Shown here one piece after another: positions 1-64,000 of a stretch of 64,000 bases of DNA; the stretch's first letter is position 1; each line of letters opens with the position of its first letter. The stretch spans positions 7,272 to 71,271 of the forward strand of contig CAZTCW010000032.1 in assembly GCA_964612825.1 (NCBI GenBank), written 5' to 3'. The notes under the pieces are model-generated. The model ran no database searches. It saw only the letters and a program-made list of their open reading frames with translations, and was not told the origin of the DNA. The position numbers and the translations under genes were made by a program. The DNA comes from an uncultured Dehalococcoidia bacterium (GTDB taxonomy: Bacteria > Chloroflexota > Dehalococcoidia > Lucifugimonadales > UBA1127).

Positions 1-43
1 GATTCCGGACAATTGAATGAAGGTGGGTCGAAAAAGCACTCCT

Positions 44-817
44 CTACCCCCTCCCAATGAAAGGCATTTTGGTCGCCATAATGGTCATGAATTGAACGTT
101 TGTATCTAGGGGCAGGTTAGTCATAAATAAAATAGCGTCAGCTACATGTTTCAATTCGAATTTTGGCTCCGGTTCCGCAGACCCTTTATGCACAGCAGTG
201 CCTTTTATCATATTTGAAGCCAAAGATGTATCCGCATTGCCTATATCAATCTGCCCACAGGCAATATCGTATTTACGTCCGTCTAGGGATATCGATTTCG
301 TTAATCCCGTTATGGCATGTTTGGTGGAAGTGTATGGAGCAGAATTTGGCCTAGGCGCATGGGCAGAAATGGATCCGTTATTAATAATTCGTCCCCCCAT
401 TGGATCCTGGGATTTCATAATTTTTATTGCTTCTTGTGCGCATAGGAAACTACCTGTTAAATTTGTCTCCACTGCTGCGGTCCATTGCTCAAGAGTTAAA
501 TCTTCCAAAAGACCAGGCGGGGACATAACCCCCGCATTATTAAAAAGAACGTCGAGCCTGCCAAAGCGTTCCCAAACAAATTGGAACAACGATTGAACAG
601 AACCCTGATCCCGAACGTCAGTTTGGAGAGGGGTTACCTCTCCGTCAAGCTCTTCCCCATCAGCTACTACCTCTAGCAGTGTATCCATACGTCGCCCAGC
701 TATCACAACGGAATACCCATTTCCTGCCAATGCCAATGCCGCGCAACGACCAATCCCGGAACCTCCCCCAGTAACGACGGCTATTTTTTTCATTGATTTT
801 TTCCCTTCCTTCACCAA
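44..817 (-). CDS. Short-chain dehydrogenase/reductase (SDR) family oxidoreductase
   Basis: Rossmann motif [13 protein letters not shown], and catalytic YTSTK (YxxxK). The ATG at 793, preceded by GGAAGGGA, is a more likely start than the TTG at 817. Confidence 0.85.
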
Positions 818-874
818 AAATGTTGTCCCGTTGTTCTAACCGAAGAGTCCTTCTCTTCCATCGGATTCACCTTA

Positions 875-1666
875 TCATTGAAATACAGACCCTAAAGAAC
901 CACCTCCAGCTGCGATAGATTCTCCGGTTATGCATTCTGCTTTCGGGGAAGAAAGATAAGTTACCAAATAGGCAATTTCTTCTGGCTGGATTATTCGTCT
1001 GATCGCAGTATTCCGGGAGCCCATTTCCTCAATTTCCTGAAGGCTAACACCTTCTTGAACAGCTCGACTATCCATCCTTTGGCGCACCCCTTCGGTTTGG
1101 GTGCTTCCCGGATGAACAATGTTAACTGTGATTCCATCAGGACCTAATTGATCCGACATCGTTTTCGTCATATGCACTATCGCAAGGTTCCTCAAACCAT
1201 AGATCGTTGCCTGTCTCGCTGAAAGCCCTCCAATGCTAATAATTCTTCCCCATTTTTGCTTTTGCATAAAAGGAGCCACAGCCTTAATGCAACGAAAATA
1301 ACCTACGACCTTGGTATCCAAATCTTCAATTAAGTCTTTTTCTTCCGCCTCAGCCAAGGTTCCCCGGACCTGACCCCCGACCATGGCAGCATTGTTGACC
1401 AAAATATCAACCTTCCCTAAGGATGCTATCGTAGTGCTGATCATATTTTCAACGGCACTCGTATTGGTCATGTCTGCGACAATGGGAATGATTTTTCTCC
1501 CCGTTTCTGAGGCGAGTTCTTTGGCTGAAACCTCAAGCGATTCAGCGTTTCTCGAACAAATCGCGACGTCCACTCCTTCTCTTGCTAATTCCCGTGCTAT
1601 GACCTTTCCAATTCCACGACTTCCCCCGGTCACAATAGCGACTTTCCCAGTTAACCCGAGATCCAT
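875..1666 (-). CDS. SDR family oxidoreductase (FabG-like), atypical catalytic motif
   Basis: VTGGSRGIG and NNAA motifs with SDR length. The usual YxxxK position reads YGLRN, so the Lys is not conserved. Confidence 0.8.
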   Translation of the reverse strand: MDLGLTGKVAIVTGGSRGIGKVIARELAREGVDVAICSRNAESLEVSAKELASETGRKIIPIVADMTNTSAVENMISTTIASLGKVDILVNNAAMVGGQVRGTLAEAEEKDLIEDLDTKVVGYFRCIKAVAPFMQKQKWGRIISIGGLSARQATIYGLRNLAIVHMTKTMSDQLGPDGITVNIVHPGSTQTEGVRQRMDSRAVQEGVSLQEIEEMGSRNTAIRRIIQPEEIAYLVTYLSSPKAECITGESIAAGGGSLGSVFQ

Positions 1667-1744
1667 CCTGTACCTCCTATTGATGAGTATGCTTTATACC
1701 ATATCAATTCAGTAATAGGGTCCTGCACTTGCTCCTCTTCAGGC

Positions 1745-2041
1745 TCACGCCATTTCATAAAACTCAATAAACGTGGATTCCTGAAGTTCGTTCAATTCAT
1801 TATAAATTTTAGAGAGGTCTTGGGGTGACTTCGCTTCTGGTCCATATGGAGAACGTAATGTCTCCTCTGTCCAATCCATATACACGGTATCAGGGGTTCC
1901 AGGAACGGTATACCCACTCCAATAAACCCGTGTTTGAGATCTCCCAAGACTTTCATAGGCCTTGGCCATTTGGCTTACCAACTGGGCAGCTCGATACGTT
2001 GAACCAGGCTTAACCTTGAATCCTCTTCTTACTAAATACAT
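1745..2041 (-). CDS. Hypothetical small protein (possibly NIPSNAP/ABM-like alpha-beta barrel)
   Basis: 98-aa ORF in a coding-dense context. The only family hint is a weak resemblance (FKVKPG start, size). No diagnostic motif. Confidence 0.45.
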   Translation of the reverse strand: MYLVRRGFKVKPGSTYRAAQLVSQMAKAYESLGRSQTRVYWSGYTVPGTPDTVYMDWTEETLRSPYGPEAKSPQDLSKIYNELNELQESTFIEFYEMA

Positions 2042-2405
2042 TCCACTCCTTCCAATCTAATCAATATTACTAGTCACGACAGCGAAACTGATAGAAAACA
2101 GTATTACATGACAATAAAACCTTATGAGATTAAAGGTAAACATTCTAAAAAGGTATGTTACCTCATTTCAAAGAAGAGATTCTATCGTTTCAACGATTTT
2201 TACCCAACTAGAGTCGTACTCCCAAAGAAATACCAGGAACGACTGGCAGTATCATAGCCAATTCCGCTACAATAGTTCCTGGATTATTCGCCATCTCAAG
2301 GAGAGGATCGCCTTCATCCCTTTTCCTTTCCTAAGGGAAGATCTAGTAAAAAGGATCTTATTCATTCTGGAACAACATTACGAAAGCTCCTTTGAAAGTA
2401 CGGAT

Positions 2406-5400
2406 ATGGATCAAGAAACCCGCATAAGAACTTTAAAGTCCCAGCTAAACTCCCGCGTCGTTATTGTTGATGGTGCGATGGGAACCAGTATCCAAGCACT
2501 CAACTTAGCTCCCAGTGATTTTGGGGGGCCAGAATTCGATGGCTGTAATGAATACCTTAATTTGTTACAGCCAGAAATTATCAAAAATATTCACCGAACA
2601 TTCCTTGAAGCAGGGGCTGATATCTTGGAGACTAATTCCTTCGGAGCAACCCCCTTAGTTCTTGGGGAGTACGGACTAGCCGATAAGGCCCAGGAAATAA
2701 ACAAGGTTGCATCGGAACTTGCCCGAGAAGTTGCTACGGAGTACTCGAGTCAATCCCACCTGAGGTTTGTCGCGGGATCCATGGGCCCAACAACCAAGGC
2801 CATTTCTGTAACCGGTGGAGTGACTTGGGACGAACTGGCCGAACATTACTATATTCAGGCGCTAGGTCTTATCCAAGGGAATGCAGACTTCCTTCTTCTG
2901 GAAACATCCCAGGATACCCTAAACGTAAAAGCAGCGTTGGAAGGTATTGATCGAGCTTCGGCCAAATTGGGAATTGATATCCCTGTTGCAGTGCAATGCA
3001 CGATCGAAACAATGGGAACTACATTGGGCGGACAAGATATCGAATCATTTTATACCTCCATTGCACACCGAAATTTACTTTGGATAGGGATGAATTGTGC
3101 GACTGGACCAAGCTTTATGAGAGATCATCTACGGACACTTTCAAGCATGTCCCGATTCCCGATTGCTGCAATTCCGAATGCTGGTTTACCTGATGAAAAC
3201 GGAGCATATAACGAAACGCCGGAAATCCTCGCTGGAACCCTTGGAGATTATCTGAACTACGGCTGGACAAACATCATCGGAGGATGCTGTGGAACTACCC
3301 CCGAACACATTAAATCCCTTGTCCAACTAGCCCAAGGGAAAGAAGTCTCCCATACGCCTCCAGTATCGGTAACAGCTGTCTCCGGATTAGATCATTTGAT
3401 CATCGAAGAAGATAACCGCCCGATCATCGTAGGAGAAAGGACCAACGTCCTTGGAAGTCGCAGATTCAAACGTCTTATCTCAGAAGGAAAGTTTGAAGAG
3501 GCTGCAGAAATCGGCCGTCACCAAGTAAGGGGAGGAGCTCACGTCCTAGACGTATGCCTTCAGGATCCTGACAGAGACGAAGTTTCAGATGTTTCTGAAT
3601 TTCTTGAAATCCTTATACGGAAGGTTAAAGCTCCTCTTGTTATCGATTCAACCGATCAAGTTGTTATCGAAGAATCTCTTAAGCGAACCCCCGGGAAAAG
3701 CATCATAAATTCAATCAATCTGGAAGATGGGGAAGAACGCTTTAATTCAGTAGTCCCCCTAGCCCGCCGCTATGGCGCTGCGTTAGTTGTTGGTTGCATA
3801 GACGATGATAAAACTCAGGCACAAGCTATCACCCGCGAACGAAAATTAGAGGTGGCTAAACGATCCTACAACCTTCTAACCCGTAAATACGGAGTACCCG
3901 GGGAAGATATTATTTTCGACCCTTTAGTTTTCCCAATCGGTACTGGTGATGAGAATTACATTGGTGCCGGCTTAGAAACCATCGAAGGTGTCCGTGTAAT
4001 TAAAGAAAAATTCCCTGACGCCAAAACAATCCTAGGAATTTCTAATGTGTCTTTCGGTTTGCCTCCTGCTGGCCGAGAAGTACTCAATTCGGTTTTTCTG
4101 TACCACTGTGTCCAAGCAGGATTAGATTTAGCTATCGTGAACTCTCAAGCAATGATGCGGTATGCTTCAATCCCAGAAGAAGATAGAGCCGTCTGCGAAA
4201 ACCTCATATGGTGGCAAGGAGAGGATCCAATCCGCTCCTTTGCCGATCACTTTCGCGAACGAAAAGTAGAAACGAGCCAAGCCGATCGGGATAAACTTCC
4301 CCTACGCGAACGGATATCCCGCTGCATTATCGAAGGGACGAAAGAAGGACTCACAGGAGATCTTGACCAACTCTTAAACGAAACGGGCCCCCTGGAAATT
4401 ATTAACGGTCCGCTGATGGCAGGAATGGACGAAGTCGGCAGATTATTCGCTAGTAATGAACTTATAGTCGCAGAGGTTCTTGAGTCGGCTGAAGCAATGA
4501 AAGCAGCCGTTTCACACCTTGAACCCCACATGGAATCAGAAGGGCTAGCGGAATCGAGAGGAACCATTATTCTGGCGACCGTCAAAGGGGATGTTCACGA
4601 TATTGGTAAAAACCTTGTGGACATCATTTTGTCCAACAATGGGTTTAAGGTGATTAACCTTGGAATTCGAGTTCCCCCATTCGACTTGATAGAAGCATCC
4701 AAAACACATAACCCAGACATGATCGGTCTTTCTGGATTACTGGTTAAATCTGCTCAAATGATGGTAGATACGGCTCGTGATTTTCAATCAGCGGGCCTAG
4801 GAATTCCGATCTTAGTAGGGGGAGCCGCTCTCACGAACCGGTTTACGCGGTTACGAATAGCTCCTGAATACGACAGTCCGGTGGTTTATGCTCAAGATGC
4901 GATGACTGGCTTATCATTAGCCGGACAGCTAGCCGACCCAAAACAACGGGAACAACTTGCCTTAAAATTAGGAGAGGAATCCAAATCAATACTAGCTTCT
5001 GTGAGCGCAGCTCAACCAACCTCCGCCATCCCTCGATCAAGACAAACCACTCCTAAATCTCAAGTCCAGCCCATTAACCAACCCCCAATTCCTCCAGACC
5101 TTGTCTCCCACGTCATCCTGGATCATGACTTGACGGAAATATTTCCTTACATTAATCCCACAATGCTTTATGTTCGGCACTTAGGGTTCCGGGGGAGATT
5201 CCAGGATCTCCTTGAAAAAGGGGATCCCAAAGCGATTGAATTACAGCAGCAAGTAAATTCGGTAGAGAACGACATGCTATCTAACTCCAAAATACAAGCA
5301 AAGGCTGTCTATAAATTTTTCAGGGCTGCCTCCGATGGAGACGATGTGGTTATTCTCTCGTCAGATGGACAAATCGAAATTGAGCGATTCCACTTCGGCA

Positions 5401-5927
5401 GGCAGAACGACAGAGACAAATTATGTCTTTCTGACTACCTTCAACCCAAGAGTTCTGGAATTCCGGATTATGTTGGCATGTTTGTTACTAGTATCGGCCC
5501 CGGGATTCGAGAAATAGCTGAAAATTGGAGAATAAAGGGAGACTACCTAAGGTCGCATATCCTCCAGATTCTGGCTATAGAAGGAGCCGAAGGGTTCGCA
5601 GAACTTCTCCACGAACGAATGCGATTAATGTTGGGCATAGGAGACCCTCCAATGCTGACCAAGGAAGATCTCTTTCGAACGAATTACCAAGGAAAAAGAT
5701 TCTCTTTTGGGTACCCAGCTTGTCCTAGACTAGAAGACCAAGAGAAATTATGGAAACTACTCGATCCAAATTCTTCAATCCAAGTTGACTTAACGGAAGG
5801 ATTTATGATGGATCCCGAAGGATCCGTTAGCGCTATTGTTTTTCATCACCCAGAAGCGAAATACTTCAACCTCGATGAGGCCGATATAGATGCTCTGGAG
5901 CATAAGATTTCCATGGGGCGGGGGTGA
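2406..5927 (+). CDS. metH: Cobalamin-dependent methionine synthase
   Basis: Hcy-binding domain (VIVDGAMGTSIQ), pterin-binding domain, B12-binding DxHxxG (GDVHDIGKN) and AdoMet-activation domain (RFSFGYPACP). The start at ATG 2406 (MDQETRIRTLKSQLNSRVVIVDG) aligns with known MetH N-termini. The ORF-track start at 2124 adds 94 non-homologous residues. Confidence 0.95.
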   Translation: MDQETRIRTLKSQLNSRVVIVDGAMGTSIQALNLAPSDFGGPEFDGCNEYLNLLQPEIIKNIHRTFLEAGADILETNSFGATPLVLGEYGLADKAQEINKVASELAREVATEYSSQSHLRFVAGSMGPTTKAISVTGGVTWDELAEHYYIQALGLIQGNADFLLLETSQDTLNVKAALEGIDRASAKLGIDIPVAVQCTIETMGTTLGGQDIESFYTSIAHRNLLWIGMNCATGPSFMRDHLRTLSSMSRFPIAAIPNAGLPDENGAYNETPEILAGTLGDYLNYGWTNIIGGCCGTTPEHIKSLVQLAQGKEVSHTPPVSVTAVSGLDHLIIEEDNRPIIVGERTNVLGSRRFKRLISEGKFEEAAEIGRHQVRGGAHVLDVCLQDPDRDEVSDVSEFLEILIRKVKAPLVIDSTDQVVIEESLKRTPGKSIINSINLEDGEERFNSVVPLARRYGAALVVGCIDDDKTQAQAITRERKLEVAKRSYNLLTRKYGVPGEDIIFDPLVFPIGTGDENYIGAGLETIEGVRVIKEKFPDAKTILGISNVSFGLPPAGREVLNSVFLYHCVQAGLDLAIVNSQAMMRYASIPEEDRAVCENLIWWQGEDPIRSFADHFRERKVETSQADRDKLPLRERISRCIIEGTKEGLTGDLDQLLNETGPLEIINGPLMAGMDEVGRLFASNELIVAEVLESAEAMKAAVSHLEPHMESEGLAESRGTIILATVKGDVHDIGKNLVDIILSNNGFKVINLGIRVPPFDLIEASKTHNPDMIGLSGLLVKSAQMMVDTARDFQSAGLGIPILVGGAALTNRFTRLRIAPEYDSPVVYAQDAMTGLSLAGQLADPKQREQLALKLGEESKSILASVSAAQPTSAIPRSRQTTPKSQVQPINQPPIPPDLVSHVILDHDLTEIFPYINPTMLYVRHLGFRGRFQDLLEKGDPKAIELQQQVNSVENDMLSNSKIQAKAVYKFFRAASDGDDVVILSSDGQIEIERFHFGRQNDRDKLCLSDYLQPKSSGIPDYVGMFVTSIGPGIREIAENWRIKGDYLRSHILQILAIEGAEGFAELLHERMRLMLGIGDPPMLTKEDLFRTNYQGKRFSFGYPACPRLEDQEKLWKLLDPNSSIQVDLTEGFMMDPEGSVSAIVFHHPEAKYFNLDEADIDALEHKISMGRG

Positions 5928-5999
5928 AAATTCACCTTCCAGATAAAGATGATGAAAGCGTCTAAAAATTTTAGAGTGAACCGATGAAAGTATTGGAAA

Positions 6000-6197
6000 A
6001 TGATGAATCAACTGGGTTTACTTGTTGAAGGTCTCTGCACGAAATGTAGTCATTCCCGGGCGATAACTTCCGGAAAAGGATCAATCTTTATATTCTGTAA
6101 TAAATCTACGAAAGACCCGAGCTTCCTAAAATACCCAAGGATCCCAGTACTTAGTTGTCCAGGATTCAACAAAAATATCTCGGATATTCCCAATTAG
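6000..6197 (+). CDS. Small Cys-rich (putative Zn-binding) conserved hypothetical protein
   Basis: 65-aa ORF between metH and metF with CxxC...C...C spacing (CTKC...FCNK...SCPGF) and a KYPRIPV motif that I recall from small hypothetical proteins. No named family. Confidence 0.45.
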   Translation: MMNQLGLLVEGLCTKCSHSRAITSGKGSIFIFCNKSTKDPSFLKYPRIPVLSCPGFNKNISDIPN

Positions 6198-6335
6198 GTT
6201 TTAAGCTATCCAAAGCAGTATAACTGGCCTTTCAACAAACTCCATGTAAGAATATTAATTGTTGATGAATCCAAATTTTCTTCGCGATATAAAATTAGAT
6301 GACGGCTTACCAAATATCCACCGCGAGTTCAAATT

Positions 6336-7214
6336 ATGAAATTAGAAGAAATTTTCAAGAAAAAATCCCCGGCCATATCTTTTGAACTCTTCCCTCCACG
6401 GACACAAAAAGGGATGAGTGACTTGGAAGAACGTTTACCAAAATTGATTTCCCTAAATCCCGACTTTATCACCGTAACCTATGGGGCACTAGGGAGCAAT
6501 CGGGACCAAACACTAGAGATAACTTCTCAAATAAAAAATCAGTACAAAATGGAAACCGCCCATCACCTCACCTGCGTGGGTGCCACACAGGAAGAACTCA
6601 CTGAGACTCTCTATCAAATCCAGGAACATAACATCGAAAACATCATCGCCCTCAGGGGAGACCCTCCACAAGGAACATCGACATTCATCCAACCCAAAAA
6701 TGGGTATTTACATGCCAACGAACTCGTAGAACATGTCCGGAGACATGGGGAATTCGGGATAGGGGTCGCTGGATACCCAGAGACTCATTCTGAAGCAATC
6801 GACGCGGACATTGACCTCAAAAACTTAAAACGTAAAGTCGATAGCGGAGCAGATATCGTGATAACTCAACTGTACTATGACAATCAACATTACTTTCGAT
6901 TTTTGAACCGATGCAAGGCTCTCGGAATAACTCAACCGATTATTCCTGGTTTGATGCCCATTCTTAGTTTTGAACAGATCAAACGAATTACTTCCATGTG
7001 CGGGGCAACCATTCCCCCTCTGCTTCTAAGATCTATGGAAGAAGCAGAGGGGGATCAAGCAAAAATCCATGAAATTGGGATAACTCATACAGCGAACCAA
7101 GCACTCGATCTTTTACGGAGTGGCGTGCCGGGGATCCACTTTTACGTACTCAACCAACATTTCCACATCTCAGAGATTATGGAACGAATAAAATGCGCTC
7201 TTCCTCAAGGTTAG
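6336..7214 (+). CDS. metF: 5,10-methylenetetrahydrofolate reductase
   Basis: MTHFR family signature region (ISFELFPPRT, HLTC, ALRGDPP) and length of about 290 aa. Sits next to metH. Confidence 0.9.
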   Translation: MKLEEIFKKKSPAISFELFPPRTQKGMSDLEERLPKLISLNPDFITVTYGALGSNRDQTLEITSQIKNQYKMETAHHLTCVGATQEELTETLYQIQEHNIENIIALRGDPPQGTSTFIQPKNGYLHANELVEHVRRHGEFGIGVAGYPETHSEAIDADIDLKNLKRKVDSGADIVITQLYYDNQHYFRFLNRCKALGITQPIIPGLMPILSFEQIKRITSMCGATIPPLLLRSMEEAEGDQAKIHEIGITHTANQALDLLRSGVPGIHFYVLNQHFHISEIMERIKCALPQG

Positions 7215-7396
7215 AATATCGACTTGAAAGATGCTTCCTAGCTCCCACCCCTGATTAGCTAATCTCAAATCCATAGAATTTACAATTTTTGAGGTAGGAA
7301 TAACTTTGTTCTGCCCTCCGATGCGGCTGGATGTACCCTTTCAAAATTAAGATGTACAATTACAGGACGAGCTAATCTCGGGTTCAAAGGAAAGAG

Positions 7397-8899
7397 ATGA
7401 AGAACTTCGCAATCATTATTTTCCTTCTCGCAATGACCACAATATTTCTTTCCTGTGAGGGGGCTCAGGGTATTCAAGGCCCCCGGGGAGAACAAGGAAT
7501 CCAGGGAATCCCTGGGCCCGAAGGTGCAGAAGGTCCCGAGGGTTCCCAAGGAAGCCAAGGAGAGATGGGCCCGGCAGGAACTCAGGGGAAGCCAGGGATT
7601 CCTGGGACCATCGGCCCTCAGGGGGATCTTGGCCCTGCTGGAACAGCAGGGGAACAAGGAATCCAGGGAATTCCCGGGCCGAAAGGGGATACCGGACCTA
7701 AAGGAGCACAGGGCTCAGGTGGTTCAATGGGATCACCGGGCGCTCCGGGAGCAACCGGACCGAAAGGGGATACCGGATTGTGGGGGACAGTGAATCGCGC
7801 GATCCCGACCACAAACGTTATCACCCTTCTTGACCAGGCCGGCGACGTCGGCCAGTATCCTGCGATTACCATCGGAAAAGACGGACTTGGTCTCATTGCC
7901 TATTACGATGCTACCAATGACGATCTCATTGTTGCCCATTGCTCCAATATAAACTGCACCCATATAAGCAAGACCGTTGTAGACTCCAACGGGGGAGAAT
8001 ACATCTCGATTGCCATCGGAGCAGACGGACAGGGATTAATCAGCTATTACGACTCAACAAATGATGACCTCAAGCTTGTACACTGCCTGAACGTAACCTG
8101 TTCCCAGTACGACGCTCCTGTAACCCTGGATAGCGACGGGGATGTCGGGGCAAGCACATCCCTGGCTATAGGAGGGGATGGCTTGGGACTTATCGCCTAT
8201 TACGGACGGGATGTCAAAGACCTGAAGATGGCTCATTGCAGTAATATCTCCTGTTCAGAAGCAACTATCACCTCCCCTGACAGGGATAACGATATGGGAC
8301 AGTATTCCTCTCTGGCTATCGGGGTTGATGGCCTGGGAATTGTCAGCTACTACGATGCGACCAATAAGAACCTCAAAGTGGCCCACTGCTCTAACGTTCA
8401 CTGCTCAGAAGCAACAATTACCACTCTCGACTCTACTGGGGATGTTGGACTCTACACATCCATAACGATCTCAGCGCAAGGCTTCCCTTTTATCAGCTAT
8501 TATGATGCTACCAACGATGACTTAAAGGTCGTACCTTGTTTGACGCAAACATGCAGCTCAGGCATTGGTTATACGCGTGATTCAGCAGGAGGATTATACA
8601 CCTCCTCCACGCTTGGATCTGACGGCGCACTCCTTACAACTTACTATGATTTGACAAATGGCCACCTCAAAATCCACCACTGCCTTTTGACAGGTAATGG
8701 TGGAATTCCAGAGAGATGTGCTATCGCAGGGGAACTGTTAGACGGGACTGGGAAAGCAAATACCTCTTCCTATCCAACTTCCGTTACTTTAGGAGCAGAC
8801 GGTCTTCCACTCATCGCCTACTACGACACGACGAATACCGGTCTAAAGGTAACCCATTGTGCCAACGTCTTCTGTTCTCCCTATTTCCGAAGAAGATAA
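7397..8899 (+). CDS. Secreted or lipoprotein with collagen-like G-X-Y stalk and seven-repeat (propeller-like) C-terminal domain
   Basis: Hydrophobic signal ending FLSC, then 36 uninterrupted Gly-X-Y triplets, then seven repeats of about 50 aa (..[30 protein letters not shown]..). Confidence 0.85.
7460..7786 (+). repeat. Collagen-like triplet repeat coding region (36 x G-X-Y)
   Basis: Direct translation. The region contains a near-identical ~33-nt direct repeat at 7487..7519 and 7649..7681 ([11 protein letters not shown]). It is locally GC-rich, which produces spurious antisense ORFs. Confidence 0.9.
7823..8896 (+). repeat. Seven tandem ~50-aa protein repeats (YYD-x-TN-x-DLK-x-x-HC-x-N-x-x-C)
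   Basis: Counted by eye in the translation. Blades 1-5 and 7 keep the HC..xxC Cys pair, and blade 6 has a longer insert between its Cys residues. Confidence 0.75.
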
Positions 8900-8936
8900 T
8901 CGAAGGCTCCTTCTCTGGGCACACCCTATTCGGCAA

Positions 8937-9995
8937 TCACGGCTTCATGCCGAACCCTGCCCGGATCCATTTGAGTCGTTTAATGATTTCGAAAAGAACA
9001 AGACTTCCCCCATAGGTCATGAACAGCACCAAGGCTAATTTCCCAAAAGGAGAAATTTCCAACGGGAAAACAAGGGAAGCCATAAAAAACTGGACCGGCA
9101 TATGGACCACGTAAACGGGATACACGGCTCCGCTGAGATATTCAAGGAGTTTCCCCCTACGATTGAGATAAGTAGACGCAAATCCGAAGGCTGACAGTAT
9201 CCAGCATACTGATTCGAATGAGGTAAGGAGGTTTCCAGTAATCTCAGTTGGTTCCATAGAAGACATGCGAAGGAAATAAAGGGATAGAGCGATGATCAAC
9301 GTCCAATACTTCAATCTTCTTAAGGAGAACCAAAACTCTTCCCCGCGTGAAACAAAGAAATACCCGAGAGAAAAACAGACACCGCCCACAATAAGCCCAT
9401 GATGGGGAGTCGGCGCCCAGAGAGTGAAATTGGCATACCCCTTAGGATTCACAAGAAATGCTTCAATCAACATGGGAACCGCAAAAAGAACAAGAGGGCC
9501 TAGAGGCATCCTCAATACACGAGAAATTAATTTTGGGAACCAGTTTTCAGGGTTTTTCTTTAGGTACCAGAAAAGAGGAAGAAGAAATATCACATAAAGA
9601 AATATATGTCCTAAAAACCACAAGTGCCCTGATCCTGGCCAATAAGCCAGGGGTTTTTCATAATATAAAAAGAAGAGAACAAAATAGATAGGAACGATAA
9701 AGAGTGACCCGAAAACCAATGGGACAAAAATCCTCACGGTCCGATCGAAAAGCAACTCAACCCAGTTTCTTCGCTCCAAGGCAAAGAAGACTCCCATCCC
9801 GGAGACCATAAAGAGGATAGGGAGCCTCCAGATGTTTATAAGTTCCATTAAGGGCCAAAGATTTTCAAGTGAATCCTCGTTGGTAATAAAAAGAATCCTC
9901 CCGCCCCAAGGTTGGAACCCGACCATGATGTGATATAGGATGAGGAGGCCCAAGGCAAACACCCGGATAGAATCAACATCATATCTTCTAATCAT
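8937..9995 (-). CDS. Acyltransferase family 3 (integral membrane O-acyltransferase)
   Basis: N-terminus MIRRYDVDSIRVFALGLLILYHI matches the acyltransferase_3 signature (D..R......V...H). About 10 TM segments. Confidence 0.8.
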   Translation of the reverse strand: MIRRYDVDSIRVFALGLLILYHIMVGFQPWGGRILFITNEDSLENLWPLMELINIWRLPILFMVSGMGVFFALERRNWVELLFDRTVRIFVPLVFGSLFIVPIYFVLFFLYYEKPLAYWPGSGHLWFLGHIFLYVIFLLPLFWYLKKNPENWFPKLISRVLRMPLGPLVLFAVPMLIEAFLVNPKGYANFTLWAPTPHHGLIVGGVCFSLGYFFVSRGEEFWFSLRRLKYWTLIIALSLYFLRMSSMEPTEITGNLLTSFESVCWILSAFGFASTYLNRRGKLLEYLSGAVYPVYVVHMPVQFFMASLVFPLEISPFGKLALVLFMTYGGSLVLFEIIKRLKWIRAGFGMKP

Positions 9996-10135
9996 GGTGG
10001 GTTCCCATTAAAGAATCACAATTAATGCGTTGGGGAGGGTATTCAGATACCTCAACAAATTTTACTACCCATAAACCCATCCCGTCGATTCATATGGAGT
10101 TTCTTCTAAATCCAGTTCAGCAACACCAAATGGGA

Positions 10136-11134
10136 CTACCTCCGGATGAGGACTGCCTTTTCTGCTTCCAGTCTCCAATAATCCAAAAGGTGTTGAAGAC
10201 TATCCTGGAAGGAAACTTTTGGTTCCCAGCCAGTTTCACGAACAAACTTTTCCACAGATGGTTCCTGACGGGTAGGCTCGGAAGGCCTGAATAGTTGGGG
10301 GTCATACTCAGTAGGTATCGTTTTTGAGGATAGTGCGATGAGTCGCTGGAGGAATTCTCCCACGGTTACCGTAGTTGTTCCTCCTATGTTATATGCTTCA
10401 CCAGGGCGGCATTTTATGGCTGCTTCCCAGTACGCCTCAACAGCATCCCGGACATCAATAATATTCCGTTCTGTATCGAGATTACCATGGCGTAGGGTTT
10501 CTTGTAGCCCTTGCTCGATCCAAGCGACTTGTCGGGCGAAAGAAGTCGCAAATAAATCTGGCCGTCTAGGATTGAGATAATAAAACATACGGGTCCGAAT
10601 AACTTTCATCCCATAACTTTTAAAATAAGCGAGACTTAGTAAATCCTGGGTCACTTTAGATACGGCATACGGACTGACAGGTCTAAGGGGAACTTCTTCA
10701 TGTATAGGAACATTTACTGGATCAACATCCCCATAGACTTCAGATGTGCTACACATAAGAAAAGTCGGGTCTAAACCGGCCAACCGCACTGCTTCCAACA
10801 AAGTACTGGTTCCCAGGATATTGTTGGACAAGACACTAGAAGGACTCAGATAAGAAACCCTCACGTTAGCGTGGGATGCAAGATGGAAGATCACATCTGG
10901 CTTAACCGTGTTGAGAACATTAAGGACTGACCCCATATCAACCAGGTCTGCCTCATGGATCACTACCTCGTCAAAAAGGTGATTAGAGCCTATCTGCCCG
11001 CCACTCCGCCATCTAGAAACCCCGTGGACCTCAACTTTAGGGTAATTTTGGACTATAAACTCAGCGAGGTAACTAGCTGCGGAGCCAGAGATCCCAGTGA
11101 TCAGCGCTCTTGCAAAAGGTGATTCGTTCGCCAA
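10136..11134 (-). CDS. NAD-dependent epimerase/dehydratase (extended SDR; GDP-sugar dehydratase/reductase-like)
   Basis: ITGISGSAASYL glycine-rich NAD motif, catalytic YAVSK (YxxxK), about 330 aa. Confidence 0.85.
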   Translation of the reverse strand: MANESPFARALITGISGSAASYLAEFIVQNYPKVEVHGVSRWRSGGQIGSNHLFDEVVIHEADLVDMGSVLNVLNTVKPDVIFHLASHANVRVSYLSPSSVLSNNILGTSTLLEAVRLAGLDPTFLMCSTSEVYGDVDPVNVPIHEEVPLRPVSPYAVSKVTQDLLSLAYFKSYGMKVIRTRMFYYLNPRRPDLFATSFARQVAWIEQGLQETLRHGNLDTERNIIDVRDAVEAYWEAAIKCRPGEAYNIGGTTTVTVGEFLQRLIALSSKTIPTEYDPQLFRPSEPTRQEPSVEKFVRETGWEPKVSFQDSLQHLLDYWRLEAEKAVLIRR

Positions 11135-11303
11135 AGAATAAACTCCTGTTCGAAAGTAAAATCAAACCGATAAATAATGGTTTAGAAGGATGCTACGAAG
11201 AATAGGGAAAGAATTCCAATCCGCAAAACCAACATCCTGTTCAATCAATGATACCTTAGAAGGCATCGGGATGAAAAGATCCTAACTTTCTGAACGAACC
11301 CAG

Positions 11304-11885
11304 TTAACTATTTCCCTGAATTACGCCTTCCCAAAACTCTGACTCCCTTTGGATTAGTTTTCCAATATATGTATCATTCCGATCTATTGGGAGGAGAATT
11401 GCTGGGCTTCCCGGCCAGTAACACCAAAAATCGAGAGAACTCAAACCGGTTATGGCTAGAATATGCTGTACCTGCCCATAATAATAATCTGGAACTGCGC
11501 GGTACTCAGAAACCCTGCGATAGACGGATGCTCCACATTTTATTTCTACGACCGCGTCGCCAATAGGGGTTAATCCGTCAAGGCTAGCCCGTAACCAGTC
11601 ATAGCGGGAACTTTGGATACATACAGGCTCAACCTGGTTTCCAGTTCTGGAAATATAAAGACTGCGAGCTTCCGGTTCAAGTCGTGTACCAAGGGCCATT
11701 CTTTCATTTGGTTGATTATTTAATTTTACTGGAGATCGTTTTTGTCGCATAAGGTTAGAAGGCTTCTCAAATCTATTTTCCCCCATGACCGTTGGGGCGT
11801 CCGAAGCGCCAATCCCTTTATGCCGCCACTCAAGCCATTCTTTAGATCCTTGTTCAAGTTTTACAATGAAATACTCTGACTGCAT
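11304..11885 (-). CDS. YqaJ-like (lambda-exonuclease fold, PD-(D/E)xK) nuclease
   Basis: N-terminal GS.EWLEWR..GIGASD motif typical of the YqaJ domain, and a D...EIK catalytic arrangement (SLDG...VVEIKC). Flanked by long AT-rich non-coding spacers. Confidence 0.7.
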   Translation of the reverse strand: MQSEYFIVKLEQGSKEWLEWRHKGIGASDAPTVMGENRFEKPSNLMRQKRSPVKLNNQPNERMALGTRLEPEARSLYISRTGNQVEPVCIQSSRYDWLRASLDGLTPIGDAVVEIKCGASVYRRVSEYRAVPDYYYGQVQHILAITGLSSLDFWCYWPGSPAILLPIDRNDTYIGKLIQRESEFWEGVIQGNS

Positions 11886-12159
11886 AGTTCAATTTCTCTT
11901 TCGGTAAAATTATTGGTTATTCAGAAGCAGAAACACGCTTGTTTAAAGAGCGACCGGCCCAGGGAAAGAGTGGAGGGCATTTAAGTTTTTCTTCGCGTCT
12001 CTTCAACATTTATAGTAAGTCTCTAAGTTCAGACATACAAGCTATTTTGATGAAAAAATCAAGGAGACTAGTGAACTAAACGACGTTCATTAATGAATTG
12101 GAGTGTAATACATTCTTCTAACATGAAAAGAAAATACAACGGTAGAATTTAGGCGGGAT

Positions 12160-12192
12160 AAAAAGAACCGGGGGATTTATGGATCACCCGGT
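12160..12192 (-). terminator. Candidate intrinsic terminator after membrane paralog 1
   Basis: On the minus strand, ACCGGG-13 nt loop-CCCGGU followed by UCUUUUU, directly after the stop at 12205. Confidence 0.4.
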
Positions 12193-12204
12193 CCTTTTCG
12201 ACGG

Positions 12205-12855
12205 TTAGCCCTTTTTAATTAACCCAATCCCTCGGCTGATAAACCAAACCGTGCCGATGATAAAGGTGAGACCACCAATCATATTCATGGTTTGAAGTTG
12301 GCTCGGGTTTACCCCGCCAATAATCGCGGTAATTGCCCCTACCGCACCAGAGGTGGCCAGTAACAAAGCAAATATTTTGTTCGAATCATCTCTACCTGAA
12401 AATGCTAAACCAAAAAAGAGGGCAGCCAATCCCCCAAAGATACTGGCTAACGATCCAACCCCTAAGGACATTGCATAAACAGTTCCAGCAGTAGCGCCAA
12501 TATCGCTAGCAATGACATTTGCCATAGCCGCGGTAAATGACCATCCTATAACCGCGAGAAAGAAGAACAACACGCTGTACCGTGTCAGCGCATCTCCGTT
12601 TCCATCTTCTCTGGTACTCATCTGAAGTGCGATCATCCCATAGAGGAAAATGACCAACCCAATCGGAACCATAAACATTGTAAGGTTCATGAATCCAGGG
12701 TTTCCCATAGCAGCAGCAATAACTGCCTGAGCATCGGCGGGGTTTGCGGCCTCAATAAGCATACCCCCAGGCTGAAGGAAGTACCCAGATAGAGCAAGCA
12801 GTGGACCTAAGATCAATGATAAGCCACCTAGCCTGTTAATCGATATCGTTCCCAT
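12205..12855 (-). CDS. Polytopic membrane protein, paralog 1 of 3 (DUF4386-like by resemblance)
   Basis: 216 aa, about 6 TM, strong SD (AAAGGAGG). Shares length and architecture with the next two genes. Confidence 0.7.
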   Translation of the reverse strand: MGTISINRLGGLSLILGPLLALSGYFLQPGGMLIEAANPADAQAVIAAAMGNPGFMNLTMFMVPIGLVIFLYGMIALQMSTREDGNGDALTRYSVLFFFLAVIGWSFTAAMANVIASDIGATAGTVYAMSLGVGSLASIFGGLAALFFGLAFSGRDDSNKIFALLLATSGAVGAITAIIGGVNPSQLQTMNMIGGLTFIIGTVWFISRGIGLIKKG

Positions 12856-13058
12856 GACTGGACCTCCTTTTGATTCTAAAGTTTACCTATGCCTCAAGAG
12901 TAACATAATTCGGAATAAATTTTAGAAACAGAAGTGATTACAGGCTTTATGTCCCCTTATTATTACTTATTCCGTAATGGCTGAGCTCATTAAGGGGGCC
13001 TAAAGTTTATCCTGCCACTTTCCCTTCGGATTATTGATGGACCCGGGACCTCTGTTCT

Positions 13059-13694
13059 CTAGCTCTTCTTGGACAGGATAATACCGGTTGCTAAAGACCA
13101 CAGAGTCGTAATGACGAGGCCAGGCAAAAATATCATCCAAACCCATCCTGCGGACATATTGCCGCTTCCTGCCACTCCTGCTGCAGTAGCCGGATCAAAC
13201 CCTTCCATCAAAAACAAGGTTGATTGGGTCGCAATGATGAAACCAATAGACGAAAGAGCGCCTAATAAGGTTAATCCCCGGTAAATCATGTTTTTACTAA
13301 AGTCTGTTCTTTTAATCAGAATCCACTGAATACCCAAATTACCTAGCCAGCCAAGTGCTCCAACGGAGAGAAACAGAGACCCAGAAAGCATACTTACAGC
13401 ATTTACGCTTTCTAAATTCGCATGCTCTTCAAAGTTATCGATCCCAGCTGAAAGAGCAGCTGCGGTCCATCCGACAATGGCGAGAACAGGGATCAATTTA
13501 AGCCAACCATTATCCCCTTCCCCCGTTTTCTGTAAATAATCGCAGAGGGTAATTGCCCCAAAGATAATTCCGGTAAATCCTACTACTGTGAGAATATTCC
13601 CCTGATGAGTCCCATCCATACCAGGAAGCCCCGAGACAAATAACAGGATTGACGCCAACACCAGTGAATACCCCGCAAGTTTATTTGTTGCCAT
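13059..13694 (-). CDS. Polytopic membrane protein, paralog 2 of 3
   Basis: 211 aa, about 6 TM, SD UAAGGAGGA, same topology as its neighbours. The most divergent of the three. Confidence 0.7.
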   Translation of the reverse strand: MATNKLAGYSLVLASILLFVSGLPGMDGTHQGNILTVVGFTGIIFGAITLCDYLQKTGEGDNGWLKLIPVLAIVGWTAAALSAGIDNFEEHANLESVNAVSMLSGSLFLSVGALGWLGNLGIQWILIKRTDFSKNMIYRGLTLLGALSSIGFIIATQSTLFLMEGFDPATAAGVAGSGNMSAGWVWMIFLPGLVITTLWSLATGIILSKKS

Positions 13695-13793
13695 AAGTGT
13701 CCTCCTTATCTAAAACGACTATAGGTGTAGGTTATGAATTGCTTCCACGGAGATTTTCTTGAGCAAAGGAAATTCCATAACTGAACAAATTTA

Positions 13794-13822
13794 CTTGGGC
13801 ACGCCTCTCCGGCGTGCCCAAG
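13794..13822 (-). terminator. Strong hairpin after paralog 3 (12-bp perfect stem)
   Basis: CTTGGGCACGCC-tctcc-GGCGTGCCCAAG. On the minus strand it is followed by UAAAUUUGUU. Confidence 0.5.
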
Positions 13823-13910
13823 CAGTCCCCCAACAATTCCGTAAATAGCCCTGAGTTCCAGCAATGCCTATCTGGATGGCATTTGCTTTAGGTAGCGAGT
13901 TTCTTTTAGT

Positions 13911-14564
13911 TCAATTTTTTCTCAGCGTAAGATATCCGGTCGCGACCATAGTGAGGTTCAACCCAGCCCAAAGCACGAGGCCGACCGTATCCGGTATGGC
14001 GACTGCTTCAATAGCCGAGACAATTAGCATGAAGAGTGCCCAGCCAATAAATAGCCACCCGATGACAGTTGGAAGATTTTTCTGGCTGAGTAGAGCGCTC
14101 CCTACAAGGAGGTTCCCTACACCCCAAAAAACGAAAAGCGGGGCAAAGATTCCGTTACTAACTAAGCCTATAATTGCTGCGTCTGATACGATATTGATGA
14201 TTGGCCCGCCAGATGGGTCTCTGGCAGCGTCCATTGCTCCAAGGCTTAATCCTGCCGCTAAGATACCAATTGCTGTCAAAGCAGCAAAAACTATCCCGGC
14301 AGCAGAGGCATATGCGGAACCTGGTTTGTCATCTCCTATCATCGAGCGTGACAGAAGAGTCATCCCAATAAATACGGAGACAAAGGCAATCAAGCCGATC
14401 ATCCCAATCAATCTCGCCATCTGGGCGTTTGCCATCGCCTCTTGAACTGCTTCAAGATTAGTTTCTCCCGGCCCTATAAGTGCCTCATAAAGAATACCCA
14501 CCGTCAGAAAGGTAAGTATGGGGCCAGCAAGCAACAACCATCCGGTCATGGTTTTAGTACTCAT
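13911..14564 (-). CDS. Polytopic membrane protein, paralog 3 of 3
   Basis: 217 aa, about 6 TM, SD UAAGGAGGA. Its N-terminal loop (GETNLEAVQEAMANAQ) resembles that of paralog 1 (ANPADAQAVIAAAMGN). Confidence 0.7.
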   Translation of the reverse strand: MSTKTMTGWLLLAGPILTFLTVGILYEALIGPGETNLEAVQEAMANAQMARLIGMIGLIAFVSVFIGMTLLSRSMIGDDKPGSAYASAAGIVFAALTAIGILAAGLSLGAMDAARDPSGGPIINIVSDAAIIGLVSNGIFAPLFVFWGVGNLLVGSALLSQKNLPTVIGWLFIGWALFMLIVSAIEAVAIPDTVGLVLWAGLNLTMVATGYLTLRKN

Positions 14565-14787
14565 GTGTATCCTCCTTAACGTACCTCGATCCCCGGCGAG
14601 ACCGAAGTCCGTTTCTCATGTAGGATAACCTTCGTCATCCTAAATTCATGAATAGATTTTAGATCTATTCTGTAACTAGAACGTTAAAATAGTGAAAGTT
14701 GTTCCTTCCTCCATCTGGTACGAAAGAGGAGGGCCACGAAAACTAAGGAAATTAACAACCTAACAAAGGGGGGCGGTTTCTTGACAC

Positions 14788-15168
14788 TTATTCGATTCTC
14801 AAGATTTTACTGATGAGATGACGCTGAGAAGCAATCAGTCGATAAACTGGCTGCGATAAAATACTGAGGAGCGGAAAAGCGAAAAGCGTCCCAACAAGCC
14901 CGAGTAAACCCGGAATCGCTTTCCAACTCTCATAAACCGCCCGGGCACCAGCAAAGCGTTGTCCGTCTGCTCGGATAAAAAAGACAGATTTCCTCGTCAT
15001 ATGGTCGGTTAGTCCAGGGGATATACTGCTTGTATCACAATATTGAGATTGAACAAACCGAAGTTTGTCTCCAATCTCGTCCTGATTGAAAGACGAAACG
15101 AAGAACTTGCACAGGTTGCAGTTGCCATCGTAAATCACAGTCCCTTGTTCTGTATATTTTTTTCTCAT
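14788..15168 (-). CDS. Thiol-disulfide oxidoreductase DCC family (DUF393)
   Basis: N-terminal VIYDGNCNLCKFFV matches the DCC motif (D-x-x-C-x-x-C). About 125 aa. Confidence 0.8.
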   Translation of the reverse strand: MRKKYTEQGTVIYDGNCNLCKFFVSSFNQDEIGDKLRFVQSQYCDTSSISPGLTDHMTRKSVFFIRADGQRFAGARAVYESWKAIPGLLGLVGTLFAFPLLSILSQPVYRLIASQRHLISKILRIE

Positions 15169-15288
15169 ATATAGTACTCTGTCTCAAACGGTGGGTATTA
15201 TATAAAAAATTAGAGACCCATGGGGATCGAACGCCAACCCCCCAAGAGAATTTGTCTCTACTATCCATCTAGGGGAAAATTGAAATGG

Positions 15289-15801
15289 ATGGCTACTATA
15301 AAACCCCAATGGTTCGAAATGATAACTGAATATTCCAAAGAAGATCTCTCTGCTATTCTCTACGTCATTAACAAGGCATCCTTGCAATATAAAGGAGTCA
15401 TTCCAGAAGATTGCTGGCATGAACCCTATATGACAGAGCAGGAACTCCATGATGAGTTTGAGAATAGGGTGCGGATGTTTGGATATGATATGGGCGGCAT
15501 ATTGATCGGCGTAATGGGAATCCAAGAATTAGAAGGGGTCACACTCATCAGGCATGCTTATATCCTACCTCGATACCAAAGACGAGGGATTGGAAAATCA
15601 TTATTACAGTACCTCTTCAAAATTAATCAGAGTAGGAGATTACTGTTAGGAACTTGGCAGGATGCAACGTGGGCTATCAAATTTTATTTGAAAAATGGTT
15701 TTCTGCAACACGATAGAGAACGGACTAATCAATTACTTAATGAATATTGGAGAGTGCCATTAAAGCAAATGGAAAACTCAGTGGTATTAGAAAAACAATA
15801 A
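15289..15801 (+). CDS. GNAT family N-acetyltransferase
   Basis: Acetyl-CoA motif A (RYQRRGIGKSLL). The ATG at 15289 (MATIKPQ...) is more plausible than the ORF-track start at 15220. Confidence 0.8.
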   Translation: MATIKPQWFEMITEYSKEDLSAILYVINKASLQYKGVIPEDCWHEPYMTEQELHDEFENRVRMFGYDMGGILIGVMGIQELEGVTLIRHAYILPRYQRRGIGKSLLQYLFKINQSRRLLLGTWQDATWAIKFYLKNGFLQHDRERTNQLLNEYWRVPLKQMENSVVLEKQ

Positions 15802-15838
15802 GTTTAGAATTTTTCGATTAGAACAGGATATCAAAGAC

Positions 15839-16342
15839 CTATGTCCACACGTCAGTGAATCCAAGTGCGCGAGCTTTATCCCTATCCTGTTTTGCTAACT
15901 CTTCCTGTCCTAACAAAGCTCTAGCTGCTCCTCGGATGAGGTAGGCCGTCGGAAACTGGTCATTCAGTCGGATTGCCTCCTCGGCATCCCCGATAGCTCT
16001 ATCCAGCTGGTTCAGGTCAAAATAAGCTGCCGCACGGTTATTATAGGCATCAAGGTGCCCAGGAGTCATGTTGATGGTTGTAGTGAAATCATCCACGGCC
16101 ATAATTGGCTGTTGAAGGTGCGCGTATGCTACTCCGCGATTGTAATATGCGTCTGCATTGGATCCGTCTAGACGTATCGCTTCAGTAAAATCCCGAACGG
16201 CGCTTTCAGGATCCGAAAGTTGACCATGGGTTACTCCACGCTGAAAGTAAACAGCTGAGTCAGCAAGCTCCGCATCAATGACACGGGACAATTCTTCTAA
16301 AGCTGCCTGTAAGCGCGGTACCTCAGAGAATTCCGAATTCAT
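15839..16342 (-). CDS. Tetratricopeptide (TPR) repeat protein
   Basis: Four or more 34-aa TPR units (A..Y..RG.AY...........A..DF..AI.L.P). No signal peptide. Confidence 0.8.
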   Translation of the reverse strand: MNSEFSEVPRLQAALEELSRVIDAELADSAVYFQRGVTHGQLSDPESAVRDFTEAIRLDGSNADAYYNRGVAYAHLQQPIMAVDDFTTTINMTPGHLDAYNNRAAAYFDLNQLDRAIGDAEEAIRLNDQFPTAYLIRGAARALLGQEELAKQDRDKARALGFTDVWT

Positions 16343-16476
16343 TCAAACCACCGGTTTCAAAAAGTTTCTGATGCCAGAGTGGCCCAAGCAAGTAACGTAA
16401 AATTGAACCAACTTCTGAAAAATAACAACTCCTTAGACTTACGAAGGTTAATCATTACCGTATTGGCTCAATAATT

Positions 16477-17040
16477 TCAATAGATCCCCATAATTCTTCC
16501 CCACTCTTCTACCGTGCCGTTCCCATAACCCGCCCTATAGATAATCACTCCATCTGGATCAATTACAATCTTGGTTGATTGAATAGTTACATCAAAGGCA
16601 TCTAGCATCGAAAGATCGGTTCGACCCACTGGCCACGGGTAGCCCTGAGCATCAGCAAAAGCACGTAATCCCGTTAAATCTGAACCTGGAGCGATATCAA
16701 CCGGAAGAAAAGCAATTTTCCCTTCAAAGCTTGGCCATGCTTCTTTCATGAGCTGTAACTCAGCCCGACAGGTTCCTCAATAAGGGCTGAAAAAAAAGAG
16801 AAGGGTTGGCATCTTTTCATTTCGCAAGGTCGCATATGAAACTGTTTCCCCATTTGTTAATAAAACGCTGAAATCAGGGGCTTGATCCCCAATCAAATTT
16901 CCGATTTTGGCATCAGAAGTCTCTTGAATTTTCGAATTGATAGGAACGAGGTCAGTTTCACCTCCTCCATTAAGACACGATATTTGCGAAAGGATTAAAG
17001 AAACAGAAACTGTCAAAAGGAAAATTCGTTTCAAACCCAT
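16477..17040 (-). CDS. Thioredoxin-fold redoxin (TlpA/ResA/AhpC-TSA-like) with in-frame UGA at the CxxC first Cys: candidate selenoprotein (alternatively a pseudogene)
   Basis: ORFs 16777..17040 and 16477..16749 are in the same frame and separated by TGA (16777..16779). Read-through gives ..PTLLFFFSPY-U-GTCRAELQLMKEAWPSF.. There is an N-terminal signal peptide. A small hairpin lies at 16750..16766, 10 nt after the UGA. Confidence 0.55.
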
Positions 17041-17085
17041 CTAAATACTCTCATCCCTGAGAATCAAAATGAATCCCAGAAAAAG

Positions 17086-18567
17086 TTACTTCTTCTTACC
17101 TATGTCTGCTCTTTTTCCAGAAAAATCTTCCGGTAGCGGAGGGCATCCGGGTGGGCAAAACCCTATTGGATTATTTTCGCCCGGGATCAGGTAGGGAGCA
17201 GTTTCAGGGGCAACTGCAATTGCCCAACTCCATCTTTCTTCATCCTCGATACGAAAAGCATAGGTGCCGGGTTGAAAGACAGGAGTACTTGTATGATTAT
17301 AGCCTACACCGTCAGGAGAATTGCTCATCATCGATTCGCGCTGATCTCCTTTTTCATAAATAATCTTGAAAAACTTTTTGGGGCCTCCCTTACTTACGAT
17401 TATTGCTCTCCACCCAACATTTACTTCGAACATTTCAGTAGTGTAGTTCCCACTTCCTTCAAAGCTAGTAAGAATATCATCTTTTTCGAACCCAATCTCG
17501 GTAGAGTCTAAATAGGGGGTCCCGTCAAGTTCCTTATCTTTTATTCCGTCAAAAATAATGACATCAAGAGGGTTATCACCAAAGGGGTTTTCATCACCAT
17601 CGATCATCCAACCCATGGCGGACGGTACTCCTCTTGCTCTAGCCCAATCTTTCCCATAACTGGAACTGTTCCAGCCCTCTTTTGGATTTCGATAGATTTC
17701 GCCAAATTGTTTGACAATTTCCTCAGTAAAAATAGCTGGAGCGCGCATGTCCCATTCATTACTCCCATACGGGTGTAGAGCGAAAGAAATGTGAGAAGAT
17801 GAGGTTGGAGTGACTCGTTGTTCCAAAGGGGGAACGTAGAGATAAGCAAGTATGTCACCCTTTTTAACTTTTTGTCCATCTGAAACGAGGATAAAGTCCT
17901 TATAAAAATCTCTCGGTTGGTCCGTAAACACAATTTGTGGCTCAAGGGAGTACATAAATACTAACGGGATACCATTCTCCCTCGCTATTTCCAGGTTAAA
18001 ATCGTATTTTACATGCCACCAGGGGGGGTCAAAAAATGTTTTATCCCGAATATTGTAAAACCAACCATCATCTCGTGAAAGCACGATGGTGCCATCAGCA
18101 ACTGCATAAACAGGTGGATAATCTGATGGCTCACTGGCATTGAGCCAACGGGGATCTGTATTTGAAAAATACACCTGCGCATCATTATGCGGCGCTGGAC
18201 TTCTCTGCCCGACATATGGATGACCGGCAATAATATCCTCAAAATCAACGAGAAACCTGTCAGATTTATTCGTGGCGAAATGACTTATATCAGGCATATC
18301 CGACTGATTGGATGCAAAAAAACTAAACGTACGCTTTCCCCTTGGGGTGGGACTTGGATCAAGGGTAGATACTGGATCAGAGATCGGCAATTGCGTCGCT
18401 TCTTCAATCACACTTTCGGGAAGAGCTTCTTCAGTTTGATATCCGGATTTCATGGAGTTCTCTGGAGATTCTTGGGGCAATGCTTCGCTGGAACATCCGT
18501 AAAAGACAGAAATTGTAGTTACCAAGGCAAGAAAAAGAGCGACGCTTAATTTATTCATCATCTTCAT
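17086..18567 (-). CDS. Hypothetical lipoprotein (493 aa), possible degenerate M23/LytM-like barrel
   Basis: Signal peptide plus lipobox (VFYGCSS). The segment VYAVADGTIV...GQKVKKGDILAYLY...SSHISFALH resembles the M23 fold, but HxxxD and HxH metal ligands are not evident. Confidence 0.7.
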   Translation of the reverse strand: MKMMNKLSVALFLALVTTISVFYGCSSEALPQESPENSMKSGYQTEEALPESVIEEATQLPISDPVSTLDPSPTPRGKRTFSFFASNQSDMPDISHFATNKSDRFLVDFEDIIAGHPYVGQRSPAPHNDAQVYFSNTDPRWLNASEPSDYPPVYAVADGTIVLSRDDGWFYNIRDKTFFDPPWWHVKYDFNLEIARENGIPLVFMYSLEPQIVFTDQPRDFYKDFILVSDGQKVKKGDILAYLYVPPLEQRVTPTSSSHISFALHPYGSNEWDMRAPAIFTEEIVKQFGEIYRNPKEGWNSSSYGKDWARARGVPSAMGWMIDGDENPFGDNPLDVIIFDGIKDKELDGTPYLDSTEIGFEKDDILTSFEGSGNYTTEMFEVNVGWRAIIVSKGGPKKFFKIIYEKGDQRESMMSNSPDGVGYNHTSTPVFQPGTYAFRIEDEERWSWAIAVAPETAPYLIPGENNPIGFCPPGCPPLPEDFSGKRADIGKKK

Positions 18568-18673
18568 ACTAAATTATCTTTCTATTTTTCCAAATCCACG
18601 CTACCACGAGGCTCTGTGGAACGAGTTATAGAAATCACTCGTCAGATCGGATAGGATTTCAGCCCAATATTCC

Positions 18674-19909
18674 CTATGATGGAATGATTTTGCTCGTTGT
18701 TTCAAGCCATTCCGGTTCCTTTCGAGGCAAAACCCATATCAAAAAAGCCGAAAACCCAGCTAGAACCCCGACAAGTAAAATCGACAAGGACAAATCGAAT
18801 TCCCCTAGAATTCCTGACAGCAAACTTCCGAAAGCACCAACGATTTCCCCGCCAGCCAACACCACCCCCATGACTGCTGTTTGCCGACCTCCAATTATAC
18901 TCAATAACAACGCTCTCATGGAGGGCAGCAATCCCAGAAGTAAAAACCCAATGATGATAATTCCTACAACAAGATGGGCAATCTCACGTCCGAAAACAAT
19001 GACTATGGTAGATCCCATAACTCCTACCAAACTGAAAATTATCATCTTCCGTTGGAATCGAGAATCAGCTAATACCCCTAATAATGGTGCGCCTACTGCC
19101 CCACAGAGGATCATCAAGGAGAACAACGACCCGGTTAGGCCAGAGGAAAGATTCCATTCTGACTGCAGATATAAGGGAATCATAGTAAATAGCCCGATAA
19201 TAGCCATGCTGTGGAATCCCAATGCTAGGAATATCGCTAAGCTCGCCGGACTTCCCATTAGTCGGAGAATAGGTCTTATGTCATGAATTCCAAAGGATCC
19301 ATGCAATGGAAGCTGAACATACTTCTTCATACGTAGAAATAGCAAACCCACTGCAAATGCAGGGATCAAGGTACCTTGCATAACTTGGCGCCAACCAGTG
19401 ACCATAAGAAAGAAACCTACACTGATAGGAGCAATTACTTCTGCAACAGACCCCCCGACAAAGTGAACCCCGAAGGCAAAGGCTTTTCTGGTCGGCATCC
19501 GCTCAGCCAAAGTTCCCATTGCTACCGGGTGCCAGGCCGCCGCAGATGCCGCGCCAATGACCATAAAAGCTAGGAACAAGAAATAATAACTAGATACGGA
19601 CCCCAAAAAATAGCTCACACCCACGAGAAATAGGGTAAGAGGGAACAATTGTCGACGACGATTAGTTTCTCCAATAAGCGCAGCGGGGATATGGGCACAC
19701 CCTCCTCCAAGAATCATCGCGGTAAACAGATAGCCAATTTGGGTGGGGCTCATACCAAAACTTGTCGCGACTGCGGGAGCCAATAGCCACATGGCCCCAA
19801 AGGGGAAATCAACTGCACCATGTCCTGTGGGAAACCCCACAAAATATAGCCATTTTTCGAGTGGGGTCAACGACTTATCCAATAAGTTTTCCTGCGGGTA
19901 ATTACTCAT
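18674..19909 (-). CDS. MFS transporter
   Basis: About 12 TM with MFS-like loop motifs. Start set at ATG 19909 (MSNYPQ...) because the ORF-track extension to 19957 overlaps tRNA-Ala. Confidence 0.85.
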   Translation of the reverse strand: MSNYPQENLLDKSLTPLEKWLYFVGFPTGHGAVDFPFGAMWLLAPAVATSFGMSPTQIGYLFTAMILGGGCAHIPAALIGETNRRRQLFPLTLFLVGVSYFLGSVSSYYFLFLAFMVIGAASAAAWHPVAMGTLAERMPTRKAFAFGVHFVGGSVAEVIAPISVGFFLMVTGWRQVMQGTLIPAFAVGLLFLRMKKYVQLPLHGSFGIHDIRPILRLMGSPASLAIFLALGFHSMAIIGLFTMIPLYLQSEWNLSSGLTGSLFSLMILCGAVGAPLLGVLADSRFQRKMIIFSLVGVMGSTIVIVFGREIAHLVVGIIIIGFLLLGLLPSMRALLLSIIGGRQTAVMGVVLAGGEIVGAFGSLLSGILGEFDLSLSILLVGVLAGFSAFLIWVLPRKEPEWLETTSKIIPS

Positions 19910-19917
19910 AGCAATTG

Positions 19918-19993
19918 TGGTGGAGCTGAGGAGACTCGAACTCCTGACCCCCTGCATGCAAAGCAGGTGCTCTCCCAGCTGAGCTACAGCCCC
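19918..19993 (-). tRNA. tRNA-Ala (anticodon UGC), CCA encoded
   Basis: Reverse complement GGGGCUGUAGCUCAGCUGGGAGAGCACCUGCUUUGCAUGCAGGGGGUCAGGAGUUCGAGUCUCCUCAGCUCCACCA. Cloverleaf folds by eye, with the G3:U70 Ala identity pair and anticodon loop UU-UGC-AU. Confidence 0.95.
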
Positions 19994-20063
19994 ATGAATT
20001 TATCTTATCATCTATAGAGTGATTTTGTAATTAATGACATCAAAGGGAACCCCTAGAGAGAAT

Positions 20064-21263
20064 TTAGGTTTTAGCGGTTATTTCCCGGACAGTGTTAATG
20101 TCTTTATCCCCTCTACCGGAAAGACCCATAAGGATGACAGATTCGGCTTCTAAGTGCGGAGCCAATTGTTGAATATAGGCGAGAGCATGAGCCGGTTCCA
20201 AGGCACAAATTATCCCTTCTGTTCGAGACAATAATTCAAATGCCGCCAAAGCCTCGTCATCAGTTGCCGACACATAATTAACACGCCCCGAATCCTTGAG
20301 AAAGGAATGTTCTGGTCCAACTCCAGGGTAATCTAATCCAGCGGAGATACTGTGGGTTTCCCGTACTTGACCATGATCGTCTTGAAGCAAGTAGGAATGG
20401 GACCCATGTATAACACCTGGGCGCCCCGCCACCAAGGTAGCGGCATGTTTCTGAGTTGATAATCCCAAACCTCCAGCTTCTACTCCAATGAGTTTCACTG
20501 TTTCATCAGGGACAAATTGGTGGAAGAGCCCGATAGAATTACTTCCACCACCTACACAGGCAACGACATAATTCGGGAGGCGCCCTTCGACGTCCAGAAT
20601 CTGTTGACGAGCTTCCCTCCCAATAATTGATTGAAAGTCTCTCACCATCAATGGATACGGATGTGGCCCCACCGCGCTTCCAATCAAATAATAAGTTGAG
20701 CGTACATTGGTAACCCAATCTCTCATAGCTTCATTAATCGCATCCTTTAACGTCTTAGTCCCGGCATCAACTGATCGGACCTCAGCACCTAAAAGTTCCA
20801 TCCTGTAAACGTTAACCGACTGTCTGGAAATATCTTCCGAGCCCATATAAACCACACAATCGAGCCCAAGCATTGCGCAAACGGTCGCTGTGGCAACTCC
20901 ATGTTGTCCCGCGCCGGTTTCTGCAATAATCCGATTTTTTCCCATGTGACGAGCGAGTAATGCTTGCCCTAAGGCATTATTAATTTTATGAGCCCCGGTA
21001 TGGGCGAGATCCTCCCTTTTGAGATACAACCGGACATCTCCCCAACTTTCACTGAGATTTGCGGCGTAATACAACGAAGTAGGACGCCCGACATAATTCT
21101 TCAGTAGGCCTGAAAGCTTTGATTGAAATTCGGGATCAGTCTTTACCGCCATGTAGGCTTCTTCTAATTCCCCAATAGCAGCCATCAGGGTCTCTGGGAC
21201 AAAACGGCCTCCAAAATCGCCGAAGCGCCCCCGAGCATCAGGAAAAACACCCTCGTTACGCAT
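20064..21263 (-). CDS. trpB: Tryptophan synthase beta chain
   Basis: Canonical TrpB sequence ([27 protein letters not shown]-Lys motif, GGGSNSIG). Confidence 0.95.
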
Positions 21264-21287
21264 TTAGATTCCTCAACTTTCGTCAAT

Positions 21288-22004
21288 TCACAGATTAGAA
21301 AACGTATCCCGAGCGATTTGAACAAATTCCCTAATCTTCCCTGAATCCTTTATTTGGTTGGTTTCCACCCCACTTGAAACATCAACACCGAAAGGGACCA
21401 CGGCCTCAATCGCATTCTTCAAATTGGTTGGGGTCAAGCCACCCGCTAGCAAGAATCTATGTTGTTTATCGGACAATTCTTTAGCAAGAGTCCAATCGAA
21501 CTGCCTCCCCGTTCCCCCTGGTTGATGTTCTGAAGACCGGTCTAAAATAGCCAGAACCCCACTTCGTTCCACCTCATTCAGAGAACACTCCAATGATTCC
21601 AAAACGCTCATTCGCCTTAATAGACTATCCTCTACAGGGGGAACATGCAGCACTTTAAATATAGGACAATCTATAGATTTCCAGTAATCGACCGTTTCCT
21701 CGCCACAGAGTTGAACCCAATCAAGACCAACATATTCAACTATCCGATTTACCTCTGAAGACGGTTGGTCACAAAATAACCCAACAAATGAAGGGCTTTG
21801 TTGTTTGGGGATTGATGAGTGACCGAAATCTTTTTTCAATCTAGATACTATCTCTTTTGCTACTTCGGGTTGAACCTCTCGTCTAACCCCATGGACAAAT
21901 ACCATTCCAAGTAAATCTGCTCCAGTCGAAGCTGCATCCTGGAAATGGGAGTACTCCCGAAGGCCACAAATCTTTATTACTCTGGAAGGTAACGAGGTTT
22001 TCAA
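21288..22004 (-). CDS. trpF: Phosphoribosylanthranilate isomerase
   Basis: VKICGL N-terminus and C-terminal LAGGL.P.N...A......GVDVSSGVE motif. The TTG start overlaps the trpC stop (TTGA). Confidence 0.85.
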   Translation of the reverse strand: MKTSLPSRVIKICGLREYSHFQDAASTGADLLGMVFVHGVRREVQPEVAKEIVSRLKKDFGHSSIPKQQSPSFVGLFCDQPSSEVNRIVEYVGLDWVQLCGEETVDYWKSIDCPIFKVLHVPPVEDSLLRRMSVLESLECSLNEVERSGVLAILDRSSEHQPGGTGRQFDWTLAKELSDKQHRFLLAGGLTPTNLKNAIEAVVPFGVDVSSGVETNQIKDSGKIREFVQIARDTFSNL

Positions 22005-22801
22005 TCTGTCTCCTTGCCACGACCTAAAAGGTCCTTCACGCGATTCCCAGGATTTTCCGCAGTCATGAGGGCTTCACCAACAAGTACAGCATGCACTCCA
22101 TACTGGGAAAGGTTTACAAGATCTTCGTGAGATGAGATCCCACTTTCGCTTACCACAATTTTGCCTCTAGGGATCTTTGGAGCAAGTAGCCTAGTAACAG
22201 AAAGATCAGTTTGAAAACTTTTCAAATCTCGATTGTTTATTCCGATTATTTCTGCCCCTGCTTCCAAAGCGCGGTTCAATTCCCCCTCATCATGGATTTC
22301 GACAAGGCATTGGAGCCAAAGATTCCCTGCCAGTTCAAGAAGTGCCCTAAGATTAGGTTGTTCAAGGGCAGCTACGATAAGTAAAATGGCATCAGCCCCG
22401 TTTGCCCGAGCTTCAAAAACTTGATAAGGGTCGATAATAAAGTCTTTCCGCAAAACCGGGGTTCCAAACGGTACCACGCTCTCAGAAACCGCCTTGAGGT
22501 GTGAAATTTCCCCTTGGAAGTGCTGATCCGTCAGGACAGAAATTGCAGCAGCACCCGATTCCGCATAACTTAATGCAATCTGTGCAGGATGAAACTCAGA
22601 CCGGAGGAGACCTTTTGAAGGAGATGCTTTTTTGATTTCCGCGATAAGACGGATCTCATCTGCCATCAAAGCACCAGAAAGATTTAGGATTGTTTTGGAA
22701 CCCTGAATTTGTCCCTCTAACGATGATAGAGGAATATCAACTTTTCGCCTCTCTAGTTCAATCTTTTTTTTATTTATAATTTGGTCAAGTATGGAATCCA
22801 T
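22001..22801 (-). CDS. trpC: Indole-3-glycerol phosphate synthase
   Basis: IAEIKKASPSKG, RKDFIIDPYQ and INNRDL motifs. Confidence 0.9.
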   Translation of the reverse strand: MDSILDQIINKKKIELERRKVDIPLSSLEGQIQGSKTILNLSGALMADEIRLIAEIKKASPSKGLLRSEFHPAQIALSYAESGAAAISVLTDQHFQGEISHLKAVSESVVPFGTPVLRKDFIIDPYQVFEARANGADAILLIVAALEQPNLRALLELAGNLWLQCLVEIHDEGELNRALEAGAEIIGINNRDLKSFQTDLSVTRLLAPKIPRGKIVVSESGISSHEDLVNLSQYGVHAVLVGEALMTAENPGNRVKDLLGRGKETD

Positions 22802-22919
22802 GATTTTTGCCCTTTGCAGATGAGGTCGTTCCTATCCGGTTTCTCGGATTCCCTCAGATACAATCTTTCTAAGCATGTGAGGGAGGCCTCAACGATATAA
22901 AATGTTCACCCACCCCCAT

Positions 22920-23930
22920 TTATAACCCTTGACTGAATTCCGCAAAGAGGACCATCTTTTTCCAGGGTTCCCCGGTGGCAAGAATTTCTTTGGCCTGTCT
23001 GACTCCAGACTCAACATCAGACACCTTGTTTGCCACATACAAAGCAGCACCCGAATTGAAAGCAACCGCATCGGAAAGAGGGCCTGGTTCGCCGCCCAAG
23101 ACAGCTTCCATTAAACTCCGATTGGTGTCAGCATCTCCCCCTTTTATGACCCCAGGCTGTTGAACTTCCAAACCGACATCACTCGGAGAAAGAGTAAAAG
23201 TTTCCACTTTATGGTGCTTCAACTCCCAAATTTGGTTTCCAGAGTTCAGGGTAAGTTCATCGGCGCCATCTCCGCCATGGACTACGAAAGCATGTTCGCA
23301 TCCAAGCCTATCCAAGACCAAAGCCATCGTCTCTCCGAGCTCAGGTCTCGCCACACCAAGAACTTGGGATCGAGGGGCAGCGGGATTAGTAAGCGGCCCT
23401 AAAATATTAAATACGGTGCGGATACCAATTTCTCTTCGAGGATCAGCCGCGAAGCGCATAGCAGGATGGAAGACTGGGGCGAACATGAATCCAATTCCAA
23501 TTTCCCTGATACATTTTTCTACTTCCTGAGGGCCAACATCGATTCGGACTCCACAGGCTTCCAAGACATCGGCGCTCCCACAAACGCTTGAAGCTGCCCT
23601 ATTCCCATGTTTCGCAACCTTGAGTCCCGCAGCCGCAACGACTAAAGCCGTAGCAGTAGAGATATTGAATGTGCCCAATCCGTCCCCACCCGTACCACAG
23701 GTGTCCACTAAATCTTCAGTTAGAGAAACTTTTAAAGAATTCCTACGCATGGTCCGAGCCATCCCCAAAATTTCCTCGACTGTTTCACCTTTTATGCGTA
23801 AAGCCGTAATAAAGGAGGCAATTTGGGCTGCGGAGGCTCGACCTGTCATGATTTCTTGCATTGTAGTGGCAGCTTCATCGGAATCCAGGTCCCGACCTGA
23901 AACGATTGCTTCAATTGCTTCGCGAATCAT
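22920..23930 (-). CDS. trpD: Anthranilate phosphoribosyltransferase
   Basis: DTCGTGGDG, KHGNRA and GPLTNP motifs. Confidence 0.92.
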   Translation of the reverse strand: MIREAIEAIVSGRDLDSDEAATTMQEIMTGRASAAQIASFITALRIKGETVEEILGMARTMRRNSLKVSLTEDLVDTCGTGGDGLGTFNISTATALVVAAAGLKVAKHGNRAASSVCGSADVLEACGVRIDVGPQEVEKCIREIGIGFMFAPVFHPAMRFAADPRREIGIRTVFNILGPLTNPAAPRSQVLGVARPELGETMALVLDRLGCEHAFVVHGGDGADELTLNSGNQIWELKHHKVETFTLSPSDVGLEVQQPGVIKGGDADTNRSLMEAVLGGEPGPLSDAVAFNSGAALYVANKVSDVESGVRQAKEILATGEPWKKMVLFAEFSQGL

Positions 23931-24000
23931 ATATGGTCCCCCTTATTAAACCTATGCGGATTAATCAATCCAATAACGTAAACTGATTACTGATATTATC

Positions 24001-24630
24001 CTAATTGGAATGAATCGGGTATTCTCCAAGAAAATTCCTCAAAATATCCTTGCCTGAAGGTGTGAGAATTGACTCAGGGTGAAATTGAACCCCTTCCACT
24101 GGATATTCCTTGTGACGGAGCCCCATGATTAACCCATTATCCGTCCATGCGCTTATCTCTAAACATTCCGGTAATGATTTATTAAACACCACTAAAGAAT
24201 GATATCTAATAGCCTGAAATGGACTCTGAATATTCCTTAAAACACCCTTTCCATCGTGAAAGATTTCGGAGGTTTTCCCATGAATAATTTCTCCAGCCCG
24301 ATCGACGATGCCACCGAAAGAGAATCCGATGCACTGATGACCTAGACACACACCTAAAACGGGAATCCTGGCCCCAAATTTTGCGACAACTTCATTCGAA
24401 ATGCCGGCTTCCTTAGGGGTGCATGGGCCTGGAGAAATAAGAATACGGGCAGGATTTAGGGCCTCTATCTCTTTTATAGTGATTTTGTCATTGCGCTCAA
24501 CCAGTACCTGTGCGCCTAGTTCGCTCAGATATTGGTAAAGGTTATAGGTGAAGCTATCATAATTATCGATAAGAAGAATCATCGTGCCATTCCCATACGA
24601 ATTTTGATTTTTGCTCGGTATGTAAACCAC
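24001..24630 (-). CDS. trpG: Anthranilate synthase component II (glutamine amidotransferase)
   Basis: IDNYDSFTYNL, the catalytic triad context GVCLGHQ, and HPES. The true start is probably the ATG at 24582 (MILLIDNYD). Confidence 0.9.
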   Translation of the reverse strand: MVYIPSKNQNSYGNGTMILLIDNYDSFTYNLYQYLSELGAQVLVERNDKITIKEIEALNPARILISPGPCTPKEAGISNEVVAKFGARIPVLGVCLGHQCIGFSFGGIVDRAGEIIHGKTSEIFHDGKGVLRNIQSPFQAIRYHSLVVFNKSLPECLEISAWTDNGLIMGLRHKEYPVEGVQFHPESILTPSGKDILRNFLGEYPIHSN

Positions 24631-24666
24631 GCATTTTTGGGTATTCTACTGGCCTAAACCTTCCCA

Positions 24667-26118
24667 TCACATTGCCTCCGCCTGCTCGATTGCCCTCATC
24701 AACGCTTGGGATTTATGCAACGTTTCCATATATTCAGATTCCGGGATGCTATCATAGACTACACCCCCACCAGATTGCACATAAGCGATTCCATCTTTAA
24801 TGACCATGGTCCTGATGGTAATGGCAGTGTCCATATTCCCCTGGAAACTAAAGTACCCGACAGCTCCTCCGTAGGGACCGCGACGCTGTCCTTCCAGTTC
24901 AGAAATAATCTCCATAGCTCGAATCTTTGGAGCGCCGGACAACGTCCCTGCGGGCAGGCATGAGCGCAAAGCGTCGTAAATAGATTTTGAAGGGTCGAGT
25001 TGTCCTTGAACTTCAGATTCCAAATGCATCACATGAGAATAATGAACGACCCGCATAAGATCATTCACTTTAACTGACCCCGGTTGGCTCACTCGCCCGA
25101 CATCATTTCGACCCAAATCTACCAACATGATATGCTCAGCCTGTTCTTTTTCATCAGATCGTAGACCTTCAGCGAGGATACGATCCTCTTCGGGTGTCTC
25201 GCCGCGGGGCCTGGTACCTGCTAGAGGAAAATTTAGTACCACTCCATCTTCAACCCGCACAAGCAATTCTGGTGATGCTCCCACAATATGAAATTCATCC
25301 AAATCTAGATAATACATGTATGGAGACGGGTTGATTGCCCGTAGTGAACGGTAGATGTTTAGAGGAGAAGCTGAGGTAGGTCGGGCAAATCTTTGAGAAG
25401 GTACCACCTGTATAATGTCGCCCGCGATAATATATTCTTTCGCCTTTTCGACCAACTTCAAATAATCTTCCTTAGAAAAATTTGAACTGACTTTAGGAGG
25501 CGTATTTTCAATTACAGGGGTTGGATTCGACCGATGCATTCTAGGAAGTGGCCGTTCAAGCCTCCGAATAATTGAATCAATTTTTTTTGTTGCCTTAATA
25601 TAGGATTTTTTGATGTCTTTCCCGATATAGGCATGACTTACAACCTGAATTTTATGCCGAACGTGGTCAAAAATAAGTAAAGTATCTGTCAGCATAAACA
25701 AAGATTCCGGAAGGGATAGAGGGTCGTTATCTGGTGGTTCGACCTTAGGTTCGGAATAACAGACCGTGTCATAGGCTAAATATCCAACCATTCCCCCATG
25801 AAACCGAGGCAGGCCTTTCACTGGAACCAATGTAAATCTTCCCAATTCCTTTTCAATTAGTGATAAAGGGTCGACATTCCCGTCTGGGAACCCGTTTCCG
25901 GTTTTAATAATTTTGGAGGGTTCCGTTCCAATAAAACTATAACGGGCTTGTCTTTCTCCACCTTCTACACTTTCTAAAAGAAAGGAATAAGGAGGCCGAG
26001 CAACCTTCAGGTAGGCGGTAACTGGAGTTTCAAGATCGGCATTTATTTCTTTGAAAATCGGGATGAGATTCCCATGATTTGTTAAATTTTCCATTTCCTC
26101 TAAAGGCGGGTAATACAT
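24667..26118 (-). CDS. trpE: Anthranilate synthase component I
   Basis: Chorismate-binding family motifs (LLESVEGGE, GAVGY, GGGVVYDS). Strong SD GGGAGGAG upstream. Confidence 0.95.
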   Translation of the reverse strand: MYYPPLEEMENLTNHGNLIPIFKEINADLETPVTAYLKVARPPYSFLLESVEGGERQARYSFIGTEPSKIIKTGNGFPDGNVDPLSLIEKELGRFTLVPVKGLPRFHGGMVGYLAYDTVCYSEPKVEPPDNDPLSLPESLFMLTDTLLIFDHVRHKIQVVSHAYIGKDIKKSYIKATKKIDSIIRRLERPLPRMHRSNPTPVIENTPPKVSSNFSKEDYLKLVEKAKEYIIAGDIIQVVPSQRFARPTSASPLNIYRSLRAINPSPYMYYLDLDEFHIVGASPELLVRVEDGVVLNFPLAGTRPRGETPEEDRILAEGLRSDEKEQAEHIMLVDLGRNDVGRVSQPGSVKVNDLMRVVHYSHVMHLESEVQGQLDPSKSIYDALRSCLPAGTLSGAPKIRAMEIISELEGQRRGPYGGAVGYFSFQGNMDTAITIRTMVIKDGIAYVQSGGGVVYDSIPESEYMETLHKSQALMRAIEQAEAM

Positions 26119-26138
26119 AAGAGAACTCCTCCCAGATT

Positions 26139-26400
26139 AAAACAAAAAGATCTCCCCCCCAAGGGGCGAGATCTCTCTCACGGTGCCACCCTTATTAACC
26201 CCTGAGACATATCAGGAGCACTTAACACAGCCCTCGCTGGATCCTAAATCCAACCAAACCTGCTAGCCTTTAACGGGGCCAAATCGGCAAGGCCTACGGC
26301 TTCCCTTTTCTCAGAGAAGTTCAACCTGCGGCTCCTGGGTCCATTCATTCCGGCGCTGGTGCCAAGGTTCCACCTTTCCCCGGCTCTCTTTTTCCCCGCT
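26139..26400 (-). promoter_or_regulatory. T-box riboswitch leader (Trp specifier UGG) with intrinsic terminator
   Basis: Minus strand shows stem I with AGAGAG, a specifier-loop candidate GAA-UGG-A (UGG at 26341..26343) and the conserved T-box AAGGGUGGCACCGUG. The terminator is AGAUCUCGCCCC-UUG-GGGGGGAGAUCU plus a U-run (26148..26177). The bulge UGGC is complementary to GCCA (G73, as in bacterial tRNA-Trp). Confidence 0.85.
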
Positions 26401-26566
26401 TTGGAATTACTCTTCCCATTCGCAGCCTTTTTCTTATTCCAGCAAGTATATGAGGTTGGGAAGATTTATGTCAATGGAAACGTCTGGTTTATTACATCCT
26501 CGGAGTTGGGAACGGTACACCATGATATACTGACATCCAACCGATCGATTTGGAGGCTGAATCCCA

Positions 26567-27244
26567 GTGTCCACGGTATTATTGTATTGCAATAATGATA
26601 AACAGTTCGCCGAGCTAACCCGTGTTTTCGAAGAGAAAGGCTTCCAGATCAAACGGGCACTCTCTTGTGAAGAACTAAATCGGTTCTCCGAGACAGAACA
26701 CCCAGCGCTATTATTCCTTGATTTTACCCTAACCCCCAACAGAGAAATCCAAAAGATTTCTTTAACCTGCCAGAATATCAACATTCCCAGCCTCGCGCTG
26801 TTCAGCACGGAAGTTTTGACAAATTACACTCAACTGATTGAAGCTGACGATTTTCTCGTAGCACCCCCTGATTCGACTGAACTAACGTTTCGAATACGTA
26901 ATCTGTTGTGGAATTCTAACGGTCACAGTAATCTTAACCACATCCAAATTGGCGGACTTGTGATAAATCAGGAAAAATACGAGGTTCTCCTTGATCATGA
27001 AAAAATCAGTCTCACTTTCAAAGAGTATGAACTTCTTCGACTAATGGCTTCTTCTCCAGGCAGAGTGTTTACAAGAGAGGGGCTATTATCACAAATCTGG
27101 GGGTACGATTACTTCGGGGGAACACGTACAGTCGATGTTCATATCCGTAGGCTTAGGAGCAAAATTGAAAATTCCCGACACTCATTTATCGAAACGGTAT
27201 GGAATGTTGGGTACCGATTCGTTGAAAATTCAGGAGCCCGCTGA
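26567..27244 (+). CDS. OmpR/PhoB-family response regulator with degenerate receiver domain (orphan; GlnR-like by context)
   Basis: The C-terminal winged helix is canonical (TRTVDVHIRRLRSKIE...VWNVGYRF). The receiver acidic pocket reads CNND instead of DD(D/E), the conserved Lys region reads FLVAPP instead of TKPF, and an Asp is retained in LLFLDF. GTG start with GGAGG 10 nt upstream. No adjacent histidine kinase. Confidence 0.8.
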   Translation: MSTVLLYCNNDKQFAELTRVFEEKGFQIKRALSCEELNRFSETEHPALLFLDFTLTPNREIQKISLTCQNINIPSLALFSTEVLTNYTQLIEADDFLVAPPDSTELTFRIRNLLWNSNGHSNLNHIQIGGLVINQEKYEVLLDHEKISLTFKEYELLRLMASSPGRVFTREGLLSQIWGYDYFGGTRTVDVHIRRLRSKIENSRHSFIETVWNVGYRFVENSGAR

Positions 27245-27298
27245 ACTTACTCCGGTGCTTTCTCCAACCTCACGATGCCCCATCAATATAAGGATGAC

Positions 27299-27336
27299 GT
27301 AACACTAATGTTACAATGATGTAACATTAAGGAAAC
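27299..27336 (+). promoter_or_regulatory. Four-pentamer operator GTAAC-n6-GTTAC-n6-GTAAC-n6-GAAAC (GlnR-box-like) upstream of amt
   Basis: Exact 11-nt periodicity read from the sequence. It lies 93-130 nt upstream of the amt ATG and matches the actinobacterial GlnR a-b-a-b box pattern gTnAc-n6-GaAAc-n6-GtnAC-n6-GAAAC (from memory). Confidence 0.5.
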
Positions 27337-27428
27337 ATTTATCTACTATCCTGTCAGAAAAGAGGTTCTTATTTGGGGAATTCTATTTAAGAATCTCGCA
27401 GCCAACATATTTAGCTTGGAGGGATAAA

Positions 27429-28634
27429 ATGGATTCTGGAAATACCGCATGGATGCTTACAGCATCTGCTTTGGTTCTTCTGATGACTCCGGGTCTGGCT
27501 TTCTTTTACGGTGGGTTGGTCCGGGCAAGAAACGTTGTCAGTACAATTATGTACAGCTTCATGGCAATGGCTGTTGTGAGCGTTGTCTGGGTTCTATGGG
27601 GTTACAGCCTAGCATTTGGTGAAGGCAATCCCTATATCGGGGACCTTTCGTTATTAGGACTTTCTGGTATTGATGTCCACACCCAGGGAGATACCTTACT
27701 TTTCGTCGTGTTCCAAATGATGTTCGCCATCATTACTCCCGCATTAATCACAGGCGCGTTTGTGGAACGATTCAAATTCACCACGTATATGTTGTTCCTT
27801 GTTATTTGGATTACCGTAGTGTATGCCCCGGTCGCTCATTGGGTTTGGGCAGGGAACGGCTGGCTCTTCACGATGGGTGCCGCTGACTTTGCTGGCGGGA
27901 CGGTAGTACATATCAATGCTGGTGTCGCAGCTCTTGCAGCCGCCTTGTTAGTTGGAAAAAGAAAGAATCCAGCCCCTGAACCACATAACGTACCATACGT
28001 TGTGTTAGGGGCCGCCATTCTATGGTTCGGCTGGTTTGGGTTCAACGCAGGTTCGGGCCTAGCGGCTAATGAATTAGCAGTTAACGCCTTTCTGGTCACT
28101 AACACTGCGGCAGCCACAGCCGCCCTTACATGGGGAATTATTTCCCAAATACAGACAGGAAAGATTAGTGCTGTTGGAGTAGCATCTGGCGCCGTAGCCG
28201 GTTTGGTAGCGATTACTCCAGCTTCCGGGTTTGTTGGAGTTATGGGTGCTGTTGCAATTGGCTTTGGAGCTGGACTCTTCTGCTACCTCGCCGTCTTGCT
28301 AAGAGCGAAAACCAATGTTGATGACGCCCTAGAAGTGGTCGCAGTACATGGCGTTGGTGGACTTTGGGGTGCGATCGCTACAGGGATATTCGCTGCTTCA
28401 GCAGTTGGTGGCGTTTCAGGATTAATCGAAGGAAACGCTGGGCAGGTGGTCACCCAAATCGTGGCCTGTCTCGCTACAATCGTCTATTCCTTTACAGCGA
28501 CAATGATTATCCTCAAAGTTCTAGATGTGATCCCTGGTCTCGGGCTTCGCGTGACCGAAAACAATGAAGACCAAGGACTCGATCTTAGTTCACATGGAGA
28601 AAGAGCCTTTGTAAGTGATGGGGCAGATTCATAA
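27429..28634 (+). CDS. amt: Ammonium transporter (Amt family)
   Basis: Amt signatures (PGLAFFYGGLVR, DFAGGTVVHINAG, HGVGGLWG). SD GGAGGG upstream. Confidence 0.95.
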   Translation: MDSGNTAWMLTASALVLLMTPGLAFFYGGLVRARNVVSTIMYSFMAMAVVSVVWVLWGYSLAFGEGNPYIGDLSLLGLSGIDVHTQGDTLLFVVFQMMFAIITPALITGAFVERFKFTTYMLFLVIWITVVYAPVAHWVWAGNGWLFTMGAADFAGGTVVHINAGVAALAAALLVGKRKNPAPEPHNVPYVVLGAAILWFGWFGFNAGSGLAANELAVNAFLVTNTAAATAALTWGIISQIQTGKISAVGVASGAVAGLVAITPASGFVGVMGAVAIGFGAGLFCYLAVLLRAKTNVDDALEVVAVHGVGGLWGAIATGIFAASAVGGVSGLIEGNAGQVVTQIVACLATIVYSFTATMIILKVLDVIPGLGLRVTENNEDQGLDLSSHGERAFVSDGADS

Positions 28635-28693
28635 GGTGAATTCATAGAAGGATTTCTGAGTAAATAGGAAAAATATGAAAGGGAGGATTCCCG

Positions 28694-29047
28694 ATGATTT
28701 GTATCGAAGCGGTAATACGGCCGGAACGAATAGGGCAAGTGACTTCAGCCCTTGAAGAACTCGGATGCCCAGGATTTTACTACTACAATGTGACCGGACA
28801 GGGAAGACAAAGAGGAGTTGAAGTGTTTGTCGGTAGAGCCGGACAAACTGCAAGTAGATCGGCGGTACAGAAAACTTGCATCCGAACCGTGGTTGATGAA
28901 CAAATGAAAGAGTCAGTCATCGACGCAATCATCGAAGCCTCGCGCAGTCCGGGAGAGGGTGCTATTGGAGACGGAAAAATCTTTGTTACCCCGATTGAAG
29001 ATTTGGTAAGAGTTCGCACCGGGGAACGAGGCGACTCCGCACTTTAA
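28694..29047 (+). CDS. glnK: PII nitrogen regulatory protein with atypical T-loop
   Basis: PII core (IEAVIRPE..., GDGKIFVTPIEDLVRVRTGE). The T-loop reads GRQRGVEVFVGRAGQTASRSAVQK and has no Tyr at the position equivalent to Tyr51. Located immediately downstream of amt. Confidence 0.88.
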   Translation: MICIEAVIRPERIGQVTSALEELGCPGFYYYNVTGQGRQRGVEVFVGRAGQTASRSAVQKTCIRTVVDEQMKESVIDAIIEASRSPGEGAIGDGKIFVTPIEDLVRVRTGERGDSAL

Positions 29048-29066
29048 ATTTGGAGATCGAAATAAG

Positions 29067-29119
29067 TTCCTCAATGACTGTCGGTCCGGGAGTTTATCTG
29101 GCCGACAGTCATTGAGGAA
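29067..29119. other. 18-bp perfect inverted repeat (hairpin) downstream of PII gene
   Basis: TTCCTCAATGACTGTCGG-17 nt-CCGACAGTCATTGAGGAA. No adjacent U-run. Confidence 0.6.
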
Positions 29120-29177
29120 GATTAACCGAAAATCCACATCTCTTTATTGAATGGGATTGAAAGAACAGTTTGCTAAA

Positions 29178-29226
29178 ACAGCCCGCTGAAGATCTTTTAT
29201 AAAATAAAAGATCTTCAGCGGGCTGT
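29178..29226. terminator. 21-bp perfect hairpin, probable terminator for glnII (and possibly bidirectional)
   Basis: ACAGCCCGCTGAAGATCTTTT-7 nt-AAAAGATCTTCAGCGGGCTGT. On the minus strand it is followed by UUUUAGC, 24 nt after the glnII stop. Confidence 0.7.
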
Positions 29227-29249
29227 CCTTATAGTCACTTAGGATTTCC

Positions 29250-30251
29250 TTATTTGGTCGCTGCCCCACAAACGGTGTTAATAATCAAACGGGTGGCCAC
29301 ATAGGGATCAACGTTAGCATTCGGTCGTCGATCTTCTATATAGCCTTTCTGATCTCTTGCAACCTGCCACGGTATCCGAACAGACGCTCCTCTATTCGAA
29401 ACACCATAAGAAAATTCTTTGTAGCTAGCAGTTTCATGTTGTCCTGTTAATCGATTTTCTATACCCGCTCCATAACCTGCTATATGCTCAGGAGCATTGG
29501 TGCTAAGGGCCTCAGCAGCTGCAACGCATGCGGCATAATCTTCCCGCATTTGTTTAGTGGAAAAGTTGGTATGTGCCCCTGCTCCGTTCCAGTCTCCAGG
29601 AACCGGCTTCGCCGCTAGAGAAACCGTCACATCATAATTCTCTGCTATTCTCATCAGAAGCCAACGAGCTATCCACAATTCGTCTGCGACCAATGGGCTC
29701 CCGATAGGCCCTATTTGGAATTCCCATTGGCCCGGCATAACTTCCGCGTTAATCCCAGCGATATGCAAACCCGCCATAATACAGGCGTCCATATGCTCTT
29801 CAACAATGTCTCTACCGAAGATCACATCGGATCCTACGCCACAATAATAATCTCCTTGAGGGGCCGGAAATCCATTTTCCGGCCATCCCAACGGAGCATT
29901 GCCTTGGAAAAAGGTGTATTCTTGTTCTATTCCAAACCAGGTATCGAAATCGCTAAATTTATCGGCAGCAGCCTCGCAGGCAGCCCTTGTGTTTGACGGG
30001 TGGGGTGTCATGTCAGTAAGCAATGTTTCTGCCATAACGATTACATTGTTCCCCCCACGTATCGGGTCTGGAACCGTTAACACTGGCCTCAATACTACGT
30101 CAGAATTGTCCCCAGTGGCCTGCTGAGTACTAGACCCATCATATCCCCAGATTGGAGGAGCGCTCCCATCCGCTATTATCTTGGTCTTGGATCTGAGTCT
30201 TACTGACGGAGTGCTACCGTCTAACCACAAATATTCCGCTTTATAAACCAA
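29250..30251 (-). CDS. glnII: Glutamine synthetase type II (eukaryote-like GSII)
   Basis: 333 aa. The N-terminus YKAEYLWLDGSTPSVRLRSKTKI and PIWGYDGSST are typical of GSII rather than GSI. TTG start with GGAGG 6 nt upstream. Confidence 0.85.
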   Translation of the reverse strand: MVYKAEYLWLDGSTPSVRLRSKTKIIADGSAPPIWGYDGSSTQQATGDNSDVVLRPVLTVPDPIRGGNNVIVMAETLLTDMTPHPSNTRAACEAAADKFSDFDTWFGIEQEYTFFQGNAPLGWPENGFPAPQGDYYCGVGSDVIFGRDIVEEHMDACIMAGLHIAGINAEVMPGQWEFQIGPIGSPLVADELWIARWLLMRIAENYDVTVSLAAKPVPGDWNGAGAHTNFSTKQMREDYAACVAAAEALSTNAPEHIAGYGAGIENRLTGQHETASYKEFSYGVSNRGASVRIPWQVARDQKGYIEDRRPNANVDPYVATRLIINTVCGAATK

Positions 30252-30494
30252 AAGTCACCTCCGATTATTTATCGACACCACAACCTTAAATTTTGTCAGG
30301 CATCGGTTTAATTATCGATAGAACGAACCTTCCAAATATTCTTCGACCGAAACTCCCCCTGAAAGGATCCTTCTCACATGATAATCTGTTCAAAACGGGC
30401 TCTGAAGCCCCAGTTTGACAGGTTGATTCAAGTAAGTATACCGCTGATAATTTGGAGTTTGCAAAGTTCAAACTACCATTTCTCACTATTTGTC

Positions 30495-31589
30495 TCATAG
30501 AAGAGATCGAATAACCTTTCCCATTTCCAATGTCCCAATAAGATCCTCCCCCTCGGTTCCAATATCTGCACAACGATAACCATCAGCTAGGGCCTGGGTA
30601 ACTGCTCGTTCCACAGCAGAGGCCTCCTCATCAAGGCCGAGAGAAAACCTGAGAAGTAACGCTACACTCAGAATAGTAGCGATTGGGTTTGCTATTCCTT
30701 GGCCTGCAATATCGGGAGCGCTTCCATGGATTGGCTCGTATAGCCCAAATGCTGGATGACCAGGCAGAGGAGTTCCAGCCAAACTTGCTGAAGAAAGAAT
30801 CCCCATTGATCCAGTTAATACTGCAGCCTCATCGGTCAAAATGTCGCCGAAGGTATTTTCTGTTACCAATACATCAAATCTTGAAGGAGCGCGGACCAAT
30901 TGCATCGCGGCGGTATCAACCAACATATGTTCAACAGTGACGTCAGGGTACTCCAGGGCCATTTCCTGAGCAATTTCACGCCAAAGACGAGAGCTTTCCA
31001 GGACGTTAGCCTTATCAACTGAGGTCAAATGCTTTCTTCTTCCCCGAGCGAGCTCAAATCCCACTCGGAGGACGCGGACGATTTCTTCTTCGGTATAAGC
31101 CATCGCATCAATCCCGCGCCGTTTCCCAGATTTTGTCTTCCAGCGTCTTTTGGGTTTTCCGAAATAAAGGCCCCCTGTGAGCTCTCTAATCACAATGAAA
31201 TCAACACCTTCTAATATGGCCGGTTTAAGTGGACTCGCCCCCATTAATTGGGGTATGACCTTAACTGGACGAAGGTTTGCAAACAAACGAAGTTCCTTGC
31301 GAATGCCCAACAATCCGTCCTCTGGGCGAACCTTTGCTCTTGGGTCATCCCACTTTGGCCCACCTACCGCACCCAGGAGAACCGCGTCACTTTCTTTTGC
31401 AATCTCCAGGGTATCATCAGGTAAGGCAGATCCGGTGGAGTCGATAGCATTTCCCCCAATTGCTCCGACCTGGAAACGGAATTGATGTCCAAACCTTGAG
31501 CCAATCGCCTCGAGTAATTTTGTTCCTTCTGAAGTAACTTCTGGCCCAATCCCATCCCCAGGAAGGACCGCAATATTAAATTCCATCAA
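30495..31589 (-). CDS. leuB: 3-isopropylmalate dehydrogenase
   Basis: IAVLPGDGIGPEV and NLFGDILSDE-like (NTFGDILTDE) motifs. Confidence 0.95.
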   Translation of the reverse strand: MMEFNIAVLPGDGIGPEVTSEGTKLLEAIGSRFGHQFRFQVGAIGGNAIDSTGSALPDDTLEIAKESDAVLLGAVGGPKWDDPRAKVRPEDGLLGIRKELRLFANLRPVKVIPQLMGASPLKPAILEGVDFIVIRELTGGLYFGKPKRRWKTKSGKRRGIDAMAYTEEEIVRVLRVGFELARGRRKHLTSVDKANVLESSRLWREIAQEMALEYPDVTVEHMLVDTAAMQLVRAPSRFDVLVTENTFGDILTDEAAVLTGSMGILSSASLAGTPLPGHPAFGLYEPIHGSAPDIAGQGIANPIATILSVALLLRFSLGLDEEASAVERAVTQALADGYRCADIGTEGEDLIGTLEMGKVIRSLL

Positions 31590-31695
31590 TTATTCCTTTA
31601 GAAAACACTTGTTTTTAATTAATTTGCTCGATCCTTGCTACTATTTTAAGAAACGGTAGCGTATTAACAAGTTTAAGGTCGCCACGAAGAGCGTT

Positions 31696-32556
31696 TTACT
31701 CTCTAAGATATTGATCCTGCTGCTTTGCATAAATATCCGAACGATTCACCGCTCGCATCAACTCAGAAGAAGCTTGTTTATCAGCTAACCCTTCTAACGC
31801 TCCACCTTCTTTCAAGTGTTGGAGGCTGTCATAAATACTTTTAACGACAACCGAAAAGGTCGGGTTACCTAACATCAGGATCCTAACGCCTTGAGCGGCC
31901 AAGAAGGCTGAGTCATTACGAATATCAGCAGGGGGACCTAACACTGCTAATGGGAGTGTAGTAACCTGGTGTACGGCCTCCAACTGTTCTCTACTCTGTG
32001 CACCCGTAAGCATTAGTGCTTCTGCTCCCGTTTCTGAATACGCCTTTATGCGATCCAAGGCTTCATCAAGGGGGACTTCGCCAAGTGCTGCCGACCTAGC
32101 AACAATCACAGTCGTAGGGTCAGTTCTAGCAGCGACAGCGGCCTGAAGTTTGCCTACCTGTTCTTCTTTTGAAACAAGGCCTGGGTTTTCAACTCCAAAC
32201 TTCCTGACAACAACATTGTCTTCAATCTCAATGCCTGAGACACCAGCTTGTTCAGCCTCCCTGACAGTTCTCATAACATTGACTGCATTTCCAAAACCAT
32301 CTTCCGCATCAATCATCAGGCTTACATCCGTCATTCGAATTATCCTTCGACAATGATCCATTACATCGGTTAATGTGGAAAGTACAATATCCGGGACCCC
32401 AAGGTTAGCTACCTTCCCTACTGAACCAGATAAAACACACACTTCATACCCAAGGTGATTAGCAATGTTTGCAGAGAGTGGGTCGAAAATGTTTGCCGCT
32501 AAAGTACATGAAGGACGGGACAGAACCTGCCGGAATTTTTCTCGAGCTACTGACAT
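31696..32556 (-). CDS. Isocitrate lyase/PEP mutase superfamily protein (function unclear)
   Basis: FDPLSA, IDAEDGFGN and GIEIED motifs of the ICL/PEPM fold. The K-(K/R)-C-G-H catalytic loop is not seen (reads VVVRKFGVEN). Start at ATG 32556 with AGGAGGTG upstream; the ORF-track start is 32616. Confidence 0.75.
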   Translation of the reverse strand: MSVAREKFRQVLSRPSCTLAANIFDPLSANIANHLGYEVCVLSGSVGKVANLGVPDIVLSTLTDVMDHCRRIIRMTDVSLMIDAEDGFGNAVNVMRTVREAEQAGVSGIEIEDNVVVRKFGVENPGLVSKEEQVGKLQAAVAARTDPTTVIVARSAALGEVPLDEALDRIKAYSETGAEALMLTGAQSREQLEAVHQVTTLPLAVLGPPADIRNDSAFLAAQGVRILMLGNPTFSVVVKSIYDSLQHLKEGGALEGLADKQASSELMRAVNRSDIYAKQQDQYLRE

Positions 32557-32731
32557 AACTCCACCTCCTATTAATTCACCCCCAAAGGTATACCAAAGGG
32601 TGCAACGTTGAACCATGGGCTGCGAAGAGAATTATATTCGTTGAAGAGTGTAGAGACAAGAGATGGATACGGCCAAGTGAGTCCGACATGGCTGTAATAC
32701 CGTACCTTGAAGATTTCTATACGGGAAGGAC

Positions 32732-32998
32732 CTACTCAATCGGCCGTAAATCGGTTTCGACCTCGAGATCAACTTCTCCTACAAACATCTCCCAAGGTCG
32801 GAAGGATTCAACAAAACTCCTGGCGATCTCTAACGACTCCATATCTTTTTGGGCACGTCCAGGCTCATATCCGAATGTACGGGCGAATGCATCAAAGCCC
32901 CGGGGTGTTTTCCGAATTCCACCTACTTCTTGCTCCCCTTCTTCAGTAAGTAGGATTAGTCGCATACCAATCCGGTTCTCGCGCCAAAATAATTCCAT
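32732..32998 (-). CDS. Hypothetical 88-aa protein
   Basis: ORF co-oriented within the ilv-leu operon, with GAGGGGGA 4 nt upstream of the ATG. No recognisable motif. A competing + strand ORF (32688..33050) looks spurious. Confidence 0.4.
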   Translation of the reverse strand: MELFWRENRIGMRLILLTEEGEQEVGGIRKTPRGFDAFARTFGYEPGRAQKDMESLEIARSFVESFRPWEMFVGEVDLEVETDLRPIE

Positions 32999-33032
32999 TC
33001 ATCCCCCTCAAGCTTCCAATCAAAAAATCTTT

Positions 33033-33662
33033 CTATTTATAGCCTCTTAGGTTTTCGAATTGGCGGATTTTTGATTCATTTTGCAAGGTCAACCCAATTT
33101 CATCCAATCCATTTAGTAAGCAATGCCGACGAAATTGATGTGTCTCGGGATCTGGATGGACGACAAAATTGACTACGAGGCCTTGATCATCCCTTACCTC
33201 ACATTTTTCGAGATCCACGGTCAATTGATATCCTTCAGTTGCCTCAGTGCGTCGCATAAGTTCAGAAATTTCGTCGTCAGAAACCAAAACAGGGATCAGT
33301 CCAGTTTCCATTGAGTTTTTATGAAATATTTCCGCAAAACTTGGACAAATAACCGCCCGAAACCCATAGTCCATGAGAGCCCAAACAGCGTGCTCCCGGG
33401 ATGAGCCGCAACCAAAATTCCTTCCTGAGATAAGAACTGAAGCGTCACTGTACCTTGGGTCGTTTAGAATAAAGTCTGGGTTGAGTCCTCCATCTGGGAG
33501 GTGCCGCCAGCTATGGAATAATCCAGGCCCAAACCCTGTCCTCTCTATTCGTTTCAAAAACACGGCCGGGATAATTTGATCTGTGTCTACATCTACCCTG
33601 TCCAAGGGGATTGCTCTTCCTGTATGTGTTAAAAATGCTTCCATTTTACCTCGCTTCACCAA
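33033..33662 (-). CDS. leuD: 3-isopropylmalate dehydratase small subunit
   Basis: LeuD motifs (DTDQIIP, GRNFGCGSSREHA). Start ambiguous between TTG 33662 and ATG 33644. Confidence 0.92.
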   Translation of the reverse strand: MVKRGKMEAFLTHTGRAIPLDRVDVDTDQIIPAVFLKRIERTGFGPGLFHSWRHLPDGGLNPDFILNDPRYSDASVLISGRNFGCGSSREHAVWALMDYGFRAVICPSFAEIFHKNSMETGLIPVLVSDDEISELMRRTEATEGYQLTVDLEKCEVRDDQGLVVNFVVHPDPETHQFRRHCLLNGLDEIGLTLQNESKIRQFENLRGYK

Positions 33663-33748
33663 CCAAAAATTCTACTTATTCGAACAAAGTTTCCCCAGGC
33701 AAAAAGGGTGTCTAGGAAAACGGTCAAGCACTCTGATTTCCCTGAAAA

Positions 33749-35149
33749 TTAATTCAATTCCCTAATATCTACGAAATGCCCGGCTATAGCTGAAGCAGCT
33801 GCCATCGCTGGGCTAACGAGGTGAGTCCTTCCACCAGGCCCCTGTCGTCCTTCAAAATTACGATTCGAGGTTGATGCACATCTTTGTCCGGGAAGCAGAA
33901 TGTCTGGATTCATTCCTAGGCACATTGAACAACCCGATTCACGCCAATCCACACCGGCTTCAACAAATATTTTGTCCAATCCTTCTTCCTCAGCTTGTTT
34001 TTTAATGGCATTAGATCCGGGAACGACCATCGCGTACACATCTTGGTGAACCTTTTTCCCGTGAACAATCCGTGCGGCTGCTCGAAGGTCCTCAATTCTT
34101 GAGTTCGTACAAGAACCAATGAAAACCCGGTCGATCTTAATTTCCGATATTGGCATCCCCCCACGGAGACCCATATACGTCAAAGCCCGCTCCGTAGCCT
34201 CTTTCTCTCCAGATTCCATGTTTGTTGGGTCAGGAACGTTCCCGGTTATCGGGGCAACCATAGCAGGGTTAGTTCCCCACGTGACGAAGGGGACCAATTT
34301 GCTCGCATCGATTTCAATAAGACGGTCGTACGATGCGCCCGGATCAGACGGAAGTTTCTTCCATTCTTCAACAGCTTGTTCAAAATCTTGGCCCTGGGGA
34401 GCATGCTGTCTGCCCTTTACGTAATCAAATGTTTTTTGATCAGGAGCTACCATACCTACTCGAGCACCCGCTTCAATTGACATATTACATAAAGTCATGC
34501 GCCCTTCCATTGAGAGCCCTCTGACGGCTTCTCCGGTATATTCGACCGCGTAACCGGTAGCCCCTCCAATCCCTATTTGCCCAATGATCCCAAGAATTAA
34601 ATCTTTAGCTGTGACACCATCTGGTAAATCGCCAACAACTCGAATTTCCATAGTTTTGAATTTAGGTTGAACCAGACATTGTGTTGCCAAAACATGTTCA
34701 ACTTGGGAAGTGCCTATAGCAATAGCTAAGGCACCGAAGGCACCATGGGTAGAAGTATGGCTGTCACCACACACAATAGTTTTGCCGGGTTGTGTATATC
34801 CTTGGTCAGGCCCTATAACATGGACGATTCCTTGATTCGGACTGTACATGTCATGAAGAGTCAGTCCAAATTCTTCAGCATTGTTGGAGAGGGCATCGAT
34901 TTGTCGAAGGGAAACCTCGTCGGTTACTGGTATAGCCCGATCCCAAGTAGGCACATTATGGTCCACAGTCAACACTGTAAGTTCAGGACGACGGACTTTT
35001 CGGTTTGCCATCCGAAGCCCATCGAAGGCTTGAGGAGAAGTAACCTCGTGAATAAGGTGCAAATCGACGTACAAAATCGCAGGCTGCCCGGGTTCTTCAT
35101 GTACCACATGATTATCCCAAATTTTTTCGAACATTGTCTTTGGAGCCAT
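33749..35149 (-). CDS. leuC: 3-isopropylmalate dehydratase large subunit
   Basis: Aconitase-family motifs (VCGDSHT, GSCTNSR, MCLGMN). ATG at 35149 is preceded by AAGGTGGGG; the ORF-track GTG is at 35158. Confidence 0.95.
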
Positions 35150-35274
35150 ATACCCCACCTTTTATTATAAATTTCTGGTTTACCTTCCCAAGTACTCGGA
35201 TATTCACATAACGGAAACTAGCAGTATCTCTAGATCATGGTAGAGACGGACAAAGAGAGTGTAATTGAGAATAA

Positions 35275-36825
35275 TTACATTCCCGTTACTTGTGGACGCC
35301 CTATTTGCTCCAATGAAATCAACCGATTTATCGCATTGGTATAGGCTTTCGCGCTAGCCACAAGAATATCCGTATCAGCGCCCCTGCCAGTGTAAAGCCT
35401 TCCCTCATATTCCAGTCGGATTGTCACATCTCCTTGAGCGTCTAACCCTTCTGTTATGGAACGAACGCTAAAATCATCCAAGGTAGGCTTGAATCCTACA
35501 ATCCCTGAGATAGCGTTGCAAACAGCATCGACCGGGCCGTTCCCTAAAGAAGTTTGAGAATAAACGGAACCAGTCCCATCAACCATCTTTATTGTTGCTT
35601 CTGGAGTCCGTCCTACCCCCGTCTGAACTTGGACATCTTCAAGTGAATAACCGGAGATATCATCCTCTCTTCGATGTTCAGCCATCAAAGCTTCAAGGTC
35701 TCTGTCAGTCACTTCACGTTTTTTATCCGCAAGTTCTTTGAATGATTCAAAGGCTCCATTTAGTTCATCCTGATCGAGGGAGTATCCTAAATCTTCCAAT
35801 CGAGATCTAAGCCCTGCCCGTCCGCTTAGTTTTCCCAACACTAAAGAATTACTGGGCCATCCAATCGATTGGGGATCCATAATTTCATATGTGGATCGTT
35901 CTTTCAAAATCCCATCCTGGTGGATCCCCGATGCGTGTCGAAACGAATTCATACCTACAATTGCTTTGTTACTCTGAACTGGAAACCCGATCGTATCGCT
36001 AACTAAACGGCTAGTGCGATAAATCTGCGTGGTATCTGCTCCTACCGTCACCCCAAAAAGATCTTTCCTTGTATTCAAAGCCATAATGATTTCTTCCAAA
36101 GCAGCATTACCTGCCCGTTCACCAATTCCATTAATGCACCCTTCAACTTGGCGCACCCCAGCTTGGACTGCCGCGAGGGAATTAGAGACAGCCAGACCAA
36201 GGTCATTGTGGCAATGCACACTAATTCGGGCTTTATGGATATTCGGCACATTCTCCTGAATGGACCGAATAAGTTTGGCGAAATCGTCCGGTATAGCATA
36301 ACCCACTGTATCGGGGATATTCACGGTTGTTGCTCCAGCATCGATCACTTCTCTAAGTAGCATATACAAATATTCCGGATCGGTCCTCGTTGCATCCATG
36401 GGAGAAAATTCGATATCCTCGCAGGAGCGCTTCGCCCGAGCTACTGCTGAGACGGCCATTCCCATAACGTCTTCTCGGTTTTTTCTCAATTGATGCATGA
36501 TGTGAATATCAGAAGTAGAAAGAAATACATGGATCCTAGGATTAGCTGCCCCTTGAATTGCCTCAATTGCCGCATCAACATCCCCAGGATGGGCTCTGGA
36601 CAATGTTGCAATCACGGGAGTGCGAATTTCTTTTGCAATTTGCTGAACCGCCTGAAAATCGCCTGGAGATGAGGCAGCAAAACCCGCTTCGATTATATCC
36701 ACCCCTAATCTCTCCAATTGCCGGGCGATTTGGATTTTTTCATCAATAGCCATCGAGGCGCCAGCCGCTTGCTCTCCATCTCGCAAGGTGGTATCAAATA
36801 GATATACCCTGTCCTCTGCCATCAC
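35275..36825 (-). CDS. leuA: 2-isopropylmalate synthase
   Basis: DTTLRDGEQ and HCHNDLGLAV motifs, plus a C-terminal LeuA dimerisation/regulatory domain. 516 aa. Confidence 0.95.
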   Translation of the reverse strand: MMAEDRVYLFDTTLRDGEQAAGASMAIDEKIQIARQLERLGVDIIEAGFAASSPGDFQAVQQIAKEIRTPVIATLSRAHPGDVDAAIEAIQGAANPRIHVFLSTSDIHIMHQLRKNREDVMGMAVSAVARAKRSCEDIEFSPMDATRTDPEYLYMLLREVIDAGATTVNIPDTVGYAIPDDFAKLIRSIQENVPNIHKARISVHCHNDLGLAVSNSLAAVQAGVRQVEGCINGIGERAGNAALEEIIMALNTRKDLFGVTVGADTTQIYRTSRLVSDTIGFPVQSNKAIVGMNSFRHASGIHQDGILKERSTYEIMDPQSIGWPSNSLVLGKLSGRAGLRSRLEDLGYSLDQDELNGAFESFKELADKKREVTDRDLEALMAEHRREDDISGYSLEDVQVQTGVGRTPEATIKMVDGTGSVYSQTSLGNGPVDAVCNAISGIVGFKPTLDDFSVRSITEGLDAQGDVTIRLEYEGRLYTGRGADTDILVASAKAYTNAINRLISLEQIGRPQVTGM

Positions 36826-36896
36826 GTTTCCTCCCGTTCACAACTCAATTCAAATGATAGGTATTTCACTAATTCAGAAATTCGCGCTATCCCCTT

Positions 36897-37895
36897 TTAG
36901 ACCGTATCTTTCAACCAAGGCATCAGAGATCGAAGATCCTGACCAACGTTTTCGAGGAGTTGCTCAGATTCTTCGACCCGACGGGCGTTAAAACGTTTAA
37001 GGCCCTCGTCGTTTTCAGTAATCCACTCCTTAGCGAATTCGCCGCTTTGAATTTCATCCAATATCTGCTTCATACGAGCTTTAACATCGGGCCCTACAGC
37101 CTGAACTCCACGAGAATAATCTCCATACTCCGCAGTATCGCTAATTGAGTAACGCATGTAATTAAATCCACCTTGGTAAATTAAGTCCACGATAAGCTTC
37201 ATTTCATGGAGGCACTCAAAATAGGCGATCTCAGGTTGATACCCAGCTTCTACCAGAGTTTCAAACCCAGCTTTTACAAGGGATGTAATCCCCCCACAAA
37301 GAACAGATTGTTCACCAAAGAGATCGGTTTCAGTCTCCTCCTTGAAGGTGGTTTCTAATACCCCAGCACGAGTATTGCCAGCCCCCTTTGCATAGGCAAG
37401 GGCTATCGCTTTCGCATTCCCGGATACATCTTGCTCCACGGCAACAAGAGCAGGGACTCCAAGCCCCCGGGTAAACAGATCCCGCATACGGTGACCAGGA
37501 GCTTTTGGGGCAATCATGCTGACATCTACAGTAGTTGGAGGTTGGACCTGCTTATAGTGAATATTAAATCCATGGGCGAACATCAATGTTTTATTGGCTA
37601 TCATATGAGGGTGAATTTCAGAGCTATAGACATCCCGCATAGCCATATCGGGGAGTAAAAGCATTATGATGTCTGCTTCTTGAGCGACTTCACTTACGCT
37701 CGCCACACGAAGACCTTCTTTTTCTGCTTTTTCCCGAGATTTACTCCCCGGGTATAATCCTATTACAACATTTTGTCCGCTATCCTTTAAATTCAAGGCG
37801 TGAGCGTGACCCTGACTTCCATATCCAATGATCCCGATGGTTTTATCCTGAATCAGGGATAGGTCTGCGTCCTCGTCCGTATAGAGTTTTACCAT
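36897..37895 (-). CDS. ilvC: Ketol-acid reductoisomerase
   Basis: [13 protein letters not shown] motif and class I KARI length. ATG at 37895 is preceded by GGAGG; the ORF-track start is 37916. Confidence 0.95.
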
Positions 37896-37941
37896 TTTAC
37901 TGCCTCCAGTTTCCAATAGAATTCAGTACTATTTTCGGCAT

Positions 37942-38508
37942 CTACCACCCCAATTCGGCCTTTCCTTTGATTCGGCTAATTGGCTGCCTAATTTCAGTAG
38001 ACTCAGATTCGTCTGATTCTAGGGGGCCACGTTTCATGGCAAGTACCCCACTTCGAATGACTTCGACAATTCCAAAAGGTTGGAGTAGCAGTACCAAACT
38101 ATCCAGCTTCCCAGAATCACCTGTAGTCTCAACGATCATAGAATTACGAGCCACATCAATGACGTCTGCACGAAAAATTGTGGCTATTTGTATTATTTCT
38201 TGGCGAGTATCTGGGGTAGTTTGGACTCGGATTAGTGCAAACTCCCTAGATACGCAATTTATATTATCAATATGAGTTACATTCACAACATTAATCAATT
38301 TTCCAAGTTGCTTAGCTATTTGCTCAAGAATGAGTTCATCACCTTCTACAACAAATGTCATCCGAGAAAGGCCTTCTATTTCCGAATGCCCCACGGAAAG
38401 ACTCGATATGTTGAAATTCCTCCTCCGAATCATACTCGTGACGCGGTTTAGCACCCCAGGTTGATCCTGAACCAAAGCAGTAATTGTATGAGAAGAATTA
38501 GATGGCAT
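37942..38508 (-). CDS. ilvN: Acetolactate synthase small (regulatory) subunit
   Basis: ACT domain (HTITALVQDQPGVLNRVTSMIRRRNFNISSL) plus a C-terminal AHAS small-subunit domain. Probable start ATG 38508 overlaps the ilvB stop; the ORF-track start 38544 is a less likely choice. Confidence 0.9.
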   Translation of the reverse strand: MPSNSSHTITALVQDQPGVLNRVTSMIRRRNFNISSLSVGHSEIEGLSRMTFVVEGDELILEQIAKQLGKLINVVNVTHIDNINCVSREFALIRVQTTPDTRQEIIQIATIFRADVIDVARNSMIVETTGDSGKLDSLVLLLQPFGIVEVIRSGVLAMKRGPLESDESESTEIRQPISRIKGKAELGW

Positions 38509-40201
38509 CAGGAACCTTCGGCAAGTTAATACTTGGGTCTTCAATGATATCTTTCATGCTTAATCCCGGAGGAATCATAGGATATACGTTCTCTTCCTCA
38601 TCAACCCAGAAATCTAGAAGAACAGGCCCATCTTCTTCCTTCGCCCATGCCAACGAATCAACAACCTCACTTTTGTCAGTTATTCGACGGGCTGGAATCC
38701 CATAGGCGTCAGCTAATTTTACGAAATCAGGGTTACCGGTATACTGGGTCGCTACGAAACTTCGGTTATAAAATATCCGTTGCCATTGGACGACCATTCC
38801 CAACTGATGGTTATTTATCAGAATAATTTTTACTGGAACATTATTTTCCACCATGGTGGCTAATTCATTCATCGTCATCTGAAACCCACCATCGCCAGCA
38901 ATCGTCCAAACCTCTTTCTCTGGCCTGCCCATTTTAGCCCCAAGGGCAGCCGGTACTTCAAATCCCATAGCCCCAGATCCTCCAGAACTAATCAAAAGAT
39001 TCGGCTCAAGAAACTTATAGAGTTGCCCCACCCACATTTGATGTTGACCAACCCCGGTACAAATTATAGCCCTGCCGTCAGTGAGATCTGATAGTTTCTC
39101 GATGATGTATTGGGGCAATAATTTATCTGTCTCCCGAACATAAAGGGGGTGTTCTCTCCGTAATTGTTCCAAGTAACCTAACCAGTCGGCATGTGAACCC
39201 GGTTCTACTACGCGCAACATCTGTTGAAGAACTCGCTTAGCATCACCAACGATCGGGACAGTTGCTCGGACATTTTTGCCGATTTCTGCCGGGTCAATTT
39301 CTATATGGATTACCTTCGCTTTAGGAGCGAAGCTCTGCAAGTTACCAGTTACCCTGTCGTCAAAACGCATTCCAACAGCAATGATGAGATCGGACTCATC
39401 GATTGCCATACTCGCGTAAGCTGCACCATGCATCCCAGGCATACCAATATACAATGGATGGTCTTCAGGGAATCCGCTTAAGCCAAGGAATGTGCTCACA
39501 ACGGGAATATCAGTTCGTTCAGCGAATTCTATCAACTCAGTAGACCCTCCGGACATGACAAGTCCGTGCCCAGTCAAAATTACGGGTCGCTCAGATTTGG
39601 AGATAAGCCGAATAGCACTCTTAATCTGTGAAACATCCCCATCCAAGCTTGGGGGACTCCACGGGATATTAATTTTTTCTGGATATTTGAAATCTGCGAT
39701 CTCCGTAAACACATCTTTAGGGATATCGACTAACACAGGCCCGGGCTTTCCACTTCTAGCAATGTAAAAGGCTTCATGGATAACCTCAGCAATCTCATCC
39801 GCCCTCATTACTAGATAATTATGTTTTGTGATTGGGAGAGTAACGCCAGTAACATCTGTTTCTTGAAATGCGTCCTTTCCAATCGACGCCCTTGCAACCT
39901 GTCCCGTTATAGCCACCATGGGAACTGAATCCATCATCGCGCTTGCTAGCCCAGTAGCCAAATTGGTAGCCCCTGGCCCAGATGTGGCCCACGCAACCCC
40001 TACCTTGCCAGTAGCTCTGGAGTAGCCGTCTGCTGCCATAGCAGCTCCCTGCTCGTGCCGAACAAGAACATGCCTCAATTGAGGGTAATCGGGTAATGTT
40101 TGGTAAAGAGGAAGAATGGCTCCCCCCGGAAGGCCAAATATTAGGTCCACACCTTCCCGAATCAAACTTTCACATACGATTTTTCCACCGGACAATTCCA
40201 T
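38498..40201 (-). CDS. ilvB: Acetolactate synthase large subunit
   Basis: ThDP-enzyme motifs (GYSRATGKVGV, GDGGFQM...NN), 567 aa. Confidence 0.95.
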   Translation of the reverse strand: MELSGGKIVCESLIREGVDLIFGLPGGAILPLYQTLPDYPQLRHVLVRHEQGAAMAADGYSRATGKVGVAWATSGPGATNLATGLASAMMDSVPMVAITGQVARASIGKDAFQETDVTGVTLPITKHNYLVMRADEIAEVIHEAFYIARSGKPGPVLVDIPKDVFTEIADFKYPEKINIPWSPPSLDGDVSQIKSAIRLISKSERPVILTGHGLVMSGGSTELIEFAERTDIPVVSTFLGLSGFPEDHPLYIGMPGMHGAAYASMAIDESDLIIAVGMRFDDRVTGNLQSFAPKAKVIHIEIDPAEIGKNVRATVPIVGDAKRVLQQMLRVVEPGSHADWLGYLEQLRREHPLYVRETDKLLPQYIIEKLSDLTDGRAIICTGVGQHQMWVGQLYKFLEPNLLISSGGSGAMGFEVPAALGAKMGRPEKEVWTIAGDGGFQMTMNELATMVENNVPVKIILINNHQLGMVVQWQRIFYNRSFVATQYTGNPDFVKLADAYGIPARRITDKSEVVDSLAWAKEEDGPVLLDFWVDEEENVYPMIPPGLSMKDIIEDPSINLPKVPDAI

Positions 40202-40256
40202 GACTCGACTCCTTGTAAAACCTTAATCATTCAACCGTTTACCACGTTCCCCCAAT

Positions 40257-40480
40257 AAAACAAAAAAACCCGCCCTAGATAGGGACGGGTTGAAAGATTA
40301 GCTTACCCGCGGTACCACCCTCATTGCTCCGTAGAAGGAACCACTCAAAGTTATAACGGTTCTACCGTAGAGCGCTACTGATTTGTTTCCATCACGCTCT
40401 CCGCTCAAGGGCGAGTTCACAGTCCTTGCCTACCAGCTTCGCACCTGCCGCCGGCTCTCTGAAGGCTGGGGTCTGTTACT
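40257..40480 (-). promoter_or_regulatory. T-box riboswitch leader (candidate Leu specifier CUC) with intrinsic terminator
   Basis: Minus strand shows AGAGAG in stem I, a candidate specifier GAA-CUC-G (CUC at 40413..40415) and the T-box UGAGGGUGGUACCGCG (exact core). The terminator is ACCCGUCCC-UAUCUA-GGGCGGGU plus U7 (40262..40291). The bulge UGGU is complementary to ACCA (A73, as in tRNA-Leu). Confidence 0.85.
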
Positions 40481-40560
40481 ACTCCCTATCCCAGCGTTTT
40501 TCGTAATTCGCAACCAAAATGATAGCATGTAAATTGAATCCATGTCAATAAATCGTTCAT

Positions 40561-41544
40561 TTAGCCAGATAGTCTTTTCAAATTCACGCAATGGGGCATA
40601 GGGAGACCTAAAACCCCGCATCGAAGATTCTCCGCAGCCATTATCGCCATTTTGGTCCTTGTAGCGATACTCGCACTTCCAATGTGAGGAGTTGCAACAA
40701 CGTTTGGGAGCTTGAGAAGAGGGTCAGACGGGTTAATTGGCTCTGTTTCGAAAACGTCCAGTGCCGCACCCGCTATCACCTCATTTTTCAAGGATGCAAG
40801 GAGAGCTTTTTGGTCTACAACAGGCCCCCTCGAGGTATTGATTAACACCCCCGTTTTTTTCATACCATCTAACTCCTTCTGACCAATTAGATGATAGGTC
40901 TGTTCGGTCAAAGGAACATGGATACTAACAAAGTCAGCTAATCCTAGGAGGGCTCCTAAACTGGGAACAAATTCAATTCCATACTGAGCTTCTAAGTCAT
41001 GGTTGCGAGTCCGTTGAAAGTACACTGTCTTCATTCCAAATGCTTTAGCCCGAATTGCCACCTGAAGGCCAATATTTCCTAATCCAATAATTCCAAGTGT
41101 CGACTGATTTAAATCTCTACCTAGTAAAAACGAAGGATGCCAGACTTTCCAACTCCCATCCCTAATAGCATGTTCCCCTTCAGCCAATCGGCGCGCACTT
41201 GCTAAAAGCAAGGCCAAAACAAATTCAGCACAGGTATCAGTTAAGACTCCGGGAGTACTTCCAACCAATACTTGGTTCATAGAAGCAGCGTCAACGTCAA
41301 CATTGTCAACTCCCGTAGCCATATTACTCACAACTTTTAGGGATCGGCGTTGTGACAAAAATGAACCGTCAATTTGATCAGTCAACATTGTGAGAATACC
41401 CACTGAGTCTTTGGTTTCTTCCAATAATTGTTCACGTGAAGGGGGGAAGTAATCCTCCCAGACCTTCAAATCCAGTTCCTTATCTAAACGACTTAGAGCA
41501 TCGTCTCCTATTTGCCTAGTTACGAAAACTTTTGGAAAAGCCAT
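40561..41544 (-). CDS. D-2-hydroxyacid dehydrogenase (glyoxylate/hydroxypyruvate reductase-like)
   Basis: NAD motif GIIGLGNIG and the catalytic R...E...H context (TSRG, ALDVFE.EP, TPHIGSA). ATG at 41544 is preceded by GAGGT. Confidence 0.85.
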   Translation of the reverse strand: MAFPKVFVTRQIGDDALSRLDKELDLKVWEDYFPPSREQLLEETKDSVGILTMLTDQIDGSFLSQRRSLKVVSNMATGVDNVDVDAASMNQVLVGSTPGVLTDTCAEFVLALLLASARRLAEGEHAIRDGSWKVWHPSFLLGRDLNQSTLGIIGLGNIGLQVAIRAKAFGMKTVYFQRTRNHDLEAQYGIEFVPSLGALLGLADFVSIHVPLTEQTYHLIGQKELDGMKKTGVLINTSRGPVVDQKALLASLKNEVIAGAALDVFETEPINPSDPLLKLPNVVATPHIGSASIATRTKMAIMAAENLRCGVLGLPMPHCVNLKRLSG

Positions 41545-41596
41545 ACCCTTTACCTCACACAATGATTAGCTCTATTCTAGATGCTTAGAAAAGGGT

Positions 41597-41986
41597 ATGC
41601 TAGATTGGTGGGTTCCAAAAACTGCTAGAATGTCTAATCAAACTATAATTTGGAAGGGAACAGTCCCGAAAATGACCATTGAACCTAAAACCGTGAAAAT
41701 CCTTCAAGATGGGATCGCGATCGAATGGGAAGACCATCATACGAGCCTTTACCCACATCGCAGTCTACGCCTCCAATGTAGGTGCGCTGAATGCGTCGGG
41801 GAATGGCCGAACCCCAAGCAACTTAAAGAAGAATCGATCCCTCAAGATGTCTACGCCGTCGAATACCAGACCGTCGGGAGATATGCTTTACAGTTCCTTT
41901 GGAGCGACCTTCACTATACCGGGATATACCCTTACTCGGTATTATTGGAAAGCTGCCCTTGCCCCGTTTGCGCAAAGCAAAAATGA
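41597..41986 (+). CDS. DUF971 domain protein (gamma-butyrobetaine hydroxylase-like N-terminal domain)
   Basis: IEWEDHHTSLYPHRSLRLQCRCAEC...LQFLWSDLHYTGIYPYSVL is the typical DUF971 pattern. The true start is probably internal (ATG 41630 or 41672). Confidence 0.7.
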   Translation: MLDWWVPKTARMSNQTIIWKGTVPKMTIEPKTVKILQDGIAIEWEDHHTSLYPHRSLRLQCRCAECVGEWPNPKQLKEESIPQDVYAVEYQTVGRYALQFLWSDLHYTGIYPYSVLLESCPCPVCAKQK

Positions 41987-42003
41987 TCCACTCTATTCAG
42001 CCA

Positions 42004-42828
42004 TTAAGGCCTTCCGCGATATAACCTATTCCTAAATTGGAAAAAATGATTCAATGGCCCATGGCCACCACCAATTGGGAATGAATAAAAAATTGCCTGC
42101 CTCACATAATGTTTCGCCGAACGAACCGATATGCCAAGACTCTTACCTCTCGCTAGATTTGATGCCACCGAGGCAGCGAAAGTACAACCGGTCCCATGTG
42201 TACTGGTTGAATCTATCCGGCCAGCCCGTAATTCCCGAATTCGTTTTCCATCATAAAAAACATCCACCGGGTCCCCTTCAAGATGTCCACCTTTAACCAC
42301 TACGGCCCCCGCACCCAATTCATTGACGATAATCCTGGCTGCGGATCTTGCGTCATTCAACCCCCATATTCGCAATCCAGTAAGTACCTCAGCCTCCGGG
42401 ATATTAGGAGTCACGATAGTTGAAAGCGGAACCAGCAGGTGACGGAGACTCTCAATCGCGTCCTGCCGCAAAAGACGATCACCTCCTTTTGCCACCATTA
42501 CCGGATCCACGACCAAACAGCGGTCCAGCCGTTTCTGTTTTATCTTTTCTACCACAGAATGAATGATTACTGAGCTGGATAACATCCCTATTTTCACACT
42601 GCTTGGCCATATATCAGCAGCAATTGCGTCAATTTGGTCTTCGATAAGTTTGGTTGGGAGTTCAAATACGGATGTTACCCCCAAGGTATTCTGTGCGGTT
42701 ATCGCTGTAATAACCGAAGTGCCATAAATACCATGGGCTGCAAACGTCTTTAAATCCGCCTGAGCTCCAGCTCCTCCACCAGAATCGGAGCCAGCAATTG
42801 ACATTGCTGATTGAACATTATTGACCAC
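42004..42828 (-). CDS. thiD: Hydroxymethylpyrimidine/phosphomethylpyrimidine kinase
   Basis: SIAGSDSGGGAGAQADLKT N-terminus and the GTGCTFAS ribokinase-family motif. Confidence 0.92.
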   Translation of the reverse strand: MVNNVQSAMSIAGSDSGGGAGAQADLKTFAAHGIYGTSVITAITAQNTLGVTSVFELPTKLIEDQIDAIAADIWPSSVKIGMLSSSVIIHSVVEKIKQKRLDRCLVVDPVMVAKGGDRLLRQDAIESLRHLLVPLSTIVTPNIPEAEVLTGLRIWGLNDARSAARIIVNELGAGAVVVKGGHLEGDPVDVFYDGKRIRELRAGRIDSTSTHGTGCTFAASVASNLARGKSLGISVRSAKHYVRQAIFYSFPIGGGHGPLNHFFQFRNRLYRGRP

Positions 42829-43029
42829 TTCTTCTATCCCTACTTTAAAATTTGAAAATGCACCCAGCTGTCCTCGACCTAATTAGCGCACGGAATGTTA
42901 GAAGGTTATGGACCGCCCAATGTGCATTCCCTAGCGCAGGACGTATTTTAGCCAAGTCTCATTAGGTCTTACAAGCATTTTTGGGGTTACATAATGGCAT
43001 GAAATCTGGATACAATACGCCTACCCTGG

Positions 43030-44352
43030 GTGAATCGTATACTAGAAGAGGGGATATTACCATTGCAATTTTCTAGGCAACAAAACCAATCTACGTCCGG
43101 TAAATTGTTTTATGGATGGATTATCGTTCTTGGAGGAGCTTTAATGTCTGCTCTTAGTGGTGGACTCAATTTTTACGGATTCAGCGCCTTTTTTGTACCA
43201 TTAAGCCAAGAATTCGGCTGGAGCCGTACAGCTTTATCCGGAGTGATATCCCTGGCTAGACTAGAAGGAGGGTTCCTTGGCCCAATAGAAGGTTACTTAG
43301 CGGATAGATTTGGGCCCCGGAAAGTCATGTTTGTTGGGATCCCATTAATGGGGACTGGGTTCATTCTGCTGAGCCAAGTGCAATCCCTTCTGGCTTTTTA
43401 TCTGGTATACATCCTTGCTATCACGTTAGGTTCGGCCTTGGGAACTTTTGTGCCGGTTAATGCGGCGATCGCACACTGGTTCATAAAAAAGCGGAGTAGA
43501 GCTTTTGGATTCGTAATGTCAGGCATTGGGGTTGGAGGAGCAATCTTCCTCCCGTTGCTCGGATGGACGATCGTAACTTATGGATGGAGGCCGGCAGCTA
43601 TCGCTGGTGGAATCCTTATTTGGGTAATCGGTCTCCCTGTGGCTGCAATAATGCGCCACAAACCTGAACAATATGGGCAGTATCCTGACGGGATTGAACC
43701 CCTGCCGTCTAACATCACTGATTCTTCCGATACGAGCGCGACAAACGCGGATGAATACCAACCAGAATTCAGTCCCCTAGAGACTTTACGGACTTCAGCT
43801 TTCTGGCTTCTAGGAACTTCCGTAGCTCTCAGAGCACTAGTAACAACAGGGTTTACCCTCCACTTTGTAGCAATGATGGTAGACAGAGGATTTTCACTCC
43901 CCTTGGCAAGTTCACTCCTAGGATGGGTGGCTTTCTTAAGTCTTTCCGGAAGGATCGGATTATCGTGGATAGGAGACTTCGTTGAGAAACGGTACCTATT
44001 GGCGGGGGCTTTACTAGTAATGGCAGTAACGCTCGTAGCGATGAGTTTAGCAGATTCATTCCTCACATTCATGATAATCTTGGTTATTTATTCAACCGCA
44101 TACGGGGGCTCCATCGTATTACCATTACCTATTCAGGGAGATTATTTTGGGAGAAATTCTTTCGCAACAATCAGGGGATTACTCAGCACGGTCCAAACGA
44201 TCGGAATGATGATAGGCCCTATTTTCGCCGGTATAGTGTTTGATGTAACCGAAAGTTATTTCCTGGCCTTTTTAGGGTTTGGGGTCGCCTCAGTCTTGGG
44301 CGCATTAGTGTTGCTACTACTTAAAAAACCAAATCCTGCGAGGCAATTGTAG
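43030..44352 (+). CDS. MFS transporter (OFA-like N-terminus)
   Basis: 12 TM with the FYGWIIV motif near the N-terminus. GTG start at 43030 is uncertain (alternative TTG at 43063 after GAGGGG). Confidence 0.8.
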   Translation: MNRILEEGILPLQFSRQQNQSTSGKLFYGWIIVLGGALMSALSGGLNFYGFSAFFVPLSQEFGWSRTALSGVISLARLEGGFLGPIEGYLADRFGPRKVMFVGIPLMGTGFILLSQVQSLLAFYLVYILAITLGSALGTFVPVNAAIAHWFIKKRSRAFGFVMSGIGVGGAIFLPLLGWTIVTYGWRPAAIAGGILIWVIGLPVAAIMRHKPEQYGQYPDGIEPLPSNITDSSDTSATNADEYQPEFSPLETLRTSAFWLLGTSVALRALVTTGFTLHFVAMMVDRGFSLPLASSLLGWVAFLSLSGRIGLSWIGDFVEKRYLLAGALLVMAVTLVAMSLADSFLTFMIILVIYSTAYGGSIVLPLPIQGDYFGRNSFATIRGLLSTVQTIGMMIGPIFAGIVFDVTESYFLAFLGFGVASVLGALVLLLLKKPNPARQL

Positions 44353-44362
44353 GAAAGATGCT

Positions 44363-45838
44363 TCAATCCTGCATCAAGCGGATTCTTTCACGAAGTTCTT
44401 TGAATTGAAACTCTCCCCCACTCCCCAACATACGATTCAACCAGGTAGCAACCAATGCCATAACTGCAGAAACAATTACTGCAATCCCAAAACTAACCAG
44501 AAAATCACCACCAAAGGGAATATCGAGCCAGGGAGAAAAATCAGATTTAGGGAAAAATAAAGCTCCAGCAATAATCCCCGAGACGGAACTAACTATTGCG
44601 ATTGATCCGGATATCCTTTTATCAAAAAGCCCATAAAAGACTGGGAATACGCAGCCTGCGCATAAAAGATCCGCGAGTAAAAAGAGGTACAAGACGCTGT
44701 AACCTTGGGAGGCGATAAAAACTGCGGGGAAACCCAAAAATACTGTCACAATCCTTGATATTCTCAGCAGGTCTGAATTGGAAAAATCAGGGCGGAGTCG
44801 GTGAAGATCACTCGTCAAAGTACTAACGATCCCACTGAGCAAGGTGTCCATACTGCTCATAACCAGAATTAGGGCAAGAATTATTGCCAAGATTAAAACC
44901 CACGGAGGAATCGTTTCAAGAATCAACCAAAACAGTGCAACAGAAGCGCTGTCCGCAGGCATTCCCATCCCAACGGCAGCGATTCCAAACACACCACTAA
45001 GAAACACCAAAGGGATGACGATGATCGCGGAAATAAAAAATACCCGTGATAACGTCTTCTCATCTTTACAGGCATATACCCGTTGCCAAAATCCTTGATG
45101 GAACATATCTGCAGCAAGAATCGCGACCAGTAAAGTTAATCCAAACTTGATCCCCGGAATGTGAGTAAAGGACAATAACTGTGAGTCTGTTATCAGGTCA
45201 GAATCGAATCCCTGACTTAATCCCCCGAGCTTGGACGCCAAAATTAGGAGTACTACTGCCAGTAATGGCAACATGATTAAAAACTGAATTTTATCCGTAA
45301 AAATGGTTGCCTTAATTCCCCCATAACTCGTATATGCAACAGTCGCCATTGCCACTATCGAAGCGGACAACCACAAAGGAACCTCGACGATAAGGCCAAA
45401 AGCTAAGGAAATTCCTGTTAACTCTGCGGCAAGGTAAATAAACATATAGAACACCATCACCAAGAGTGCAAGCAAATACATCCCCGACCCAAAACGGCAC
45501 CAAACGTATTCAGTAAGAGAATGACCTTCTGGCATCAATCGTTTCATCCTAGGACCAATAAAGGCTATTGCTCCTAGAGGAGCGGCTTGACCCAAAGCGT
45601 ACCCAATCAACCCCATTATCCCAGCCCAAGTACCAGTTTCACCGGGAGCAAACAGGATCCATGACCCAGCAACAGAGGCTACAACCGTGGATAGGCCAGC
45701 CCAAGCCCCCACTGAGTTTCTCTGGGTAAGAAAGTCCTCTAGACTGATCCGCATACCACGCACATGAAGAACGCCAATAGTAGAAAAGATTATTGCGGTA
45801 GCGATTGTGGCAACTATCGCTATATTATTGATTGACAT
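44363..45838 (-). CDS. Sodium:solute symporter (SSS) family transporter, TPP-riboswitch controlled (ThiV-like)
   Basis: About 13 TM with the SSS motif SYGGIKATIFTDKIQ. Directly preceded by a TPP riboswitch. Confidence 0.85.
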   Translation of the reverse strand: MSINNIAIVATIATAIIFSTIGVLHVRGMRISLEDFLTQRNSVGAWAGLSTVVASVAGSWILFAPGETGTWAGIMGLIGYALGQAAPLGAIAFIGPRMKRLMPEGHSLTEYVWCRFGSGMYLLALLVMVFYMFIYLAAELTGISLAFGLIVEVPLWLSASIVAMATVAYTSYGGIKATIFTDKIQFLIMLPLLAVVLLILASKLGGLSQGFDSDLITDSQLLSFTHIPGIKFGLTLLVAILAADMFHQGFWQRVYACKDEKTLSRVFFISAIIVIPLVFLSGVFGIAAVGMGMPADSASVALFWLILETIPPWVLILAIILALILVMSSMDTLLSGIVSTLTSDLHRLRPDFSNSDLLRISRIVTVFLGFPAVFIASQGYSVLYLFLLADLLCAGCVFPVFYGLFDKRISGSIAIVSSVSGIIAGALFFPKSDFSPWLDIPFGGDFLVSFGIAVIVSAVMALVATWLNRMLGSGGEFQFKELRERIRLMQD

Positions 45839-45851
45839 CTTATCCCTCCGG

Positions 45852-45888
45852 CAAAAAAAGAAGCCATCCCTACCTTAGTTTGGATGAC
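45852..45888 (-). terminator. Intrinsic terminator forming the TPP riboswitch expression platform
   Basis: Minus strand GUCAUCC-12 nt-GGAUGGC followed by UUCUUUUUUU, located between the aptamer and the SD/ATG of the transporter. Confidence 0.7.
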
Positions 45889-45900
45889 TTATACTCTTCA

Positions 45901-45995
45901 CTCATTTCCCTCCGCTGGTATTACCCAGATCAGGTAAAGGGTCGGTGGATTGGATCTCTCCACCCTCTCAGCCCAAATTACTTGAGCTCCCCTAA
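45901..45995 (-). promoter_or_regulatory. TPP (THI-box) riboswitch aptamer
   Basis: Minus strand GGGGAGC...GGGCUGAGAGGGUGGAGAGAUCCAAUCCACCGACCCUUUACCUGAUCUGGGUAAUACCAGCGGAGGGAA. It contains the CUGAGA, ACCCUUU-ACCUGAUCUGG-UAAUACCAGCG-AGGGA consensus blocks in the correct order. Confidence 0.92.
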
Positions 45996-46023
45996 TTGAA
46001 ATCCTATTTGCTTATGTGAGGTC

Positions 46024-46052
46024 ACTCTAGCTTAAGAGCAGAAACCGGTCAA
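46024..46052 (-). promoter_or_regulatory. Candidate sigma70-type promoter for the TPP riboswitch/transporter transcript
   Basis: Minus strand TTGACC-17 nt-TAGAGT, about 30 nt upstream of the aptamer. Confidence 0.35.
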
Positions 46053-46159
46053 GTACGATTTACATGATTTAAGTTACAAAACTTATCAATCCATGATAGA
46101 CTACATCCATCCCGAATCGGTTGACGGATACCCTATTCAAACTGGATTCGAGTGGGTTT

Positions 46160-46297
46160 TAAAGACAGTCCAGAGAGGCTGACAAGACGCTCTATAAAAC
46201 CGTCCGTCTGAAATGATTCCCGTCTTAAGGAAAATTCCAAATAGGGAAATCATTATCGGAGCCTCTTGTCATAGTAAGATGAGGAGGCTTTTTTTAT
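46160..46297 (+). promoter_or_regulatory. PyrR-dependent transcription attenuator (binding loop plus terminator)
   Basis: AGUCCAGAGAGGCU at 46167..46180 matches the PyrR-binding consensus ARUCCAGAGAGGYU. The downstream hairpin AGCCUC..UCAU-loop-AUGA.GAGGCU plus U7 lies at 46258..46297. Confidence 0.8.
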
Positions 46298-46336
46298 GTC
46301 CGTAACCTGCGATAACGAGATCATAGGCCATCTCTC

Positions 46337-46879
46337 GTGACCATTTCCTCTGAGAAGACAATTCTTACCTCAGAAGACATTCGCCGTTCCCTCCTAAGGA
46401 TTGCTCATGAGATTCTGGAGGCAGCCGGTGAAAACCTTATCCTAATAGGGATCAAGACTCGAGGCGTACCATTGGCATATAGAATCGCGGACAATATCCG
46501 AGACATTTCCGGGAAGAATATAACTGTAAAATCGTTAGATATCTCCGCCTACAGAGACGACGCTTCTACCAGGCGAATAACTGAGGAAGGAAAGAGAAAT
46601 CAAGAGATGTCCGTCCAAGGTCGGACCGTGGTTCTTGTGGACGATGTACTGTACACAGGACGTTCCATCCGGGCTGCTATGGATGCCGTCATGGATCAAG
46701 GCAGGCCTAATAAAATTCAAATTGCCGTTCTAATTGACCGTGGCCACAGGGAACTCCCGATTAGAGCAGATTATGTAGGAAAAAATTTGCCTACCTCCCT
46801 TTCAGAAACAGTTAAAGTCCAATTGTCGGAAACCGACATGGTCGACCGGGTGAGGATGCAAAGTATTTACACTTCATAG
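46337..46879 (+). CDS. pyrR: Bifunctional pyrimidine operon regulator/uracil phosphoribosyltransferase
   Basis: PyrR sequence ([12 protein letters not shown], the PRPP motif [17 protein letters not shown]). GTG start overlaps the stop of a 14-codon upstream ORF (GTGA). Confidence 0.9.
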
Positions 46880-46929
46880 GAAGAATGAAGCACCGCACGC
46901 TTTTTAATGTCCACTACAAATAATTTAGG

Positions 46930-48210
46930 GTGAACGAAAAGAAAATGAGTCTGAATGGCAAAAGTATCATCTCAATCGACGACCTCTCCAACGTGGAAAT
47001 AGAAGAGATCTTTCAGGTTGCTTCAGAATTTGATGAACAAATTACCGGGAACGTGATTGACCCAATTCTAAAAGGACAAAAACTATTTACGCTCTTCTAT
47101 GAAGCCAGTTCTAGAACCTACTTTAGCTTTCGAGAGGCGATGAGAAAGCTGGGTGGAGATTGGGATGGGGTTCTAGGAGCTGAATCAGTCACTTCCGTTG
47201 CTAAAGGTGAAAGCATCGCAGACACCATCAGAACCATCGAGCTTGTCAGTGATGTAATTGTTATCCGGCACCCTTTAGATGGATCTGCCCGAGTAGCACA
47301 GGAATATTCCTCAAAGCCGATAATAAATGGGGGAGATGGAGCTAGAGAACACCCAACTCAGACCCTAGTCGACCTTTACACAATCCTGAAAGAAAAGGGA
47401 CATATTAAAGGGCAGGTGATCGGCCTTTGCGGCGATTTACTGCATTCCCGCACAATCCACTCCCTTGCTTATGCCCTTGCTCGCCTGGGGGCAAAAATAC
47501 GTACTATTGCGTTACCGAGTTTAGGCTTCCCGCAACATGTCCGGGGTAAACTCCAATCGATGAAGGCTGACCTTCAGGAATATTCCGCTCCAACCGAAGT
47601 TTTTAAAGACAGCGGCTCACTACTTCTTCAATCAGGAAATCCTAATCCTCCAAACAATTCAAATCGGATTGAGGTCCAAACCCGCTACGAAACTACCAAT
47701 GATTTTTTCCGGGGGTTGTCAGCTCTCTATATGACGCGTTTGCAAACAGAGCGGTTCGATGACCAACTAGAATCCTCCCAACTTGAGTTAGAAACTATTA
47801 CTTCAAAACTGCTCTCGATAGCACCCCAAGAAACAATCATCATGCATCCCTTGCCCAGGAGACAGGAAATTGCTTACGAAGTAGACGACGATCATCGAGC
47901 AGCATACTTTCGACAAATGAAAAATTCCATACCTGTCCGAATGGCTATCCTTTCCCTAATTTTGGGAGTAAAAGAATCCAAATCATCAAATGATTCGGCC
48001 GAAATTCGAATTCGAGTAGATCCTATCAACACCGACCGTTGCAGCAATCCTAGATGCGTGCTCAACCACGAAACCTATCTCAATCCGAAAGCATTTCACC
48101 GACAGAATCAACCTGAAGAAATCCGCTGCCTATATTGCGACCAAAAAATGAACTTTAAAGGCCCACAGCTTGATCATTCTTTGTCTTCCCCGAAAGACAA
48201 AGCACTATGA
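46930..48210 (+). CDS. pyrB: Aspartate carbamoyltransferase catalytic chain fused to a PyrI-type Zn-binding domain
   Basis: ATCase motifs (ASSRTYFSF = S-T-R-T-like, HPTQ, HPLPR). The C-terminal ~80 aa carry CSNPRC-x23-CLYC, the C-x4-C-x23-C-x2-C spacing of the PyrI zinc domain. Start either GTG 46930 or ATG 46945. Confidence 0.88.
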   Translation: MNEKKMSLNGKSIISIDDLSNVEIEEIFQVASEFDEQITGNVIDPILKGQKLFTLFYEASSRTYFSFREAMRKLGGDWDGVLGAESVTSVAKGESIADTIRTIELVSDVIVIRHPLDGSARVAQEYSSKPIINGGDGAREHPTQTLVDLYTILKEKGHIKGQVIGLCGDLLHSRTIHSLAYALARLGAKIRTIALPSLGFPQHVRGKLQSMKADLQEYSAPTEVFKDSGSLLLQSGNPNPPNNSNRIEVQTRYETTNDFFRGLSALYMTRLQTERFDDQLESSQLELETITSKLLSIAPQETIIMHPLPRRQEIAYEVDDDHRAAYFRQMKNSIPVRMAILSLILGVKESKSSNDSAEIRIRVDPINTDRCSNPRCVLNHETYLNPKAFHRQNQPEEIRCLYCDQKMNFKGPQLDHSLSSPKDKAL

Positions 48211-48223
48211 AAAAGGAGAGTAA

Positions 48224-49585
48224 TTGAACGGCGAAGACAACTACCTTCTAGTTAAGAACGGTCACATAATTGATCCTGCAAATAAGTTCGATCATCCCGG
48301 AGATATCTTAATCCATAAAAACAAAATCATCTGGATTGCTCCGATAAATCATAGAAATGCGATCCCGAAACGAATTTCAGTTTTTGACGCTCAGGGATTC
48401 ATTGTGTGCCCTGGATTCATCGACCTTCACTGCCATTTAAGAGACCCCGGATTTGAAGAAAAAGAAACTCTACAAAGCGGATCTCTGGCAGCTGCCAGAG
48501 GTGGATTTACTACTATTTGCGCTATGCCTAATACCTACCCCCCGTTAGACACTCCCGAATTGATTGAATATGTCCTCCGCAAAAGCACGGAATTGAACCT
48601 TATCAGGGTGCTCCCGATTGGATGCGTAACAAAGCAACGCTCTGGCAAAGAACTAGTCGACATGGATGCCCTGGCAGAAGCCGGGGTGATCGGATTTAGT
48701 GATGACGGCGACCCGGTATCAGACCCTGAATTAATGCGAAATGCATTAGAAAATTCAAAAGAATTGGAACTGCCAATTATTCAACATTGTCAAGATATAC
48801 CGTTATCCCAAGGCGCCGTTCTCCATAAAGGCTGGGTAGCAGAGCGATTAGGCTTAATCGGAATGCCCTCAGAAGCTGAAGAGAAAATGGCTGCTAGGGA
48901 TATCCACTTAGCCTCTCAAACCGGGGGAGTTTTACATTTAGCGCACATAAGTACCGAAGGAACTCTCCGACTTACAAAAGAAGCGAAATCATTGGGTATC
49001 AAGGTGACCGCTGAGGTGACACCTCATCACTTATCCCTAACAGAAGAATGGGCACTAACGAAAATCGAGAATTCACTTTATGACACTCGAGCTAAGGTGA
49101 ACCCACCACTTAGAACCCCGAAAGATGTCTCTGCTCTTATTGCAGGGCTTAGAGAGGGAACTATAGATGCTATAGCCACAGACCACGCACCCCATCGGGC
49201 CGAAGATAAAAATTGCACCATGGAAGAGGCTGCATTTGGAATCAGCGGATTAGAAACTACCCTTGGGTTATTGATGCGAATCGTTAAGAGGGGCGAATTG
49301 GATCTCCCCACCCTTATCGAACGCCTCACCACTGGGCCAGCGAAGGTACTACCCGAATCATGGAAAAAGCTAGGAAGCCTAGCGCAAGGAAATGTGGCTG
49401 ATATTGCCATCATCGATCCGAATTATGAATGGGTCGTCCGTCCAGAAGATATGTTAACTAAAGGAAAAAATACCCCATTAGTCGGATCTACGTTGGTAGG
49501 AAAAGTTCAAGCTACCATCAGTAATGGAAATATTGTTTATCAGGATAATGCTTCATACAACCGTTTGGCGCTAGAGGAGAACTGA
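48224..49585 (+). CDS. pyrC: Dihydroorotase
   Basis: Amidohydrolase motifs (DLHCHLRDPG, TDHAPH). TTG start preceded by AAGGAGAG. Confidence 0.9.
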   Translation: MNGEDNYLLVKNGHIIDPANKFDHPGDILIHKNKIIWIAPINHRNAIPKRISVFDAQGFIVCPGFIDLHCHLRDPGFEEKETLQSGSLAAARGGFTTICAMPNTYPPLDTPELIEYVLRKSTELNLIRVLPIGCVTKQRSGKELVDMDALAEAGVIGFSDDGDPVSDPELMRNALENSKELELPIIQHCQDIPLSQGAVLHKGWVAERLGLIGMPSEAEEKMAARDIHLASQTGGVLHLAHISTEGTLRLTKEAKSLGIKVTAEVTPHHLSLTEEWALTKIENSLYDTRAKVNPPLRTPKDVSALIAGLREGTIDAIATDHAPHRAEDKNCTMEEAAFGISGLETTLGLLMRIVKRGELDLPTLIERLTTGPAKVLPESWKKLGSLAQGNVADIAIIDPNYEWVVRPEDMLTKGKNTPLVGSTLVGKVQATISNGNIVYQDNASYNRLALEEN

Positions 49586-49587
49586 AG

Positions 49588-50703
49588 ATGAGCGAATATG
49601 GTGCCCTTGTCCTAAAAGACGGCTCCGTTTTCTGGGGAACCCCATTTGGTGCGAACACATCGACTTACGGGGAGGTGGTCTTTACGACGAGCATGACAGG
49701 CTATCAGGAAATGCTTACAGACCCATCGTTTGCAGGACAAATTGTTATCCCAACTTATCCATTGATTGGCAATTATGGGATAAACGTAGACAGTGGGGAA
49801 TCTAAACAAATTCAGGTGTCCGGTTTTGTTGTCAGGAGTTGGTGTGACTTACCTAGCCACGGATTAAGCACCATGAATCTGGGTGAATACCTAAGCAATG
49901 AGTCAATTCCAGGATTAAGCCAGGTGGACACCAGAGCGATAACACGGAAACTCCGGACACACGGGGTAATGCCAGGAGCACTGGCTATCAATATTTCGCC
50001 AGATACTGCTCTCCAAAAATTACGGGATCAATCACCCTATGAAAACACGGATTTTGTTGAGACGATAAGTACAAAATCTCTTTACCAGTGGCTCCAAAAA
50101 AACCGGGCCGGACCAAACGAGGAAAGTTCCCGAGAACTTCGGGGCCGGATTGCTGTTACGGATTACGGGGTTAAATACAATATCCTGAGAATTTTACAAA
50201 GAATGGGGTTCGAAGTGGTAGTAATCCCAGCTTCGATGTCAGCTGAGGAAATTTTAGGCTTGAATCCGAATGGGTTGGTTTTGTCACCAGGACCCGGAGA
50301 CCCTATGAAGTTAGGGTATTTGGTTGAAACCGTCCAAGGATTAATCGGAAAGGTCCCAATCCTAGGAATCTGCCTAGGACACCAGATGATCGCTCAAGCG
50401 TTTGGTGGGAAAACGTTCAAATTAAAATTCGGTCATCGGGGAGCAAACCATCCAGTCAAGGATATTAAATCCGGTCGAGTTTATATCACTGCCCAAAATC
50501 ATGGGTATTCCGTAGACCCAGATTCCTTGCCTAATGGGTTAATTGTGAGCCAGACGAACATAAATGATGGAACGGTTGAGGGCCTTAGCCACACATCGTT
50601 ACCCATTATCACCATCCAATACCATTCTGAAGCTGCGCCGGGACCCAGAGACAATGAATATATTTTCTCCCAATTTATTGAGATGGTGGAATCTGCTGGT
50701 TAA
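49588..50703 (+). CDS. carA: Carbamoyl-phosphate synthase small subunit
   Basis: CPSase small-chain N-domain plus a GATase domain (GICLGHQ, HPE-like QYHSEA). Confidence 0.95.
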   Translation: MSEYGALVLKDGSVFWGTPFGANTSTYGEVVFTTSMTGYQEMLTDPSFAGQIVIPTYPLIGNYGINVDSGESKQIQVSGFVVRSWCDLPSHGLSTMNLGEYLSNESIPGLSQVDTRAITRKLRTHGVMPGALAINISPDTALQKLRDQSPYENTDFVETISTKSLYQWLQKNRAGPNEESSRELRGRIAVTDYGVKYNILRILQRMGFEVVVIPASMSAEEILGLNPNGLVLSPGPGDPMKLGYLVETVQGLIGKVPILGICLGHQMIAQAFGGKTFKLKFGHRGANHPVKDIKSGRVYITAQNHGYSVDPDSLPNGLIVSQTNINDGTVEGLSHTSLPIITIQYHSEAAPGPRDNEYIFSQFIEMVESAG

Positions 50704-50717
50704 CCGGAGATGAAAAC

Positions 50718-51368
50718 GTGATTAAACTATTTTTTGACATCGAAACCATACCAGAGAGCGAATCATTACGATCAGAAATTGAAACAACCATTACCCCTCC
50801 AAAGAATTTTGTAAACCCAGAAAGGATTCACAAATGGACGATTGAAGAGAGACCCGGGGAAATTGAGACCCGTTTCCGCAAAACCTCTCTTAGAGCTCAC
50901 ACCGGAAAAATCCTCTGTATCGGATACATTAAAGAGGGGGGGCCTGAAAAGTATGAGGGTGTCCTCACTGGATCCGAAAGGGAAATCCTTGAAGAATTTT
51001 GGGAATTAACAAAGGATGTCGAACAATTTATTGGTTTTAATGTGATCGAATTCGATCTCAAATACGTATGGCAACGTTCCGTGATATTAAATATACCCCC
51101 AACCAAAGATTTATTAAGCAACAACAACCCAACACATTCGGTATTCGATGTTATGCAAGAATGGGATATGTGGAGTGCAAGAGATCACATTTCTTTAGAT
51201 ACATTATCCAAGACGCTAGGTGTAACATCCCCAAAATCGGGAGGGTTAAATGGCGCGCTAGTCTACGACTATTTTATCGCCGGTCGTTGTCAAGAAATTT
51301 TCGACTATTGCCTACGAGATGTGGTCGCAACTAGGGAAATTTATTTAAGGATGACGTTTCAATCATAA
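50718..51368 (+). CDS. DEDD-type 3'-5' exonuclease (RNase H-like; PolB-exonuclease-related)
   Basis: Exo I FFDIET, Exo II GFNVIEFDL and Exo III YCLRDVVAT motifs. 216 aa. GTG start with GGAGA upstream. Confidence 0.72.
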   Translation: MIKLFFDIETIPESESLRSEIETTITPPKNFVNPERIHKWTIEERPGEIETRFRKTSLRAHTGKILCIGYIKEGGPEKYEGVLTGSEREILEEFWELTKDVEQFIGFNVIEFDLKYVWQRSVILNIPPTKDLLSNNNPTHSVFDVMQEWDMWSARDHISLDTLSKTLGVTSPKSGGLNGALVYDYFIAGRCQEIFDYCLRDVVATREIYLRMTFQS

Positions 51369-51408
51369 ATTAATGGTCGATACTACAAAACAAATCCCGG
51401 AGGTTTTA

Positions 51409-54400
51409 ATGGGAAAAACGATAGGTAAAGTTCTTGTAATTGGGAGTGGGCCAATAATCATCGGACAAGCCGCCGAATTTGATTATGCTGGAACTCAAGC
51501 GTGCAAAGCACTCAGAGAAGAAGGGATTTCGACCATTTTAGTTAATTCGAACCCAGCGACTATTATGACCGACGACGAGATAGCAGACGCCGTATATATC
51601 GAACCGTTAACTGCCGAGGTACTAGAACGGATTATTGCCAAGGAACAGCCAGACGGAGTCCTTCCCACTCTAGGGGGGCAGACTGGGTTAAATTTGGCCG
51701 TTGAACTGAATGAAAAGGGAATTTTAGAAAAGTATAACGTTGAATTACTGGGCACTCCCCTTTCCGCGATAAAACAAGCGGAAGACCGGGAACTATTCCG
51801 TCAGCTTTTGCACCAAATAAATGAACCTGAACCGCCAAATGCGACAGTATCAGAATTATCTGAAGCGGACGACTTGGCAAAAGAAATTGGATTCCCCTTG
51901 GTAGTTAGGCCTGCATATACCTTAGGAGGAACCGGAGGCGGGGTCGTTCGGAAACCCAGCGAACTCCTCCCCTCAGTGGAAAGTGGGTTGGCAGCGAGTC
52001 CCATCCATCAGGTTCTGCTAGAAAGATACCTTGAAGGATGGAAAGAGATTGAAGTGGAGGTTATTCGAGATAGCTCTGATACCTGCATAATGATTTGTAA
52101 TATGGAGAATTTCGATTCCATGGGGGTTCATACCGGAGATAGTATCGTCGTAGCCCCATCTCAGACGTTATCAGACAAAGAATACCAAGTGCTACGAAGC
52201 GCAAGTCTTAAAATAATCCGAGCTTTAGGAATAGAGGGAGGGTGTAACGTCCAATTTGCCTTGGCCCCTCACCCTACAATCTCAGAGACACTACCTGAAA
52301 CACTCAAACCAGAAAGCAATCTTCAATACTATGTTATCGAGGTTAATCCACGTGTAAGCCGATCTTCAGCTTTGGCTTCAAAGGCAACAGGATATCCGAT
52401 AGCACGGGTTGCAGCAAAAATTGCCATCGGGAAACGTCTAGACGAAATTCCAAATGCAGTAACCCAAGAAACCATGGCGTCTTTTGAACCCGCCCTAGAT
52501 TATTGCGTGGTAAAAATCCCACGTTGGCCTTTCGATAAGTTTCCAACAGGGGATAGAACCACTGGAACGCAAATGAAAGCCACCGGAGAAGTAATGGCTA
52601 TCGACCGCACGTACGAAGCTGCCTTTCAAAAAGCCGTACGCTCCCTAGAGGTCGGAGGTGTTTCACTGTTATGGGAAAACCCCGATTGGATTAAATCGGA
52701 AGAGAACATTACCGCTTCACTTTTTCCTCCGACAGATTCACGAATTTGGGGAATTATGTCAGCCTTACGGAATGGAAGCACCATAGAAAATATAAGCAAA
52801 GTTTCGCTTGTCGACCCATGGTTCATCAATGCTATGGACCGAATTGTCAAAATGGAAAAAGAACTAATTTCGGCAAAAGAAATCACCCCAACTTTATTAT
52901 GGAATGCCAAACGATTGGGATTTTCCGACAACTACCTATCTTCACTCGGATTAGGGGATGGGATTCCTGAAAATGTACGACAGCTCCGAAAAAATCTTGG
53001 GATCCGGCCCGTATACAAAATGGTGGACACCTGCGCAGCAGAATTTGAAGCAGCAACCCCATATTATTACAGTACTTATGAACAAGAAAATGAAGCCTAT
53101 CCTCTTTCAGGCCCGAAAGCCATGGTGTTAGGAAGCGGGCCCATTCGCATTGGGCAAGGAATCGAATTTGACTACTGCTCTGTCCACGCCGCGTGGGCAT
53201 TACAGAAAGAAAACATTAAAAGCGTGCTGATCAATTCTAATCCAGAAACGGTTTCCACTGATTTTGACACTACTGATAGATTGTACTTTGAACCTTTGGA
53301 TGAGGAATCTGTAAGAGATATTATAGAAAATGAAACCACCTATGATAATGAAAGTCTGAACCCGTCTATCCCCTCCACAGTCGTACAATTTGGTGGACAG
53401 ACGGCCATTAACCTCTCCCAGATCCTTGAAGAGGCTGCATTACCTATCCTCGGATCTTCCGCTCAAGCAATAGATATTGCTTCAGATAGAGGAAGATTTG
53501 AAAAGTTAATGAGCTCTCTCGGAATTCCCCAACCTCCCGGAACCACGGTTACCAACGTGCCTGATGCCTTGGAAGTTGCACAACGAATTGGATATCCCGT
53601 CTTAGTACGACCTAGCTATGTGCTAGGAGGAAGGGCAATGGAAATCGTCCAAGAACCGTCGGAATTAGCTGAATACATCAACCGAGGGCTCCAGGCAAGT
53701 CCTGGTCACCCAATACTTGTCGACAAATATCTTGAAGGGAAAGAATGCGAAGTCGATGCCATTTGTGACGGAGAAACGGTTCTCATTCCTGGAGTAATGG
53801 AGCATGTCGAGAGAGCAGGAGTTCATAGCGGTGATTCCCTTGCTATTTACCCAGGATTAAATCTTACGACTGATGAAGTAGAAACATTAGTTGCTCATAC
53901 CACCAAAATCGCAATAGGCCTCGGAATTAAAGGATTACTTAATGTCCAATTTGTAATTATGGGCGGATCCACTTACCGAAGCCCTGAAACTTCAAATCAA
54001 TCCACGTCTTCCGTGGTGTACGTACTAGAGGTAAACCCTCGGGCAAGCAGAACCGTCCCATTTTTGTCCAAAGTAACTAACGTACCAATGGTTCGTTTAG
54101 CCACCCAAGTTATGTTAGGAAAAACATTGAGCGAGCTTGGGTACACCAATGGGCTGTATCCGCGTCAACATGTTGTCGCCATCAAGGCTCCCGTTTTTTC
54201 AATGTCGAAATTAACTGGAGTAGATTCTTATTTGGGTCCTGAGATGAAATCAACAGGGGAAGTAATGGGGATTGACCACAATTATCAATCAGCTTTATCT
54301 AAAGCATTAATTAGCGCCGGAATGGTTCTCCCCAAATCAGGAAAAGTACTCCTAAGCATCGCCAGTCGAGATAAAGAGAAGGCGATCCCTCTAATTAAAC

Positions 54401-54735
54401 GGCTAAATGAATTGGAATATTCACTAATTGCCACTGAAGGAACAGCCGAGTTTATCCAAAATTCAGGGATTAGCAATTGCGAAGTCGTTTCAAAACTAGG
54501 ACAAGGGAATCCAAACGTAGTGGATCTTCTTCAATCCCGATCTGTGGGAGCTGTAATTAACACTATGACTAACAGTGCTGGGATCATGAAAGATGGGTTC
54601 CAAATCCGAAGAGCAGCTGTTGAGCAACGGATTCCGTGTTTCACATCTATAGATACCGCTCGAGCAGCCTTAGAGGCGGTTCAAAATGTAGATATTGATT
54701 ACAAAATTCTGAGGAGATCCGAATACCTTATTTGA
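51409..54735 (+). CDS. carB: Carbamoyl-phosphate synthase large subunit
   Basis: Duplicated ATP-grasp halves (VLVIGSGPIIIGQAAEFDYAGTQA / MVLGSGPIRIGQGIEFDYC) and an MGS-like C-terminal domain. ATG at 51409 is preceded by GGAGG; the ORF-track start is 51373. Confidence 0.95.
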   Translation: MGKTIGKVLVIGSGPIIIGQAAEFDYAGTQACKALREEGISTILVNSNPATIMTDDEIADAVYIEPLTAEVLERIIAKEQPDGVLPTLGGQTGLNLAVELNEKGILEKYNVELLGTPLSAIKQAEDRELFRQLLHQINEPEPPNATVSELSEADDLAKEIGFPLVVRPAYTLGGTGGGVVRKPSELLPSVESGLAASPIHQVLLERYLEGWKEIEVEVIRDSSDTCIMICNMENFDSMGVHTGDSIVVAPSQTLSDKEYQVLRSASLKIIRALGIEGGCNVQFALAPHPTISETLPETLKPESNLQYYVIEVNPRVSRSSALASKATGYPIARVAAKIAIGKRLDEIPNAVTQETMASFEPALDYCVVKIPRWPFDKFPTGDRTTGTQMKATGEVMAIDRTYEAAFQKAVRSLEVGGVSLLWENPDWIKSEENITASLFPPTDSRIWGIMSALRNGSTIENISKVSLVDPWFINAMDRIVKMEKELISAKEITPTLLWNAKRLGFSDNYLSSLGLGDGIPENVRQLRKNLGIRPVYKMVDTCAAEFEAATPYYYSTYEQENEAYPLSGPKAMVLGSGPIRIGQGIEFDYCSVHAAWALQKENIKSVLINSNPETVSTDFDTTDRLYFEPLDEESVRDIIENETTYDNESLNPSIPSTVVQFGGQTAINLSQILEEAALPILGSSAQAIDIASDRGRFEKLMSSLGIPQPPGTTVTNVPDALEVAQRIGYPVLVRPSYVLGGRAMEIVQEPSELAEYINRGLQASPGHPILVDKYLEGKECEVDAICDGETVLIPGVMEHVERAGVHSGDSLAIYPGLNLTTDEVETLVAHTTKIAIGLGIKGLLNVQFVIMGGSTYRSPETSNQSTSSVVYVLEVNPRASRTVPFLSKVTNVPMVRLATQVMLGKTLSELGYTNGLYPRQHVVAIKAPVFSMSKLTGVDSYLGPEMKSTGEVMGIDHNYQSALSKALISAGMVLPKSGKVLLSIASRDKEKAIPLIKRLNELEYSLIATEGTAEFIQNSGISNCEVVSKLGQGNPNVVDLLQSRSVGAVINTMTNSAGIMKDGFQIRRAAVEQRIPCFTSIDTARAALEAVQNVDIDYKILRRSEYLI

Positions 54736-54937
54736 AAAGGACAAGGAACTTTCAAATTCTTGATTTGCTTTCTCTTTTAGTGGCATGAGCGGGAAAACTT
54801 AGGAGATGGAAATTGCTAAAATACAATTTCCATCCAAATTTGTCTAAATTCATATCACTTAGCGTCCAAATCATAAAAGAAGTCGTAGGGCAGAGCCTGC
54901 CTTCGTTCCCTCTACCTAACTTTCAACTTGGTTTTCG

Positions 54938-54967
54938 TTGACAAGTTTACGAACCTCTTCGTAAACT
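54938..54967 (+). promoter_or_regulatory. Candidate promoter TTGACA-18 nt-TAAACT
   Basis: Read from the sequence, about 30 nt upstream of the small ORF at 54996. Confidence 0.35.
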
Positions 54968-54995
54968 GCTAAATAGGAGATCTAATATCGAGGTA

Positions 54996-55169
54996 ATGAT
55001 GAAAAACAGTAACCTGGTATTTATCGGCGTAGTAATTTTTCTTTTGGGATTTTTGTTAGGTTCTCCTATTGTGGAATGGCTTATGAATGTAATAGCAAAC
55101 CTAACGATGGTACTTGGAATAATTATCGTTGGTATCGGGATTTACTCAGCTATTAGAGGCAAAAAATAG
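54996..55169 (+). CDS. Small two-TM membrane protein (57 aa), not in ORF track
   Basis: Translates to MMKNSNLVFIGVVIFLLGFLLGSPIVEWLMNVIANLTMVLGIIIVGIGIYSAIRGKK. GAGGT upstream. Its TAG stop overlaps the GTG start of the next ORF (TAGTG). Confidence 0.4.
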   Translation: MMKNSNLVFIGVVIFLLGFLLGSPIVEWLMNVIANLTMVLGIIIVGIGIYSAIRGKK

Positions 55170-55504
55170 TGGCTAATATCCCCGAATCGGAGCGAATACA
55201 ATCCCTCATTAAGACCGTAGTCCTCCATATAGAGACCGATGGAGATTATAGGGCTTCCGAAATAGTTGCCGACTTGAGGAATACCGCAGAAATCCTTTTC
55301 TTCCCACTTAAAGTAGTCGGTTATTGGGATGGGCCAACCGGGGATCACCTGTGCCCACCTGCTTCCATTGGGAACCAATGTCCGCATGTACCGTCAAAAA
55401 AAGGTGCAAACTATACGCCATATCTAAAAATGATCGAAGAGGACCTTAATGGGGTCTTGCACGTAGAATTCCCACATGCGGACGTTTCAGTTTATTTGGC
55501 TTGA
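55169..55504 (+). CDS. Hypothetical protein (111 aa)
   Basis: ORF with start/stop overlap to the preceding small ORF. No recognisable motif. The antisense ORF 55142..55387 is judged spurious. Confidence 0.45.
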   Translation: MANIPESERIQSLIKTVVLHIETDGDYRASEIVADLRNTAEILFFPLKVVGYWDGPTGDHLCPPASIGNQCPHVPSKKGANYTPYLKMIEEDLNGVLHVEFPHADVSVYLA

Positions 55505-55520
55505 GGAAGATAATTCCAAT

Positions 55521-57740
55521 TCAACTAGACAAGGCTTCTATCAATCCATTTTCCCACGCTTCACGCAAGGAATCCATAGGGAGATCACAGAATGAAGGGA
55601 CTTTGAACCTATCTTTTCCTACTCGGCCCAAGATGCAAATAGGCACTGATTCAGTTTCAGCCAGTTCTTCTACTTTAGAATATTTTTCTTGGGAAACCGA
55701 GACAATTATCCGAGATTGACTTTCCCCGAACATGGCCGCATCCCAGCGTCCTTGCCAAGTGAATTCGCCCAAGAAGCCGAAGCCGCCTACGATACAAGAC
55801 TCTGCAAGGGCAACTCCAAGTCCACCTTCCGAACAATCATGTGCCGAGTTCAACAAACCCTCAAAAATCGCCTTCCGACACATTCTTTGTAAGCTAGCTT
55901 CAAGTTGTAAGTCTAAATCAAGGCGTCCACTTAACCCGCTAAGATACATTTCCTGAAACTCACTACCTGATAAAGACTGAGCCTGGGATTCAATATATGA
56001 TCGTCCAAGAAGCACAACCAAATCATCAATTCGGGTGAATCCTAATTGACAATGAGAACTAACATTTTCAATTAGTCCGAGTGATCCAATCACTGGTGTT
56101 GGATAAACAGGTCGTCCGGATGATTCATTGTAGAGGCTAACATTACCGCTAACCACTGGGATTCCTAGGTGTTCGCATGCCGCAGCAATTCCTTTTATAC
56201 ATTCTTCCATCTGATAATATACTTCCAGGTTTTCCGGATTCCCAAAATTCAAACAGTCCGTAATTGCAACAGGATCTGCTCCAACACACGCCAGATTCCT
56301 ACAAGATTCAGCGACAGCTATTGCTCCTCCCAGGAAAGGATCAATCTGGCATAATCTTCCATTACCGTCGACTGACAAAGCGATTCCCCGTTCACTCCCC
56401 GGCAGCCTTAAAACCGCTGCATCACCCTTTCCTGGAACCACGACGGTATTAGTGCCAACCTGATAATCATAGCGACGGAATATATTAGATCTACTTGCAA
56501 TGTTTGGCGAAGCAAGCAATTTGAGGAAAACTTCTTCAGGAGATTGGGATGGCTCGGGCGCACTATCTAGGTTCACTGATTGAATCTCAGAAAGCCACCC
56601 AGGTTTCACTCCTTGAAGCCGATATTGTGGGGGATCGGTAAGTAATCCTACGGGAACTTCAGCCACCTTAGAATCTCCATCAAATATCGTCACTAGTGGG
56701 TTGTTAATAACTTCACCTATGACAGTGGAAGTAAGGTCCCATTTTTCAAAAATTGAACACACTGAGTCTAAACCATCCCTCGGCACAATAAGCAACATCC
56801 GCTCCTGTGATTCGGACAGCATTACTTCATATGGGGTCATTTGGGATTCTCGCCTGGGAATTTTAGCCACATCCAAATACACTCCAGCATTCCCACGCTC
56901 CGCACATTCCACTACGGAACTAGTCAAACCAGCAGCTCCCAGGTCTTGCATTCCGATGACATAACCCGGGAATCGATTTACCACTTCTAAACATGCTTCG
57001 ATTAACACCTTTTCGAGAAACGGATTTCCAACTTGAACAGTGGGACGTAGTTCACGATCATCTTCAAAACTCCGAGAAGCCAAACCCGAGGCTCCATGAA
57101 TTCCATCCCGTCCGGTTTCAGCCCCAACCAAGAGCAAAAGGTTCCCTTCCCCTGAAGCACTGGCTTTTACCATCGCTTCCTTTGGCACCAGCCCCACGCA
57201 CATAGCATTTACAAGTGGATTCCCTGAATAAGCATGTGCAAAGGCTACTTCCCCTCCTACGTCTGGAATCCCAATACAATTCCCATACCAACTGATGCCA
57301 CTCACCACGCCATCAATTAGATGACGCTGATGGGCTTCTGTAGGAGGTCCGAATCTCAGGGAATTCAAAAGAGCAATGGGTCTGGCAGCCATCGTTAGGA
57401 TATCCCTTACAATCCCTCCAACTCCCGTTGCCGCTCCTTGAAACGGCTCAATCGCAGAGGGATGGTTATGAGATTCAATTTTGAATACCGCCGCGTGTCC
57501 GTCTCCCAGGTCAACGACACCTGCATTTTCCGCACCTGGTTCGACAAGCATGCGAGGTGACTTACTGGGCAGAAGACGGAGAAGTGGTCGAGAGTGTTTA
57601 TATCCGCAATGCTCACTCCAAAGTGCTCCAAATAACCCGAGTTCTAACCCATTCGGCTCTCTCCCAAGCCGATCAACAATCTCATCATATTCACTCCTTG
57701 TTAGAGCTATCTCATCTAAAATCTCGGGAGTTATCGGCAT
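55521..57740 (-). CDS. purL: Phosphoribosylformylglycinamidine synthase subunit II
   Basis: PurL (small type) motifs (EHCGYKHS, ESHNHPS, duplicated AIR-synthase-like domains). 739 aa. Confidence 0.95.
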   Translation of the reverse strand: MPITPEILDEIALTRSEYDEIVDRLGREPNGLELGLFGALWSEHCGYKHSRPLLRLLPSKSPRMLVEPGAENAGVVDLGDGHAAVFKIESHNHPSAIEPFQGAATGVGGIVRDILTMAARPIALLNSLRFGPPTEAHQRHLIDGVVSGISWYGNCIGIPDVGGEVAFAHAYSGNPLVNAMCVGLVPKEAMVKASASGEGNLLLLVGAETGRDGIHGASGLASRSFEDDRELRPTVQVGNPFLEKVLIEACLEVVNRFPGYVIGMQDLGAAGLTSSVVECAERGNAGVYLDVAKIPRRESQMTPYEVMLSESQERMLLIVPRDGLDSVCSIFEKWDLTSTVIGEVINNPLVTIFDGDSKVAEVPVGLLTDPPQYRLQGVKPGWLSEIQSVNLDSAPEPSQSPEEVFLKLLASPNIASRSNIFRRYDYQVGTNTVVVPGKGDAAVLRLPGSERGIALSVDGNGRLCQIDPFLGGAIAVAESCRNLACVGADPVAITDCLNFGNPENLEVYYQMEECIKGIAAACEHLGIPVVSGNVSLYNESSGRPVYPTPVIGSLGLIENVSSHCQLGFTRIDDLVVLLGRSYIESQAQSLSGSEFQEMYLSGLSGRLDLDLQLEASLQRMCRKAIFEGLLNSAHDCSEGGLGVALAESCIVGGFGFLGEFTWQGRWDAAMFGESQSRIIVSVSQEKYSKVEELAETESVPICILGRVGKDRFKVPSFCDLPMDSLREAWENGLIEALSS

Positions 57741-57767
57741 TTTGTTTATCCTCCTAGCAGCAACCCG

Positions 57768-57796
57768 ACACTACCAGCCCCAGAAAGTAACGTCAA
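57768..57796 (-). promoter_or_regulatory. Candidate promoter for purL (TTGACG-17 nt-TAGTGT)
   Basis: Minus-strand reading. The -10 element ends about 27 nt upstream of the purL ATG, and AGGAGG lies in between. Confidence 0.4.
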
Positions 57797-57969
57797 GGAT
57801 AGGGACAGGAAAAATAATCTACAATAAACTCTCGCACACAAGTCTAATTCCCAAAATTGGACACCCTAAGCAATTAATGAAAAAAACCTGGGAACGGGCA
57901 GTAAGAGATTTATCGAAAAGAGTATTAGAATCATCAAACTGGAAAGAAGTTAACGGCTATTTTGATTCA

Positions 57970-58983
57970 TCAGAACGATTGGGGGCCAGAAATCCCCAGT
58001 CGGTCTTTCACTTCATCCATGGTAGACCCTGCTATTCGAGACGCTTTATTCGCACCCTCTACCAAAATTTCACGGACGAGATTCGGTTTCCCTTCATACT
58101 CACGGCGACGTTCCCTGAATGGTTCGAGTGAGCGGTTTATTCCCTTGCCTAAATGAGCCTTACAATCTACACAACCCCGTTTAGCAGTAGTACATTCATC
58201 ATAAATTTCCGGTAGATCAATTTTGTTGAAAAATTTATGTAAACTGTAAACATTACACATTTCTGGACGTCCGGGATCGCTTCTCCTTAACCTTTGAGGA
58301 TCGGTATAAGCCGGAGCTATCCTGTCCAAGGTTTCCTGCTCTGTCGTAGCCAGTTCGACATGATTATCGAGGGTCTTGCTCATCTTTTGGTGCCCATCTA
58401 ACCCCAATACTAAAGGGATTTCGGTGAGTTTCGCTTTCGGCTCTGGGAAAGTTTCACCGAACATATTGTTAAATCGACGAACAATTTCTCGAGTAAGTTC
58501 AAGATGGGGGACTTGGTCTTCACCGACGGGAACAGTATCAGCTTTATATAGAATGATATCCGAAGCCATTAGGACCGGGTAACCGACCAAGCCATAACTC
58601 ACGGTTTCTTCGGTTTCATTCATTTGGCGGATTCTATCCTTGAATGTTGGAACGCGAAGCAACCATCCTAATGGCGTGACCATGCTCAGAATCGTGTGAA
58701 GTGACATAACTTCCGGAACATGTGATTGCGTGAAAATTATACTCTTATCGGGGTCAAGCCCAGCCCCTAACCAGTCGAGAACCATTTCAGAAATGTTTTT
58801 TTGAATTTCTTTTGTTTCACGACCGTCGGTGATTGTGGTTAGGGTGTGAACATCGACTGCCGAGTAAATACAATTGTAGTCAGTTTGAAGGTCAACCCAA
58901 TTCTGTAAAGCCCCTATCCAGTTTCCAATATGAAGACGTCCGGAGGGGCGCATTCCAGAGAATACAAGTCCTTTAGACGCCAT
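57970..58983 (-). CDS. trpS: Tryptophanyl-tRNA synthetase
   Basis: Class I HIGH (RLHIGN) and KMSKS (KMSKT) motifs, 337 aa. Confidence 0.95.
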   Translation of the reverse strand: MASKGLVFSGMRPSGRLHIGNWIGALQNWVDLQTDYNCIYSAVDVHTLTTITDGRETKEIQKNISEMVLDWLGAGLDPDKSIIFTQSHVPEVMSLHTILSMVTPLGWLLRVPTFKDRIRQMNETEETVSYGLVGYPVLMASDIILYKADTVPVGEDQVPHLELTREIVRRFNNMFGETFPEPKAKLTEIPLVLGLDGHQKMSKTLDNHVELATTEQETLDRIAPAYTDPQRLRRSDPGRPEMCNVYSLHKFFNKIDLPEIYDECTTAKRGCVDCKAHLGKGINRSLEPFRERRREYEGKPNLVREILVEGANKASRIAGSTMDEVKDRLGISGPQSF

Positions 58984-59057
58984 CGAGTTTTTTACCTTTC
59001 AAGATATTTCTAATTTGAAATTCTAGGCCTCCACTACATTGGAAGAATATCTAGAAT

Positions 59058-59936
59058 TTATTTTCCGAGAATTTTTTGAGCTGTTACGCCTATGTCCCCG
59101 GGAGTGGGGATGATTTCCGCTCCCGCCTGGGATAACGCCTTCACTTTTTCTTCCGCTCTAGCAGCGGCCCCAGTGATAATAGCTCCCGCGTGCCCCATAC
59201 GACGACCAGGAGGGGCTGTGGCTCCCACAATGAGAGAAGCAACAGGTTTCTTCATTTCGCTCTGAATGAATTCTGCAGCTTCTTGTTCTTTTACTCCGCC
59301 AATCTCCCCAATTAGTACAACTGCGTCTGTTTCAGGATCATCGTTCAATAATTTTAGAATCTCAACAAATCCTGTCCCGCTAACGGGATCCCCACCAATT
59401 CCCACACAAGTAGATTGCCCTAACCCCAATGAAGTCAATTGACCGACTGCCTCATATGTTAGAGTTCCACTTCTAGATACCACGCCAACCCTTCCAGCTA
59501 AATGAATTGACCCAGGCATTATTCCTATTTTGCATTGTTCCCCTGGAGATATTAGACCAGGGCAATTTGGCCCTATAAGCCTTACTGGTTGGTCACGTAG
59601 ATATTTCGCGACACTTACCATTTCCCTTGTAGGAATCCTCTCTGTAATACATGCAATTACCCCAACTCCAGCATCAGCAGCCTCAAGGATTGCATCCACG
59701 GCAAACGGAGCAGGGACAAAGATCATCGATACATTTGCCTTGGTCTCACGAACAGCATCATTAACGGTGTTGAAAACAGGTACCTTTTCTTCGAACATAC
59801 TTCCACCCCTTCCAGGGGTAACCCCAGCGACGATATTGGTTCCATACTCCATACACCGCAGCGCGTGAAACCCTCCTTCACGCCCAGTAATTCCCTGAAC
59901 CAAGACCCGAGATTCACGATTAACTAGAATACTCAC
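59058..59936 (-). CDS. sucD: Succinyl-CoA ligase alpha subunit
   Basis: [18 protein letters not shown] and the phospho-His motif MGHAGAI. Confidence 0.95.
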
Positions 59937-61093
59937 GAAGTAATTTCCCCTTTCAATGCATTTGCAGCCTCAGTTAAGGTCTCTACTTGAAAAACCGGAA
60001 GTCCGGATTCTTTCAGGATGGTTCGACCCTCTTCTGCATTTGTCCCAAGCATCCGAGATACGATGGTGGGAGAGACTCCTCGTTCTTGGCAAGCAGCGAC
60101 GACGCCTCTCGCTACAACATCGCATCGTAATATTCCTCCAAAAATGTTAACTAGAACTCGGTTAACTTTCGGGTCGGAAAGGATAATCCCAAAAGCGAGC
60201 TTAACTTTATCGTCATCCGCCCCACCGCCAACATCTAGGAAATTGGCTGGAGATGCTCCTACAGTTTGTATGATGTCCATGGTAGCCATTGCTAGGCCTG
60301 CGCCATTTACCAAACAGCCAACGTCCCCATCTAATCGAACATAAGAAATCCCCGCATCGGCCGCTTCTGCCTCCAATTCATCTTCTTGCGTAATATCGCG
60401 AAGGGTTTGAATTTCCTTCTGGCGGAATGCCGCGTCATCATCAAAATTCAGTTTGGCGTCTACCGCAAGAATTTTATTTTCTCCGGTAACTACCAGGGGG
60501 TTAATTTCTGCCAGAGTACAGTCCTTCTCATGAAAAAGACGGTAAAGATTAACCATCAAATCTGAGACGGGACGAATCAACTCAGGAGCCAAGTTCATGG
60601 CATAAGCGAGTCGCCGGCCCTGAAAAGGCTGGAATCCCAAAATTGGATCGATTGGTTCTCGTAAGATTTTTGAGGGGTCAGTGGAAGCGACTTCTTCGAT
60701 TTCCACTCCTCCAGCTTCGCTTGCGATAACCACGGCACTTCGAGTACCTCCATCAATCACTATCCCTACATACAATTCCTTTGTAATATCAGCGGGTTCT
60801 TCGACTAAAACCTGTTGAACGAGAACTCCTTCAGGACCTGTTTGATGCGTAACAAGGTTTTTCCCCAAAATACTGGATGCAAATTCTTTCGCCTCACCGC
60901 CAGAAGCTACGACTTTAATACCTCCGGCATTACCGCGCCCTCCTGCGTGAATCTGCGCCTTAACTACTACATTCCCACCAAGATCGTTGGCAATTTTTTC
61001 TGCTTCATCCCCCGTAGTTGCCACGGCACCTCGCGGAACGGGTATTCCATACTGGGCCACCAATTCTTTAGCTTGATATTCATGGGCTTTCAC
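59933..61093 (-). CDS. sucC: Succinyl-CoA ligase beta subunit
   Basis: HEYQAKEL N-terminus, ATP-grasp domain, and NIFGGI(L)RCD. GTG start with AGGAGAA upstream. Overlaps sucD by 4 nt. Confidence 0.95.
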
Positions 61094-61190
61094 GGCACAT
61101 TCTCCTAAACTGGGATAATTTCGCGACGGCTATTCTACCACAGTGAGGTAGTCAGGAAACACTACCAACAATATTGGTCACAACAAATAG

Positions 61191-62414
61191 CTATTCTTCT
61201 ACCGGATGGAGAGTCAATGCTACTAACGCCCCCATAAAAAATATTCCGGCCATAATTAAAAATGCTGGCACATAACTTCCAGTTTGATCAACAACAAACC
61301 CAACGAACAACGGACCACCTAAAAAGGAAACCACAGTAACTAAATTTACCATGCCAAAAATTGTTCCGAAGGCTTTTAATCCAAACATTTCCTGTACCAG
61401 TAAAGGAAATAGAGCTCCAATTCCTCCGAAGGGAAGACCGAACATGGGGATGGCTATCCAAAGGAATCGGGTGGTTCCAGCCAATATTACAGCAATCAAC
61501 CCAATAATCTGTCCCCCTAAAGACAACACAAATGTATATTTTGCTGAAATCCTTTCTGAAACATATCCAAATATCAATTTCCCAGCCATCCCGAAGGCCG
61601 CCATTAGGGTGAGTAATGAAGATGCTTTGGCTAAAGATATTCCTTCATTGGTCAAGTGAGGAATGATTTGAGTAAGGACGGCACTATAAGTAAAATTAGC
61701 CAAAAGAACTGCGAGGGCGACACCAATAAAACACCGGGAATGAAACGCAACATCTGCCGAGACCCCGGGTAACTCGAGTGTTCCAGATGGCAATGGACCC
61801 TTCCGTGGAGAAGTACCACCACCATTTTGAAGGTTATCTACAGTTTTTGACCTAACCGTTTCCCGAACGATACCGAAAGAAATGCCCGCAACCAATAGGG
61901 CAACAATTCCCATAGCCTGGTAGCCCTCTTTCCAAGACGCCATCCCAACGATTAAGCTCACTAACGGGGTAATCGTCATCCCCCCAAAATTATTTCCCAT
62001 CGTGACGAGCCCCATCATTCTTCCCCGCGTTTCCTTAAACCATATCCCTACTAATCTCCCCGCAGGCAAAATTGCCGCTCCGGGAAATCCAGCAAACTGG
62101 AGAGCACTTAGGGCATACCAATGCCAAACCTCGGTCATGAAGGGACGAAGGATAAAACTTGTCGCTAAAAGAGAAAGCGAGATAGCCATGATGGGCCTCG
62201 CACCAATCTTGTCCATAAGCCGCCCTACGAATGGTGCGATCAAGCTTGAGAATGCAGCGAATGAAAGCGATGCATTGATTTGGGCTCTGCTCCAACCAAA
62301 TTCAGCCTCGAGAGGATCGACAAAGATTCCAAAAGCATACTGAGAACTGCCAATACCCATTCCATTGGAAAGAAAAGCCGCTATGACTACAGCCCAACCA
62401 TAATATAATTTCAA
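61191..62414 (-). CDS. MFS transporter (OFA-like)
   Basis: 12 TM with N-terminus MKLYYGWAVVIAAF. TTG start. Confidence 0.85.
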   Translation of the reverse strand: MKLYYGWAVVIAAFLSNGMGIGSSQYAFGIFVDPLEAEFGWSRAQINASLSFAAFSSLIAPFVGRLMDKIGARPIMAISLSLLATSFILRPFMTEVWHWYALSALQFAGFPGAAILPAGRLVGIWFKETRGRMMGLVTMGNNFGGMTITPLVSLIVGMASWKEGYQAMGIVALLVAGISFGIVRETVRSKTVDNLQNGGGTSPRKGPLPSGTLELPGVSADVAFHSRCFIGVALAVLLANFTYSAVLTQIIPHLTNEGISLAKASSLLTLMAAFGMAGKLIFGYVSERISAKYTFVLSLGGQIIGLIAVILAGTTRFLWIAIPMFGLPFGGIGALFPLLVQEMFGLKAFGTIFGMVNLVTVVSFLGGPLFVGFVVDQTGSYVPAFLIMAGIFFMGALVALTLHPVEE

Positions 62415-62773
62415 AAAGTTATCTCCACTCCAATTGGATCAAAAGCGTAAACGCATTGATGAACTGTTCGGATTAATTTCAAATTCCTTACAAGATGAGA
62501 AAGTTTGTTTCCATTGTAAACAATAGGAATTAAAGCTAAATAATCCATACAGGATTCAGTAATAGTATACCCTGACAAATACTCTTCACCAAAAAACCCA
62601 CCATTAGACCTGTAATTAAAACAGCAATCCCGAGAAACCCTCTTAGTTCATTCATAATACGAGGGTTTGCCGGTTTTTTTGCCATCTTGTATTAGCCATC
62701 TTGTAAAATTTGGGCTCACCGATAAAGAACGTACCCAAGGAACATTGTTTAGGAAGCCCGTACAGTGAGGGAA

Positions 62774-62802
62774 TTGAAAAACTTTGTCCCCTCAATGATA
62801 AT
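62774..62802 (+). promoter_or_regulatory. Candidate promoter TTGAAA-17 nt-GATAAT
   Basis: Read from the sequence, about 50 nt upstream of the ATG at 62851. Confidence 0.4.
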
Positions 62803-62850
62803 GTCGTCCACCTAATATTTTTTTCCCTTTACATTCAGGAGATATTTATC

Positions 62851-64000
62851 ATGCAAAATCAATGGGCCAAACCTGATGCGGAAATTGGGGACGCATTCGA
62901 CCAACTCGTTTACCAAAGTAGGCTTATCGGTGCAGATACCTCGCTTGTCGTCTGGGGAGGAGGAAATACCTCTATCAAATCCAACGTAGAAGATTTCCGA
63001 GGTCGGCCTACCGAAGCAATGATCATCAAAGGATCAGGATCAGACCTAAAAACAATAGAGAAAAAACACTTCCCCAGTCTCAAAATGGAAGATGTACTCC
63101 CTCTGTATACCCTTGAGGAGATGACAGATGACGATATGGTGGCTTATTTAGGGCAATGCATGCTCAATCCGAAAGACCCTCGCCCCTCTATTGAAACGCT
63201 TCTTCATGCCTTCCTCCCCTTCCATAGTGTCGTCCACTCACATGCCGATGCCATTGTTGCATTAACAAACACCCGGGATGCGGAAACATTACTTCAGGAA
63301 GTATACGGCGACACCGTTTCTATTGTGGAATACATACGCCCAGGGTTTAAACTCTCGAAACTCGTAGGGAAAACAGTGGAGTCCAATCCAAGTTCAGGTG
63401 GTGTCGTTTTAATGAATCATGGGCTCTTTACCTGGGGAGATACATCTCATGAGGCCTATGACCGTCACATCGACCTAGTAGCGAAAGCAGACTACTTCGC
63501 CCAAGAGAGAAGGAAAGCCAAGACCGTGTTTACCCCTTCAGGAAAAACCAAATTTTCAAGCGACGACCGAAAGAAAATTGCTGCATCCTTAGCTCCAGTA
63601 ATACGAGGAGCAGTAAGCGAACTGCAAGATGTAGTTCTCCGATACGACGATAATTCTGACATACTTGAATTCGTCGATTCCAGCCAAGGGAATTCCCTAA
63701 GCCAAATTGGTCCAGCCACTCCTGACCATACTCTTCAGACTAAAATAAAGCCCCTTTGGCTCGATCTATCCAATCCCCAGGACTTTCTTAGCTCCAGCAC
63801 ACAAATCAAAGAATCGATAAAAGCATATGCTCTTGAATATTCTCAATGGTACGAAAAACACACAGACCATGTGCACCCAATGCTCGACCCGTATCCAAGG
63901 CTCATCCTTGTTCCTGGACTAGGAATGTGGTCTACCGGAAAAGACGCCCGCGCAGCTCTTATCGCTGGGGACATCTACCATCACACGATACAAGTGATCA
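62851..64000 (+). CDS. Bifunctional class II aldolase/short-chain dehydrogenase (rhamnulose-1-phosphate aldolase/alcohol dehydrogenase-like), 3'-truncated by window end
   Basis: Open frame from ATG 62851 (AGGAG upstream) to the window end with no stop. It is absent from the ORF track because it is open-ended. Begins MQNQWAKPD...SLVVWGGGNTSIK, contains KGSGSDL, the His cluster HSHADAI and NHGLFTWG. Confidence 0.85.
   Translation, partial: MQNQWAKPDAEIGDAFDQLVYQSRLIGADTSLVVWGGGNTSIKSNVEDFRGRPTEAMIIKGSGSDLKTIEKKHFPSLKMEDVLPLYTLEEMTDDDMVAYLGQCMLNPKDPRPSIETLLHAFLPFHSVVHSHADAIVALTNTRDAETLLQEVYGDTVSIVEYIRPGFKLSKLVGKTVESNPSSGGVVLMNHGLFTWGDTSHEAYDRHIDLVAKADYFAQERRKAKTVFTPSGKTKFSSDDRKKIAASLAPVIRGAVSELQDVVLRYDDNSDILEFVDSSQGNSLSQIGPATPDHTLQTKIKPLWLDLSNPQDFLSSSTQIKESIKAYALEYSQWYEKHTDHVHPMLDPYPRLILVPGLGMWSTGKDARAALIAGDIYHHTIQVI

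What the first reader, a model, noticed from the sequence alone, without database searches (positions are those of the whole stretch)
16477..17040. In-frame UGA at the first Cys position of a thioredoxin-fold CxxC motif: candidate selenocysteine redoxin (U-G-T-C)
Two minus-strand ORFs that the track reports separately (16777..17040 and 16477..16749) are in one frame. They are interrupted only by TGA at 16777..16779. Reading through gives ...EKMPTLLFFFSPY-[UGA]-GTCRAELQLMKEAWPSFEGKIAFLPVDI... This is the beta-strand/aromatic/CxxC/helix layout of TlpA/ResA/AhpC-TSA-type redoxins, with the stop exactly where the nucleophilic Cys sits. A random nonsense mutation is unlikely to land on that codon, whereas Sec/Cys exchange at this position is the classic pattern in bacterial selenoproteins. 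A 6-bp hairpin GGGCUG-AGUUA-CAGCUC (16750..16766) starts 10 nt after the UGA and has GU in its loop. This is roughly where a bacterial SECIS would be, although the stem is short. TGA is an ordinary stop elsewhere in the window (for example metH at 5925..5927), so global recoding is excluded. The protein has an N-terminal signal peptide, so it would be an exported or periplasmic-side selenoprotein. It sits in a same-strand run with a TPR protein, a large lipoprotein and an MFS transporter.
Basis: partly seen in the sequence, partly recalled or inferred. Interest (0 to 1): 0.75.

Follow-up and report, generated by a model that had tools for sequence, protein, structure and literature searches.

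The report
Selenocysteine redoxin lipoprotein of marine Dehalococcoidia
The "stop" codon inside this small exported redox protein is almost certainly read as selenocysteine; it belongs to an already known class of marine selenoproteins, and public databases record the gene only as two "hypothetical protein" fragments.

Summary
One minus-strand frame, 17040..16477, is interrupted only by TGA at 16779..16777, in the context FFFSPY-U-GTC-RAEL. A 6-bp hairpin with loop AGUUA (16766..16750) starts 10 nt after the TGA.

The same TGA is present in 13 independent metagenome assemblies. It is also present in 98 of 103 scorable gene copies from Dehalococcoidia/SAR202 species genomes; the other 5 have Cys there. 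The frame stays open for a median of 105 conserved codons after the TGA. The hairpin occurs in every Sec form and shows strong covariation: 4 of 6 pairs have compensatory changes and 97% of cells are paired. Loop codons are frozen (Glu GAG 95/95, Leu UUR 97/97). The hairpin meets all four published bacterial SECIS criteria, and the Cys forms lack it.

The protein is a TlpA/ResA-like thioredoxin-fold oxidoreductase with a signal peptide and a lipobox-like Cys. The Sec aligns with the nucleophilic Cys of ResA.

Not shown: selA, selB, selC and selD in this genome. None lies in the window and the genome could not be retrieved. Support for Sec decoding here is class-level literature plus a second UGA-split selenoprotein gene next to a homolog.

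UxxC redoxin selenoproteins have been known in marine metagenomes since 2005. This is a new member of a known kind.

The parts
16477..17040 (-). Complete read-through coding sequence of the selenoprotein: 187 codons plus the stop TGA at 16479..16477; Sec is residue 88.
   Evidence: Searches give a single frame with one internal TGA. Pfam AhpC-TSA scores 44.5 bits (cut-off 26) and Redoxin 28.8 bits (cut-off 26.6) on the U->C sequence. Orthologs read through in the same way.
16777..16779 (-). Sec codon UGA (residue 88), the first position of the U-G-T-C redox motif.
   Evidence: TGA is at the same column in 98 of 103 scorable family copies and Cys is there in 5. It aligns with the N-terminal Cys of CxxC in ResA and 2LS5. 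It is present in 13 independent assemblies.
16768..16770 (-). Resolving Cys codon UGU (residue 91) of the UxxC motif.
   Evidence: Invariant in all 97 aligned family members. It aligns with the second Cys of the ResA CxxC.
16750..16766 (-). SECIS-like hairpin: 6-bp stem GGGCUG/CAGCUC and 5-nt loop AGUUA. There are 10 nt between the UGA and the stem and 16 nt between the UGA and the loop. It lies within codons R92-L97.
   Evidence: -8.1 kcal/mol, z = -3.75. On 87 sequences, 97.1% of cells are paired, 4 of 6 pairs have compensatory changes, and the covariation score is 0.482 against 0.188 for shuffles (0/500 reach it) and at most 0.114 for slid registers. RNAalifold predicts the same hairpin on its own. 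Loop codons are GAG 95/95 and UUR 97/97, against 55% and 24% elsewhere in the same genes.
16975..17040 (-). Signal peptide ending in a lipobox-like Cys22 (LILSQIS-C), which predicts an exported, membrane-tethered lipoprotein.
   Evidence: Read directly from the sequence. In 55 of 103 family copies a regular expression found a signal peptide ending in a lipobox (e.g. LLVG-C, ALA-C-G); a UPVC subgroup has an N-terminal hydrophobic stretch read as a TM anchor instead. No dedicated signal-peptide predictor was run.
16480..16893 (-). Thioredoxin-fold (TlpA/ResA-like) catalytic domain, residues ~50-187. It includes the ResA-like Glu94 and the family signature Q154-S-T-K157 (16570..16581).
   Evidence: PDB sequence hits 2LS5 (1e-10) and ResA (3e-8), aligned over residues 50-167. 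An AlphaFold model of the 47%-identical Cys homolog P0005 (most of the domain at pLDDT >= 90) matches ResA with TM 0.86-0.88 normalised to the target.
17086..18567 (-). Upstream same-strand gene for a 493-aa lipoprotein of unknown function (lipobox VFYG-C; C-terminal FCPPGCPP). Its stop is 45 nt before the redoxin start, so it is a possible operon partner (inferred, not shown).
   Evidence: No terminator-like site was found between the two genes. The pair recurs in all close metagenome contigs, but it is not conserved across the wider family.

Best explanation
The two 'ORFs' are one gene for a 187-residue exported lipoprotein with a TlpA/ResA-like thioredoxin fold. Its active site is U88-G-T-C91.

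Inferred decoding mechanism: during translation, the 17-nt hairpin that starts 10 nt after the UGA (loop AGUUA) acts as a bacterial SECIS. It recruits SelB-GTP-Sec-tRNA(Sec), so that UGA 16779..16777 is read as selenocysteine instead of terminating.

Inferred function: after Sec-pathway export and lipidation at Cys22, the domain sits on the outer face of the membrane. It works as a selenol/thiol oxidoreductase. Sec88 attacks a substrate disulfide or an oxidised sulfur species. Cys91 then resolves the intermediate as a selenenylsulfide, which an unidentified membrane electron donor re-reduces.

Shown here: the conserved UGA, the Cys/Sec exchange at that column, selection on the frame downstream of the UGA, the conserved and covarying hairpin, and the fold.

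Inferred only: actual Sec insertion, export and lipidation, the direction of the redox reaction, the substrate and the reductant.
For: (a) UGA conservation. The first database search found only homologs whose called protein ends at ...FFFSPF. Their contigs read on as TGA-GTCRAEL... plus about 97 conserved residues. A profile search returned 231 hits. Of the best 120, about 112 are 81-108-aa C-terminal fragments that begin just after the UGA. Only 6 are full length, and all 6 have Cys at that position.

(b) Distribution. A family-specific DNA pattern run over 185,579 species genomes hit 82 stretches. All but one are titled Dehalococcoidia, Chloroflexota or SAR202; the exception is titled 'uncultured bacterium' and has no scorable gene copy. 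98 gene copies have TGA at the site, 5 have Cys and 4 are cut off.

(c) Downstream frame. It is open for 83-163 codons after U (median 105) in 94 of 94 genes. Identity is 0.53 and 0.62 in two tested downstream segments against 0.48 in the 25 residues before U. No conserved start codon follows the UGA: L089 has Phe where the window's second ORF starts with Met, and gene callers start the fragments at different codons.

(d) Hairpin. Covariation and frozen synonymous sites. All four bSECIS criteria quoted in PMC13188914 are met: loop 5 nt, stem 6 bp, G at loop position 2 followed by U, 16 nt from UGA to loop, and -8.1 kcal/mol. The Cys forms lack the hairpin. It is the only such TGA-plus-hairpin in the window.

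(e) UGA is otherwise a stop in this window.

(f) Population data: 13 assemblies, only synonymous variants.

(g) Fold and active-site register.

(h) Sec use in the clade. Dehalococcoidia MAGs are among the ten most selenoprotein-rich bacteria in BSepDB, which lists only species that possess the Sec pathway (PMC13326102). Cultured Dehalogenimonas has selC, Sec-synthesis genes, a Sec-specific elongation factor and a Sec-containing SelD (PMC4918011). A homolog on a 6.2-Mb contig lies 2 kb from a GrdB-like gene split by TGA at TPT-U-PLC.
Against: No selA, selB, selD or tRNA-Sec was found in the 64-kb window. None was found in about 1.4 Mb of related loci held at the time. The Sec machinery in this organism is therefore inferred, not shown.

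The stem is only 6 bp and the spacing sits at the lower limit of the bSECIS model.

There is no proteomic or 75Se evidence.

The cis-Pro typical of ResA-type active sites is replaced by an invariant Ser. No CcdA/DsbD-type reductant gene is linked to the family. The chemistry may therefore differ from that of ResA.
Confidence: 0.92

Rival explanations
1. Pseudogene: a nonsense mutation hit the active-site Cys codon and the gene is decaying.
For: Gene callers and public records treat the halves as separate 'hypothetical proteins'.
Against: The same TGA is kept in 98 copies from tens of species at 40-60% protein identity. The downstream frame is intact and at least as conserved as the upstream one. 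Population variants are all synonymous. A covarying hairpin is maintained only in the TGA forms.
Confidence: 0.01
2. Sec-independent recoding: the UGA is read through by a near-cognate or suppressor tRNA (Trp, Cys or Gly), with the hairpin acting as a generic read-through stimulator. The protein would then carry an ordinary residue at position 88.
For: Sec machinery was not demonstrated in this genome. A hairpin just after a stop codon can in principle slow termination.
Against: The position is the nucleophilic Cys of a CxxC, and the only alternative residue seen in homologs is Cys. That is the classic Sec/Cys pattern. The hairpin geometry and its loop (G at position 2, then U) match the SelB-dependent bSECIS model. 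The class is documented to decode Sec. A second canonical selenoprotein gene lies beside a homolog. UGA is a normal stop for 16 of 46 genes.
Confidence: 0.04
3. Two real small proteins: termination at the UGA gives an 87-residue lipoprotein, and the 90-aa ORF (16749..16477) is translated separately from its own ATG.
For: The window's second ORF begins with ATG nine codons after the UGA.
Against: Neither half is a viable thioredoxin fold on its own. The break falls between strand beta1 and the active-site helix. The Met is not conserved: L089 has Phe there, and the database fragments start at different positions. The nine codons between the UGA and that Met are conserved as protein (GTCRAEL) and contain the resolving Cys.
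Confidence: 0.02
4. Sequencing or assembly error, or a genome-wide UGA reassignment.
For: None found.
Against: 13 independent assemblies share the TGA. TGA ends 16 of 46 Pfam-supported genes at their expected C-termini.
Confidence: 0.01

Closest known systems
UxxC 'Prx-like thiol:disulfide oxidoreductase', 'Thiol-disulfide isomerase-like (cd02966, TlpA-like)' and 'Redoxin family' selenoproteins predicted from marine metagenomes (Sargasso Sea 2005, PMC1088965; GOS 2008, PMC2398784; Table 1 of PMC13188914)
   Same: Same Pfam domains (PF00578/PF08534). Same UxxC motif with Sec replacing the first Cys. Same marine origin, the same kind of in-frame UGA followed at once by a stem-loop, and Cys homologs exist.
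   Different: This is a distinct sequence clade, found here almost only in genomes titled Dehalococcoidia, Chloroflexota or SAR202. It has a QSTKI...YRxGxGxG signature. That signature was not found in the held part of the GOS selenoprotein sequence files, which includes the Prx-like 1-3 headings; the file is cut at 400 of about 600 kb. Sec forms outnumber Cys forms about 20:1, the reverse of GOS 'Prx-like 1' (225 Sec against 2,740 Cys). No NCBIfam model reaches its cut-off.
ResA / TlpA / CcmG(DsbE) extracytoplasmic thiol-disulfide oxidoreductases (e.g. B. subtilis ResA, PDB 1ST9)
   Same: Thioredoxin fold with an N-terminal beta-hairpin and a central insert (TM 0.86-0.88). The redox motif sits at the start of helix 1. 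The acidic residue three positions after the second Cys is conserved (ResA Glu80 = Glu94 here). The protein is membrane-tethered and exported.
   Different: Sec replaces the nucleophilic Cys. The cis-Pro (ResA ...PLPTT...) is replaced by an invariant Ser (QSTK). It scores 39 bits against the 170-bit ResA cut-off. It is not linked to ccdA or cytochrome c maturation genes.
Pneumococcal surface lipoprotein thioredoxins Etrx1/Etrx2 (PDB 4HQS, 2YP6/4HQZ)
   Same: Lipoprotein-anchored, surface-exposed TlpA-like redoxins of a cell with no outer-membrane periplasm. They are structural matches (Foldseek E ~1e-9) and a plausible functional analogue for extracellular oxidative-damage repair.
   Different: They are Cys enzymes with known partners (CcdA, MsrAB2). 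No such partners are linked here, and the substrate is unknown.
E. coli fdhF-type bacterial SECIS (minimal element: a 17-nt upper stem-loop about 11 nt after the UGA; recalled from the literature, not re-read here) and the general bSECIS model (PMC13188914, Fig. 2)
   Same: A 17-nt hairpin 10 nt after the UGA, with a small apical loop that has G followed by U and no long lower stem required. All four model constraints are met.
   Different: The loop sequence AGUUR is nearly invariant across the family and there is no bulged U. Binding by SelB is inferred only.

Membership tests
Bacterial selenoprotein gene (Sec-UGA plus bSECIS) | In-frame UGA conserved at one column across orthologs, with a conserved open frame downstream | tested here: met
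   98 copies have TGA at the same codon. 94 of 94 have an open frame of 83-163 codons after it, with identity 0.53-0.62. 13 assemblies of the same population carry it.
Bacterial selenoprotein gene (Sec-UGA plus bSECIS) | Homologs with Cys aligned to the UGA | tested here: met
   P0005-7, P0019/24/28; L110, L115, L146, L148 and L160.
Bacterial selenoprotein gene (Sec-UGA plus bSECIS) | bSECIS model: loop 3-9 nt, stem 4-16 bp, G in the first two loop positions, 16-37 nt from UGA to loop, MFE <= -7.5 kcal/mol (PMC13188914) | tested here: met
   Loop AGUUA (5 nt), 6 bp, G at loop position 2 followed by U, 16 nt, -8.1 kcal/mol. The spacing is at the lower limit.
Bacterial selenoprotein gene (Sec-UGA plus bSECIS) | The RNA structure is under selection (covariation; constraint on synonymous sites; absent from Cys forms) | tested here: met
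Bacterial selenoprotein gene (Sec-UGA plus bSECIS) | selA, selB, selC (tRNA-Sec) and selD present in the same genome | not testable with these tools
   None in the window or in the related loci held. Class-level support comes from the literature only, plus a neighbouring GrdB-like Sec gene in L182.
Bacterial selenoprotein gene (Sec-UGA plus bSECIS) | Selenium demonstrated in the protein | not testable with these tools
   Needs 75Se labelling or mass spectrometry.
TlpA/ResA/DsbE-like extracytoplasmic thiol-disulfide oxidoreductases (cd02966; Pfam AhpC-TSA/Redoxin) | Pfam domain score above the gathering threshold | tested here: met
   AhpC-TSA 44.5 bits (cut-off 26); Redoxin 28.8 bits (cut-off 26.6).
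TlpA/ResA/DsbE-like extracytoplasmic thiol-disulfide oxidoreductases (cd02966; Pfam AhpC-TSA/Redoxin) | Thioredoxin fold with the CxxC at the N-terminus of helix 1 | tested here: met
   The model is of the Cys homolog P0005, because the window's protein could not be submitted. CxxC is at residues 91-94 and the helix starts at 92. The top Foldseek hits are ResA, DsbE, DsbF and Etrx. Sequence alignments put U88 on ResA's first Cys.
TlpA/ResA/DsbE-like extracytoplasmic thiol-disulfide oxidoreductases (cd02966; Pfam AhpC-TSA/Redoxin) | Export signal or membrane anchor | tested here: met
   By inspection and a regular expression only. The window's N-terminus has a hydrophobic core followed by IS-C22. 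A signal peptide ending in a lipobox was found in 55 of 103 family copies; a UPVC subgroup has a hydrophobic N-terminal stretch read as a TM anchor, and 12 copies were cut by the locus end.
TlpA/ResA/DsbE-like extracytoplasmic thiol-disulfide oxidoreductases (cd02966; Pfam AhpC-TSA/Redoxin) | cis-Pro loop facing the active site (typical of the superfamily, not a formal criterion) | tested here: not met
   The invariant Ser of QSTK aligns with the Pro of ResA PLPTT, B. anthracis PLPTS and 2M72 LIPAV.
ResA proper (NCBIfam NF002854) / DsbE (TIGR00385) | Score above the curated cut-off; linkage to cytochrome c maturation genes | tested here: not met
   39.3 bits against 170, and 22.3 against 123. 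No ccdA/ccm/res neighbours in the window or in about 80 family loci. It is therefore ResA-like in fold but not a ResA ortholog.
Peroxiredoxin (AhpC/TSA sensu stricto) | Peroxidatic Cys/Sec in a PxxxTxxC(U) motif | tested here: not met
   The motif is SPY-U-GT-C, a thioredoxin-type UxxC, with no Thr three residues before the Sec. The best structural matches are ResA-type rather than Prx.

The most novel reading that the evidence does not exclude
Marine Dehalococcoidia/SAR202 may carry a lineage-restricted, expanded family of surface-anchored selenolipoproteins. The evidence that leaves this open: up to four tandem paralogs with different UxxC motifs, Sec in about 95% of copies, an invariant Ser in place of the cis-Pro, and one almost invariant minimal SECIS (6-bp stem, AGUUR loop, 10-nt spacer). 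On this reading the family forms a selenium-based extracytoplasmic redox system with chemistry distinct from ResA/TlpA, for example peroxide or sulfenic-acid reduction, or repair at the cell surface. It would also make selenium a significant requirement for an abundant deep-ocean clade.
Probability: 0.3. Interest if true: 0.55.

Novelty: new member of a known kind. Interest (0 to 1): 0.4.

Why it matters
This is a well-supported example of a mis-annotated selenoprotein. Here and in public records the gene is split into two 'hypothetical proteins' (MSQ16637.1 and MBS58003.1 are such fragments). The thioredoxin-fold enzyme is therefore invisible to functional annotation.

The comparative set assembled here could seed a family model and improve selenoprotein calling in Dehalococcoidia/SAR202 MAGs. 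It consists of about 100 Sec forms, 5 Cys forms and a uniform, covarying 17-nt SECIS.

Biologically, it adds an exported, lipid-anchored Sec enzyme, often in tandem arrays, to a clade already noted as selenoprotein-rich. That bears on selenium demand and on defence against extracellular oxidative stress in the dark ocean. It does not change the understanding of Sec decoding.

Tried and rejected
(1) Single-protein scan of species genomes. It gave only ~30%-identical Cys redoxins from unrelated phyla, because the exact-peptide patterns miss UGA forms.

(2) The search for related loci with broader alignments A3 and A4. I replaced them with my own degenerate DNA patterns.

(3) Search for Sec machinery.
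- ARAGORN on the window and on 1.4 Mb of loci found no tRNA-Sec.
- tblastn with E. coli SelA, SelB and SelD against the loci held at the time found nothing.
Among the rows shown it returned mostly Acidimicrobiia and Pasteurellaceae. It also returned an Anaerolineaceae locus (L197) with selA beside the SelD-motif match, but no Dehalococcoidia.
- I ran no further search on SelA. A query from the class Anaerolineae was unlikely to bring the relevant Dehalococcoidia contigs into the top 120.

(4) Other in-frame TGAs in the window. None is convincing. The pair 14788..15168 / 15184..15525 is a DCC1-like gene preceded by a spurious ORF antisense to a GNAT gene.

(5) Conserved gene neighbourhood across about 80 family loci. 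There is only clade-level synteny (UvrD helicase, SDR, a likely G6PD gene) and no CcdA/DsbD.

(6) First structure prediction, from a 6-sequence alignment. Confidence was too low to use (pLDDT 51). A 124-row alignment gave pLDDT 79 overall, with most of the domain at 90 or above.

(7) Rfam at gathering thresholds has no family matching the hairpin.

(8) Family motifs were searched in the GOS supplementary sequence files and gave no hit, but Dataset S1 is stored truncated.
Full report
**1. The observation**

Translating the minus strand from 17040 to 16477 gives one 187-codon frame. Its only internal stop is TGA at 16779..16777, in the context ...MPTLLFFFSPY-[TGA]-GTCRAELQLMKEAWPSF....

After 10 further nucleotides comes the hairpin GGGCUG-AGUUA-CAGCUC (16766..16750). 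On its own it folds at -8.1 kcal/mol with z = -3.75, and 0 of 200 shuffles fold as well.

TGA ends 16 of 46 Pfam-supported genes in the window, metH included. UGA is therefore an ordinary stop in this organism.

About 55 in-frame TGAs in the window have at least 40 open codons on both sides. Only this one is followed by a hairpin that meets SECIS-type rules.

**2. Not an error and not a private mutation**

The flanking 493-aa gene and the 90-aa C-terminal ORF occur with identical protein sequences on many marine metagenome contigs, from Tara Oceans and other ENA, JGI and Logan assemblies. All 13 contigs that cover the site carry TGA. The only differences from the window are three synonymous substitutions.

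**3. Homologs**

With U replaced by C, the protein matches Pfam AhpC-TSA (44.5 bits) and Redoxin (28.8 bits), both above threshold.

The first database search returned only four proteins, and all four are truncated at ...FLFFFSPF. The gene caller had stopped at the same codon. Their contigs read on as TGA-GGN-ACN-TGY (U-G-T-C) plus about 97 conserved residues.

A profile of five read-through sequences found 231 proteins. Among the best 120:
- about 112 are 81-108-aa fragments that cover only the part after the UGA;
- the six full-length proteins carry Cys at that column (FFFSPY**C**GTCR and YFFATW**C**PTCR).

Where public records name these fragments, they call them 'hypothetical protein'.

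**4. Taxonomic range and the Sec/Cys census**

I ran a degenerate DNA pattern for the family's C-terminal signature (QSTKI[AV]x[DN]xxGxIxYR) over one genome from each of 185,579 species. It matched 82 stretches. All but one are titled Dehalococcoidia, Chloroflexota or SAR202 MAGs. The exception, L117, is titled 'uncultured bacterium' and has no scorable gene copy.

I then walked upstream in frame from each match:
- 98 gene copies have TGA at the first position of the redox motif (UPVC, UGVC, UGQC, UTVC, UGTC, UMTC and others);
- 5 have Cys (CPSC, CPMC, CPGC);
- 4 are cut off by the end of the locus or show no motif.

Many genomes carry tandem arrays of two to four Sec paralogs.

In 94 of 94 scorable Sec genes the frame stays open for 83-163 codons after U (median 105). 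Pairwise identity is 0.53 in the 20 residues after U and 0.62 around QSTK, against 0.48 in the 25 residues before U.

No conserved start codon follows the UGA. L089 has Phe where the window's second ORF starts with Met, and gene callers start the fragments at different codons.

A pseudogene, or two separate genes, cannot produce this pattern.

**5. The RNA element**

The 87 distinct Sec-form sequences align without gaps from the UGA onward. The results for the proposed 6-bp stem are:
- it is paired in 97.1% of cells;
- four of its six pairs show changes on both sides that keep the pair (CG 38 / GC 37; CG 67 / UA 15; GC 63 / UA 21; CG 66 / UA 16);
- the covariation score is 0.482, against 0.188 +/- 0.015 for shuffled partners (0 of 500 reach it) and at most 0.114 when the 3' arm is slid by 1-3 columns;
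- RNAalifold predicts exactly this hairpin without being given it.

The loop lies in the codons for Glu-Leu. There Glu is GAG in 95 of 95 genes and Leu is UUA or UUG in 97 of 97. Elsewhere in the same genes GAG is 55% of Glu codons and UUR is 24% of Leu codons. These synonymous sites are therefore constrained at the RNA level.

The five Cys forms encode ...RELAEL... with other codons and have no equivalent hairpin.

The published consensus model for bacterial SECIS elements has four requirements (PMC13188914). The window's element meets all four:

| Requirement | Window's element |
|---|---|
| apical loop of 3-9 nt | 5 nt |
| upper stem of 4-16 bp | 6 bp |
| G in the first two loop positions | A-G-U-U-A |
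| 16-37 nt from UGA to loop | 16 nt |
| MFE <= -7.5 kcal/mol | -8.1 kcal/mol |

From memory, it is also close to the minimal E. coli fdhF element, a 17-nt hairpin about 11 nt after the UGA.

**6. The protein**

Sequence searches of the PDB align residues 50-167 to B. subtilis ResA (3e-8) and to a Bacteroides TlpA-like protein, 2LS5 (1e-10). U88 falls on the first (nucleophilic) Cys of CxxC, C91 on the second, and Glu94 on ResA Glu80.

I could only submit a 47%-identical Cys homolog, P0005, for structure prediction. Its AlphaFold model has most of the domain at pLDDT 90 or above. It shows the TlpA-type thioredoxin fold, with the motif at the start of helix 1. Foldseek ranks ResA first (TM 0.86-0.88 normalised to the target). 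DsbE, M. tuberculosis DsbF and the pneumococcal surface lipoproteins Etrx1/2 follow.

Three things set the family apart from ResA proper:
- NCBIfam ResA and DsbE scores are far below their cut-offs.
- The family's most invariant residue, the Ser of QSTK, aligns with the cis-Pro of ResA-type proteins.
- There is no linkage to ccdA or cytochrome c maturation genes, either in the window or across about 80 family loci.

The N-terminus is a signal peptide ending in a lipobox-like IS-C22. In 55 of 103 relatives a regular expression found a signal peptide ending in a lipobox such as LVG-C or LA-C-G. A UPVC subgroup has a hydrophobic N-terminal stretch instead, which I read as a TM anchor.

The protein is therefore best described as an exported, membrane-tethered, ResA-like selenol/thiol oxidoreductase. 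Its substrate and reductant are unknown.

**7. Context in the window**

The gene follows a 493-aa lipoprotein of unknown function by 45 nt on the same strand, with no terminator-like site between them. A TPR protein follows it. An MFS transporter, a tRNA-Ala and the trp operon lie further upstream.

The rest of the window is housekeeping: metH, metF, the ilv/leu genes, the pyr genes, purL, trpS and sucCD. It contains two T-box leaders and a TPP riboswitch. The homologs come almost entirely from Dehalococcoidia/SAR202 and the contigs that match the window are marine, so the window most likely comes from a marine member of that group. It contains no selenium-pathway gene.

**8. What remains inferred**

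I could not show selA, selB, selC and selD in this organism. The details are:
- They are not in the window.
- They are not in the 1.4 Mb of related loci held at the time.
- The window's genome is not among the species genomes.

Indirect support is good:
- BSepDB includes only species that have the Sec pathway. It ranks two Dehalococcoidia MAGs among the ten most selenoprotein-rich bacteria, with 49 and 46 genes (PMC13326102).
- Cultured Dehalogenimonas has selC, Sec-synthesis genes, a Sec-specific elongation factor and a Sec-containing SelD (PMC4918011).
- On a 6.2-Mb contig a family member lies 2 kb from a GrdB-like gene (PF07355) interrupted by TGA at LLTPT-U-PLC, the signature of another established selenoprotein family.

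**9. Comparison with what is known, and novelty**

Thioredoxin-fold selenoproteins with UxxC have been catalogued from marine metagenomes since 2005. They include 'Prx-like thiol:disulfide oxidoreductase' (PF00578), 'thiol-disulfide isomerase-like' (cd02966, the TlpA-like family) and 'Redoxin family' (PF08534) (PMC1088965, PMC2398784 and Table 1 of PMC13188914).

The present gene belongs to that kind. These points appear specific to this clade:
- a near-exclusive restriction to Dehalococcoidia/SAR202;
- the strong predominance of Sec over Cys;
- the lipoprotein anchoring and the tandem arrays;
- the Ser in place of the cis-Pro;
- the nearly invariant AGUUR SECIS loop.

Its signature motifs were absent from the held part of the GOS selenoprotein sequence files. 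That file is stored truncated, so the absence is weak evidence. No NCBIfam model covers the family.

I rate it a new member of a known kind. The finding is solid and useful for annotation, but it would not surprise a selenoprotein specialist.

**10. Verdict**

- Observation: confirmed.
- Confidence that this is a genuine Sec-encoding gene with a functional SECIS: 0.92.
- Interest: 0.4.

Noticed in passing
window 26159-26432 (-), 40278-40501 (-), 45890-46003 (-): Two T-box leaders, one before the trpEGDCFB run and one before the ilvBN-ilvC-leuA-leuCD-leuB run. A TPP riboswitch lies before a sodium:solute symporter gene (44363-45838), which may be a thiamine-precursor transporter.
   Followed up: partly
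window 50718-51368 (+): A 216-aa PolB-exonuclease-like / RNase H-fold 3'-5' exonuclease ORF is wedged between carA (49588-50703) and carB (51373-54735). This is an odd insertion in a pyrimidine biosynthesis run.
   Followed up: no
window 17086-18567 (-): A 493-aa lipoprotein (lipobox VFYG-C) with no Pfam or NCBIfam family and a C-terminal FCPPGCPP motif. It always lies immediately upstream of the selenoprotein gene in close relatives. A functional link is possible but untested.
   Followed up: partly
window 14788-15168 (-): A DCC1-like thiol-disulfide oxidoreductase gene lies 1.3 kb downstream on the same strand, so there is a second thiol-redox gene in the neighbourhood. The in-frame ORF before it (15184-15525, separated by TGA) is antisense to a well-supported GNAT gene and looks spurious.
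   Followed up: partly
window 7397-8899 (+) and 11304-11885 (-): A collagen-triple-helix-repeat protein (500 aa) and a YqaJ-like viral-type exonuclease gene. Both are unusual among the housekeeping genes around them.
   Followed up: no
window 18674-19957 (-) versus tRNA-Ala 19918-19993 (-): The longest ORF of the MFS transporter overlaps the tRNA-Ala gene by about 40 nt. The real start codon is probably further downstream.
   Followed up: no
L081 261-1124, L082 60-1007, L083 90-1034: The closest UGTC orthologs carry an extra N-terminal domain of about 120 residues that is rich in Cys (weak Pacifastin_I hit: ...CNNCFCSNGALGCTKMAC...). It is fused in front of the redoxin domain, between the lipobox and the catalytic domain.
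   Followed up: partly
L127 1420-3900 (also L141, L107, L111, L112, L147 and others): Tandem arrays of two to four Sec-containing paralogs with different motifs (USQC, UGVC, UPVC, UPVC in L127), each with its own SECIS hairpin. The UPVC subgroup has a hydrophobic N-terminal stretch, read as a TM anchor, instead of a lipobox.
   Followed up: partly
L182 2894-4090 (-), also L183 and L184: A GrdB/PrdB-like gene (PF07355) is split by TGA at ...LLTPT-U-PLCTH..., with a CACAC-CGUGA-GUGUG hairpin 14 nt downstream. It lies 2 kb from a family member on a 6.2-Mb contig and is called as two proteins (160 + 212 aa).
   Followed up: partly
family-wide; window residues 154-157 (16570-16581): The invariant Ser of the QSTK signature aligns with the cis-Pro of ResA-type thioredoxin folds. 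An invariant Gln, a Lys and a conserved Trp (YPW) accompany it. This hints at an active-site architecture different from classical TlpA/ResA.
   Followed up: partly
L197 3607-5170 (Anaerolineaceae MAG DATKKB010000123.1): A selA homolog (46% identity to E. coli SelA) lies directly beside a match to the GAG-U-GCK SelD motif. This looks like a Sec-pathway cluster in another Chloroflexota class.
   Followed up: no

Follow-up and report, generated by a model that had tools for sequence, protein, structure and literature searches.

A GlnR-like orphan regulator and a putative four-unit operator upstream of the amt–P-II operon in an uncultured Dehalococcoidia bacterium

The literature regards GlnR as the nitrogen master regulator of actinobacteria. 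Its boxes consist of an a-site (gTnAc) and a b-site (GaAAc) separated by 6-nt spacers in the order a1-b1-a2-b2, as in the amtB promoters of S. coelicolor and M. tuberculosis, and the DNA co-crystallised with the protein, ACGTAACATCGCGGTAACA, corresponds to GTAACA-n5-GTAACA (PMC10235972). The activation complex of M. tuberculosis GlnR, solved by cryo-EM, contains amtB promoter DNA spanning -64 to +13, whose -35 is non-optimal and which has a -10 element, and in the complex with RNA polymerase four GlnR protomers are arranged head-to-tail (PMC10235972). [quoted passage not shown]

Pho boxes are built along similar lines. They are hexamer direct repeats with an 11-nt period, usually four units just upstream of the core promoter, and they are bound head-to-tail by an OmpR/PhoB-family protein; in both respects they resemble the array and the mode of binding that we propose below. 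In B. subtilis, the PhoP boxes are TT(A/T/C)ACA repeats. Streptomyces PhoP boxes are composed of 11-nt direct repeat units (PMC2275107), and Streptomyces PhoP is reported to bind the glnR, glnA, glnII and amtB promoters (PMC2691820). Other regulators share the target genes (amt-glnK, glnA) of the system considered here, namely NtcA (GTA-n8-TAC), Bacillus TnrA and GlnR (MerR family, TGTNA-n7-TNACA), NtrC/sigma-54 and AmtR, but they differ in belonging to other protein families and in acting through palindromes or sigma-54 promoters.

A full-text literature search returned no description of an OmpR-type GlnR in Chloroflexi, Chloroflexota or Dehalococcoidia; a preliminary description of the present locus had held that a GlnR-type regulon is not well described outside actinobacteria. 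The RegPrecise 3.0 paper includes a Chloroflexi collection and leaves GlnR unmentioned, although the database itself may hold such a regulog.

The array upstream of amt and its surroundings

We analysed a stretch of 64,000 nucleotides, referred to as the window. The leader region of its amt gene contains four direct repeat units on the plus strand: GTAACA (27299..27304), GTTACA (27310..27315), GTAACA (27321..27326) and GAAACA (27332..27337). Read directly, positions 27299-27337 are GTAACActaatGTTACAatgatGTAACAttaagGAAACA. The units had been described as four phased pentamers, with coordinates and an 11-nt period that are exact; because an A follows all four pentamers, however, the repeat unit is a hexamer, G(T/A)(A/T)ACA, followed by five variable bases. 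Also correct was the placement of the motif 93-130 nt before the amt start and 55 nt after the regulator gene: 93 nt lie between the array end and the amt ATG (27429), and 55 nt between the regulator stop (27244) and the array start.

Measured against the GlnR-box consensus (gTnAc/GaAAc, 6-nt spacing, four sites), the array matches exactly, with zero mismatches. The preliminary description had taken it for a GlnR box, and this holds for the pentamers and their 6-nt spacing. It does not hold for a strict a-b-a-b alternation, since the order varies among lineages, being a-a-a-b in the window, a-a-b-b at a related locus before glnA-glnA-gltB (L206) and a-a-b-a at another before P-II-glnA (L084). 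In this the present arrays differ from those of actinobacteria, where GTAACA-type and GAAACA-type sites alternate as a1-b1-a2-b2.

The pattern GTNAC-n6-GNNAC-n6-GTNAC-n6-GAAAC occurs once in the 64-kb window, even when up to two mismatches are allowed, compared to an expectation of 0.03 from shuffles. A position-weight scan of the window found no further arrays of three or two units; in 20 shuffled windows, the same scan gave 0-1 three-unit and 0-2 two-unit arrays. Tandem Repeats Finder reported no tandem repeat at the array, which indicates that the hexamers alone repeat and the spacers do not, and hence that the array is not a simple tandem duplication. Patterns for other ALTERNATIVES (NtcA, TnrA/MerR-family GlnR and sigma-54) are absent from 27245-27428. 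By these measures, and by the comparisons between lineages given below, the array is a conserved element, neither a chance run nor a tandem repeat.

Downstream of the array, a Shine-Dalgarno sequence (GGAGGG, 27418..27423, plus strand, read directly) precedes the first gene of the operon, which encodes a 401-aa ammonium transporter, Amt (27429..28634, plus strand; Pfam Ammonium_transp 422 bits, NCBIfam TIGR00836 459 bits). The second gene encodes a P-II signal protein of the GlnK/GlnB type with 117 aa (28694..29047, plus strand; Pfam P-II 77.5 bits), and the gene order amt-P-II is also found in L007 and L008, two related contigs considered below. Convergent to the operon is a gene for a GlnII-type (eukaryote-like) glutamine synthetase (29250-30251, minus strand; NCBIfam GlnII 592 bits). 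The region upstream of glnII (30252-30494, minus strand) contains no GTAACA array. A weak inverted repeat, GTTTG-n7-CAAAC (30457-30473), is located there, directly after the leuB stop.

On the opposite strand, upstream of the regulator gene, lies a trpEGD operon (24001-26432, minus strand) with a T-box leader at 26159-26432. Juxtaposition of the regulator gene with a divergent trpE(GDC...) operon is seen in the window, in L084, in L207-209 and in L216-217, and the genes downstream of such trpE-neighbouring regulators vary (amt, P-II-glnA, or lactate permease plus nuo). A second T-box leader (40278-40501), a TPP riboswitch (45890-46003) and a tRNA gene (19921-19993) are all on the minus strand. 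The preliminary description had also attributed T-box and PyrR regulation to the window; the two T-box leaders are confirmed, while no PyrR binding site was detected in the window at the Rfam gathering threshold, despite the presence of a pyr/car cluster at about 46337-54735. The GC content of the window is about 45%, its CarB is 67% identical to proteins of Dehalococcoidia metagenome-assembled genomes (MAGs), which are its only relatives with a name, and the best genome matches of the regulator are likewise Dehalococcoidia MAGs. The earlier view that the DNA comes from a non-actinobacterial lineage is thus borne out by the relatives of both proteins.

The adjacent regulator and its relationship to GlnR

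The gene preceding the array (26567..27244, plus strand) encodes a GlnR-like orphan regulator of the OmpR/PhoB family, 225 aa in length, with a degenerate receiver-like N-terminal domain and a winged-helix DNA-binding domain. Trans_reg_C is its sole passing Pfam domain (95 bits). Neither Response_reg nor GlnR_1st (PF21695) matches the protein of the window, even at E<=10, and three homologues (P0067, P0085 and P0012) score 22-26 bits against GlnR_1st, whose cut-off is 27. The N-terminal domain is therefore more diverged here than in actinobacterial GlnR.

Among PDB sequences, the regulator scores highest against GlnR, with 109 and 106 bits for the S. erythraea protein and 105 bits for that of M. 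tuberculosis; VicR comes next, with 83 bits. The S. erythraea entries are 8HIG and 8HML, and the M. tuberculosis entry is chain O of 8HIH. Both 8HIH and 8HML are GlnR entries (PMC10235972), and 8HIG is S. erythraea GlnR according to the fold-search listing. When a profile of 38 family members was compared to the PDB, full-length GlnR scored 170/159 bits and the GlnR DNA-binding domain 147 bits, against 137 for RegX3, 129 for MtrA and 117 for the VicR domain. No GlnR model exists in NCBIfam against which the regulator could be compared.

An AlphaFold model of the regulator (pLDDT 86.6) consists of a (beta-alpha)5 receiver-like domain and a winged helix-turn-helix domain, the latter superposing on its counterpart in S. 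erythraea GlnR with a TM of 0.91 (1.3 A). We considered a fold search as a means of recognising GlnR and discarded it, since other OmpR/PhoB proteins match likewise: the search returned generic matches to this family, with M. tuberculosis GlnR ranked second. Given these generic matches, and a DNA-binding domain that is 51% identical to GlnR and 50% identical to YycF/WalR, structure does not discriminate GlnR from its relatives.

The bases of the DNA are contacted in the GlnR-DNA crystal by R186, V190, R193 and R194 (S. erythraea numbering; PMC10235972). All four residues are identical here (R187, V191, R194 and R195) and invariant in the 38-member alignment; the recognition helix is identical to that of actinobacterial GlnR, and the family alignment includes a 20-residue invariant segment to which the GlnR counterpart was aligned. 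Because PhoB-type regulators share the base-contacting residues, these too do not discriminate GlnR.

In the receiver-like domain, the phospho-acceptor position still holds Asp52, where beta3 ends. Beta1 is followed by CNN instead of an acidic pair, and the conserved Lys after beta5 is replaced (DDFLVAPP), as it is in S. erythraea GlnR, where the aligned segment reads DDILLPT. An Asp kept within an incomplete phosphorylation pocket is the mark of the atypical receiver of the GlnR type. With neither the conserved Lys nor an acidic pair to bind metal, the regulator is unlikely to undergo classical phosphorylation. The claim that an OmpR-family regulator with a degenerate receiver precedes amt has thus been upheld, both by Trans_reg_C alone passing in Pfam and by the loss of these residues. 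Next to the regulator gene, neither the window nor any of 15 related loci with Pfam-annotated neighbours has a histidine kinase gene, which makes the regulator an orphan at the level of the locus; a kinase may be encoded elsewhere in the genome.

From these comparisons we conclude that the regulator is probably an orphan, atypical OmpR/PhoB protein whose nearest characterised relatives are GlnR proteins, and orthology to GlnR is likely. It has in common with actinobacterial GlnR its orphan status, the atypical receiver with Asp and the recognition helix, and GlnR is its closest solved relative by score. The targets shared with the actinobacterial system are amt, glnA and GOGAT. What sets the present system apart is its host, a member of the Dehalococcoidia (Chloroflexota, about 45% GC) rather than of the Actinomycetota. 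A further difference is that the regulator gene lies directly upstream of its target, meaning that gene and operator travel together.

Conservation of the array, nitrogen genes and promoter geometry

The order regulator, array and amt(-P-II) recurs in close relatives, with regulators that are 90% (L081), 75% (L082) and 70% (L083) identical to that of the window. In these three loci the hexamers are kept and the spacers are changed, as exemplified by L081 (GTAACActaacGTTACAttaatGTAACAttataGAAACA). In the MAG contigs L006, L007 and L008 (Dehalococcoidia/Dehalococcoidales), the regulator and the array are followed by amt(-P-II-glnA), the regulators being 50-54% identical in tblastn segments from L006 and L008 and 42% identical in L007. 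Conservation of the motif in orthologous amt leaders, which the preliminary description had named as a check on its proposal, is thus seen in all six of these loci. The array also stands before P-II-glnA in L084, which has the trpEGDC neighbourhood in common with the window, before glnA-glnA-gltB(-gltD) in L206 and L211-213, and before a small ORF (orf78) and then glnA in L205. The suggestion of a GlnR-type regulon is therefore supported across relatives, by arrays at glnB-glnA and glnA-glnA-gltBD; within the window itself it does not extend beyond amt-P-II, the sole target there.

Counting independent lineages, a four-unit array is present in 8/8 that have amt, P-II or glnA/gltBD downstream of the regulator, and in the fetched flanks of 0/10 lineages of the regulator family with no downstream nitrogen gene (L001-L005, L207-209, L216-217, L210, L214 and L215). 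By our own calculation, the Fisher P value for this association is ~2e-5. The sole nitrogen-linked locus without the operator is L009 (4001-8450), from the Dehalococcoidia MAG LRMED-138 (34% GC). Only 48 nt separate the regulator gene from glnA-gltB there, and the 8.4-kb locus has no detectable array; the regulator and glnA-gltB may be co-transcribed.

The regulators of array-bearing lineages are only 45-51% identical. Among 28 units from seven independent lineages, the consensus bases of GTAACA are found 23 (G), 19 (T), 26 (A), 28 (A), 26 (C) and 26 (A) times, and the six hexamer positions carry 0.85-2.0 bits of information, compared with 0.07-0.47 bits for the five of the spacer. These values cover the seven lineages other than L211, whose units conform. 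On this evidence, conserved hexamers separated by random spacers constitute a classic phylogenetic footprint.

Many family members that lack an array stand beside non-nitrogen genes, so their targets may lie elsewhere, or they may have another role. In L207-209 and L216-217, the regulator is followed by lactate permease and a nuo operon, in some cases within 25-75 nt; in L210, it is found beside ilvE and BCKDH.

The distribution of the regulator family suggests that it reaches beyond the classical actinomycetes, as does its tie to nitrogen genes, and that both extend across phyla. Relatives of the regulator occur directly after glnA, with glnII alongside, in contigs of Acidimicrobiia and other Actinomycetota (L014, L016, L017, L020, L025, L027, L028, L041 and L048). 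When the Acidimicrobiia loci were scanned for the array geometry, a four-site array was found in L017 only, upstream of glnII (TTCAC-n6-GTCAC-n6-GCAAC-n6-GAAAC), a sample too weak for a comparison of register. In L010, an Armatimonadota MAG, the gene order is gltB-glnA-regulator.

Promoter geometry provides a further point of comparison. In 8/8 lineages, an nAnnnT hexamer follows the 44-nt array at an offset of exactly 4 nt, and in 5/8 it conforms to TAnnnT. In the window, this hexamer is TATCCT (27347..27352, plus strand), which we predict to be the -10 element on account of its conserved offset from the array; its counterparts are TATAGT, TAAAAT, TAATAT, TAGACT, CAGTCT, CACCCT and CATCCT. 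A search for a -35 element 16-18 nt upstream of the -10-like hexamer gave at most two matches out of six to TTGACA in 7/8 lineages, and no TTGACA-like hexamer was found at this distance from the predicted -10 in the window. Transcription would then start at about 27359, which would place the four units at about -60 to -55, -49 to -44, -38 to -33 and -27 to -22. If the conserved nAnnnT is indeed the -10 element, the third unit would lie over a non-optimal -35 region and the last between -35 and -10, a geometry like that of actinobacterial GlnR. Considering that unit, spacing, site number and probable position are all alike (GTAACA/GAAACA units, an 11-nt period and four sites in both systems), the Dehalococcoidia arrays match the GlnR element.

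Two other promoter assignments were rejected. Judged on the window alone, TACTAT (27344-27349) makes the better -10, but it was not chosen as the primary candidate, since other lineages do not keep its offset. A sigma-70 promoter scan gave one match, on the minus strand, in which a GTAACA unit is reused as the -35; we regard this as an artefact of the repeat because there is no gene downstream on that strand.

Directly after the probable start site, the predicted amt 5' leader contains a hairpin (27362..27397, plus strand), with a folding energy for the leader of -17.6 kcal/mol (z -1.7). Hairpins of different sequence are located at the corresponding place in L081 (~1564-1601), L082 (979-1027) and L083 (~2167-2214), that of L082 having a 17-bp perfect stem (-35.5 kcal/mol), and 5/13 consensus pairs show double changes. 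In the window no U-run directly follows the stem, and the amt leader gave no Rfam match at E<=1. The hairpin may act as a stem-loop that stabilises the 5' end, or it may add another layer of regulation.

Proposed mechanism, alternative explanations and implications

We consider it likely that the four hexamers are the operator of amt-P-II and that they are bound by the adjacent orphan GlnR-like regulator, which would activate the operon. According to this model, four copies of the regulator would bind the hexamers head-to-tail, one per helical turn. The third would cover the place of the absent -35 element, and the fourth would sit between that place and the -10. Together they would bring RNA polymerase to a promoter whose -10 (TATCCT) is weak and which lacks a usable -35, and transcription of amt and P-II would thereby be switched on, presumably when nitrogen is limiting. 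We infer binding by the 26567-27244 product, a start of transcription near 27359, a response to nitrogen and, from the likeness to the M. tuberculosis complex, activation rather than repression.

Occlusion of the core promoter by the same regulator, resulting in repression of amt-P-II, would be another way to use the array, in that RNA polymerase needs the interval from -35 to -10, over which units 3 and 4 extend. Actinobacterial GlnR, for its part, is described both as an activator and as a repressor. Repressed promoters, however, normally have good -35 and -10 elements, whereas 7/8 lineages here are without a -35 and the -10 is weak. Repression fits poorly with a missing -35, and the M. tuberculosis amtB complex, which has identical geometry, is an activation complex (PMC10235972). 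We consider repression unlikely.

A second alternative gives the array to a different protein. A scan of metagenomes with the pattern KTWACA-n5-KTWACA-n5-KTWAYA-n5-nnAACA matched at least 120 stretches in at least 80 loci, and most of the matches listed are true 11-bp tandem repeats with identical spacers. The non-tandem matches among those listed include arrays of (G/T)TAACA x4 with an 11-nt period upstream of phosphate genes, recovered because the pattern allows T at position 1. They precede pstB in L088 and L139 (TIGR00972, 398 and 414 bits), pstS in L100, L119 and L133, where the match is above cut-off, as well as in L149 and L160, where it falls below (the pstS ORF of L160 being interrupted by the contig end), and a PHO4 phosphate transporter gene in L114. 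Several pst arrays include GTAACA units, such as that of L119 before pstS (GTAACAgagatTTAACAcaattGTAACAtaattGTAACA), and in L139 a PhoB-like regulator gene lies directly upstream of the array and pstB. As a test for enrichment at nitrogen genes, the scan was set aside: it is no census, and the matches listed are tandem repeats or Pho boxes. Two metagenome contigs, L098 and L136, have arrays of 4-6 GTAACA units upstream of Bacteroidota-type TonB-dependent receptor genes (identified by Pfam in L098 only, and in L136 by a similar N-terminus); these are possibly regulated by phosphate starvation.

The grammar of the array is thus common to boxes read by PhoB/PhoP-type proteins, and the motif alone cannot assign it to GlnR. 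The array might accordingly be a Pho-type box for a canonical PhoB or PhoP encoded elsewhere, with the adjacent regulator unrelated or merely competing; the B. subtilis PhoP boxes, the reported presence of Streptomyces PhoP at nitrogen promoters and the arrays before pstB, pstS and PHO4 would all be compatible with this. Against it, the array follows a GlnR-like orphan and precedes nitrogen genes in 8/8 lineages, and never pst genes; position 1 is mostly G rather than T (23/28 units); and the window has no Pho gene, no pst genes and no second OmpR-type regulator. Pho boxes precede pstS, pstB or pit and go with a canonical phosphorylatable regulator, while amt, P-II, glnA and gltBD are the genes found here, together with an orphan regulator whose receiver is degenerate; at the window locus, neither phosphate genes downstream nor such a canonical regulator is present. 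A Pho-type box is, in our judgement, very improbable. A last alternative is a chance succession of similar pentamers, or a functionless 11-bp tandem repeat in decay, for which the prevalence of true tandem repeats among the metagenome matches listed would speak. The expectation of 0.03 per window, the negative Tandem Repeats Finder result and, above all, hexamers that are conserved between unrelated spacers across regulators only 45-51% identical weigh so heavily the other way that we regard this reading as refuted by the pattern of conservation and give it next to no credence.

Our preference for an activating GlnR-type operator rests on the relationships of the regulator and on the exclusive association of the array with nitrogen genes, rather than on the motif alone. 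In this sense, the GlnR-type interpretation put forward in the preliminary description has gained support: the closest solved relatives of the regulator by sequence score are GlnR proteins, the repeat unit is that of the GlnR consensus DNA, and the array is found at nitrogen genes of relatives. The departures from the actinobacterial definition are the phylum, which is not Actinomycetota, the lack of a Pfam GlnR_1st match and the lack of strict a-b alternation. As judged from sequence comparison, the element appears to work like a GlnR box with a GlnR-type regulator and, by most testable criteria, is one.

It is conceivable, though in our view rather doubtful, that GlnR and its operator represent an older Terrabacteria system common to Chloroflexota (Dehalococcoidia), Actinomycetota and Armatimonadota, with an operator grammar shared with Pho boxes, and that GTAACA/TTAACA arrays in Dehalococcoidia are read by both the orphan nitrogen regulator and a PhoB-type phosphate regulator. 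If true, this would amount to a hard-wired node of nitrogen-phosphorus cross-talk in a lineage with very few transcription factors. That an identical array grammar marks Pho regulons elsewhere calls for caution in motif-based annotation. The position-weight model offers a means of predicting Dehalococcoidia nitrogen regulons in MAGs. The regulator, the operator and the probable promoter geometry of a system ascribed to actinobacteria recur in uncultured Dehalococcoidia, and the four-protomer activation architecture of M. tuberculosis may predate the actinobacteria by far. For the Dehalococcoidia, which are not yet genetically tractable, these findings offer a concrete handle on the regulation of ammonium uptake and of GS-GOGAT.
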